Positions 1-16,051 of a DNA stretch of 16,051 nt are shown here, piece after piece; position 1 is the stretch's first letter; every line of letters starts with the position of its first letter. Source of the stretch: a virus (lineage: Duplodnaviria; Heunggongvirae; Uroviricota; Caudoviricetes); IMG/VR virus record IMGVR_UViG_2541047805_000003, positions 1 through 16,051 of that record; one strand, written 5' to 3'. The position numbers and the translations under genes were made by a program. Below the pieces are notes generated by a model. It did no database searches. It had not been told where the DNA came from and was given only the letters and a program-made list of their open reading frames with translations.

Positions 1-567
1 ATGCTTATTGGCTATGTACGCGTGTCAACAAATGACCAGAACACCGATTTGCAACGTAGTGCGCTGAACTGCGCGGGATGTGAGCGGATTTTTGAGGATA
101 AAATCAGTGGCACTAAGTCCGACAGACCGGGGCTGAAAAAACTGCTCAGGACACTATCGGCAGGAGACACGCTGGTTGTCTGGAAGCTGGACAGGTTGGG
201 GCGCAGTATGCGGCATCTTGTTACGCTGATAGAAGAGTTGCGCCAGCGTGGCGTGAATTTCCGAAGCCTGACTGACAGTATTGATACCAGCACCCCAATG
301 GGCCGTTTCTTTTTTCATGTCATGGGGGCCCTGGCTGAAATGGAACGCGAACTGATAGTTGAACGTACCAGGGCGGGGCTGGCTGCAGCTCGTGCTAAAG
401 GCAGAGTAGGTGGACGCCGTCCTAAGTTGACCACCGAACAGTGGGCACAGATTGGACGTTTACTCGAGGCCGGAGAATCAAGACAGCGTATTGCACTGAT
501 TTTTGATGTGGGTGTTTCCACAATTTATAGAAAATTTCCGGCAAATAAGAGCAATGAATCCCCCTGA
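1..567 (+). CDS. Serine recombinase, DNA invertase of the Gin/Pin/Cin/Hin family
   Basis: 188 aa. N-terminus MLIGYVRVSTNDQNTDLQ with the catalytic serine context, VVWKLDRLGRS, and a C-terminal HTH (GRRPKLT...STIYRK); near-collinear with Mu Gin / e14 Pin as remembered. Lies directly upstream of a tail gene, as expected for a tail-fibre inversion module. Confidence 0.93.
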   Translation: MLIGYVRVSTNDQNTDLQRSALNCAGCERIFEDKISGTKSDRPGLKKLLRTLSAGDTLVVWKLDRLGRSMRHLVTLIEELRQRGVNFRSLTDSIDTSTPMGRFFFHVMGALAEMERELIVERTRAGLAAARAKGRVGGRRPKLTTEQWAQIGRLLEAGESRQRIALIFDVGVSTIYRKFPANKSNESP

Positions 568-615
568 ATCAGCATTATGTTGATTATCCCTGCAAGCAGA
601 CAAATACCGTCATTT

Positions 616-633
616 TGTATGAATAACGGTACA
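616..633 (+). promoter_or_regulatory. TGT-N12-ACA dyad, candidate Ogr/Delta-type late promoter activator site upstream of the FI fragment
   Basis: tgt(616-618)-N12-aca(631-633), about 80 bp upstream of the FI ATG at 710. P2-family late promoters carry this dyad centred near -55. No convincing -10 element was identified. Confidence 0.3.
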
Positions 634-709
634 ACTGCGCTTAGCTGTTTGTCAGGCACAATCACTTCAACATAGGGCGAAGCCTAATCCAATCAGGAGG
701 TTCGCCACT

Positions 710-1320
710 ATGGCTCAGGATTACCACCACGGGGTGCGCGTTGTTGAAGTCAACGAAGGCACCCGATCCATTACCACGGTGAGCACCGCCATCGTGGGTA
801 TGGTCTGCACGGGCGATGATGCCGATGCAAAAATGTTTCCTCTTAATAAACCCGTGCTGATCACTGATGTGCTGACTGCCAGCGGTAAAGCGGGTGAGTC
901 CGGCACGCTGGCCCGTTCGCTGGATGCCATCGCTGACCAGGCAAAACCCGTGACCGTTGTTGTGCGTGTGCCGCAGGGTGAAACGGAAGAAGAAACCACG
1001 ACCAATATCATCGGCGCAGTGACTGCTGAAGGTAAAAAAACAGGCATGAAAGCCCTGTTATCTGCCCAGACACAGCTCGGCGTTAAACCGCGCATTCTCG
1101 GCGTGCCAGGTCACGATAACAAAGCCGTTGCTACTGAGTTGCTGAGTGTGGCGCAAAGCCTGCGTGGGTTTGCTTACCTGTCAGCGTATGGCTGCAAGAC
1201 GGTGCAGGAGGCGATCACTTACCGTGAAAACTTCAGCCAGCGCGAAGGAATGCTGATCTGGCCCGACTTTACTGGCTGGGACACGGTGCTGAATGCCGAA
1301 GCAACGGCATATACCGAAAT
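710..1320 (+). pseudogene. Tail sheath protein (P2 FI-like), N-terminal fragment only
   Basis: The first ~200 aa (MAQDYHHGVRVVEVNEGTRSITTVSTAIVGMVCT...NFSQREGMLIWPDF) look like a contractile tail sheath N-terminus. After about nt 1320 the frame continues to 1468 without sheath-like sequence. Strong RBS aggagg at 695-700. A full P2 FI is about 396 aa. Confidence 0.75.
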
Positions 1321-2312
1321 TCCAGGAGCTGCGCAAAGTGGCTTCCGGTATGGCTATTCACAAGAAATGGCGACAGACCTATTTTTCCACGCCATCCAGT
1401 CTGACACACAGTGCTTATCCGTTCTGGTCCGGTGCGCTGTTCAACCGTGGGCGCAACAGAGCCGATAAGGTGGACATCGACCTGTCCCACAGCAATCTGG
1501 CCCCCGGCCTGCTGTGCGCAGACGGGCAATACCGCCAGATAGTCACCGTGGAAGATGCGGTGCGCGGCGGCTGTAACCTGTTCGACCTTGACCAGTTGCG
1601 CATGGAGTACAGCCCTGACGAATACCAGAACTTGCTGATGTGCGAGTTCGTGGACGATCTCGCGTCCGTGTTCCCGCTCAGCGAATTGCAGGCGTGCATG
1701 GTGGACAGCTGGGAAGTCTGGACCGACTTTCATGCACTGGCCCTGCGCCCGTTTGGCTGGCGCGAAGTGTGGATCGGTTATGACCCGGCAAAAGGTACGC
1801 AGAACGGCGACAGCGCCGGATGCGTGGTGGTGGCACCGCCAGCCGTGCCAGGCGGTAAGTTCCGCATTCTTGAGCGTCACCAGTGGCGCGGAATGGACTT
1901 TCGCGCCCAGGCTGACGCCATCAAAAAACTGACCGAACAGTACAACGTGACCTATATCGGCATCGACTCAACCGGCGTTGGTCACGGGGTTTACGAGAAC
2001 GTGAAAGCGTTTTTTCCTGCCGTCCGGGAGTTTGTCTACAACCCCAACGTTAAAAACGCCCTGGTACTCAAGGCCTACGACATTATCAGCCACCGCCGTC
2101 TTGAGTTTGACGCCGGGCACACCGACATTGCGCAGTCATTCATGGCAATCCGTCGCGCCACCACCGCCAGCGGCAACCGCCCGACCTATGAAGCCAGCCG
2201 CAGCGAAGAAGCCAGCCATGCCGATCTGGCCTGGGCAACAATGCACGCACTGTTTAACGAACCACTGCAGGGCGAGTCCGCCAATACCAGCAATATTGTG
2301 GAGATTTTTTGA
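1293..2312 (+). pseudogene. Terminase large subunit (P2 gpP-like), C-terminal fragment only
   Basis: The translation from about nt 1326 onward (KKWRQTYFSTPSSLTHSAYPFWSG...SRSEEASHADLAWATMHALFNEPL) resembles the C-terminal nuclease half of a P2-type terminase ATPase subunit. The N-terminal ATPase half is absent and the 5' boundary abuts the FI fragment. The TGA stop overlaps the portal ATG (TGATG). Confidence 0.75.
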
Positions 2313-3337
2313 TGGGAAAGAGTAAGAAGAACCGCGCTGCGGCGACGAAACAGATCCAGCATAAAAACCAGACTTCAGCCGAAGCATTCAGCTTCGGTGA
2401 TCCCGTTCCTGTTCTGGACCGCCGCGAACTGCTGGACTATGTGGAATGCGTACAGATGGACCGTTGGTATGAGCCACCAGTGAGTTTCGACGGCCTGGCG
2501 CGAACCTTCCGTGCCGCCGTACACCACAGCTCACCGATTGCAGTAAAGTGCAACATTCTGACCAGCACCTATATCCCTCACCCGTTGCTCAGCCAGCAGG
2601 CTTTTTCACGTTTTGTGCAGGACTATCTGGTATTTGGTAATGCCTACCTGGAGAAACGCACGAACCGCTTCGGTGAAGTTATCGCCCTTGAACCTGCCCT
2701 GGCAAAATACACTCGACGCGGATTAGACCTGGATACCTACTGGTTTGTGCAATACGGTATGGCAACCCAGCCGTATCAGTTCACGAAAGGCAGCATCTTT
2801 CATCTGATGGAACCGGATATTAATCAGGAGATCTACGGCCTGCCTGGCTATCTTTCTGCTATTCCATCCGCTCTGCTCAACGAGTCCGCCACGCTGTTCC
2901 GCCGGAAGTATTACATTAACGGCAGTCATGCAGGCTTCATCATGTACATGACCGATGCCGCGCAAAACCAGGAGGATGTGAACAACCTCCGCAACGCAAT
3001 GAAAAGCGCCAAAGGACCGGGTAACTTCCGCAACCTGTTTATGTACTCGCCTAACGGCAAAAAGGATGGGCTTCAGATCATTCCTCTGTCAGAAGTCGCG
3101 GCGAAGGATGAGTTTCTGAATATCAAAAATGTCAGCCGCGATGACATGATGGCAGCACATCGCGTACCGCCGCAAATGATGGGGATTATGCCTAGCAATG
3201 TCGGGGGGTTTGGGGATGTAGAGAAAGCTAGTAAGGTATTTGTGCGGAATGAGCTTTTACCTTTGCAAAAATTGATGCAAGCGCTTAATTGTTGGCTAGA
3301 TGAAAATATAATTACATTTAATAAATATATTTTGTAG
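2312..3337 (+). CDS. Portal protein (P2 gpQ-like)
   Basis: 341 aa from the ATG at 2312 (the ORF track starts at the TTG at 2309). Length and sequence character fit a P2 Q portal (about 344 aa). Follows the terminase gene on the same strand with a stop/start overlap. Confidence 0.88.
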   Translation: MGKSKKNRAAATKQIQHKNQTSAEAFSFGDPVPVLDRRELLDYVECVQMDRWYEPPVSFDGLARTFRAAVHHSSPIAVKCNILTSTYIPHPLLSQQAFSRFVQDYLVFGNAYLEKRTNRFGEVIALEPALAKYTRRGLDLDTYWFVQYGMATQPYQFTKGSIFHLMEPDINQEIYGLPGYLSAIPSALLNESATLFRRKYYINGSHAGFIMYMTDAAQNQEDVNNLRNAMKSAKGPGNFRNLFMYSPNGKKDGLQIIPLSEVAAKDEFLNIKNVSRDDMMAAHRVPPQMMGIMPSNVGGFGDVEKASKVFVRNELLPLQKLMQALNCWLDENIITFNKYIL

Positions 3338-3351
3338 TTCCTGTTTATAAT

Positions 3352-3373
3352 TAACGCCTGCCTGAGCAGGCGT
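3352..3373. terminator. Hairpin between the convergent portal gene and the DUF262 gene, probable bidirectional terminator
   Basis: aacgcctgc (3352-3360), loop ctga, gcaggcgtt (3365-3373): 9-bp perfect stem. Followed by ctttcattt on the + strand and by an A/T-rich run on the - strand. Confidence 0.5.
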
Positions 3374-3377
3374 TCTT

Positions 3378-5159
3378 TCATTTAAAACGTGTTGCAATAT
3401 CTGCTGCTTCGATAACTGTTGCTTTTACGGTATTATCGCCAGCACGATAATAAATATCCCCATCATAACTAGAATAAGATGCTAGAAGTGGAATTGTAAT
3501 AACTATAACTCCATAACCATAAAAGTCATTATAGTCAATCAAACTCACCACTTGTGATTTAAGAGGCTCACTCAAAGCAGATTTTTTCAACTCATCGCAA
3601 AAACGTCTATAATATTCTTCCATTGATATGCCGAGTTTAATAGCTTCTCTTTTAACACCAACAACACTTCTCTCACCAACTACATGTGCATCTATATCAT
3701 CAAGCTCTTTTACTCTACTTGTATCACTTGGTTTATCTGTTACACCAAGCAATAACTTACCAACTACACCGTTCTTGTTACCTTTACCGATGTTAGCAAT
3801 AGCACAAATTGTGGAGAATATTTTCTCATGAATGCCATCATCAATAGTTCGCTCTCCGCCTAACATCAACAAACCCTGTTTCAGTTCATAATTTGCAAGC
3901 TCTATTTCAGATCTTCGTAAAATATCCTCAATATCCACCGTATTGTGAGAATTATAGATATGACTGCTATCGGCGCTATCAATAAAGTTATCTTTAATCA
4001 AGCCTATGATAGAATTAATATTCTTTCTTCTCTCTTCCCCACCAGTAGCAGATCTTTTAGTATCTAGTCGAGTGACTATATTATTAAGATTGTCTTTTAC
4101 ACCTTTATAATTATTAATCTTCTTATTTTCTTTAATGAGTAATTCATGAAAAGCAATAAATAACACAGCAAATATGGCTGGGAAAGCATTTGTAGTACGT
4201 TTAGTAAAGATTAAATCCCTGAGTTTAATTTCACCGTCACTATTACATACTTTTGTTATTTCCTGGATGCAGAATTTAAACTCTTCTGCAAATTTTCCTT
4301 CACCATAAACATTAATAGCAGAGCTAATACGACTATACTCTTCATCTTCATTATTATAAATCTGATCAAGCGCATCTTTGGAACGATCTATTAACTTACC
4401 TCCAACAATACAAGCTGCTATATCTGCAATGCATTGCTCATCCATACTGTCACGAAGGTCTGTTGAACGTAAGATCCCATGTTTTACCCAAAATACTTCT
4501 TCCGACTGAATTTGGTAACCATGTTTAGTTAGTGGCAAATCAATGCTAATAGACGGCATTTGCTCTAAAAGCAATATGTCGTCAGATACATCCCCCCTGA
4601 TAGAACAGGCAATATCCCTAACCATATTTGAAAATTTATTTTGTATACCAGCCTGGCGCCTTTCTTGATCACTAAGTCTATGCCCGTATGTATTAATTCT
4701 ATCAAAAACATCATTTATTTCGTTCTCAGTCGCATTACGCATAATGGACATTGCAAGAGAATAATCCAATAACTGAGTAACCTCACGCTGACTTAAAAGA
4801 TTATCAGCTTTCACTGCAACAAACTTACCTTCATCCGCTCGATTTTTCGCTGTGGGAAAAGCGTCCAGATTAAAACGTTTTCCATCAAGTGATTCATATC
4901 CTGTTTCGATGAAAGACATTATTGCATGTAATCTTTGTAGGCCATCAATTATTTCATATGTGCCAGGATCATTTTCCCTTTCCGCGAGAAGAACTGCAGG
5001 AATTGGATATTTTTTTTGAATGGATTCAATTAATTTTTGTTTCTCTATTGCAGTCCAAACTAATTTTCGTTGATAACGTCTATTAACAAATATCTTACCT
5101 TCAGTAAACCATGAATAAATAGTTTGTATAGAAGTTGTTTGCGGTAATAGTTCAGCCAT
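3378..5159 (-). CDS. DUF262 (ParB/GmrS-like NTP-binding) domain protein with an uncharacterised C-terminal half; candidate defence protein
   Basis: 593 aa, ATG with AAGGAA about 9 nt upstream. N-terminus has the DUF262 hallmarks YQRKLVW and IIDGLQRL (DGQQR-like). No DUF1524/His-Me finger motif seen in the C-terminal ~350 aa. Coding sequence is markedly AT-rich compared with the flanking phage genes. Confidence 0.75.
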   Translation of the reverse strand: MAELLPQTTSIQTIYSWFTEGKIFVNRRYQRKLVWTAIEKQKLIESIQKKYPIPAVLLAERENDPGTYEIIDGLQRLHAIMSFIETGYESLDGKRFNLDAFPTAKNRADEGKFVAVKADNLLSQREVTQLLDYSLAMSIMRNATENEINDVFDRINTYGHRLSDQERRQAGIQNKFSNMVRDIACSIRGDVSDDILLLEQMPSISIDLPLTKHGYQIQSEEVFWVKHGILRSTDLRDSMDEQCIADIAACIVGGKLIDRSKDALDQIYNNEDEEYSRISSAINVYGEGKFAEEFKFCIQEITKVCNSDGEIKLRDLIFTKRTTNAFPAIFAVLFIAFHELLIKENKKINNYKGVKDNLNNIVTRLDTKRSATGGEERRKNINSIIGLIKDNFIDSADSSHIYNSHNTVDIEDILRRSEIELANYELKQGLLMLGGERTIDDGIHEKIFSTICAIANIGKGNKNGVVGKLLLGVTDKPSDTSRVKELDDIDAHVVGERSVVGVKREAIKLGISMEEYYRRFCDELKKSALSEPLKSQVVSLIDYNDFYGYGVIVITIPLLASYSSYDGDIYYRAGDNTVKATVIEAADIATRFK

Positions 5160-5293
5160 GAAACAAATTCCTTCTTCTGGATAGAATTTTATAATATAGA
5201 AACTGAAAAGGTTAAGTTACCATCAAAAATGATGATAGCAACAAAAAGATACCATTTTGTAATTTTTTGTTCAGATTTTCATATCAGAGCGCG

Positions 5294-5312
5294 CTCGTAT
5301 CCCCGCCACGCC
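5294..5312. other. cos-like sequence (186/P2-type cohesive-end motif)
   Basis: The minus strand reads GGCGTGGCGGGGATACGAG; the first 13 nt match the 186 cohesive end (GGCGTGGCGGGGA...) as I remember it. It lies in a short GC-rich islet inside otherwise AT-rich cargo, between replication gene A and portal Q, where P2-family cos is expected. Confidence 0.4.
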
Positions 5313-5361
5313 TGCCCGCTTTATGTAGTGGTTTTCATGCAGGTGCATGACATAAGCAAAA

Positions 5362-5381
5362 GCCCGCCAGTTCTGGCGGGC
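5362..5381 (-). terminator. Candidate intrinsic terminator downstream of the two-gene operon
   Basis: gcccgcc (5362-5368), loop agttct, ggcgggc (5375-5381), followed on the minus strand by TTTTGCTTATG. Lies 146 nt downstream of the membrane-protein gene and upstream of the DUF262 gene promoter region. Confidence 0.45.
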
Positions 5382-5526
5382 CTCAGCAAAAACGATCCTA
5401 AAACGATCATGCGGATTCATGCAGCATAGACATGCAAAGCTTGTTAGAACGGTGATTCCCATGTTAAAGGAGGCTTACTCTTGTTGAGGTTAAACATCCA
5501 CAGTAACTCCTGCCAATACGAACACT

Positions 5527-6063
5527 TTATTCATCATAGTGTTCTAATTTCGCTTTTGCTAAACGTCCATGTAAGTGATTAACAAAATGTAAATTACTCA
5601 AAATCAGGCTCATAACGCATTTTAATTGCATCCAGCTAATAAAGTAAATGAAGAAAATACCAATGTATTTAAACAAGTCTTTATTAGCTTGATAAACAGG
5701 TAATGCATAAAACACTGCCTTAACCAAAAAGAAAATTAGAATCCCAGCCATAACACAAGCAGATGTGATTATTGTATAAACTAATTTCTCTATTCTTGGT
5801 GAGTCATGCTCATTTTTTATATAACTTACATCATCCTTAACAATACTATTCATTGCATTCGGATATAAAAAACCGACCCATAAACCGACAATAGTGAATA
5901 TAGATGCTGAAATATTTATAAGCGCACCTAAAATATCTTTTGCATCATTATAGGAAAAACTTTTGAACGAAAAATAGCTTATAACGCAGCACAAAACAAC
6001 AGCAACAAAATTAATCGCCTGCTGTTTTGCAACTGTTATTATCAAACCTTCCGTTTCTGTCAT
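5527..6063 (-). CDS. Small multi-pass membrane protein (about 4 predicted TM helices); candidate effector
   Basis: 178 aa. Hydrophobic stretches INFVAVVLCCVISYFSF, ILGALINISASIFTIVGLWVGFLY, LVYTIITSACVMAGILIFFLV and YIGIFFIYFISWMQLKCVMSLILS. ATG at 6063 sits 1 nt after the upstream stop (TGATATG on the minus strand) with a GGAAGG SD inside the upstream gene. AT-rich. Confidence 0.75.
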   Translation of the reverse strand: MTETEGLIITVAKQQAINFVAVVLCCVISYFSFKSFSYNDAKDILGALINISASIFTIVGLWVGFLYPNAMNSIVKDDVSYIKNEHDSPRIEKLVYTIITSACVMAGILIFFLVKAVFYALPVYQANKDLFKYIGIFFIYFISWMQLKCVMSLILSNLHFVNHLHGRLAKAKLEHYDE

Positions 6064-6064
6064 A

Positions 6065-7264
6065 TCAACCTTCCGCTATCTTTTTTGTGGATGCAGCTTC
6101 AGATTCTTTAATGGATGCTTCCTCAGCATATTTTACTTCACTAATCAAATCATCACGAATTTTGTTTATTTCATCCAGTAAAAAACGCGCTGAATAATGC
6201 TCAAACCCATCCGAATCTTGAAGAGGAAGTTTAGTCCTGGCTACATAGCTACTGAGCCAAACCGGATTAGCACGATCAGCCAGTAAAAAACCCACATCCC
6301 ATTCAGACTCTTCACCTCTCATTGAGAAGAGATTTCGAAGCTCATCCGATGATGGTGCACCGTCAATTTTAACTTCAATTTTACGAGGCTGCTCCAAAAC
6401 AGGAGGTGCCCCAATAAGCTTATTACGCTTTTCTTCACCCACCAGAGATGCTAAAGCTACACTTGTTAGCTTCAACAATGGTTGCCTTGTGTCATTTTGG
6501 TTTATTACCGTTGTATCCTTTATCAATGTGTGTGTAATTTTATGCCTTAACCTTTCAAAGTTTTCCTCAGCGGCTTTAAGTTTTGTTTCTTCCAATACAA
6601 ACTTGAAGATACAGTTTATCTCATTTTTGCCATCTTTATATTGAAACTTAGTATTGTAGACATCCACACAACGACCAGGGGTCTTAGCTGATTCAAATGT
6701 ACGCTTAGATTTCGTTCTTTTACCTAACTTACTATTATTATTTACATGCTGAATGAAGTATTGTGCGAAGAGATAAGTATCAGCGAAAGAATGGGGGAAT
6801 CTGATTGATGCTATTTTATTCAACTCAGGAATAATCCAGTAATAGCAGGGTTCACCCCAAATTATTTTATCCTCACCATGTTCTCTTCCCGCCCTAATGG
6901 TTCCTTTACTATCACCACTTACTTTAGAACCGACCTTAATACCATGTATTCCGTTACCGTTCCCCACTTCACGGTATAAAACAATTACTGCATCTTTAGT
7001 CTGGCTGTCCCTCACAAGGCCTCGACTGTAAACTCGTGTTCGCAGAGGTTGTTCTTCTTTATTCCATGGGAGAGTCTGCTCAAAATTTTTATCCTTGAGC
7101 CACCCTTCTAAATCGTCCAAAACCCCCATAAGATCGCCGAATTTATAATCAAGCTCTTCGGGTTTATTCTTTAAACGATAAAACCCACAAGCAGTAATAT
7201 CAAAGAAGGTGATTGAGCCGTTGTCCACTAAAACTCCTTTTTGCCAAAGCAACACACGATACAT
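6065..7264 (-). CDS. Hypothetical 399-aa soluble protein, no recognisable family; first gene of a two-gene operon with the membrane protein
   Basis: Long AT-rich ORF with an ATG start and a weak SD. Translationally coupled to the downstream membrane-protein gene. One R-x4-H match (RHKITH) is the only motif noticed, and that is weak. Confidence 0.7.
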   Translation of the reverse strand: MYRVLLWQKGVLVDNGSITFFDITACGFYRLKNKPEELDYKFGDLMGVLDDLEGWLKDKNFEQTLPWNKEEQPLRTRVYSRGLVRDSQTKDAVIVLYREVGNGNGIHGIKVGSKVSGDSKGTIRAGREHGEDKIIWGEPCYYWIIPELNKIASIRFPHSFADTYLFAQYFIQHVNNNSKLGKRTKSKRTFESAKTPGRCVDVYNTKFQYKDGKNEINCIFKFVLEETKLKAAEENFERLRHKITHTLIKDTTVINQNDTRQPLLKLTSVALASLVGEEKRNKLIGAPPVLEQPRKIEVKIDGAPSSDELRNLFSMRGEESEWDVGFLLADRANPVWLSSYVARTKLPLQDSDGFEHYSARFLLDEINKIRDDLISEVKYAEEASIKESEAASTKKIAEG

Positions 7265-7429
7265 TTTTCACGTATACCATCAGAATCGTCCCTAAACTTC
7301 AAGTTACTTATGATAATCAAGAAAGCTGTCGAATGTTGTTGCATAGGCCAAAGTTTCAGGGGAACAAGGCATTCTTAAATCACTTTTCACTACCCGTTTC
7401 TAACGCCTCACGCGGCTCGTTGTTCAACC

Positions 7430-7464
7430 TTGCGGACGATAAAAACCAGTTTTATCGTCCGCAA
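7430..7464. repeat. Perfect 15-bp inverted repeat with a 5-nt loop
   Basis: ttgcggacgataaaa (7430-7444), accag, ttttatcgtccgcaa (7450-7464). Lies immediately 3' of the DinI-like gene and in the upstream region of the 399-aa gene. No U-tract follows on either strand. Confidence 0.6.
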
Positions 7465-7470
7465 CGTTCG

Positions 7471-7704
7471 CTAGTGTAACCAGCTGTCGTCCTCCCAGAC
7501 CTTCTGCATAATTTTCATCACTTGTTTTCTTTCTTCGTCCAGTTGCAGTCCGGTCAGTTCCACACCGTTAGAGCTACCTTTGCGGATACGAATTACCGTT
7601 TTGGGATACAGGGGGCGCAGATTGCGGTAAAGCTCGGATTCAAGGGCGTCCAGTGTAGACTGGCTAATCTTCTGCTCTTTATCGATCATTATTTCAATGC
7701 GCAT
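7471..7704 (-). CDS. DinI-like protein (DNA-damage-inducible protein I family; 186 Tum C-terminal-like)
   Basis: 77 aa from the ATG at 7704 (GAGGTG SD). MRIEIMIDKE...LDALESEL...VWEDDSWL aligns along its length with E. coli DinI (MRIEVTIAK...IDALAGEL...TWESADDWF) as remembered. Confidence 0.75.
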   Translation of the reverse strand: MRIEIMIDKEQKISQSTLDALESELYRNLRPLYPKTVIRIRKGSSNGVELTGLQLDEERKQVMKIMQKVWEDDSWLH

Positions 7705-7714
7705 AAAAGTCACC

Positions 7715-7903
7715 TCAGCTGATGACATCCATTGAGCGGTTGTATTCATGGGTTCTGATTTTTGCCATGAGTTCATCTGTCAGTTCAGAAACCCACTGCA
7801 GGGCCAGCCCCTTCTCTTCATCACTACACTCACTAGCCGCTACAAGCTTAAGAAAAAAATCAATGCGCTGGAGCTTCAAAGACTCCAAAAAATAGTCCTG
7901 CAT
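7715..7903 (-). CDS. Hypothetical 62-aa protein, first gene of the LexA-boxed operon
   Basis: ATG at 7903 with AGGAGG 4 nt upstream; ends 11 nt before the DinI-like start. No recognisable motif. Confidence 0.5.
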   Translation of the reverse strand: MQDYFLESLKLQRIDFFLKLVAASECSDEEKGLALQWVSELTDELMAKIRTHEYNRSMDVIS

Positions 7904-7945
7904 CTTTCCTCCTATGACACCAAAGCAATACTGTATACATAACCA

Positions 7946-7961
7946 CTGTTTATATTTACAG
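7946..7961 (-). promoter_or_regulatory. LexA (SOS) box CTGT-N8-ACAG, with an adjacent imperfect box at 7931-7946
   Basis: ctgtttatatttacag fits CTGT-N8-ACAG with an AT-rich centre. The neighbouring tactgtatacataaccac has a perfect left half only. Located 43-58 bp upstream of the 62-aa ORF start, in the A to DinI intergenic region. Confidence 0.65.
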
Positions 7962-8055
7962 TATATAATAATCTTACTGATGTAAAACGTTTTTTTACGT
8001 TCATCAGCCTGGTATGCCTGGTATTATTAAGAGCACGAATTGTTAACCCGCGTAA

Positions 8056-10428
8056 TTAATACAGATCCCGCCACTTATCATCTTCCTGCAAACGCTGGTT
8101 CCGATAGAAGATACGCAGGCCTGCTCCTGACGGAATACTGCCACCGCGAAGGAGTAAATCGACCTCTTTCTCGCTGCCATCAAATCCTCTGGACTTCAGT
8201 TCATAGACGAGCTGCTGTCGCTGATGATCTGTAATTCGCTGTTTGTAGTCTCTACGCCGTTTCGGTTTCACCAGGCGTAACCTTGCAGCCAGTTCCCGGC
8301 GCTCTTTTTTGTTCATACTGTGCAGGTAATCGTGCAATTCCTTGTCATCCATGCGGGTGATATCCGTTCTGGTATCCCCATCAGCTGATTTGTCTTTCCC
8401 TTGTTGGTACAAATTTTCAGCAAGGGGACAGTTATTGCCACGAGTCCAAGGGGCGCAAGCGCCCTGGTCGGCTGCCGCCTCCTGAACATCAACGGCCTTA
8501 CGAACCATTTTCCACTTCACGGCATGAGTGCAGATCTTGCCCTCTGCAATAGGTGACCAGATGCCATAAATACGAATGCCGTGATCGCCATAGGCGGTCG
8601 GCTCTTCGTTGATTTCATAAGCGGTTCTGATGAGGTGATATTTGCGGGGAACCAGTACGCCGCCCTGCTTCATGATGTAGGTGGCAAAACAACCAGCATC
8701 AGCAGCAGCCAGGATGGCATCAAGGCGCGGGTTATCCAGTACCGGCGCACCTGCTTTTTTGTCCCCCTGTTGCCTTGCCGCCTGACCAGCCAGCAATCGC
8801 AGTTCACGGTAAGCCTGACGCCCCGGAATGCCAAAGAAGCGGAATTGCTGAACACGATGCAGAGACGCCCAGGCATTAACGTATTCAGCATTATCACGCA
8901 GGGATTTCCCCGTTTCCTTGCTGATCTCGCCAGCCAGACCACGCCCGTCAATGTTCTTACTGATGTATTTCGCGATGTAGCTTGTTGGCGTACCTTTGCG
9001 CGGGTTAATCAACTCAGACTTAAAGCGCGGCCCAGTGTTATTGCCCAGTTCCTCGCGGTCTTCACGGATGGCAAACTTACGCAGTAATGCAGTGATGGCG
9101 CGGCGGTCTTTTTTGCGCATAAAACACAACAGGTGCCAGTGAACTGTACCGTCATGATGCGGCTCAGCCACCCGCACGCCATACCACCGCAATCCGGCTT
9201 TGTGCATCGCCTTACGAAATGCAGCAAACATGCCGACCAGATAATCACTGCTTTGTCTTACCGTCGCATTTGTCCAAGTTGGGTTGGGCCTGCCATTATT
9301 TAGCGTGGAATGGAAACGTGACGGACAGGTGATGGTGTAGAAAACGGCGCAGTCACCGCGCATTTCCGCGATAAGCTCCAGGCCTTTAACACAGGCCATC
9401 ATCTCATTGCGGCGATGCGCAGGGTTGCTGCTGCTGGCGTTTACCACATCCTCCATGTCCAGCGTGTCGCCGTCTTCGTTCACCAGTTCATGAGAACGAA
9501 AAAACTCCAGCGACTTACGGCGCTGCTCACGTTTATGCATCACGGCTTCATAGCTGACATAGGGAGATGCTTTTTTGCTGACCAGGCAGACAGCACGCAA
9601 CTGCTCTTCCCGCCATTCGCAACGCATCTTCCATAATTTCCGGTACCACCAGTCAGCGCACAACATACGCGCCAGCGAACCCGGAATGAGTTCATAGGGC
9701 ACGGGTTTACGGCGGTTTCTTTTCCGGCGGAGTTGCTCAAACGCAGGCGGGATGACATCCAGACGCAGGGTTTCCGCTGCCACCTTTTCCCATGTCTTGC
9801 GGATTTCTTCTGGCTTAACGTCATCGGTGACATACAAATCGCCACAAGCTGCATCAAGGCACATGCTCATATGCGCAGCTACCAGGGTGGACAGGCGTTT
9901 CACCTGATCCTGACTCATTTCAGGCAGGATCAGCAGGCCGTCCAGCCCTTCATGGCTTGCCATAAAGCGAAAAGAAGTGGATAGCTGACAGTCGCGTACA
10001 TGCTCCAGCCGTTCCAGACATGGCTTAATCGTCTCACGCAAATAGCGGGAATAAGCCTTTGGCCTGCCCAGGCTGCTGAAGTATTCAATACGTTGCATCA
10101 GCGGCTTGCTGATATGGGAAGGCTGGGCATTGACGTCCGCCAGAATGACCATATCTGGATTAAAACGCTGCTGCTCATGCGCCAGCTTTGCCCGACTAAT
10201 GAGCTTATCCTGCTCCATTTCGCGCTGGACAGGATCACGGGATTCATTAAAGAAATAACGCTCCCAGACCTGATCACTCAGTGCCTCGCGGCGCAGCTGT
10301 TCCTGCTCGTTATCGGCAGCGTACAGAGCGATCAGATTTGAAAGCGCAGAAACTGAAGATTGCTCTTCTGTCTCTACGTAAGGATTGATTGCTTTTTTCT
10401 CAGCATTCCAGGAATAGCTGTAGTTCAT
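8056..10428 (-). CDS. Replication initiation protein (P2/186 gpA family rolling-circle endonuclease)
   Basis: About 790 aa with the HUH-type motif [15 protein letters not shown] and the active-site tyrosine motif [14 protein letters not shown]. Start taken as the ATG at 10428 (GGAG SD; TAATG overlap with the upstream stop) rather than the TTG at 10479 listed in the ORF track. Confidence 0.88.
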
Positions 10429-11258
10429 TACGCAATCTCCAGTTCGAGCTGTGAAGGCTGCAAACCATTCGACAGCCAATCAGAAACTGAAGGTGGGCGA
10501 ACAGCTTCAATTGCACCTTTTAAAATTGCGCAACGGTTTTTCAGAATGACAGCTTTCAGCTCCTTTTCCGTCAGATTGCGCGAATACTCAGCCTCCTGAA
10601 TAGCCCGCGTCAGCTCAGGATATTTGCTATTAAATTTGGGGACATTGCAGGCAAGATTTGTACTGTCGGCAGTCGCCAGTGGGTAATTTCCCAACACACG
10701 ACCGTCAAGCATGCGCAAACCATGAACAGCTGTTTTGAAATTGTGTCGGCAATAAATTGCTTCAAAAGCGTCCTGCATACGACGATGCCAGTGCGCAGTT
10801 CTGATAGCCGCATATTCACCAGACGATCCAAAGCAGACACGAGGCCATTCACGACATAGCTCGATAAGCCGATCGATTGACTCGTGCAGATGCCAGACGG
10901 GAGTTGCCTTCCCGTAGAACATTTTCGGAACTTCGTTTATCAGGGCATCATTGTCACGTTCACCTCCGTCCACAACATCAGGAATGACAAAAAAAGCGAC
11001 CTTAGGATGGTGGTAATAGTTCAGGAGCCATTTATAAAAATCACTCCAGTTAATTTTTAGCCCACGCACCCATGCAGAAAATGCGCCGTTATCAATGCCG
11101 ACGACCTGAGCGTGCTGAATGGACGCCGCAATCTGATCTGGTCGTACATAGGAGACGAAAGCGCCAGCTCCGCTCACCGCAATACGATGAACGTCGCCAG
11201 CACTTCCCCAGACAGGCGTCCCATGGAAATGATGAATTCCGTGGTGCATTTCTTTCAC
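10428..11258 (-). CDS. Hypothetical 276-aa protein, translationally coupled between Dam and gene A; function unknown
   Basis: GTG start at 11258 overlapping the Dam stop (GTGA), or ATG at 11249. His/Trp-rich N-terminus ([10 protein letters not shown]). No confident motif match. Confidence 0.65.
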
Positions 11259-12109
11259 ACTTGCACCCCGAAAATAACAGTAGAGTCACGTCCCCTACTA
11301 AAATCGGCACTAAACCAATTAGCAGATTTAGTGGCAATCATCTCTGTTGCAAATTTTCCCTCCCCCGCTGCAACGCCGATGCTGCGTTTCGCCCTGATGT
11401 AGTGGTGAGTGAAATTACGATAAAGGGACCGGGTCAAAGACGTGTTACTGTTAGAAACAATGACCGGATGTCCTTCTGATGACCGATGTTCAAGAATGGA
11501 TGCCAGGTGATACTGATCATCTTCAGTGAAACCATCAGTGTGATAGCCGGAAAACGTACCGTCATAAGGCGGATCGCAATACACCACATCCCCCACCTTC
11601 AACATCGCCAGCGTTTCATCAAAGCTGGCGCAGATAAACGTTGCCCGCTGGGCTTTCTCTGCAAATGCGCGAATTTCTTTTTCAGGGAAATACGGATTTT
11701 TATAATTACCGTAGGGAATGTTGAAATGCCCGCTCTTGTTATAGCGACATAAACCACGGTAACCGTGACGATTGAGATACAGGAAATATACCGCTTTCAT
11801 GAAATCAGTAATTTCAGTGGAGTAATTAAACTCCTGCCTTATGTTGTAATAAGCCACCTCTCTGTTTGCTTCCTCAAATAAAGCTCTGGCACGAGATATA
11901 AACGCCTCACAATCAGCAGCAACCTTTTTATAGAGGTTGATTAAATCAGGATTAATATCCGCAACAAGATAGCTGGGGTAATCCGTCTCCATCATCACTG
12001 CACAGGAACCCGCGAAAGGTTCAACCAGTCGCGGGCCAGCAGGAAGATGCTTTTTCAGTTCGGACATTATGGCGGTTTTATTTCCTGCCCATTTCAGGAT
12101 GGTGCTCAT
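11255..12109 (-). CDS. dam: DNA adenine methyltransferase (Dam family, GATC-type N6-adenine MTase)
   Basis: 284 aa from the ATG at 12109 (ATGA overlap with the upstream stop). LKWAGNK, the DPPY catalytic motif and [16 protein letters not shown] are near-collinear with E. coli Dam. Confidence 0.9.
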
Positions 12110-12333
12110 ACAGCACCTCCGTTGTAATGTTTGCCTTTCAGCTCTGCGATTTCCTGACAGGTAATGCAAAGCTGCACACCCGGAATGGCACGGCGGCGTG
12201 CTGGCGGAATTGGCGCTTCACACTCAACGCAAAGCACGCGGGACACGCCCGGCGTTTTGGCACGGGCAGCACGGATATGGCGTTGGCGTTCTTCTTCAAC
12301 GCGCTGCTGTACGAGATCCATTGCATCAGCCAT
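12106..12333 (-). CDS. TraR/DksA-family C4 zinc-finger protein (P2 Orf82-like)
   Basis: 75 aa with CVECEAPIPPARRRAIPGVQLCITCQ, i.e. CxxC-x17-CxxC, closely resembling F-plasmid TraR. Confidence 0.8.
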   Translation of the reverse strand: MADAMDLVQQRVEEERQRHIRAARAKTPGVSRVLCVECEAPIPPARRRAIPGVQLCITCQEIAELKGKHYNGGAV

Positions 12334-12566
12334 CAGTGGATCTCCTGCGCTTCGTTCTGGATTGCTTCAGCAGTCACACGCAACAGTTCTGCCGCTTCGA
12401 CGTGGTTTAGCTGGCGGGAGGTGATATGACACGCCAGGCTATCGAGGCGAGCAGCCATTGCTTCAGCCCTTGCCCGGCGTTCTTCCAGACGAGCCTCTGT
12501 CAGTAAAAGATTAAGACCTGCATCATCCGGTCCGGTTTTGGTCGTGAGGGTTTCAATATTACGCAT
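12333..12566 (-). CDS. Hypothetical small protein (77 aa) in the early operon
   Basis: ATG at 12566 with AGGAG about 8 nt upstream; stop overlaps the TraR-like start. The ORF track lists a TTG start at 12572. Confidence 0.55.
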   Translation of the reverse strand: MRNIETLTTKTGPDDAGLNLLLTEARLEERRARAEAMAARLDSLACHITSRQLNHVEAAELLRVTAEAIQNEAQEIH

Positions 12567-12633
12567 AAGCAATTCTCCTGAATTTAGATAAAGGGATGCC
12601 CGGCGGGTTTACGCCATTAATTTCATTAGTTGG

Positions 12634-12975
12634 TTAATTCGGCATGGTTAGCCGTCTGGGAAATAAGCTCACCACTGCACGAAAATGATTCATTGCTTTA
12701 ATCAACTCCCGCTTTTCGTCAGTGGTCAGCTCATTAATGCTGATGCTATGACGTTCAGCTGGAATTTTTGCCATAAAGAATATGGCAGCCAGTGCCCGTT
12801 TATTTTGTTCATTATTGATATCCCGAGGATCACGCATATCTTTAATAAACCGCTCAAGCTCTGACTCAATATTCAAACCAAAAACTTTCGCCCTTAACTC
12901 CGCAATATGATTAAGTCCATTCAGGCGTTCACCGGGTCTTAATGGAACAGTCGCCGCAGCGCCTTCAATAGCCAT
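12634..12975 (-). CDS. Hypothetical early protein (113 aa)
   Basis: ATG with GGGGGA SD; sits between the cII-like gene and the TraR-like gene as in P2/186 early operons. Confidence 0.6.
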   Translation of the reverse strand: MAIEGAAATVPLRPGERLNGLNHIAELRAKVFGLNIESELERFIKDMRDPRDINNEQNKRALAAIFFMAKIPAERHSISINELTTDEKRELIKAMNHFRAVVSLFPRRLTMPN

Positions 12976-13139
12976 TTGTTCCCCCGTTTTTTCGTAGATA
13001 GTTCTGCCAGCAATTCATCTTGTGAACGGCACGGATGCCAGCGTTTACCATCCTCACCCATGATCCAGCCGTGACCGTAGTGCATTGCCGGACTTTGTTT
13101 TACCAGCAGCGATGCAAATGATGGTTCTTTCGTCAGCAT
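12939..13139 (-). CDS. Hypothetical small early protein (66 aa)
   Basis: ATG at 13139 with GAGGTG SD, immediately after the CII-like stop. Overlaps the next gene's start by 37 nt in another frame. Confidence 0.45.
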   Translation of the reverse strand: MLTKEPSFASLLVKQSPAMHYGHGWIMGEDGKRWHPCRSQDELLAELSTKKRGNKWLLKALRRLFH

Positions 13140-13146
13140 AAGCACC

Positions 13147-13656
13147 TCACAGCAAACCGAATGAAGCACCGAGGCCAGTCACGGTATCAACTGCACTCGC
13201 CATCGCAGGATTAGCCTGTAAACGGGCCTGCAATGAAACAGCAGCCAGCGCCATCAGTCGTGTAACAGAGTTAATGCTGCTGATCGCATCACGACGGCCT
13301 GCACTGGTTTTTACATCGCCAGAAACCGCACCTGCCGCGACACGCCCTATCTCTGCAGTTGCACTCATGACGTAATGCGGCAGTTTCTCTTTTGCCACCT
13401 CATTAATCGGTACACATGGCAGGCAGTGAATCTGTGCCAGAAAGCCATCTACCAGCGTTGAATCTTCAGTCAGATCGGTAAGCAACCAGATTTCTGGTGC
13501 GGTTAATAAATGAGGTTGAGCTGGGTTCAGCTTGTTCCGCAGAATCTGCACATTCATGCCTGCACGTTCTGCCAGTTGCACTAGGTTGTGGCGCAATGCG
13601 AATGCACGACAGGCTTCATCAAAATGTGGATGTTTGGAAACTTGGTAATCAAACAT
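13147..13656 (-). CDS. CII-like transcriptional activator (phage 186 CII / CP76 family)
   Basis: 169 aa from the ATG at 13656 (the track lists TTG at 13662), the same length as 186 CII. N-terminal [24 protein letters not shown] and [31 protein letters not shown] resemble 186 CII as remembered. Second gene of the lytic operon after the apl-like gene. Confidence 0.75.
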
Positions 13657-13688
13657 GGTCAATGCCTCTGATGTATTTCAGAATCGAA

Positions 13689-13910
13689 CTAATTAAGGTT
13701 TAGATTGCATTCTGAAAGCGCATCAACGGTCATGGCTGCTATGTTGATCATCACTTTTTCACGTTTTTTATCTTTGCGCAGACGGTGACGGATAAGGCGT
13801 CCGTCAGCCAACATGTCATTGATGGTATCGATGGACAGCCCTGTCAGCTCGCTATAGCGTTCAATAGTCACATGAGGCGTGGTAAGAGTGATTGAAATGT
13901 TAGGTCTCAT
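13689..13910 (-). CDS. Apl/Cox-like excisionase and switch regulator
   Basis: 73-aa basic protein with an HTH-like segment ([24 protein letters not shown]). First gene of the operon divergent from the repressor, the position of 186 apl / P2 cox. Confidence 0.6.
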
Positions 13911-14035
13911 GATGCAACATTCCTCGTTTAATGATGATTAATCAGGACGAATACGGATCGTTTGTATTTTGTGAACACCATAAACATACGATCGCACAGT
14001 GAAATCGTCAAGATAAAAGTTCACTTGGAGTGACC
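13911..14035. promoter_or_regulatory. Lysis-lysogeny switch region between divergent apl-like and cI-like genes
   Basis: 125-bp AT-rich intergenic region containing the inverted repeat gtgaac (13971-13976) / gttcac (14019-14024) and several gtgaa half-sites. By analogy with 186/P2, convergent promoters and operators are expected here. Confidence 0.45.
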
Positions 14036-14605
14036 ATGAATTTGGAGAAAGGCGGACGAGGCGCTATAGAGCGCATGGTAGAAGCTTATGGATTCAAAAC
14101 TCGACAGGCGTTGTGCGATCATTTAGGAATCTCTAAAAGTACACTCGCCACACGCTACATGCGTGACTCATTCCCAGCAGAATGGGTAATCCAGTGCGCC
14201 CTTGAAACGGGCACCTCGCTTAATTGGCTCACAACCGGACATGGTTCAAAGCAAACTTCAGGTAATACAAATACTATGGAAGTTGCTAAATATGTATTAT
14301 CTGATGGTGCCTTGCGTGAAGACGGTTTTTATATTTTTGATAAGGGATTTCTACCCTCTACGTTTAAAAAACCTTTTGTCATCACAGATAACAATTCTGA
14401 ATTTATTTGTGATAAAGAATTTGATGATATACGTGACGGTAAATGGGTAATAAGTATTGATGGCGAAATAACAATCCGCGACATTACTCGTTTACCCGGT
14501 GGAAGAATCTTCGTTGAAGGTGGAAACAGAGCCTTCGAGTGCAAGATAGAAGATGTTGAAATAATTGGGAAAATTATAAGTTTAACAATTAAGTACGTTA
14601 GGTAA
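14036..14605 (+). CDS. CI-type immunity repressor (186 CI-like)
   Basis: 189 aa from the ATG at 14036 (GGAG SD). N-terminal HTH (TRQALCDHLGISKSTLATRYMR); divergent from apl/cII; upstream of and co-oriented with int. Confidence 0.78.
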   Translation: MNLEKGGRGAIERMVEAYGFKTRQALCDHLGISKSTLATRYMRDSFPAEWVIQCALETGTSLNWLTTGHGSKQTSGNTNTMEVAKYVLSDGALREDGFYIFDKGFLPSTFKKPFVITDNNSEFICDKEFDDIRDGKWVISIDGEITIRDITRLPGGRIFVEGGNRAFECKIEDVEIIGKIISLTIKYVR

Positions 14606-14620
14606 TACCGGGAGGAAACT

Positions 14621-14812
14621 ATGCTTGGTAAGGTATTTTTTGTGGTTTTATCATGCTCTTTGTTATTAAACCCACTAACTACCTATGCTAAAAATTATCC
14701 TTGTTCTGGGAAAAAGGGAGGTGTCTCTCACTGTACCTCCGATGGAAAGTTCGTTTGCAATGATGGAACTATTAGTAAATCAAAAAAAATCTGTACTAAA
14801 AACTCGCGATAA
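14621..14812 (+). CDS. Small secreted cysteine-rich peptide (63 aa), candidate moron in the lysogenic operon
   Basis: Strong RBS GGAGG 5 nt upstream. N-terminal signal peptide ([23 protein letters not shown]) and a roughly 40-aa mature region with four Cys. Lies between cI and int on the same strand. Confidence 0.5.
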
Positions 14813-14998
14813 ATTTTGCTTTTATATCTGCGCCTAATATAACAATGAGCCGCAGGCTAACCGCAAAAGTCACATACTCACATAGCAAAAAATAGCCAAC
14901 TTCATTATGGCTTCAGTGAGATGTATGGTCGCAGGATTTCATACATTGACACTGGTTATATATACAGTAAAGATGCTCTCTATTGGAGGGCATTTTTT

Positions 14999-16051
14999 AT
15001 GGCAGTACGAAAACTCACCACAGGAAAATGGCTTTGCGAATGTTACCCCGCCGGACGTAGTGGGCGTCGTGTGCGTAAACAATTCGCCACCAAAGGCGAA
15101 GCTCTGGCTTTTGAGCGCCATACGATGGAAGAAACCGAAGCAAAGCCCTGGCTGGGAGAATCAGTGGATCGTCGAACACTGAAAGACGTGGTTGAGCTAT
15201 GGTTCAAACTACATGGTAAATCTCTAACCGCTGGGCAGCATGTCTATGATAAATTGCTGTTGATGGTTGACGCTCTGGGCAATCCCCTTGCAACCGATCT
15301 CACCTCTAAAATGTTTGCCCACTATCGAGATAAACGCCTGACAGGTGAGATCTACTTCAGCGAGAAATGGAAGAAAGGAGCAAGCCCGGTCACCATTAAC
15401 CTGGAGCAAAGCTATCTAAGTAGTGTTTTTAGCGAACTATCCCGCCTGGGCGAATGGTCGTATCCAAACCCACTGGAGAACATGCGAAAATTCACCATCG
15501 CAGAAAAAGAGATGGCATGGCTTACCCATGAGCAGATTGTTGAACTGCTGGCTGATTGCAAACGTCAGGACCCAATTCTGGCACTGGTAGTCAAGATATG
15601 CTTAAGCACAGGCGCACGCTGGCGAGAAGCAATAAACCTTACCCGATCACAGGTGACTAAATACCGAATTACCTTTGTAAGAACGAAGGGGAAGAAAAAC
15701 AGAAGCATCCCTATCAGTAAAGAGCTTTATGAAGAGATCATGGCGCTTGATGGGTTCAATTTCTTCACAGACTGCTATTTTCAATTTTTATCCGTGATGG
15801 AAAAAACGTCAATCGTGCTCCCTCGCGGTCAACTGACACACGTTCTGCGCCATACGTTTGCGGCGCATTTCATGATGTCGGGTGGAAATATCCTTGCTTT
15901 GCAAAAAATCCTCGGACATCACGATATAAAAATGACTATGCGTTACGCTCATCTGGCACCGGATCATCTGGAAACGGCGCTCCGTTTCAATCCTCTGGCA
16001 ACGCTGCCAAGTGGCGACAAAGTGGCGGCAGCGGTTGGCATTACCCCGTAA
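14999..16051 (+). CDS. int: Tyrosine integrase (P2/186 Int family)
   Basis: 350 aa from the ATG at 14999 (SD ggaggg; the track's upstream start at 14921 is rejected). N-terminus MAVRKLTTGKW...KQFATKGEALAFE is typical of P2-type Int; the C-terminal catalytic region has RHTFAAHF...MRYAHL. The gene ends at the window edge. Confidence 0.9.
   Translation: MAVRKLTTGKWLCECYPAGRSGRRVRKQFATKGEALAFERHTMEETEAKPWLGESVDRRTLKDVVELWFKLHGKSLTAGQHVYDKLLLMVDALGNPLATDLTSKMFAHYRDKRLTGEIYFSEKWKKGASPVTINLEQSYLSSVFSELSRLGEWSYPNPLENMRKFTIAEKEMAWLTHEQIVELLADCKRQDPILALVVKICLSTGARWREAINLTRSQVTKYRITFVRTKGKKNRSIPISKELYEEIMALDGFNFFTDCYFQFLSVMEKTSIVLPRGQLTHVLRHTFAAHFMMSGGNILALQKILGHHDIKMTMRYAHLAPDHLETALRFNPLATLPSGDKVAAAVGITP

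What the first reader, a model, noticed from the sequence alone, without database searches (positions are those of the whole stretch)
710..2312. Tail sheath N-terminus joined to terminase C-terminus: a rearrangement junction
Around nt 1320-1330 an FI-like fragment runs directly into a gpP-like fragment on the same strand. In P2, P and FI are on opposite strands and about 20 kb apart, so a simple deletion cannot produce this. It is consistent with one endpoint of an inversion between mid-P and mid-FI, possibly followed by deletion. Either way the element cannot make particles on its own, yet it keeps an intact portal, the immunity/replication module and the cargo island. The adjacent DNA invertase is a plausible agent of an aberrant inversion.
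Basis: partly seen in the sequence, partly recalled or inferred. Interest (0 to 1): 0.6.

Follow-up and report, generated by a model that had tools for sequence, protein, structure and literature searches.

The report
Inversion scar in a defective prophage
The tail-sheath/terminase fusion is real: it is one end of an 11-kb inversion with deletions that has crippled a P2-like prophage in one E. coli strain, which is ordinary prophage decay and shows no sign of being the invertase's work.

Summary
Confirmed. The window is from E. coli HVH 164 (scaffold KE700470.1).

**The junction.** It lies at nt 1311/1312, with a 2-bp 'AT' overlap. The first 201 codons of sheath gene FI run into codon 256 onward of terminase gene P on the same strand.

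**Compared with the intact UMNK88 prophage** (99-100% identical, P and FI 13.5 kb apart on opposite strands):
- A block from P-N through the tail fibre genes, invertase and FI-N is inverted.
- The other endpoint, 10.9 kb left of the window, joins P codon ~226 to mid tape-measure gene T.
- The exchange is not reciprocal. 86 bp of P and 3.7 kb (FI-C, FII, E, T-N) are lost.
- A separate 2.6-kb deletion removes lysis and R/S/V genes.
- Portal, cos, defence cargo, replication and immunity genes and int have no internal stops.

**Rarity.** None of 5,426 complete E. coli genomes or 61 matching phage records has the junction.

**Invertase.** The six breakpoints match its 26-bp crossover sites no better than background (4-9 of 24, against 24/24 for the native sites). 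Two-bp overlaps are typical of deletions in related prophages. Illegitimate recombination is the best explanation.

**Seen in passing.** At least eight independent deletions in related prophages end at one dinucleotide in gene P (window 1416/1417). I could not explain this.

The parts
1..567 (+). Intact serine DNA invertase gene (188 aa, Hin/Gin/Cin family). It lies in its native position upstream of FI.
   Evidence: Pfam Resolvase 2.6e-53 plus HTH_7. The identical protein sits next to a full-length FI in many intact prophages. Its native crossover sites lie just left of the window.
710..1312 (+). FI (tail sheath) codons 1-201. This is the left arm of junction J1.
   Evidence: 99.9% identical to UMNK88 FI. 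Homology stops at 1312. Pfam Gp18_domIII_N plus Phage_sheath_1 positions 1-102 of 168.
1311..1312 (.). Junction J1: the 2-bp microhomology 'AT' shared by both parents (FI ...GGCAT-AT-GCC..., P ...CTGG-AT-ACC...).
   Evidence: Overlap of the two BLAST blocks. Parent and junction alignment.
710..1468 (+). Chimeric ORF: FI 1-201 followed by 51 out-of-frame residues read from P DNA. Annotated as hypothetical protein EQS85577.1.
   Evidence: the ORF listing. The exact sequence is the only member of its cluster among about 15 billion proteins.
1313..2312 (+). gpP (terminase ATPase/nuclease subunit) codons 256-588. This is the right arm of J1. The gene caller takes GTG 1470 as the start (280 aa). A longer in-frame ORF starts at ATG 1293 inside FI-derived DNA.
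   Evidence: 100% identical to UMNK88 P from 1311 onward. Pfam Terminase_6N 107-214 plus a full Terminase_6C.
1416..1417 (+). The 'TA' in gpP codon Tyr291. It is intact here, but it is the recurrent deletion endpoint in other P2-like prophage remnants.
2312..3337 (+). Intact portal gene Q (341 aa).
   Evidence: 341 of 341 residues identical to UMNK88, with no internal stops. Pfam Phage_portal.
5289..5436 (-). cos region, retained.
   Evidence: 93.9% identical over 148 nt to the record ends of phage Cartapus, where the depositors annotate a putative cos.
3378..16051 (.). The rest of the prophage, colinear with the parent and free of internal stops: GmrSD, PDC-M18-like pair, DinI, replication endonuclease A, Dam, regulators, CI and integrase running into attL.
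   Evidence: Gapless alignment. CDS-by-CDS check. PADLOC and Pfam hits.

Best explanation
The junction is a dead scar in a defective P2-like prophage (Peduoviridae, Elveevirus-like) of E. coli HVH 164. The right flank beyond int matches the rcdA side of the UMNK88 insertion site. The ybjL side was not read and is assumed.

**What the DNA shows**
- A single resident prophage was broken in gene P and in the FI-to-T region.
- The intervening block (P-N, O, N, M, L, X, Y, K', W, J, I, H, the invertible tail-fibre segment, the invertase and FI-N) was rejoined in inverted orientation.
- 86 bp were lost at the P break and 3,724 bp at the FI-to-T break.
- A separate 2,608-bp deletion runs from K to V.
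- Each of the three joints has 2 bp of microhomology and no added bases.

**What is inferred**
- The joints were made by RecA-independent illegitimate recombination. This could be double-strand breaks with resection and microhomology-assisted end joining, or replicative template switching. It could have happened in one complex event or in two steps (inversion, then a deletion across one joint).
- The scar itself has no function.
- Its consequence is a prophage that cannot package DNA, build tails or lyse the cell. It still carries immunity, int, replication genes, cos, portal, defence cargo and an apparently active tail-fibre invertase.
For: **Structure**
- The window is identical to KE700470.1.
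- All pieces map to the one UMNK88 prophage at 98.8-100% identity. The two arms of P share no bases, nor do FI-N and T-C; DNA is missing at each break rather than duplicated.
- J1 joins FI 30531 to P 17004. J2 joins P 17091 to T 34256. The deletion spans 21739-24346. Each joint has a 2-bp overlap.
- The products of all three junctions are recorded from both NCBI and Logan sources.
- There is no IS or inserted DNA at any joint.

**Microhomology**
- The chance that three random blunt joins all show at least 2 bp of overlap is about 0.004 (0.156 cubed, my calculation).
- Six unrelated deletions ending in or near P in related IMG/VR prophages have overlaps of 0, 2, 2, 2, 3 and 8 bp. Two bp is therefore the usual signature of decay in this family.

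**Against an invertase origin**
- The invertase sites are elsewhere, and the breakpoints do not resemble them.
Against: - The mechanism is inferred from scars only.
- Exactly 2 bp at all three joints is also what a serine recombinase would leave, and an apparently active one is encoded 0.7 kb away.
- The order and number of events cannot be reconstructed. No intermediate form exists among the 5,426 complete genomes.
- The left chromosomal flank (U, D, ogr, ybjL) was not read.
Confidence: 0.75

Rival explanations
1. The resident Hin/Gin/Cin-family invertase made the inversion, and perhaps the deletions, by recombining non-cognate 'quasi' sites that share only the 2-bp crossover dinucleotide.
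For: - All three joints have exactly 2-bp overlaps, and two of them (AT, TA) are palindromic.
- The invertase gene is intact.
- Both assemblies break exactly where the two orientations of the invertible segment diverge, which suggests the enzyme is active.
- Cin recombination at quasi sites chosen by the central dinucleotide has precedent: Iida & Hiestand-Nauer 1987, cited in PMC4134206.
Against: - With the 2-bp overlap placed at the crossover position, the six breakpoints match the native half-site positions at 4, 7, 8, 8, 9 and 6 of 24. The prophage background mean is 9.0. By construction the native sites match at 24/24 on this measure; they match the 26-bp consensus at 20-22 of 24.
- The native core is AA/TT, not AT, TA or CA.
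- The two inversion joints are not reciprocal, so at least two further off-target events would be needed. One would be a deletion, which Fis-dependent invertases disfavour (established knowledge of the family).
- Related prophages show the same 2-bp signature at plain deletions.
Confidence: 0.07
2. The junction arose by exchange between two different P2-like prophages lying in inverted orientation in the same chromosome, as seen in ETEC1749 and rl0044. It was not a rearrangement within one prophage.
For: Inter-prophage inversions of this family do exist. In ETEC1749 the halves of the rcdA-ybjL prophage lie about 80 kb apart, each fused to part of a second P2-like prophage.
Against: - In HVH 164 both inversion endpoints lie 10.9 kb apart in one scaffold.
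- Every piece is 99.6-100% identical to the single UMNK88 prophage.
- The two arms of P share no bases, and neither do FI-N and T-C.
- The exchange points are in non-homologous genes.
Confidence: 0.03
3. The junction is an assembly or library chimera.
For: It is seen in only one strain. The scaffold has a gap nearby, in the invertible segment.
Against: - J1 is inside a contig in two assemblies made by different pipelines. The Logan contig is recorded in 4 samples and the NCBI contig in 2.
- The J2 and deletion products are also recorded from both sources.
- Two-bp overlaps cannot cause k-mer mis-joins.
- The pieces fit together as one coherent inversion.
Confidence: 0.02

Closest known systems
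Intact P2-like prophage of E. coli UMNK88 (NC_017641.1, 914-949 kb) and phage Cartapus (Elveevirus, Peduoviridae)
   Same: The same genes at 98-100% (UMNK88) or 98.3% (Cartapus, invertase-FI) identity. The right flank matches the rcdA side of the UMNK88 insertion site. The same invertase, crossover sites, cos and cargo positions.
   Different: In those genomes P and FI are full length, on opposite strands and 13.5 kb apart. HVH 164 has the block inverted and has three stretches deleted.
Deleted P2-like prophage remnants in other E. coli and in IMG/VR (L017-L025, L031, L040-L099)
   Same: Late genes are fused to a truncated P with 0-8 bp of microhomology. The Q side, early genes and cargo are kept.
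   Different: All of those are simple deletions in parental orientation. HVH 164 is the only inversion found, and its breakpoints are unique.
Cin/Gin/Hin/Pin tail-fibre inversion systems and Cin 'quasi-site' recombination
   Same: A member of this invertase family with typical 26-bp sites is present next to the junction. The joints have 2-bp overlaps, as serine recombinases would leave.
   Different: The breakpoints carry no recognisable half-sites, the core differs from the native one, and the exchange is not conservative.
RecA-independent illegitimate recombination and alternative end joining in E. coli (Chayot et al. 2010, from my own knowledge; discussed in PMC4872102, listed but not read)
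   Same: Short microhomology at the joints, loss of DNA at the ends, and no specific sites.
   Different: Those studies mostly describe deletions. An inversion with flanking deletions needs four ends, or two template switches, to be resolved together.

Membership tests
P2-like (Peduoviridae) prophage | P2-type structural and replication genes: gpP-type terminase, portal Q, FI sheath and a gpA replication nickase | tested here: met
   Pfam hits to Terminase_5, Terminase_6N/6C, Phage_portal and Phage_sheath_1; Phage_GPA is among the precomputed Pfam hits listed.
P2-like (Peduoviridae) prophage | P2 gene order with P-Q divergent from O-N-M-L, and a P2-like cos | tested here: met
   The parent UMNK88 and phage Cartapus show the canonical order. 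The window itself departs from it only at the junctions. The window region 5289-5436 matches the Cartapus record ends, where the depositors annotate a cos homologous to that of P2. The P2 19-mer itself finds no match within 3 mismatches.
Serine-invertase (Din family) inversion product | About 26-bp imperfectly symmetric crossover sites at both breakpoints | tested here: not met
   Breakpoints score 4-9 of 24, no better than the background mean of 9.0. The native sites define that measure (24/24) and match the 26-bp consensus at 20-22 of 24.
Serine-invertase (Din family) inversion product | Conservative, reciprocal exchange at a 2-bp core identical in both sites | tested here: not met
   A 2-bp overlap is present, but the second joint is displaced by 86 bp in P and 3,724 bp in FI-T. 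The cores are AT and TA, against the native AA/TT.
Serine-invertase (Din family) inversion product | Intact invertase with a recombinational enhancer and Fis dependence | tested here: inconclusive
   The gene is intact and the assembly breaks at the invertible segment suggest activity. The enhancer and Fis dependence were not examined.
Microhomology-associated illegitimate recombination | Short microhomology, no recombinase or IS sequences at the joints, and loss of flanking DNA | tested here: met
   Two bp at each of three joints, no inserted bases, and 86 bp, 3.7 kb and 2.6 kb lost.
Microhomology-associated illegitimate recombination | Independence of RecA; dependence on RecBCD and LigA, or on replication | not testable with these tools
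   This needs genetics.
Assembly chimera | A junction confined to one assembly, or coinciding with a repeat at least as long as the k-mer | tested here: not met
   Two assemblies carry it, and the parents share only 2 bp.

The most novel reading that the evidence does not exclude
The still-active tail-fibre invertase of the prophage acted off-target on sequences that share only a 2-bp core. It thereby made the inversion and deletions that disabled its own phage. A phage-encoded serine recombinase would then be a driver of prophage domestication.
Probability: 0.07. Interest if true: 0.5.

Novelty: new member of a known kind. Interest (0 to 1): 0.22.

Why it matters
By itself, little. It is one more documented way in which a prophage is grounded while keeping immunity, defence cargo, cos and a working tail-fibre switch. 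It also corrects three 'hypothetical protein' annotations (EQS85577.1, EQS86464.1, EQS86471.1), which are fusion artefacts.

It does give a clean, fully resolved example of an inversion with flanking deletions and 2-bp joints in E. coli.

The comparison it prompted found something that may matter more. Independent deletions in P2-like prophages of E. coli repeatedly end at one dinucleotide in the terminase gene; protein data suggest the same in Salmonella. That points to a site-specific, one-sided breakage or joining process that is not yet explained.

Tried and rejected
- **Invertase pseudo-sites.** I derived the native sites from 12 loci and scored all six breakpoints, allowing offsets of up to 3 nt at J1. 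Nothing exceeded background. The only mild hit (13 of 24, top 6%) lies 3 nt off the P crossover.
- **Exact reciprocal junction.** I predicted a 282-aa P'::FI-C fusion, but the real gene is 283 aa. Reading the DNA showed P joined to T instead.
- **Intermediates.** No complete E. coli genome has J1 or J2. Five genomes have both halves of the K-V query close together, but as two pieces, so those are different deletions.
- **Species representatives.** A scan for the gpP hotspot flank found only 3 loci, all with an intact P.
- **Explanations tried for the gpP hotspot, none supported:**
  - Hairpin: fold z-scores of -0.4 and -0.1.
  - Chi: none in window 1-3400.
  - P2 or 186 ori nick similarity: weak. 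The real ori maps about 7 kb away in gene A.
  - cos: located elsewhere, and the P2 cos 19-mer finds no match in the window within 3 mismatches.
  - The 13-nt copy in gene A as a second hotspot: not seen in a 60-row sample.
  - Small indels at the site in frameshifted P alleles: the lesions lie elsewhere.
  - Mirror-image events or insertions at the site: 0 hits in IMG/VR.
- Proteins not encoded in the window could not be looked up.

Full report
**Source and reference**

The window is identical to part of scaffold KE700470.1 of GCA_000458495.1, and the same sequence was assembled independently by Logan from SRR958310. The strain is Escherichia coli HVH 164 (4-5953081).

The best reference is the intact P2-like prophage of E. 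coli UMNK88, which lies between rcdA and ybjL (locus L001). Free phages of the same type include Escherichia phage Cartapus (Elveevirus, Peduoviridae). Cartapus is 98.3% identical over the invertase-FI stretch.

**The observation**

- Window 1-1312 equals L001 29220-30531 on the + strand (99.9%). This covers the invertase gene and the first 201 codons of sheath gene FI.
- Window 1311-16005 equals L001 17004 down to 2310 on the opposite strand, gapless, at 98.8%. This covers P from codon 256, then Q, the cargo, A, the regulators, CI and int.
- The junction is therefore at 1311/1312, and the two parents share only 'AT' there.
- Pfam confirms a sheath truncated after position 102 of 168 of the Phage_sheath_1 model. 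It also confirms a terminase lacking Terminase_5 and the first half of the ATPase domain.
- In UMNK88 and in every matching phage record, the two pieces lie on opposite strands in separate places. None of the 61 matching phage records, and none of the 5,426 complete E. coli genomes, has them adjacent.
The truncation calls stand.

**The rest of the rearrangement**

I read the scaffold 10 kb to the left of the window (L002, L011). It shows, right to left:

- the invertase;
- a run of 1,930 Ns lying exactly between the two native crossover sites;
- H, I, J and W;
- a joint between the middle of lysozyme gene K and the last ~20 nt of V (L001 21739-24346 missing, 2-bp overlap);
- Y, X, L, M, N and O;
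- the N-terminal 226 codons of P;
- the middle of tape-measure gene T in its sense orientation (L001 17091 joined to 34256, 2-bp overlap 'TA').

So the block L001 17091-30531 is inverted in place (10.9 kb in HVH 164).

The two inversion joints are not reciprocal. 86 bp of P (17005-17090) and 3,724 bp (30532-34255: FI-C, FII, E/E', T-N) are absent. I had first predicted an exact reciprocal P'::FI-C fusion of 282 aa. The annotated gene is 283 aa, and reading the DNA showed the real partner is T.

All three fusion products are recorded from both NCBI and Logan sources. The FI'::P protein is the sole member of its cluster among about 15 billion proteins.

**What survives**

A CDS-by-CDS comparison with UMNK88 finds no internal stops in the following:

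- Q (341 of 341 residues identical);
- GmrSD and the two cargo proteins;
- DinI, A, Dam and the small regulators;
- CII, the Cox-like protein, CI and int.

The int gene ends differently from the UMNK88 copy. It runs through the attL core into flanking DNA. cos is present at about 5289-5436.

**Was the invertase the agent?**

- The native sites, found as the best inverted repeat and conserved in 12 related loci, are TTCTCGCATACC-TT-GGTTTGGGAGAA (inside H) and TTCTCCCAAACC-AA-CGTTTAAGAAAA (82 nt upstream of the invertase). Both survive in HVH 164.
- I scored 26-mers centred on the 2-bp overlap of each of the six parental breakpoints against the bases seen at each native half-site position. They gave 4, 7, 8, 8, 9 and 6 of 24.
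- The prophage-wide background mean is 9.0 (sd 2.2). The native sites score 24/24 on that measure by construction and match the 26-bp consensus at 20-22 of 24.
- The cores (AT, TA, CA) differ from the native AA/TT.
- The exchange is not conservative.
- Exactly 2 bp at three joints is more than random blunt joining predicts. The chance of at least 2 bp at one joint is 0.156, so about 0.004 for three (my calculation). But it is not diagnostic.
- In an unbiased set of 80 IMG/VR loci chosen only by identity of the P C-terminus, six carry plain deletions that end in or near P. Their overlaps are 0, 2, 2, 2, 3 and 8 bp.
- I conclude that the joints carry the ordinary signature of illegitimate recombination in this prophage family. 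The invertase idea keeps a small residual probability because of the 2-bp pattern and the documented quasi-site activity of Cin (cited in PMC4134206).

**Other rivals**

- Inter-prophage exchange, as in ETEC1749, does not fit. All pieces belong to one prophage, the arms share no sequence, and both endpoints sit 10.9 kb apart.
- An assembly artefact does not fit. There are two assemblies, the overlaps are only 2 bp, and the overall structure is coherent.

**Mechanism and status**

- Shown: the structure, the losses, the microhomologies, and the absence of recombinase or IS sequences at the joints.
- Inferred: RecA-independent breakage and rejoining, or template switching, in one complex event or in two steps.
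- No intermediate exists in the collections searched.
- The scar has no function. The new arrangement places P-C and Q downstream of FI'.

**An unexpected by-product**

The 280-aa C-terminal P ORF of the window is called identically on more than 100 contigs. In the places fetched, independent deletions with different left partners all end at the same dinucleotide. This is L001 16899, which equals window 1416/1417, the TA of codon Tyr291 in ...GTGCT-TA-TCCGTTCTGG....

The partners, in L001 coordinates, are:

- lysB/C, 22569;
- V, 24264 (also in the complete genome of TW14425);
- H, 26678;
- FII, 31380;
- T, 33902;
- T, 33912;
- T, 34003 (this one is shifted by 1 nt);
- the T/U boundary, 35173.

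In addition, three further truncated proteins, one of them from Salmonella, begin their P homology at Tyr291. Seven of the eight DNA-level junctions share 'TA'. Every event keeps the P-C/Q side.

No mirror events and no insertions at the site were found in IMG/VR.

The sampling is biased toward a window of about 120 nt. Within that window the concentration on one nucleotide is extreme. Other endpoints in P do exist outside it.

I could not explain the hotspot by any of the following:

- invertase sites (3 + 3 = 6 of 24 on my own count with the position sets);
- a hairpin;
- Chi;
- ori-nick similarity;
- cos.

HVH 164's own breakpoints lie 105 and 192 nt away from the site and did not use it.

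**Verdict**

The structural interpretation is supported and is now complete. The invertase attribution is not supported. The finding is an ordinary, if neatly resolved, example of prophage decay.

Noticed in passing
window 1416-1417 (gpP codon Tyr291); loci L017, L018, L020, L022, L025, L031, L118, L124, L142: At least eight independent deletions in P2-like prophages of E. coli, each with a different left partner (lysB/C, V, H, FII, T three times, T/U), end at this same dinucleotide. Three truncated proteins, one from Salmonella, also begin their P homology here. Seven of the eight junctions share 'TA' with the partner, and all keep the P-C/Q side. No mirror events or insertions were found. 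The cause is unknown. I tested invertase sites, a hairpin, Chi, ori-nick similarity and cos, and none explains it.
   Followed up: partly
just left of the window: L011 7962-7987 and 9920-9945 (window -2038 to -55); Logan contig L003 starts 82 nt upstream of window position 1: Both assemblies break exactly at the outer edges of the two 26-bp crossover sites of the tail-fibre invertible segment, which is where the two orientations diverge. The scaffold has 1,930 Ns there. This suggests both orientations were present in the sequenced culture, so the invertase of this dead prophage is still flipping its segment. PMC4134206 describes the same effect in EC958.
   Followed up: partly
L002 4352-4353 (left of the window): There is a second lesion in the same prophage. 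A 2,608-bp deletion runs from mid-lysozyme K to the last ~20 nt of V, removing lysA/B/C, R and S and all but the end of V, with a 2-bp overlap 'CA'. Five complete E. coli genomes have different, independent deletions in the same K-V interval.
   Followed up: partly
NZ_CP122712.1 (ETEC1749) 3436000-3462000 and 3515000-3552000 (L014, L015); NZ_CP121356.1 (rl0044) likewise: In these pig ETEC strains the same rcdA-ybjL prophage is split. Its two halves lie about 80 kb apart, each fused in the tail-fibre/invertase region to part of a second P2-like prophage. This is a large inter-prophage chromosomal inversion. I did not resolve whether it arose by homologous recombination in H or through the invertase sites.
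   Followed up: partly
window 3378-7264 and 5289-5436: cos lies between two cargo islands. One holds a GmrSD-family protein (593 aa; PADLOC NsnA-like, 8e-31). The other holds a gene pair (399 aa and 178 aa) with no Pfam hit that matches the PADLOC candidate defence system PDC-M18 A and B (6e-31 and 3e-18). Related prophages carry other cargo at the same two positions, including SIR2, OLD-like, a reverse transcriptase, SieB and AAA_15/21.
   Followed up: partly
window 14999-16051: The integrase reading frame does not stop where the UMNK88 copy stops. It runs on through the attL core (GGCGACAAAGTGGCGGCAGCG) into flanking DNA, giving 350 aa against 338 aa. UMNK88 has an extra 481 bp with a small ORF between int and the att core. 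Most of the 174 mismatches with UMNK88 lie in window 11468-16005 (the Dam-to-int part), which suggests a mosaic module.
   Followed up: partly
window 8361-8373 (gene A, antisense): There is an exact 13-nt copy (TATCCGTTCTGGT) of the retained side of the gpP hotspot, in the same orientation. It lies about 85 nt from where the P2/186 ori nick maps. The chance expectation is about 0.001-0.015. No deletion endpoint was seen there in a sparse sample.
   Followed up: partly
L016, L021, L023: Some otherwise colinear prophages have P inactivated by a nonsense codon at position 275, or by a 1-nt loss in an A-run at P nt 819. These also yield the same 280-aa C-terminal gene call. Terminase inactivation seems to be a recurrent route of decay.
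   Followed up: yes

What the first reader, a model, noticed from the sequence alone, without database searches (positions are those of the whole stretch)
3378..5159. DUF262 protein with a non-canonical C-terminal domain
The N-terminus carries the DUF262 signatures (YQRKLVW; IIDGLQRL). These are found in GmrSD-type type IV restriction enzymes, BrxU and SspE, where DUF262 is fused to a DUF1524 His-Me nuclease. Here the C-terminal ~350 aa show no DUF1524-like motif, so the effector domain looks different or novel. The gene has its own promoter region and is convergent with the portal gene.
Basis: partly seen in the sequence, partly recalled or inferred. Interest (0 to 1): 0.72.

Follow-up and report, generated by a model that had tools for sequence, protein, structure and literature searches.

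The report
Prophage DUF262–Schlafen anti-phage defence gene
This P2-like prophage gene fuses a ParB-like DNA/NTP sensor (DUF262) to a Schlafen-type nuclease instead of the usual GmrSD nuclease; that architecture was recently shown to protect E. coli from phages, so this is a new member of a known class, not a new effector.

Summary
The 593-aa ORF at 3378-5159 (minus strand) is real and intact, and it runs convergent with the portal gene. It has three domains:
- ParB-like DUF262, aa ~16-185 (Pfam GmrSD_N, E=1.6e-22).
- A helical middle domain, aa ~186-400. GmrSD, SspE and Menshen NsnA have the same domain.
- A C-terminal Schlafen/AlbA_2 domain, aa ~401-593.

A 2026 paper defined DUF262-Slfn fusions as a prokaryotic Schlafen class. 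It showed that EcoSlfn7 from E. coli UC4224 cuts T7 plating about 540-fold. UC4224's only detected homolog is 60% identical to this protein and sits in the same cos-adjacent slot of a sister P2-like prophage.

The gene stands alone, is low in GC, and lies in the known P2 gpA-gpQ defence hotspot. The likely mechanism is sensing of phage DNA gated by NTP, which then licenses the Schlafen RNase (probably a tRNase); this is inferred, not shown.

Verdict: new member of a known kind, of modest interest.

The parts
3378..5159 (-). DUF262-Schlafen fusion gene. 593 aa, identical to WP_000818977.1. PGAP names it 'GmrSD restriction endonuclease domain-containing protein'.
   Evidence: ORF. Exact match in E. 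coli UMNK88, W and others. Full-length homologs of ~590 aa.
4605..5114 (-). ParB-like DUF262 NTPase/sensor domain, aa ~16-185. Motif I QRKLVW is at 5055-5072, motif II DGLQR at 4932-4946 and motif III FDRIN at 4692-4706.
3960..4604 (-). Helical middle domain, aa ~186-400. It corresponds to the 'ParBDB' DNA-binding domain of NsnA, GmrSD-M and SspE-M.
3381..3959 (-). Schlafen/AlbA_2 nuclease domain, aa ~401-593.
3879..3902 (-). Schlafen catalytic motif E420-LANY-E425-L-K427, which fits Ex4(E/D)xK.
   Evidence: Motif position. E420 and K427 are 92/92 invariant and position 425 is D or E in 92/92. Motif definition and catalytic mutants (RorSlfn5 E15A/D20A, CbCash E17Q/D22N).
5186..5215 (-). Candidate sigma-70 promoter (TTAACC-18-TAAAAT), 27 bp upstream of the ATG.
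   Evidence: Consensus scan only. The number of sites in the region is no higher than in shuffles. Sequence.
5294..5312 (-). P2-family cos-like 19-mer GGCGTGGCGGGGATACGAG, immediately upstream of the gene.
   Evidence: Similar to P2 cos GGCGAGGCGGGGAAAGCAC and its flanks. Conserved upstream of the UC4224 and P4-type alleles.
5357..5382 (-). Hairpin GGCCCGCCAGAACTGGCGGGC followed by TTTT. It is a terminator-like structure ending the upstream PDC-M18 genes and insulating the DUF262-Slfn gene.
   Evidence: Read directly from the sequence. Conserved in UC4224. The automated scan did not call it.
3353..3374 (.). Hairpin AACGCCTGC-CTGA-GCAGGCGTT between the two convergent stop codons. It occupies the position of the annotated P2 tQ terminator.
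   Evidence: Terminator scan. P2 annotates tQ in the same position relative to Q.
2312..3337 (+). Portal gene gpQ, convergent with the DUF262-Slfn gene. It marks one border of the cos-proximal hotspot.
   Evidence: Annotation of the identical UMNK88 locus. Relatives.

Best explanation
This is a stand-alone, single-gene anti-phage defence protein of the DUF262-Schlafen class (pSlfn7 in Perez Taboada et al. 2026). A P2-like prophage carries it as cos-adjacent cargo to exclude competing phages.

Proposed mechanism:
1. The N-terminal ParB-like DUF262 domain and the helical ParBDB-like middle domain form an NTP-binding, DNA-engaging sensor, as in GmrSD, BrxU, SspE and NsnA.
2. When the sensor engages invading phage DNA or a replication intermediate, an NTP-dependent change in conformation or oligomeric state exposes or assembles the C-terminal Schlafen active site (E420, E425, K427, probably with D475 and E505).
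3. The active nuclease cleaves RNA, most likely host and phage tRNA. Translation shuts down and the infection aborts.

What is shown and what is inferred:
- Shown here: the domain architecture, the fold, conservation of both active centres, the stand-alone genomic habit and the hotspot location.
- Shown by others for the 60%-identical homolog: anti-phage activity.
- Inferred: the trigger, the coupling step and the RNA substrate.
For: Architecture and fold:
- Pfam finds GmrSD_N plus SLFN_AlbA_2. Most of the top 120 homologs carry both domains, and so do 9 of the 10 most divergent members.

Conservation:
- In 92 homologs of 26-55% identity, the invariant residues are the three DUF262 motifs plus E420 and K427. 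Position 425 is always E or D.
- The family has 273 clusters at 50% identity with E<=1e-30, and most are full length.

Experimental precedent:
- The DUF262-Slfn fusion EcoSlfn7 from E. coli UC4224 lowered plating of a broad range of phages, T7 by 538-fold, when expressed from its native promoter.
- UC4224 has one homolog, WP_028985442.1. It sits in the same DinI/cos -> gene -> <-portal slot and is 60% identical and collinear over its full length.
- The bacterial Schlafens characterised so far (RorSlfn5 and CbCash) are sensor-gated tRNases that use the same E/D pair.

Genomic context:
- There is no conserved neighbour in five other settings.
- The identical gene in E. coli W lacks the PDC-M18 genes.
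- The gpA-gpQ cos-proximal region is a published defence hotspot.
- GC content is 34-39% against 53-59% in the phage core.
Against: - This exact protein has never been tested, and 60% identity allows a different specificity or no activity at all.
- I could not get the EcoSlfn7 accession. Equating it with WP_028985442.1 rests on that being the only homolog detected in UC4224.
- No substrate, trigger or catalytic-mutant data have been published for any DUF262-Slfn protein.
- The top structural hit, SAMD9 7ksp, is a DNA-bound AlbA_2 domain, so a DNA substrate is not excluded.
- The Pfam AlbA_2 hit in this protein is below the gathering score (19.8 against 25.3 bits).
- The promoter call is no better than chance.
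- One of 18 E. coli copies (EC43) has a 1-bp deletion.
Confidence: 0.7

Rival explanations
1. A GmrSD-like type IV restriction enzyme with a swapped nuclease. DUF262 recognises modified or foreign DNA, and the Schlafen/AlbA_2 domain cuts the phage DNA directly. On this reading it is a direct-immunity DNase, not an abortive RNase.
For: - The N-terminal two-thirds is homologous to GmrSD, BrxU and SspE, whose partner nuclease cuts DNA.
- Pfam historically described AlbA_2 as a putative DNA-binding domain; JGI names say 'Putative DNA-binding domain'.
Against: - Every Schlafen-fold nuclease whose substrate is reported in the papers read here cleaves RNA: RorSlfn5 and SLFN11 cleave tRNA, and CbCash cleaves tRNA plus 16S rRNA.
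- RorSlfn5 activation was assayed with an SOS reporter (legend only).
- The homolog's strongest target is T7, whose DNA is unmodified (my background knowledge), which argues against modification-dependent recognition.
Confidence: 0.15
2. The Schlafen/AlbA_2 domain is only a nucleic-acid-binding module. Defence comes from the ParB-like DUF262 domain itself, through NTP depletion or ParB-type nuclease or clamp activity on phage DNA.
For: - Some mammalian Schlafens lack catalytic residues and have non-nuclease roles (introduction).
- The DUF262 domain is the most conserved part of the protein, with a mean majority fraction of 0.54 against 0.39 for the other two domains.
Against: - E420, E/D425 and K427 are conserved in 92 of 92 sequences. 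D475 (D or E in 91/92) and E505 (E or D in 92/92) are nearly so. That pattern is hard to explain for a non-catalytic domain.
- The same residues are essential in RorSlfn5 and CbCash.
Confidence: 0.07
3. Not a defence gene. Instead it is a phage housekeeping or regulatory factor that acts at the adjacent cos site, for example in packaging, partition or end protection, using a ParB-like DNA clamp.
For: - The gene lies directly next to cos in three different P2/P4-type elements.
- ParB-family proteins are classic site-specific DNA clamps.
Against: - Most P2-like phages lack the gene and carry unrelated cargo in the same place: a retron, Hypoth_Ymh, or old/tin.
- Close homologs sit alone in chromosomes far from any phage.
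- The UC4224 homolog protects when cloned on a plasmid in a strain without the prophage.
Confidence: 0.03

Closest known systems
EcoSlfn7 / pSlfn7 class (DUF262-Schlafen fusion), E. coli UC4224; Perez Taboada et al., Nat Microbiol 2026 (PMC13056530)
   Same: - Same three-domain architecture and nearly the same length (589 against 593 aa).
- 60% identity and 77% similarity, collinear end to end.
- Same Ex4ExK and DGxQR motifs.
- Same genomic slot: cos -> gene -> <-portal in a P2-like prophage.
   Different: - 40% of residues differ, and a 4-residue insertion lies in the Schlafen domain (GNKNGVVG against GTLG).
- The promoter spacer differs.
- This allele is untested, so its phage range may differ.
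- Equating the UC4224 protein with EcoSlfn7 is my inference; the accession was not available.
GmrSD-family type IV restriction enzymes (GmrSD, BrxU, SspE)
   Same: - N-terminal DUF262 with QRxxxW, DGxQR and FxxxN motifs.
- The helical middle domain that follows it.
- Single-polypeptide sensor-effector logic.
   Different: The C-terminal DUF1524 His-Me/HNH DNase is absent and a Schlafen/AlbA_2 domain takes its place. The expected substrate is RNA, not modified DNA.
Menshen NsnA (NsnABC system)
   Same: This is the best PADLOC hit: NsnA at E=8e-31 over aa 7-383, covering ParB-DUF262 plus the ParBDB domain.
   Different: No NsnB ABC-ATPase or NsnC effector gene lies nearby. Here the effector is fused in cis.
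RorSlfn5 and CbCash (characterised bacterial Schlafen tRNases); human SLFN11/12/13/14 and SAMD9
   Same: - Schlafen/AlbA_2 fold with a conserved acidic pair plus lysine.
- An effector gated by a fused sensor domain.
   Different: The sensor differs. Here it is DUF262/ParBDB. The others use an Ig-like domain that binds a phage tail chaperone (RorSlfn5), a Csx15 domain that binds cA4 (CbCash), or helicase and other domains in mammals.
P2 old/tin and other cargo of the P2 gpA-gpQ cos-proximal hotspot (Rousset et al. 2022, PMC9122126)
   Same: - Same hotspot.
- Low-GC accessory cargo with its own expression signals, interchangeable between related prophages.
   Different: - The protein family is unrelated.
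- This gene lies on the portal side of cos, whereas old and tin lie on the gpA side.

Membership tests
GmrSD-family type IV restriction enzyme | N-terminal DUF262 (PF03235) with QRxxxW, DGxQR and FxxxN motifs | tested here: met
GmrSD-family type IV restriction enzyme | C-terminal DUF1524 (PF07510) His-Me finger nuclease | tested here: not met
GmrSD-family type IV restriction enzyme | NTP-dependent cleavage of modified (e.g. glc-hmC) DNA | not testable with these tools
   This needs biochemistry or phage assays.
Prokaryotic Schlafen defence proteins (pSlfn), DUF262-Slfn subclass | Schlafen/AlbA_2 fold domain | tested here: met
Prokaryotic Schlafen defence proteins (pSlfn), DUF262-Slfn subclass | Catalytic Ex4(E/D)xK motif | tested here: met
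   E420-x4-E425-x-K427. 92/92 conserved, with E or D at position 425. I did not superpose the motif residues on the SLFN11 active site.
Prokaryotic Schlafen defence proteins (pSlfn), DUF262-Slfn subclass | Fusion to DUF262 in one polypeptide | tested here: met
Prokaryotic Schlafen defence proteins (pSlfn), DUF262-Slfn subclass | Confers phage resistance; phage-triggered tRNA cleavage | not testable with these tools
   Resistance has been shown only for the 60%-identical UC4224 homolog. tRNA cleavage has been shown only for other pSlfn classes.
Menshen (NsnABC) | NsnA-like protein with ParB-DUF262 plus ParBDB domains | tested here: met
   PADLOC NsnA E=8e-31, aa 7-383 aligned to model positions 49-370 of 385.
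Menshen (NsnABC) | Adjacent NsnB ABC-ATPase and NsnC effector genes | tested here: not met
   The neighbours are the portal gene and PDC-M18B/A. No ATPase partner appears in five other genomic contexts.
PD-T4-2 | Two-gene system with the DUF262 protein PD-T4-2_A and its partner | tested here: inconclusive
   Only the N-terminal aa 14-184 match PD-T4-2_A (E=2.4e-18). No adjacent co-oriented partner gene is conserved. I did not search specifically for the partner model.
Cargo of the P2-like cos-proximal defence hotspot | Located between replication gene gpA and portal gene gpQ, next to cos, and variable between related phages | tested here: met

The most novel reading that the evidence does not exclude
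DUF262-Slfn proteins could be the first case where a ParB-type, NTP-gated DNA clamp directly licenses a Schlafen tRNase within a single polypeptide. That would link recognition of invading DNA, possibly unmodified and possibly its ends or replication intermediates, to translational shutdown.

A second possibility concerns the alleles. [quoted passage not shown] They may carry different phage specificities, set by the variable helical middle domain.
Probability: 0.35. Interest if true: 0.55.

Novelty: new member of a known kind. Interest (0 to 1): 0.3.

Why it matters
RefSeq labels this gene 'GmrSD restriction endonuclease domain-containing protein'. That label points to the wrong effector and substrate: this looks like a Schlafen-type nuclease system, not a His-Me DNA restriction enzyme.

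The identical gene is in E. coli W (ATCC 9637) and its industrial derivatives, and in porcine ETEC. It may therefore affect phage susceptibility in production and veterinary strains.

The DUF262-Slfn subclass has a published defence phenotype, but its trigger, substrate and activation mechanism are not known. Three natural alleles, about 60% identical to the window protein, sit in matching cos-adjacent slots of P2-like and P4-like elements. They offer a ready set for mapping what determines specificity.

Tried and rejected
- Sequence searches of the PDB with family profiles (A1 full length, A3 C-terminal domain) found nothing meaningful. Only fold comparison revealed the Schlafen relationship.
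- Foldseek on the full-length model gave weak, mixed hits: BrxU at E=7.7e-4, with AlbA_2 and SLFN hits at E>1e-3. A separate model of the C-terminal domain was needed.
- No supplementary tables were held for the Schlafen paper or its preprint, so I could not read the EcoSlfn7 accession. I located the UC4224 homolog with a sensitive blastn search instead.
- A literal search for the P2 cos 19-mer with up to 3 mismatches found nothing. The cos variant turned up by blastn against the P2 end junction and by reading the sequence.
- I tested whether the two upstream genes form an operon with the DUF262 gene and rejected the idea. They match the separate PADLOC candidate system PDC-M18. A terminator and cos separate them from the gene. 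They are absent beside the identical gene in E. coli W.
- Rousset 2022 and the 2026 P2/P4 hotspot paper do not mention DUF262, Schlafen or GmrSD in their main text.
I scanned the ten most divergent instead.
- In the upstream alignment I gave the E. coli W row in the wrong orientation, so it is uninformative.
- The window has no tRNA genes and no Rfam families.

Full report
**1. The observation**

The window has a 593-aa ORF on the minus strand at 3378..5159 with an ATG start. The third DUF262 motif, FDRIN, is at aa 152-156.

Pfam matches GmrSD_N/DUF262 over aa 16-170 at E=1.6e-22, and no DUF1524 appears even at E<=1. The gene is convergent with the portal gene gpQ, which ends at 3337. A hairpin terminator at 3353-3374 lies between the two stop codons.

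**2. Where the window comes from**

The window is part of a P2-like (Peduoviridae) prophage.
- From position 1311 onward it is 98.8% identical to E. coli UMNK88, and positions 3300-5550 match at 100%.
- The gene encodes WP_000818977.1. It is present at >=99.9% identity in 18 of 5,426 complete E. coli genomes, including E. coli W and its derivatives and porcine ETEC. In the 15 copies listed with their flanks the portal gene lies beside it.
- One copy, in strain EC43, has a 1-bp deletion.

Related phages carry other cargo in the same place: a retron in Klebsiella phage 4LV2017, a Hypoth_Ymh protein in vB_EcoM-813R9, and old/tin in P2. Rousset et al. 2022 described this gpA-gpQ cos-proximal region as a hotspot of anti-phage systems. 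GC content is 34-39% across 3200-7000, against 53-59% in the phage core.

**3. Local anatomy**

Reading the minus strand, the order is:
- two genes (6065-7264 and 5527-6063) that match the PADLOC candidate system PDC-M18 A and B;
- a strong hairpin followed by a T-run at ~5357-5382;
- a P2-family cos-like 19-mer, GGCGTGGCGGGGATACGAG, at 5312-5294 (P2 has GGCGAGGCGGGGAAAGCAC);
- a sigma-70-like site at 5215-5186, which is a consensus match no better than chance;
- the DUF262 gene.

The PDC-M18 pair is absent beside the identical gene in E. coli W, so it is separate cargo. The DUF262 gene therefore lies between cos and the portal gene, whereas P2's old and tin lie on the other side of cos.

**4. 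Domain architecture**

An AlphaFold2 model built from a 41-sequence alignment has mean pLDDT 82 and pTM 0.77. It shows three parts.

(ii) aa ~186-400, a helical domain. The PADLOC NsnA (Menshen) model aligns across aa 7-383 at E=8e-31. A 2025 analysis defines this region as the 'ParBDB' DNA-binding domain shared by NsnA, GmrSD, SspE and DndB.

(iii) aa ~401-593, a Schlafen/AlbA_2 domain.
- Pfam SLFN_AlbA_2 is sub-threshold in this protein (E=1.2e-3). It is recorded for most of the top 120 homologs and found in 9 of the 10 most divergent relatives.
- A model of this domain alone has pLDDT 88.8.

**5. Active sites**

The Schlafen catalytic motif Ex4(E/D)xK, as defined, is present as E420-LANY-E425-L-K427.

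The exhaustive search of representatives found 4,538 relatives. Of these, 273 are clusters at 50% identity with E<=1e-30, and most are full length at 580-620 aa.

In an alignment of 92 of them at 26-55% identity, the invariant positions are:
- the DUF262 motifs (R27, Y29, Q30, R31, W35; D72, G73, Q75, R76; F152, N156);
- E420 and K427.

Position 425 is D in 47 sequences and E in 45. D475 is D or E in 91 of 92, and E505 is E or D in all 92. Both the NTP-binding centre and the nuclease centre are under strong purifying selection. The equivalent E/D pair is essential in RorSlfn5 (E15A/D20A) and CbCash (E17Q/D22N).

**6. Prior knowledge**

Perez Taboada et al. (Nat Microbiol 2026) catalogued 5,930 prokaryotic Schlafen proteins, of which DUF262 fusions make up 1.8%. 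[quoted passage not shown] T7 was reduced 538-fold. Neither that paper nor the others I read reports a mechanism for this subclass.

A sensitive blastn search found one homolog in UC4224. It is WP_028985442.1, 589 aa, and it sits in the same DinI/cos -> gene -> <-portal slot of a sister P2-like prophage. It is 60% identical and 77% similar to the window protein and collinear over the full length.

A third allele, WP_063081156.1, is 62% identical. It lies in the P4-satellite hotspot between psu and the integrase gene. In all three elements the gene begins shortly downstream of the cos 19-mer, and the spacer that carries the promoter differs.

**7. Stand-alone status**

An 89%-identical copy in Pluralibacter lies between a nitroreductase gene and an MscS gene. 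Copies about 60% identical in Achromobacter and in metagenomic genomes lie among housekeeping, toxin-antitoxin, Fic or transposase genes. No neighbour recurs. There is no NsnB- or NsnC-like partner.

**8. Mechanism**

Shown here:
- the architecture, the fold and conservation of both active centres;
- autonomy of the gene and its hotspot location.

Shown elsewhere for a 60%-identical homolog:
- anti-phage activity.

Inferred:
- the DUF262 and ParBDB domains sense phage DNA in an NTP-dependent way, by analogy with GmrSD, BrxU, SspE and NsnA;
- this gates the Schlafen nuclease, which most probably cleaves tRNA, as RorSlfn5, CbCash and the mammalian SLFNs do. In those systems the sensor domain controls the oligomeric state and exposure of the Schlafen site.

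The homolog is most active against T7, which argues against a strictly modification-dependent type IV mechanism. That T7 DNA is unmodified is my background knowledge.

The main rival is direct DNA cleavage, that is, a GmrSD analogue with a swapped nuclease. It is not excluded, because the closest structural match is a DNA-bound AlbA_2 domain.

**9. Verdict**

The effector is a known Pfam domain, and the fusion class already has a published defence phenotype. The protein fails the membership test for GmrSD (no DUF1524) and for Menshen (no NsnB/C). It passes every computationally testable criterion for the DUF262-Slfn class of prokaryotic Schlafens.

It is a new, untested allele of a known kind. 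What interest remains lies in the unresolved trigger and substrate of this subclass and in the natural allele series in P2 and P4 hotspots.

Noticed in passing
window 1-1312, junction at ~1311: The first 1.3 kb holds a serine recombinase/DNA invertase (1-567; Resolvase plus HTH_7) and the 5' part of the tail-sheath gene. It joins directly to the middle of the terminase gene gpP: ORF 1293-2312 lacks the N-terminal ~250 aa. In UMNK88 the two pieces lie ~13.5 kb apart in opposite orientation. That pattern fits an inversion breaking both genes, which would make the prophage defective, or an assembly artefact.
   Followed up: partly
window 5527-6063 and 6065-7264 (minus strand): Two co-oriented genes match the PADLOC candidate defence system PDC-M18 (B at E=2.8e-18, A at E=5.9e-31). 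Pfam finds no domains in them. They are a second, independent cargo in the same hotspot, on the gpA side of cos, and are absent from the E. coli W and UC4224 prophages.
   Followed up: partly
window 5294-5312 (minus strand); L015 and L016 upstream regions: A variant P2-family cos 19-mer (GGCGTGGCGGGGATACGAG) lies 135 bp upstream of the DUF262-Slfn start codon. The UC4224 P2-like prophage and a P4-like satellite (which has the exact P2/P4 cos) show the same gene-next-to-cos arrangement. In the packaged linear genome the gene would sit at the extreme end.
   Followed up: partly
window 10428-11258 (minus strand): A 276-aa ORF sits between the replication gene gpA and the Dam methylase gene, in a ~1-kb segment (10353-11334) missing from the E. 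coli W and UC4224 prophages. It matches phrog_887, labelled 'queuine tRNA-ribosyltransferase', at E=2.4e-96, but has no Pfam or PADLOC hit. It could be a DpdA-like DNA-modification gene or another moron.
   Followed up: no
L016 (E. coli Ec-FL1-1X, NZ_CP066836.1) 6001-7767: A 62%-identical DUF262-Slfn allele (WP_063081156.1) occupies the hotspot of a P4-like satellite, between psu and the integrase gene, next to tRNA-Leu. Nine complete E. coli genomes carry it. The same defence gene family is thus shared between helper-phage and satellite hotspots.
   Followed up: partly
E. coli EC43, NZ_CP196712.1 3536996-3538776: One of the 18 near-identical copies is 1 bp shorter and is annotated as two CDSs (a hypothetical protein plus a DUF262 protein). 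It appears to be a frameshifted, probably inactive, copy.
   Followed up: no
NZ_CP026085.1 and NZ_CM135829.1 (records labelled E. coli DH5alpha): Two assemblies labelled DH5alpha carry this P2-like prophage gene at 100% identity. As far as I know, K-12 DH5alpha has no such prophage, so the strain labels may be wrong.
   Followed up: no

What the first reader, a model, noticed from the sequence alone, without database searches (positions are those of the whole stretch)
5280..5470. cos-like motif and terminator hairpin in a GC-rich islet inside the cargo
The 19-mer at 5294-5312 (minus strand GGCGTGGCGGGGATACGAG) matches the 186-type cohesive end over the first 13 nt as remembered. If this is the real cos, the DUF262 gene sits between cos and Q, and the two-gene operon between the SOS module and cos. 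Cargo would then occupy both genome termini, with about 1.8 kb inserted between Q and cos compared with P2. An adjacent hairpin at 5362-5381 with a downstream T-run on the minus strand probably terminates the two-gene operon.
Basis: partly seen in the sequence, partly recalled or inferred. Interest (0 to 1): 0.5.

Follow-up and report, generated by a model that had tools for sequence, protein, structure and literature searches.

The report
Packaging (cos) site of a P2-like prophage
The flagged motif is the genuine DNA-packaging (cos) site of a P2/186/Fels-2-type prophage of E. coli, a conserved 150-bp island with swappable defence genes on both sides, and this arrangement is already described, so the finding is correct but ordinary.

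Summary
Window 5294-5312 (minus strand) reads GGCGTGGCGGGGATACGAG. It matches the phage 186 cohesive end at 15 of 19 positions, including the first 13, and is identical to the published cos of Salmonella phage SEN8.

The similarity goes well beyond the G-rich core. A 150-bp island (window 5287-5437) aligns without gaps to the joined right and left ends of 186, P2 and P4. Across about 116 distinct related loci, conservation falls to background exactly at the two island edges.

The core 13-mer is unique in the window and in the intact sister prophage of E. coli UMNK88.

The hairpin at 5362-5381 with a T-run is real. It belongs to the conserved island, not to the two-gene operon, because relatives lacking that operon also have it.

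Cargo sits on both sides of cos. A DUF262/GmrSD-like gene lies between cos and the portal gene Q. A PDC-M18 candidate defence pair lies between dinI and cos. This is the known gpA-gpQ, cos-adjacent defence hotspot of P2-like phages, and Fels-2 and SEN8 show the same layout.

In this window the terminase gene is truncated by a rearrangement, so this copy may not package itself.

Verdict: interpretation supported, already known, low interest.

The parts
5287..5437 (-). Conserved cos island. In P2-map orientation it spans positions -125 to +25, counted from the first base of the 19-mer.
   Evidence: Column conservation across 116 unique related loci is 0.8-1.0 inside the island and 0.3-0.5 outside, with sharp edges. 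The island aligns without gaps to the joined ends of 186, P2 and P4.
5294..5312 (-). Predicted 19-nt cohesive-end sequence GGCGTGGCGGGGATACGAG. The cuts are inferred to fall at its two borders.
   Evidence: Homologous position to the annotated cos of 186 and P2. Identical to the 'putative cos site' at bases 1-19 of SEN8. 95 of 120 IMG/VR loci carry the identical 19-mer.
5287..5293 (-). Left flank box CGCGCTC (family consensus yGCGCGC). This is the last conserved bases before the left cargo.
   Evidence: The window has T at +24 (window 5288) where 97% of relatives have G. E. coli W, which carries the same DUF262 cargo, shares this T.
5313..5322 (-). AAAGCGGGCA box immediately to the right of the cut site.
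   Evidence: Conserved in P2, P4, 186 and all relatives.
5330..5349 (-). Proximal repeat block CATGCAccTGCATGAAAACC.
   Evidence: 95-100% conserved and in register with 186, P2 and P4. It lies inside the P2/P4 55-bp core.
5358..5381 (-). GC-rich hairpin (stem 5362-5370 with 5373-5381) plus a T-run at 5358-5361. Probably an intrinsic terminator for transcription running toward cos.
   Evidence: Fold energy and z-score. 91.7% of cells are paired across 64 variants, but covariation is weak. 186 and P4 have hairpins at the same register and P2 has none.
5394..5408 (.). Two GATC (Dam) sites 11 nt apart, at 5394-5397 and 5405-5408, within the tandem repeat GATCGTTTT.
   Evidence: 94-98% conserved while neighbouring positions vary. 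Absent from P2, 186 and P4. Role unknown.
5408..5437 (-). Three distal GCATG repeats at -123, -110 and -100. Candidate terminase small-subunit binding sites (a cosB-like arm).
   Evidence: 4 GCATG in 125 nt, against 0.12 expected from the window-wide frequency. Same positions in P2, P4 and 186. Conserved across relatives.
3378..5159 (-). Left-end cargo between cos and Q: a 593-aa DUF262/GmrSD_N protein.
   Evidence: Pfam GmrSD_N, E = 1.6e-22. PADLOC NsnA, E = 8e-31. Relatives hold different genes in the same slot.
5527..7264 (-). Right-end cargo between dinI and cos: a two-gene operon, 399 aa (6065-7264) followed by a 178-aa membrane-like protein (5527-6063).
   Evidence: PADLOC PDC-M18A, E = 5.9e-31, and PDC-M18B, E = 2.8e-18. 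No Pfam hit. The same pair occurs with a different left cargo in E. coli D9.
2312..3337 (+). Portal gene Q. This is the backbone gene that bounds the left cargo slot.
   Evidence: Pfam Phage_portal. UMNK88 annotation.
3353..3374 (.). Hairpin between the converging Q and DUF262 genes, at the position of P2 tQ.
   Evidence: Terminator scan. tQ is annotated at the equivalent place in P2 and tW in 186.
7471..7704 (-). dinI-like gene (SOS module). This is the backbone gene that bounds the right cargo slot.
   Evidence: Pfam DinI, E = 1.3e-22. UMNK88 annotation.

Best explanation
Window 5287-5437 is the cos (cohesive-end) packaging site of a Fels-2/186-type P2-like prophage of E. coli.

By homology, the phage terminase (gpM and gpP) recognises the long right arm. 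That arm holds three distal and two proximal GCATG-type repeats plus the AAAACC and AAAGCGGGCA boxes. The terminase then makes staggered nicks at the borders of GGCGTGGCGGGGATACGAG, giving 19-nt 5' overhangs.

The mature genome would therefore start at window 5312, reading leftward into the DUF262 gene and then Q. It would end at window 5313, just after the PDC-M18 operon.

The GC-rich hairpin with a T-run inside the right arm most likely stops transcription from the dinI and cargo genes before it crosses cos.

The island is the only conserved DNA between two independently exchangeable cargo slots, which together form the known gpA-gpQ hotspot.

Shown here: homology, island boundaries, uniqueness, cargo variability and hairpin stability. 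Inferred: the exact cut positions, terminase binding to the repeats, and terminator activity.
For: The joined ends of 186, P2 and P4 align without gaps to the window from -125 to +25. The 19-mer matches 15 of 19 (186) and 14 of 19 (P2, P4). The 55-bp P2/P4 core (-29 to +25) matches 43 of 55 (186) and 41 of 55 (P2).

The SEN8 record begins with the identical 19-mer and ends at the base homologous to window 5313. It is annotated and published as the cos site.

All 120 IMG/VR loci retrieved with a right-arm-only pattern carry the 19-mer immediately after it, and 95 are identical.

Conservation across 116 unique loci forms a sharp 150-bp island.

The core is unique in the window and in the whole UMNK88 prophage.

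The site lies between gpA/dinI and gpQ, as in every P2-like phage examined.

GCATG is enriched: 4 in 125 nt against 0.12 expected.

The hairpin folds at -25.3 kcal/mol, z = -3.16. It is retained in 64 variants with 91.7% of cells paired. P4 and 186, whose neighbouring genes read toward cos, have a hairpin at the same register. P2, whose old and tin genes read away from cos, has none.
Against: No packaged-DNA ends have been mapped for this 19-mer variant. The SEN8 cos was assigned by annotation, and I found no experimental mapping in the library.

The window carries T instead of the 97%-conserved G at +24.

In this window the terminase large-subunit gene is truncated to its C-terminal 339 aa, so this copy may never be cut by its own enzyme.

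Hairpin covariation is not significant. The equivalent hairpins in 186 and P4 lack a T-run, so a role at the DNA level cannot be excluded.
Confidence: 0.93

Rival explanations
1. The sequence is homologous to cos but is a dead relic in this element. The prophage is rearranged, so the site is never cleaved by its own terminase, and at best it could be used in trans by a co-resident P2-like phage.
For: Window 1-1312 (Hin-like invertase plus the N-terminal part of the tail sheath) is joined at 1311/1312 to the C-terminal 339 aa of terminase P. Both genes are intact in UMNK88. The junction is absent from all 5426 complete E. coli genomes searched. There is a G-to-T change at +24.
Against: The island itself is intact. 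It is 100% identical to that of the structurally complete UMNK88 prophage. The T at +24 is shared with E. coli W, whose prophage has intact P and Q. The junction could also be an assembly or window artefact.
Confidence: 0.3
2. The inverted repeat at 5362-5381 is mainly a DNA-level cos element, such as a protein-binding palindrome or a cruciform used in packaging, rather than a transcription terminator.
For: The stem is conserved as sequence, and covariation is not significant. 186 keeps CGCCAGnnCTGGCG at the same register without a T-run, and P4 also has a hairpin there without a T-run. The repeat sits between the distal and proximal repeat blocks of the terminase-side arm.
Against: P2, which packages normally, has no hairpin there. 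Most one-sided changes are C-to-T, giving G-U pairs that are tolerated in RNA. The T-run is 92-98% conserved in this cos type. Presence of the hairpin tracks with neighbouring genes being transcribed toward cos.
Confidence: 0.2
3. A chance G-rich motif next to an ordinary terminator, with no packaging role.
For: Degenerate matches to the 13-mer with 3 mismatches occur at the chance rate.
Against: There is 150 bp of in-register homology to three experimentally studied cos regions. The 19-mer is identical to the SEN8 cos. The island is sharply conserved across more than 100 loci.
Confidence: 0.01

Closest known systems
cos of Salmonella phage SEN8 and the Fels-2 / RE-2010 group (Felsduovirus). 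The same island type also occurs in Klebsiella phage 4LV2017, Escherichia phages 500465-1 and vB_EcoM-813R9, and Yersinia phage MLG42.
   Same: The 19-mer is identical and the island is 87-94% identical. It sits in the same position between dinI and Q. The same hairpin, GATC pair and GCATG repeats are present. Fels-2 and SEN8 also have genes on both sides of cos.
   Different: The cargo genes differ. There is a single G-to-T change at +24. In this window the terminase gene is truncated.
cos of coliphage 186 (NC_001317)
   Same: The first 13 nt of the cohesive end are identical and 15 of 19 match overall. 43 of 55 core positions match. The repeat layout is the same, and there is a GC-rich inverted repeat at the same register. 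A non-essential gene (orf97) lies between the SOS gene tum and cos.
   Different: The last 6 nt of the overhang differ at four positions (TACGAG against AAGCAT). 186 has no T-run after the inverted repeat, no GATC pair, and no cargo between cos and the portal gene. Its annotated terminator t95b lies further upstream.
cos of P2 and P4, and the 55-bp core of Ziermann and Calendar 1990 (as cited in PMC5694545 and PMC3931495)
   Same: The core architecture and cut-site context match at 41 of 55 positions. The distal TGCAT repeats are in register. Defence cargo lies next to cos (old and tin in P2, gop/beta/cII in P4).
   Different: The 19-mer matches at 14 of 19. P2 has no hairpin at -70 to -50. 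P2 cargo lies only on the right side, and Q follows cos after 167 nt.
The gpA-gpQ, cos-adjacent defence hotspot of P2-like phages (Rousset et al. 2022, PMC9122126; NAR 2026, PMC13586616). The cosL-Q slot was noted earlier by Dodd and Egan 1996 and Nakayama 1999, as cited in PMC5694545.
   Same: Variable anti-phage or candidate anti-phage genes lie directly next to cos, between gpA and gpQ.
   Different: Nothing differs in kind. This report only adds base-level island boundaries and one worked example of independent exchange of the two slots.

Membership tests
P2-family cos site | A G-rich 19-nt cohesive-end sequence at the position homologous to the mapped P2 and 186 ends | tested here: met
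   15 of 19 match 186 and 14 of 19 match P2 and P4 in an ungapped alignment. The 19-mer is identical to the SEN8 cos.
P2-family cos site | Similarity over the 55-bp core shared by P2 and P4 (-29 to +25) | tested here: met
   P2 and P4 match each other at 52 of 55. The window matches P2 at 41 of 55 and 186 at 43 of 55.
P2-family cos site | Located between the right-end genes (gpA and the SOS module) and the portal gene Q | tested here: met
   Gene order in the window and in UMNK88, Fels-2, SEN8, RE-2010 and 4LV2017.
P2-family cos site | Single copy per element | tested here: met
   One exact core in the window and one in the whole UMNK88 prophage locus.
P2-family cos site | Cognate terminase genes (gpP and gpM) present in the same element | tested here: inconclusive
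   gpP is truncated in the window, with only the C-terminal 339 aa present. gpM lies outside the window. Both are intact in the 98.8%-identical UMNK88 prophage.
P2-family cos site | Virion DNA carries 19-nt 5' protruding ends of this sequence | not testable with these tools
   No end-mapping data were found for this variant. None of the 120 IMG/VR contigs ends at the cut site.
Intrinsic (rho-independent) terminator | A GC-rich stem-loop directly followed by a T-run on the transcribed strand, downstream of a gene in the same orientation | tested here: met
   8-9 GC-rich pairs, a 4-nt loop, then TTTTGCTT. -25.3 kcal/mol, z = -3.16. It lies 146 nt downstream of the stop codon at 5527. The simple scanner did not list it, apparently because the stem can extend into the T-run (my reading of the fold).
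Intrinsic (rho-independent) terminator | Structure kept by compensatory changes, or termination shown in vivo | tested here: inconclusive
   91.7% of cells are paired, but only 2 double changes occur, and 20 of 500 shuffles reach the observed covariation score. In vivo termination cannot be tested here.
P2 gpA-gpQ defence hotspot | Variable gene content among otherwise collinear relatives, next to cos | tested here: met
   Relatives carry different genes in both slots: AIPR, retron, TIR, Hypoth_Ymh, HNH, PIN and orf97-like. Homology ends at the island edges.
P2 gpA-gpQ defence hotspot | The cargo has anti-phage activity | not testable with these tools
   Family matches only: GmrSD_N and NsnA, and PDC-M18A and PDC-M18B, which is a candidate system.

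The most novel reading that the evidence does not exclude
The cos sequence itself is the preferred crossover point that reshuffles the two defence-cargo slots. This could happen through annealing of cleaved cohesive ends from different co-resident P2-like or P4-like genomes, as Rousset et al. speculated.

The window is E. coli W-type from 3300 up to about 5325 and D9-type from 5288 onward, so the switch lies in a 38-bp interval that contains the 19-mer. Across IMG/VR loci the island is tightly linked to the right flank (1.75 mismatches) and much less so to the left cargo (13.9 mismatches, against 22 for unrelated pairs).

Ordinary homologous recombination at the longest perfectly conserved block (-10 to +23) predicts the same pattern and is not excluded.
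Probability: 0.25. Interest if true: 0.5.

Novelty: already known. Interest (0 to 1): 0.15.

Why it matters
The result fixes the genome ends of this prophage type. It shows that both cargo modules are terminal, cos-adjacent passengers of the described P2 hotspot. That helps with annotation, since several database records call hypothetical ORFs across the island. It also helps in delimiting defence cassettes.

The 116 unique loci act as a natural deletion series. They delimit the conserved region, presumably what is needed in cis, to -125 through +25, which is about 100 bp longer on the right than the classical 55-bp core. This gives a testable map of candidate terminase-binding repeats. None of this changes the current understanding of P2-like phages.

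Tried and rejected
- **Contigs ending at the cut site.** I searched IMG/VR with a right-arm-only pattern, hoping for independent end-mapping evidence. None of the 120 loci ended at the cut.
- **Experimental end mapping in the literature.** I found none for this 19-mer variant. SEN8 was assigned by annotation.
- **Rfam.** A scan of 5100-5600 gave only a sub-threshold chance hit (rnk leader, 21.7 bits against a gathering score of 55), so I rejected it.
- **Hairpin covariation.** The formal test was not significant because the stem is too conserved.
- **GATC pair and a phage-encoded dam gene.** The test was uninformative. Only 2 informative loci lack the pair, and 7 loci have the pair with no dam gene found nearby.
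- **Small ORFs across the island.** ORFs 5229-5429 (+) and 5271-5462 (-) overlap the island. I rejected them as genes because variable positions cluster in blocks rather than with a period of 3, and conservation stops at the island edges rather than at ORF edges.
- **Source genome and the 1311/1312 junction.** No complete E. coli genome contains the junction.
- **Simple terminator scan.** It did not list the 5362-5381 hairpin, so the hairpin rests on the fold and the comparisons.

Full report
**1. Observation**

The + strand at 5294-5312 is CTCGTATCCCCGCCACGCC. Phage 186 (NC_001317) begins GGCGTGGCGGGGAAAGCAT, and P2 and P4 begin GGCGAGGCGGGGAAAGCAC. The first 13 nt therefore match 186 exactly. 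Overall identity is 15 of 19 to 186 and 14 of 19 to P2 and P4.

- The exact core GGCGWGGCGGGGA occurs once in the window. The other five hits carry three mismatches each, which is the chance rate.
- The hairpin at 5362-5381 is real. It has a TTTT run on the minus strand and folds at -25.3 kcal/mol with z = -3.16.
- The islet is GC-rich: 0.54 in 5287-5437 against 0.28 and 0.33 in the flanks.

**2. What it is**

I read the window's minus strand in P2-map orientation and joined the right and left ends of 186, P2 and P4. All four sequences align without any gap from about -125 to +25, counted from the first base of the 19-mer. They share the following elements, from right arm to left flank:

| Position | Element |
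|---|---|
| about -124, -111, -101 | three distal TGCAT/GCATG repeats |
| -37 to -18 | proximal block CATGCAnnTGCATkAAAACC |
| -10 to -1 | AAAGyGGGCr |
| 0 to +18 | the 19-mer |
| +19 to +25 | yGCGCGC |

The block from -29 to +25 is the P2/P4 55-bp core. P2 and P4 match each other there at 52 of 55 positions. The window matches P2 at 41 of 55 and 186 at 43 of 55. The core is cited from Ziermann and Calendar 1990 in PMC5694545 and PMC3931495.

GCATG occurs 4 times in the 125-nt right arm, against 0.12 expected from the window-wide frequency.

Salmonella phage SEN8 is a plaque-forming phage. Its record starts with the identical 19-mer, annotated and published as the cos site. The record ends at the base homologous to window 5313.

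A pattern taken only from the right arm retrieved 120 IMG/VR loci. Every one carries the 19-mer immediately after the pattern, and 95 are identical. The rest differ mainly at positions 13 and 19 of the 19-mer.

Across 116 unique loci, column conservation is 0.8-1.0 from -125 to +25 and drops to 0.3-0.5 within one or two bases on either side. In window coordinates the island is 5287-5437.

The intact sister prophage in E. coli UMNK88 is 98.8% identical over window 1311-16005 and 100% identical over 3300-7500. It contains only this one cos core.

**3. How it probably works**

What the comparisons show is a long conserved arm on the right-end side, only 7 conserved bases on the left, and repeats kept in register across four cos types.

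From this and from the established P2 and lambda model of cos recognition, I infer that the terminase small subunit (gpM) binds the GCATG repeats. The large subunit (gpP) would then nick at the borders of the 19-mer and leave 5' overhangs.

The mature genome would start at window 5312, reading toward the DUF262 gene and then Q. It would end at 5313, after the two-gene operon.

The cut positions for this variant are assigned by alignment to P2 and 186, whose ends were determined chemically (cited in PMC3931495). I found no direct mapping for this 19-mer.

**4. The hairpin**

The hairpin belongs to the conserved island, not to the two-gene operon. It is present in vB_EcoM-813R9, MLG42 and 500465-1, where dinI directly abuts the island. 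It is also present in 64 distinct variants, with 91.7% of cells paired.

Most stem changes are one-sided C-to-T changes that keep G-U pairs. Only two double changes occur, and the covariation test is not significant: 20 of 500 shuffles reach the observed score.

186 and P4 form strong hairpins at the same register, at -21.7 and -18.6 kcal/mol, but neither has a T-run. P2 forms none (-5.2 kcal/mol).

This fits a terminator role. In 186, P4 and this phage type the neighbouring genes are transcribed toward cos. In P2, old and tin are transcribed away from it. With only four cos types the correlation is weak.

I rate 'terminator that insulates cos and the left cargo from rightward read-through' as most likely. 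I keep a DNA-level role in packaging as a 0.2 rival.

No other terminator-like site was found on the minus strand between the operon's stop codon at 5527 and the hairpin.

**5. Cargo on both sides**

- **Left slot (cos to Q).** A 593-aa protein with a GmrSD_N/DUF262 domain (Pfam E = 1.6e-22; PADLOC NsnA E = 8e-31).
- **Right slot (dinI to cos).** A pair matching the PADLOC candidate system PDC-M18A and PDC-M18B.

Relatives fill the left slot with an AIPR protein, a retron, a TIR protein, a Hypoth_Ymh protein, an HNH protein or a PIN protein. Fels-2 and SEN8 also have a gene in the right slot.

[quoted passage not shown] The cosL-Q slot was noted even earlier.

The two slots exchange independently:
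- E. coli W has the same DUF262 gene at 99.4% identity but a different right slot.
- E. coli D9, D4 and ECCWS199 have the same PDC-M18 pair at 99.6-99.9% identity but different left slots (a PIN-domain gene in D9 and D4, an AIPR gene in ECCWS199).

The window is identical to W up to about 5325 and identical to D9 from 5288 onward. The switch therefore lies in a 38-bp interval that contains the 19-mer.

Among the IMG/VR loci, I counted mismatches within the island for pairs of loci:

| Pair type | Mean island mismatches |
|---|---|
| share only the right flank | 1.75 |
| share only the left cargo | 13.9 |
| share neither | 22.0 |

In 21 of the 33 pairs that share only the left cargo, identity ends by -11.

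This pattern fits crossovers concentrated at the cos core. Homologous recombination at the longest perfectly conserved block would give the same pattern, and the pairs are not phylogenetically independent.

**6. State of this copy**

Window 1-1312 encodes a Hin-type invertase and the N-terminal part of the tail sheath on the + strand. At 1311/1312, with a 2-nt overlap (AT), it joins the C-terminal 339 aa of the terminase large subunit.

In UMNK88 both genes are intact and lie on opposite strands about 13 kb apart. The window's arrangement therefore corresponds to an internal inversion, or to an assembly or window artefact. No complete E. coli genome holds this junction.

If the junction is real, this prophage cannot cut its own cos. 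The island itself is undamaged.

**7. Verdict**

The site is a member of the P2-family cos sites, and its 19-mer is identical to one already published. The cargo layout on both sides is the known hotspot. The novelty class is 'already known' and the interest is low.

Modest additions from this work:
- base-level island boundaries;
- the in-register repeat architecture beyond the 55-bp core;
- a conserved GATC pair in the island;
- one worked example of a crossover at cos.

Noticed in passing
window 1-2312 (junction at 1311/1312): A Hin/Gin-type serine invertase (1-567) and the first ~200 codons of the tail sheath gene (from 710) are fused, in the same orientation, to the C-terminal 339 aa of terminase P. 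The overlap at the junction is only 2 nt (AT). In UMNK88 both genes are intact and on opposite strands, so the window implies a ~13-kb internal inversion or an artefact. The junction is absent from 5426 complete E. coli genomes.
   Followed up: partly
window 1 and 16005-16051: The window starts exactly at the invertase ATG and ends exactly at the stop of the integrase ORF. Relative to UMNK88, 481 bp are missing just after window 16005. That segment holds a small hypothetical gene next to rcdA. Its absence changes the last residues of the integrase ORF.
   Followed up: partly
window 5394-5397 and 5405-5408: Two GATC (Dam) sites lie 11 nt apart inside a tandem GATCGTTTT repeat in the cos right arm. 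They are 94-98% conserved while neighbouring bases vary, and they are absent from P2, 186 and P4. This phage type usually carries its own dam gene (window 11255-12169). 45 of 52 informative loci with the pair also have dam, but 7 do not. From my own knowledge, this resembles the Dam-controlled P1 pac hexamers (TGATCR). The role here is unknown.
   Followed up: partly
window 5408-5437, and L002/L004/L134 right ends: Three distal TGCAT/GCATG repeats lie outside the classical 55-bp core. They sit at the same positions (about -124, -111, -101) in P2, P4, 186 and this phage, and the natural conservation boundary is at -125. The cis-acting cos arm is probably about 100 bp longer than the 55-bp core.
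   Followed up: yes
window 5288-5325; L135 (E. coli W), L136 (E. coli D9): The window is a mosaic. It is W-type to the left and D9-type to the right, and the switch lies within a 38-bp interval containing the 19-mer. Across IMG/VR loci the island is linked to the right flank and much less so to the left cargo.
   Followed up: partly
window 6065-7264 (minus strand): RefSeq annotates the first cargo gene in UMNK88 as 316 aa, plus a separate 43-aa ORF. The PDC-M18A profile aligns from residue 17 of the 399-aa reading frame, and D9 is annotated at 387 aa. The longer start is probably the right one.
   Followed up: no
window 3378-5159 (minus strand): The DUF262/GmrSD_N protein has a sub-threshold C-terminal match to Schlafen/AlbA_2 (E = 0.0012, residues 445-580) rather than the usual DUF1524 nuclease domain.
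   Followed up: no
window 14621-14812 (+): A 63-aa ORF lies between the CI repressor and integrase genes. By eye it starts with a hydrophobic, signal-peptide-like stretch and has several cysteines; I ran no prediction on it. In vB_EcoM-813R9 the same slot holds a 1.7-kb 'chromosome segregation ATPase' gene, so this is another variable slot.
   Followed up: no
window 10428-11258 (minus strand): A 276-aa ORF lies between dam and gpA, with no PADLOC hit (Pfam was not run). RefSeq annotates it as hypothetical. Fels-2, SEN8, RE-2010, 4LV2017 and 813R9 have no gene between dam and gpA.
   Followed up: no

What the first reader, a model, noticed from the sequence alone, without database searches (positions are those of the whole stretch)
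7471..7961. LexA-boxed two-ORF module ending in a DinI-like protein; possible split Tum-type antirepressor
A well-formed SOS box (ctgtttatatttacag) with an adjacent half-box precedes a 62-aa ORF and a 77-aa DinI-like ORF, directly downstream of replication gene A. That is the position of the LexA-controlled tum operon in phage 186, whose Tum antirepressor I recall as having a DinI-like C-terminal part. The two ORFs here are in different frames and together total about 140 aa. They could be two genuine genes or a frameshifted single tum-like gene; I cannot tell which from the sequence alone.
Basis: partly seen in the sequence, partly recalled or inferred. Interest (0 to 1): 0.55.

Follow-up and report, generated by a model that had tools for sequence, protein, structure and literature searches.

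The report
Split Tum antirepressor operon, Fels-2-type prophage
This is the DNA-damage switch of a common Fels-2/186-like prophage: a LexA-repressed pair of genes, a 62-aa antirepressor and a DinI-like protein, that is already described in the literature, so the finding is correct but ordinary.

Summary
There is a LexA box (7946-7961) and an overlapping second box (7931-7946). These precede a 62-aa ORF (7903..7715) and a 77-aa DinI-family ORF (7704..7471), directly downstream of a P2 gpA-type replicase.

The two ORFs are genuine separate genes, not a frameshifted tum:
- dN/dS of the 62-aa ORF is 0.04-0.12.
- The same pair is annotated in Fels-2 and found in 1125 of 5426 complete E. coli genomes.
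- The spacer length and frame between the two ORFs differ among lineages.

Together they correspond to phage 186 Tum. ORF77 is 41% identical to the Tum C-terminal half. The ORF62 family profile aligns to Tum residues 3-45 (hhalign 94.9%, E=4.7e-8).

This is already known. Lemire 2011, citing Bunny 2002, states that tum is split by a stop codon in Fels-2 and PSP3. In E. coli HS, deleting the 61/62-identical gene (ECHS_RS04495, 'tum') or making lexA non-inducible abolishes mitomycin C induction.

Minor additions from this work:
- The 'half-box' is the second box of a colicin-E1/pesticin-type double LexA operator.
- The antirepressor domain occurs fused to, next to, or without DinI.
- Its type tracks the N-terminal domain of the CI repressor.

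The parts
8056..10479 (-). Context: P2 gpA-type rolling-circle replication endonuclease. The module lies directly downstream of it.
   Evidence: Translation. Annotated as P2 gpA-like in Fels-2 and as replication endonuclease in E. coli UMNK88 and HS. gpA lies upstream of the ORF62 homologue in 25 of 28 genome loci.
7981..7986 (-). Putative -35 hexamer (TTTACA) of the p95-equivalent promoter.
   Evidence: Read from the sequence. It sits 17 nt upstream of TACTGT. The layout parallels the annotated 186 p95 promoter, with -35 TTCACA and -10 TACTGT inside the LexA site. This is inferred; the generic promoter scan did not call it.
7958..7963 (-). Putative -10 hexamer (TACTGT), lying inside LexA box 1.
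   Evidence: It is the same hexamer as the annotated 186 p95 -10, and has the same relation to the LexA box. Inferred.
7946..7961 (-). LexA (SOS) box 1: CTGTAAATATAAACAG on the transcribed strand. The 20-mer is 7944-7963.
   Evidence: Unique CTGT-N8-ACAG in the window and 17/20 to the consensus. A CTG-N10-CAG box lies upstream of the ORF62 homologue in 24 of 28 divergent loci.
7931..7946 (-). LexA box 2: GTGGTTATGTATACAG, overlapping box 1 by one base.
   Evidence: 15/20 to the consensus. Conserved in Fels-2, MLG42, E. coli HS, L009, L010 and L015. The Fels-2 copy of the 42-nt double operator (97% identical to the window overall) is 88-90% identical to the colicin E1 and pesticin operators.
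7908..7913 (-). Shine-Dalgarno sequence AGGAGG of ORF62.
   Evidence: Read from the sequence. Conserved in relatives.
7715..7903 (-). ORF62: the antirepressor gene, equivalent to tumA and to the N-terminal domain of 186 Tum. 62 aa, predicted helical hairpin.
   Evidence: phrog_698 at E=3.6e-38. hhalign against 186 Tum gives 94.9%, E=4.7e-8. dN/dS is 0.04-0.12. 61/62 identical to ECHS_RS04495, the gene deleted as 'tum' in E. coli HS. AF2 pLDDT 85.7, helices 2-22 and 28-61.
7710..7716 (-). Shine-Dalgarno sequence GAGGTGA of ORF77, overlapping the TGA stop codon of ORF62.
   Evidence: Read from the sequence. Relatives have their own G-rich Shine-Dalgarno sequence in a spacer of different length.
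7471..7704 (-). ORF77: DinI-family protein, equivalent to tumB and to the C-terminal half of 186 Tum (Tum72).
   Evidence: Pfam DinI at E=6.6e-23. 41% identical to Tum 71-145. Matches E. coli DinI structure 1GHH at E=2.7e-6 over the full length, including the acidic C-terminal helix. dN/dS is about 0.1 or lower.
7426..7468 (-). Strong stem-loop directly after ORF77. Probable operon terminator, corresponding in position to 186 t95a.
   Evidence: RNA fold of -26.3 kcal/mol, z=-7.1. Hairpins of different sequence sit at the same place in relatives. There is no canonical T-tail, so efficiency is unknown.
14030..14605 (+). Presumed target: 186-type CI immunity repressor without a self-cleavage domain.
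   Evidence: Pfam Phage_CI_repr (E=2.8e-33) plus Phage_CI_C (E=2e-28), and no S24 peptidase domain. 32% identical to 186 CI over both domains. 95% identical to E. coli HS CI.

Best explanation
This is the SOS-induction operon of a Fels-2-like (186/P2-family) prophage, in the naturally split form of tum.

In the lysogen, LexA sits on a double operator made of two 16-bp boxes that overlap by one base. The operator covers the -10 region of a p95-type promoter and keeps the operon off. DNA damage activates RecA, LexA cleaves itself, and a bicistronic mRNA is made that ends at the hairpin at 7468-7426.

The first product, the 62-aa helical hairpin, is the antirepressor. It corresponds to the N-terminal domain of 186 Tum. 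It inactivates the non-cleavable 186-type CI repressor encoded at 14030-14605. That releases the early lytic promoter and starts excision and replication.

The second product is a DinI-like protein, corresponding to the C-terminal half of Tum (Tum72). It most likely binds RecA filaments and tunes the SOS signal during induction.

Shown here:
- the sequence elements and their conservation
- homology of both halves to Tum
- purifying selection on both ORFs

Shown in the literature for a 98%-identical orthologue:
- the 62-aa gene and cleavable LexA are both required for mitomycin C induction

Inferred:
- direct binding of CI by ORF62
- occupancy of both boxes by LexA
- the role of the DinI-like protein
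For: - Elements and coordinates.
- Prophage context: Fels-2 is 97% identical in DNA and annotates the same two genes. E. coli UMNK88 is 100% identical.
- ORF77 matches the Tum C-terminal half at 41% identity and DinI structure 1GHH.
- ORF62 matches the Tum N-terminal domain: hhalign E=4.7e-8; PHROG cross-hits; and tblastn of Tum runs through both ORFs in PSP3, where they are annotated tumA/tumB, and in MLG42.
- Purifying selection: dN/dS 0.04-0.12.
- LexA boxes lie upstream of 24 of 28 divergent family members, and 25 of 28 follow gpA.
- CI is 186-type and has no cleavage domain.
- Literature, split form: tum is split by a stop codon in Fels-2 and PSP3, and the PSP3 upstream half carries the antirepressor activity (PMC3121763).
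- Literature, genetics: 'tum' in E. coli HS is ECHS_RS04495, the 62-aa gene and 61/62 identical to ORF62. The deletion and lexA(Ind-) both abolish MMC induction (PMC12055606).
- Literature, expression: the Fels-2 gene STM2727 is induced 5.5-14.8-fold by a mutagen and is listed in the LexA regulon (PMC2225428).
- Literature, mechanism in 186: Tum is the anti-CI factor, made from the LexA-controlled p95 promoter, and acts by sequestering CI (PMC7708051).
Against: - No binding or footprint data exist for this exact sequence.
- Pairwise BLASTP finds no ORF62-Tum similarity, so that homology rests on profiles over about 43 residues.
- The generic sigma-70 scan does not call the promoter.
- The terminator hairpin lacks a T-tail.
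- Box 2 has G instead of the near-invariant C at its first position. Its function is inferred only from the colicin and pesticin parallel.
- Many family members lack the DinI-like gene, so it is dispensable for the core switch and its role here is uncertain.
Confidence: 0.9

Rival explanations
1. The two ORFs are the halves of a single tum gene recently broken by a frameshift. On this view it is a decaying pseudogene in a defective prophage.
For: The ORFs are in different frames and together total 139 aa, against 146 aa for Tum. The ORF77 frame stays open for 24 codons upstream of its ATG.
Against: - dN/dS of ORF62 is 0.04-0.12 at dS up to about 2.
- The same split occurs in Fels-2, PSP3, MLG42, E. 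coli HS and 1125 E. coli genomes.
- Spacers and frames vary between lineages, and each lineage has its own Shine-Dalgarno sequence for the second gene.
- No fused protein appears among the 66 significant representatives of the ORF62 clade.
- The E. coli HS prophage with this arrangement is inducible and produces infectious phage.
Confidence: 0.02
2. A fused, Tum-like full-length protein is also made at a low level. This would happen by +1 frameshifting here, or by stop-codon read-through in relatives where the ORFs are in frame. The fused protein, rather than ORF62 alone, would be the active antirepressor.
For: In PSP3, 613R3, MLG42, L010, L031 and L033 the two ORFs are in the same frame, separated by one stop codon plus 1-5 codons. 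In the window the ORF77 frame is open across the end of ORF62.
Against: - No slippery or shift-prone motif lies at the junction.
- The frame relation is not conserved: +1 in the Fels-2/E. coli clade and 0 elsewhere.
- Three of four spacer types being in frame is compatible with chance (my binomial estimate, p about 0.1).
- Most family members have no DinI-like gene downstream at all.
- In PSP3 the antirepressor activity is reported for the upstream gene alone.
Confidence: 0.04
3. ORF62 is not the antirepressor. On this view the module is simply an SOS-regulated DinI 'moron' with a small leader ORF, and induction runs through another route.
For: ORF62 has no Pfam, NCBIfam or PADLOC hit and is annotated 'hypothetical protein' by RefSeq. 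DinI homologues are common SOS-regulated prophage cargo, for example in the Gifsy phages.
Against: - The profile homology to the Tum N-terminal domain.
- Deleting the 62-aa orthologue from start to stop codon blocks induction in E. coli HS.
- CI has no self-cleavage domain, so an antirepressor is needed.
- Family members keep the LexA box and the position after gpA even where DinI is absent.
Confidence: 0.03

Closest known systems
Fels-2 STM2728 / STM2727 (listed as STM2726.1 in the phage record) and E. coli HS prophage DuoHS 'tum' (ECHS_RS04495) plus its DinI-like gene (ECHS_RS04500)
   Same: The same module. DNA is 97% (Fels-2) and about 95% (HS) identical. ORF62 is 61/62 identical to the HS protein, and the ORF77 protein accession is identical in UMNK88 and HS. 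The double LexA operator and the position after gpA are the same.
   Different: Only point substitutions, and different cargo downstream of the operon. Here the cargo is PDC-M18A/B plus a GmrSD-like gene, whereas Fels-2 carries a 243-aa hypothetical gene of the same length as 186 orf97 (its homology to orf97 was not tested).
Coliphage 186 Tum (orf95) and the p95 SOS operon
   Same: Same position after gene A. A LexA-controlled promoter whose -10 hexamer TACTGT lies inside the box. An N-terminal antirepressor domain and a C-terminal DinI-like domain. A 186-type CI repressor as target.
   Different: - In 186 the two domains are one 146-aa polypeptide joined by a linker of about 25 aa. The DinI-like part is additionally made from internal starts.
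- 186 has a single LexA box, where this module has two.
- The N-terminal domains share only about 19% identity.
- 186 has orf97 downstream.
Phage PSP3 tumA / tumB
   Same: The same split architecture, with a separate antirepressor gene and DinI-like gene. The record annotates them as 'similar to 5' end 186 tum; UV induction of prophage' and 'similar to dinI and 3' end of 186 tum'. The upstream half is reported as the antirepressor.
   Different: - TumA belongs to a different subfamily, phrog_1993. ORF62 hits it only at E=2.2e-3, and hhalign gives E=0.005.
- The PSP3 ORFs are in frame and 3 nt apart, with a TAG stop codon.
- PSP3 has a single LexA box.
Double overlapping SOS boxes of the colicin E1 (cea) and pesticin (pst) promoters
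   Same: Two 16-bp boxes share one G, with the junction CAGTGGTT. Identity is 88-90% over about 42 nt between the Fels-2 copy of the operator (97% identical to the window overall) and the colicin E1 and pesticin operators. Colicin operators of this kind are described as binding two LexA dimers and giving very tight repression (PMC2994835).
   Different: Here the operator controls a prophage antirepressor rather than a bacteriocin. LexA occupancy of the second box is not tested for this promoter.
E. coli DinI (PDB 1GHH, 7YWA)
   Same: ORF77 aligns over its full length, including the acidic C-terminal helix (E=2.7e-6). It matches Pfam DinI well above the gathering threshold.
   Different: It scores below the NCBIfam equivalog cut-off (42.7 against 111 bits). 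It is therefore a phage paralogue, not chromosomal dinI.

Membership tests
186-type Tum antirepressor system (LexA-controlled antirepressor of a non-cleavable CI) | Promoter overlapped by a LexA binding site | tested here: met
   CTGT-N8-ACAG at 7946-7961, 17/20 to the consensus, overlapping the putative -10 exactly as in 186 p95. The box is conserved upstream of 24 of 28 family members. This is sequence evidence only.
186-type Tum antirepressor system (LexA-controlled antirepressor of a non-cleavable CI) | Gene located directly downstream of replication gene A in a P2/186-like genome | tested here: met
   gpA is 10479..8056 and ORF62 starts 152 nt downstream. The order is the same in 186, Fels-2, PSP3 and E. 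coli HS, and in 25 of 28 genome loci.
186-type Tum antirepressor system (LexA-controlled antirepressor of a non-cleavable CI) | Homology to the N-terminal (antirepressor) part of Tum | tested here: met
   hhalign of the ORF62 family against 186 Tum gives probability 94.9%, E=4.7e-8, residues 3-45 to 3-45. Tum 1-70 hits phrog_698 at E=6.7e-6, and both proteins hit phrog_8554. Pairwise BLASTP is negative.
186-type Tum antirepressor system (LexA-controlled antirepressor of a non-cleavable CI) | Single polypeptide carrying both the antirepressor and DinI-like domains, as in 186 Tum | tested here: not met
   There are two ORFs with a stop codon, a 10-nt spacer and separate Shine-Dalgarno sequences. 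This matches the split tumA/tumB form of PSP3 and Fels-2, not the fused 186 form.
186-type Tum antirepressor system (LexA-controlled antirepressor of a non-cleavable CI) | Cognate 186-type CI repressor lacking a RecA-stimulated self-cleavage domain | tested here: met
   The ORF at 14030-14605 has PF07022 plus PF16452, no Peptidase_S24 domain, and is 32% identical to 186 CI.
186-type Tum antirepressor system (LexA-controlled antirepressor of a non-cleavable CI) | Protein binds CI and prevents operator binding; required for SOS induction | not testable with these tools
   The requirement for induction is shown in the literature for the 61/62-identical E. coli HS gene (PMC12055606). CI binding is shown only for 186 Tum (cited).
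DinI family (PF06183) | Sequence match above the curated Pfam threshold over the whole domain | tested here: met
   81.3 bits against a 24.2-bit cut-off, covering profile positions 1-63 of 63. It also aligns to 1GHH over residues 1-75.
DinI family (PF06183) | Binding to RecA filaments and modulation of co-protease activity | not testable with these tools
   Inferred from family membership and from the 186 record note 'modulates SOS induction' for the truncated Tum forms.
Colicin-type double (overlapping) SOS operator | Two 16-bp LexA boxes overlapping by one or two bases | tested here: met
   Boxes at 7946-7961 and 7931-7946 share position 7946. The Fels-2 copy of the operator, which is 97% identical to the window overall, is 88-90% identical over 42 nt to the ColE1 cea and pesticin operators.
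Colicin-type double (overlapping) SOS operator | Two LexA dimers bind, giving tighter or delayed derepression | not testable with these tools
   Stated for colicin genes in PMC2994835. Not tested for this promoter.

The most novel reading that the evidence does not exclude
The Fels-2-type switch may differ from 186 in two ways that have not been described, as far as the literature I could search shows.

(1) Its promoter carries a bacteriocin-type double LexA operator. Induction would then be a late, high-threshold and possibly bimodal SOS event rather than an early one.

(2) The 62-aa antirepressor may recognise the conserved N-terminal DNA-binding domain of CI. Phages with ORF62 at 98% identity or more carry CI proteins whose N-terminal domains are 68-74% identical but whose C-terminal domains are only 26-37% identical. 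One antirepressor could therefore cross-induce prophages that differ in the rest of CI.
Probability: 0.3. Interest if true: 0.35.

Novelty: already known. Interest (0 to 1): 0.15.

Why it matters
The module decides whether a very common E. coli, Salmonella and Klebsiella prophage (about one in five complete E. coli genomes) leaves the chromosome after DNA damage, for example after quinolones or mitomycin C. That induction mobilises the prophage's cargo, here candidate defence genes.

The biology is established: 186 Tum, Fels-2 in lexA-null lethality, and the E. coli HS DuoHS deletion. The practical value is therefore annotation. RefSeq still labels the 62-aa antirepressor 'hypothetical protein', and it has no Pfam or NCBIfam model.

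The double operator and the apparent link between antirepressor type and the CI N-terminal domain are modest, testable refinements.

Tried and rejected
- Pairwise BLASTP of ORF62 against 186 Tum and against PSP3 TumA found nothing. TumA against Tum also gave nothing, so BLASTP is simply too insensitive for these 60-aa domains. Profiles were needed.
- Pfam, NCBIfam and PADLOC have no model for ORF62.
- No PDB chain resembles the ORF62 family by sequence. Foldseek of the AF2 model against the PDB gave only generic helical hairpins and no match at E<=0.001.
- Rfam found nothing in the window.
- The generic promoter scan found no sigma-70 site. Its one 'terminator' call, at the ORF62/ORF77 junction (7726-7709), is not significant when folded (z=-0.85) and is not conserved outside the Fels-2 clade. 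I do not propose it as a coupling element.
- The first related-loci run with the broad alignment failed because there was no conserved stretch. A narrower alignment worked.
- One literature search (TumA/TumB as whole words) returned only irrelevant hits. Bunny, Liu & Roth 2002 is not in the held library, so it is cited only through Lemire 2011.
- 'Levan regulatory protein' labels on some ORF62 homologues have no support from any profile and were disregarded.
- The indels in the phage 500465-1 record that change its ORF calls look like sequence errors and were not used.

Full report
**1. The observation**

The module is on the minus strand. Read 5'->3' on that strand, it contains these elements in order:
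- the end of an 807-codon gpA-type replication endonuclease (10479..8056)
- a putative -35 hexamer TTTACA (7986..7981)
- 17 nt later, TACTGT (7963..7958), lying inside the SOS box CTGTAAATATAAACAG (7961..7946)
- a second box, GTGGTTATGTATACAG (7946..7931), sharing one G with the first
- AGGAGG, then a 62-codon ORF (7903..7715)
- a TGA stop codon overlapping GAGGTGA, then a 77-codon ORF (7704..7471)
- a strong hairpin at 7468..7426 (-26.3 kcal/mol, z=-7.1)

The strict pattern CTGT-N8-ACAG occurs once in the 16 kb window, against 0.17 expected. Its 20-mer matches the LexA consensus at 17/20, and the second box matches at 15/20. ORF77 is a clear DinI-family protein (Pfam E=6.6e-23; 1GHH E=2.7e-6).

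**2. Where the window comes from**

The window is a Fels-2-like (Peduoviridae) prophage.
- The module is 97% identical in DNA to Fels-2, which annotates the same two genes after its 'P2 gpA-like protein'.
- It is 100% identical to E. coli UMNK88.
- It is present in 1125 of 5426 complete E. coli genomes. RefSeq annotates it there as 'replication endonuclease | hypothetical protein | DinI-like family protein'.
- The rest of the window has the expected 186-type layout: int, a 186-type CI (PF07022+PF16452), a Cox/Apl-like protein, CII, Dam, gpA, this module, cargo, and then the portal gene.

**3. One broken gene or two genes?**

It is two genes.
- (a) Nei-Gojobori dN/dS of ORF62 against six orthologues is 0.04-0.12, at dS up to about 2. 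ORF77 is about 0.1 or lower.
- (b) The split is present in several divergent lineages with different junctions. PSP3 and 613R3 have a TAG stop codon, a 3-nt spacer and the same frame. MLG42 and L010 have TAG, a 9-12-nt spacer and the same frame. L031 and L033 have TAA, a 15-nt spacer and the same frame. Fels-2, E. coli HS and this window have TGA, a 10-nt spacer and the +1 frame. Each has its own Shine-Dalgarno sequence for the second gene.
- (c) An exhaustive HMMER search of 1.84 billion representatives gave 66 significant relatives of ORF62. None is fused to DinI.
- (d) Among 28 genome loci that encode an ORF62 relative, only 7 have a DinI-like gene downstream. The antirepressor gene therefore exists on its own.

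**4. Is it Tum?**

ORF77 aligns to 186 Tum residues 71-145 at 41% identity (E=3e-24).

ORF62 shows nothing by BLASTP, but three lines of evidence connect it to Tum:
- tblastn of Tum runs through both ORFs in MLG42, whose first ORF is 84% identical to ORF62, and in PSP3.
- A 27-sequence profile of the ORF62 family (A1) aligns to Tum 3-45 with hhalign probability 94.9%, E=4.7e-8.
- Tum residues 1-70 hit ORF62's own PHROG family (phrog_698, E=6.7e-6). Both proteins hit phrog_8554. ORF62 weakly hits the TumA family, phrog_1993, at 2.2e-3.

From the alignments, I read a shared motif of roughly E-x5-R-[IV]-x5-L-x5-C-x7-A-[LI]-x-[WL]-[IVL]-[AS]-E-[LI]. AlphaFold2 predicts a two-helix hairpin with the conserved Cys in the loop (pLDDT 85.7). 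No solved structure resembles it significantly.

The module therefore meets every tested defining feature of the Tum system except 'single polypeptide'. It is the split tumA/tumB form.

**5. It is already known**

- The PSP3 record names the two genes tumA ('similar to 5' end 186 tum; UV induction of prophage') and tumB ('similar to dinI and 3' end of 186 tum').
- Lemire et al. [quoted passage not shown] - In a Salmonella strain carrying Fels-2 (TA100), STM2727 is induced 5.5-14.8-fold by the mutagen MX and is listed with the LexA regulon. STM2726-STM2727-STM2728 behave as one operon (PMC2225428).
- Most directly, the Phollow study (PMC12055606) deleted 'tum' in the E. coli HS prophage DuoHS. 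The supplement gives locus tag ECHS_RS04495. That is the 189-nt gene between the replication endonuclease and the DinI-like gene, and it is 61/62 identical to ORF62 with the same operator. The tum deletion and lexA(Ind-) both abolish MMC-induced lysis and virion formation.
- For 186, Tum is the anti-CI factor made from LexA-regulated p95 and acts by sequestering CI (PMC7708051).

**6. Mechanism**

I commit to the following chain, at confidence about 0.9. LexA on the operator keeps the operon silent. RecA-stimulated LexA cleavage releases it. ORF62 inactivates the non-cleavable 186-type CI, which is 32% identical to 186 CI and has no S24 domain. The lytic promoter then fires. ORF77 modulates RecA filaments.

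- Shown: the sequence elements, the homology, the purifying selection, and (in the literature, for the orthologue) the genetic requirement for the 62-aa gene and for cleavable LexA.
- Inferred: physical binding of CI by ORF62, the promoter hexamers, LexA occupancy of box 2, terminator function, and the DinI-like role.

**7. What this analysis adds**

*(i) The 'half-box' is part of a double operator.* It is the second half of a double, one-base-overlapping operator. I queried with the Fels-2 copy of the operator region, which is 97% identical to the window overall. It matches more than a thousand small Col-type plasmids. The 42-nt core is 88-90% identical to the colicin E1 promoter (ATGCTGTATATAAAACCAGTGGTTATATGTACAGTATT, upstream of METAVAYYKDGVPYDD...) and to the pesticin promoter of Yersinia pestis pPCP1. 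[quoted passage not shown]

The double box is confined to the Fels-2-like clade (window, Fels-2, HS, MLG42, L009, L010, L015). 186, PSP3 and the DinI-less relatives have one box. By analogy, the Fels-2 type should be repressed more tightly and induced later than 186. This is untested.

*(ii) The antirepressor domain is modular.* It is fused to DinI in 186, adjacent to it in Fels-2 and PSP3, and found alone in many Enterobacter, Klebsiella, Citrobacter, Pantoea and Brenneria prophages. In nearly all cases it follows gpA (25 of 28 loci) and has a LexA box upstream (24 of 28).

*(iii) The antirepressor type follows the CI N-terminal domain.* Phages whose ORF62 is 98% or more identical to the window's carry CI proteins that are only 38-48% identical overall. 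The divergence is lopsided. The HTH N-terminal domain is 68-74% identical, while the C-terminal domain is 26-37% identical, as far as 186 CI at 31%. 186 and PSP3, with other antirepressor subtypes, have N-terminal domains 40% and 46% identical.

This fits an antirepressor that targets the DNA-binding domain. It is equally explained by linkage: the 5' half of cI lies on the same side of a recombination breakpoint as the early operon. I treat it as a lead only.

**8. Verdict**

The feature is a textbook-level, experimentally characterised prophage induction module. Novelty is 'already known' and interest is low. Its residual value is annotating the 62-aa 'hypothetical protein' and testing the double operator.

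Noticed in passing
window 14950-14969 (+), with TTGACA at 14945-14950 and the int start at 15000: There is a second LexA-like box, CACTGGTTATATATACAGTA (CTG-N10-CAG, 17/20 to the consensus), directly after a consensus -35 TTGACA. It lies about 30 nt upstream of the likely true integrase start (GGAGGG-N7-ATG, MAVRKLTTGKW...; RefSeq calls the same start). No such match was seen in 200 shuffles of the window. The CTG/CAG core is kept in Klebsiella phage 4LV2017 (CACTGGTTATACACACAGTA), but the flanks are equally conserved there. It could be an SOS-controlled int promoter.
   Followed up: partly
window 3378-7264 (-): Cargo sits between the tum operon and the portal gene. It comprises a 399-aa plus 178-aa pair matching the PADLOC candidate defence system PDC-M18 A/B (E=5.9e-31 and 2.8e-18), and a 593-aa GmrSD_N/DUF262 protein (PF03235; PADLOC NsnA E=8e-31). 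Fels-2 and E. coli HS carry different genes at this spot, so it is a variable hotspot. Whether the SOS transcript reads through the hairpin into this cargo is unknown.
   Followed up: partly
window 14621-14812 (+): A small 63-aa ORF lies between cI and int. It has a hydrophobic N-terminus and several cysteines ([34 protein letters not shown]...). RefSeq annotates it as hypothetical or YdcA family. It separates int from cI, unlike in 186 where the two genes abut.
   Followed up: no
L016-L027 (Enterobacter, Klebsiella, Citrobacter etc. prophages), about 20-30 nt after the stop codon of the ORF62 homologue: In the DinI-less clade, the Shine-Dalgarno region (TGGGAGGGAGTT) is complementary to a sequence just after the stop codon (AACTCCCTCCCA). 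Duplex energies are -21 to -26 kcal/mol in 8 of the 10 loci folded and about -14 in the other two, with G-U-preserving changes (L018, L019). This could be a long-range stem enclosing the whole gene and masking its ribosome-binding site, or inverted repeats flanking the cassette. No such element exists in the window's mRNA.
   Followed up: partly
proteins P0147, P0149, P0152, P0155, P0169, P0172, P0177, P0181; loci L029, L030, L034: Many distant ORF62-family members carry a conserved glycine-rich C-terminal tail, approximately K-N-P-Q-x-G-G-x-S-G-G-x-x-L-Q, ending the protein. It is absent from the window's ORF62, and its function is unknown.
   Followed up: no
L003 (PSP3), L004 (MLG42), L006 (613R3), L010, L031, L033: In most other lineages the antirepressor and DinI-like ORFs are in the same frame, separated by one stop codon (TAG or TAA) plus 1-5 codons. 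Stop-codon read-through or an amber suppressor would therefore recreate a 186-like fused Tum. In the window's clade the second ORF is in the +1 frame instead.
   Followed up: partly
NC_019932 Erwinia phage ENT90, 13789-13971: 186 Tum residues 1-61 match at 62% identity a stand-alone 'putative prophage protein', with no DinI-like part in the match. This is another example of the N-terminal domain on its own.
   Followed up: no
L005 (Escherichia phage 500465-1, NC_049342): This record has several single-base indels relative to all relatives within the two ORFs. As a result its annotation shows shifted, longer ORFs (291 and 318 nt). These are probably sequencing errors rather than biology.
   Followed up: no
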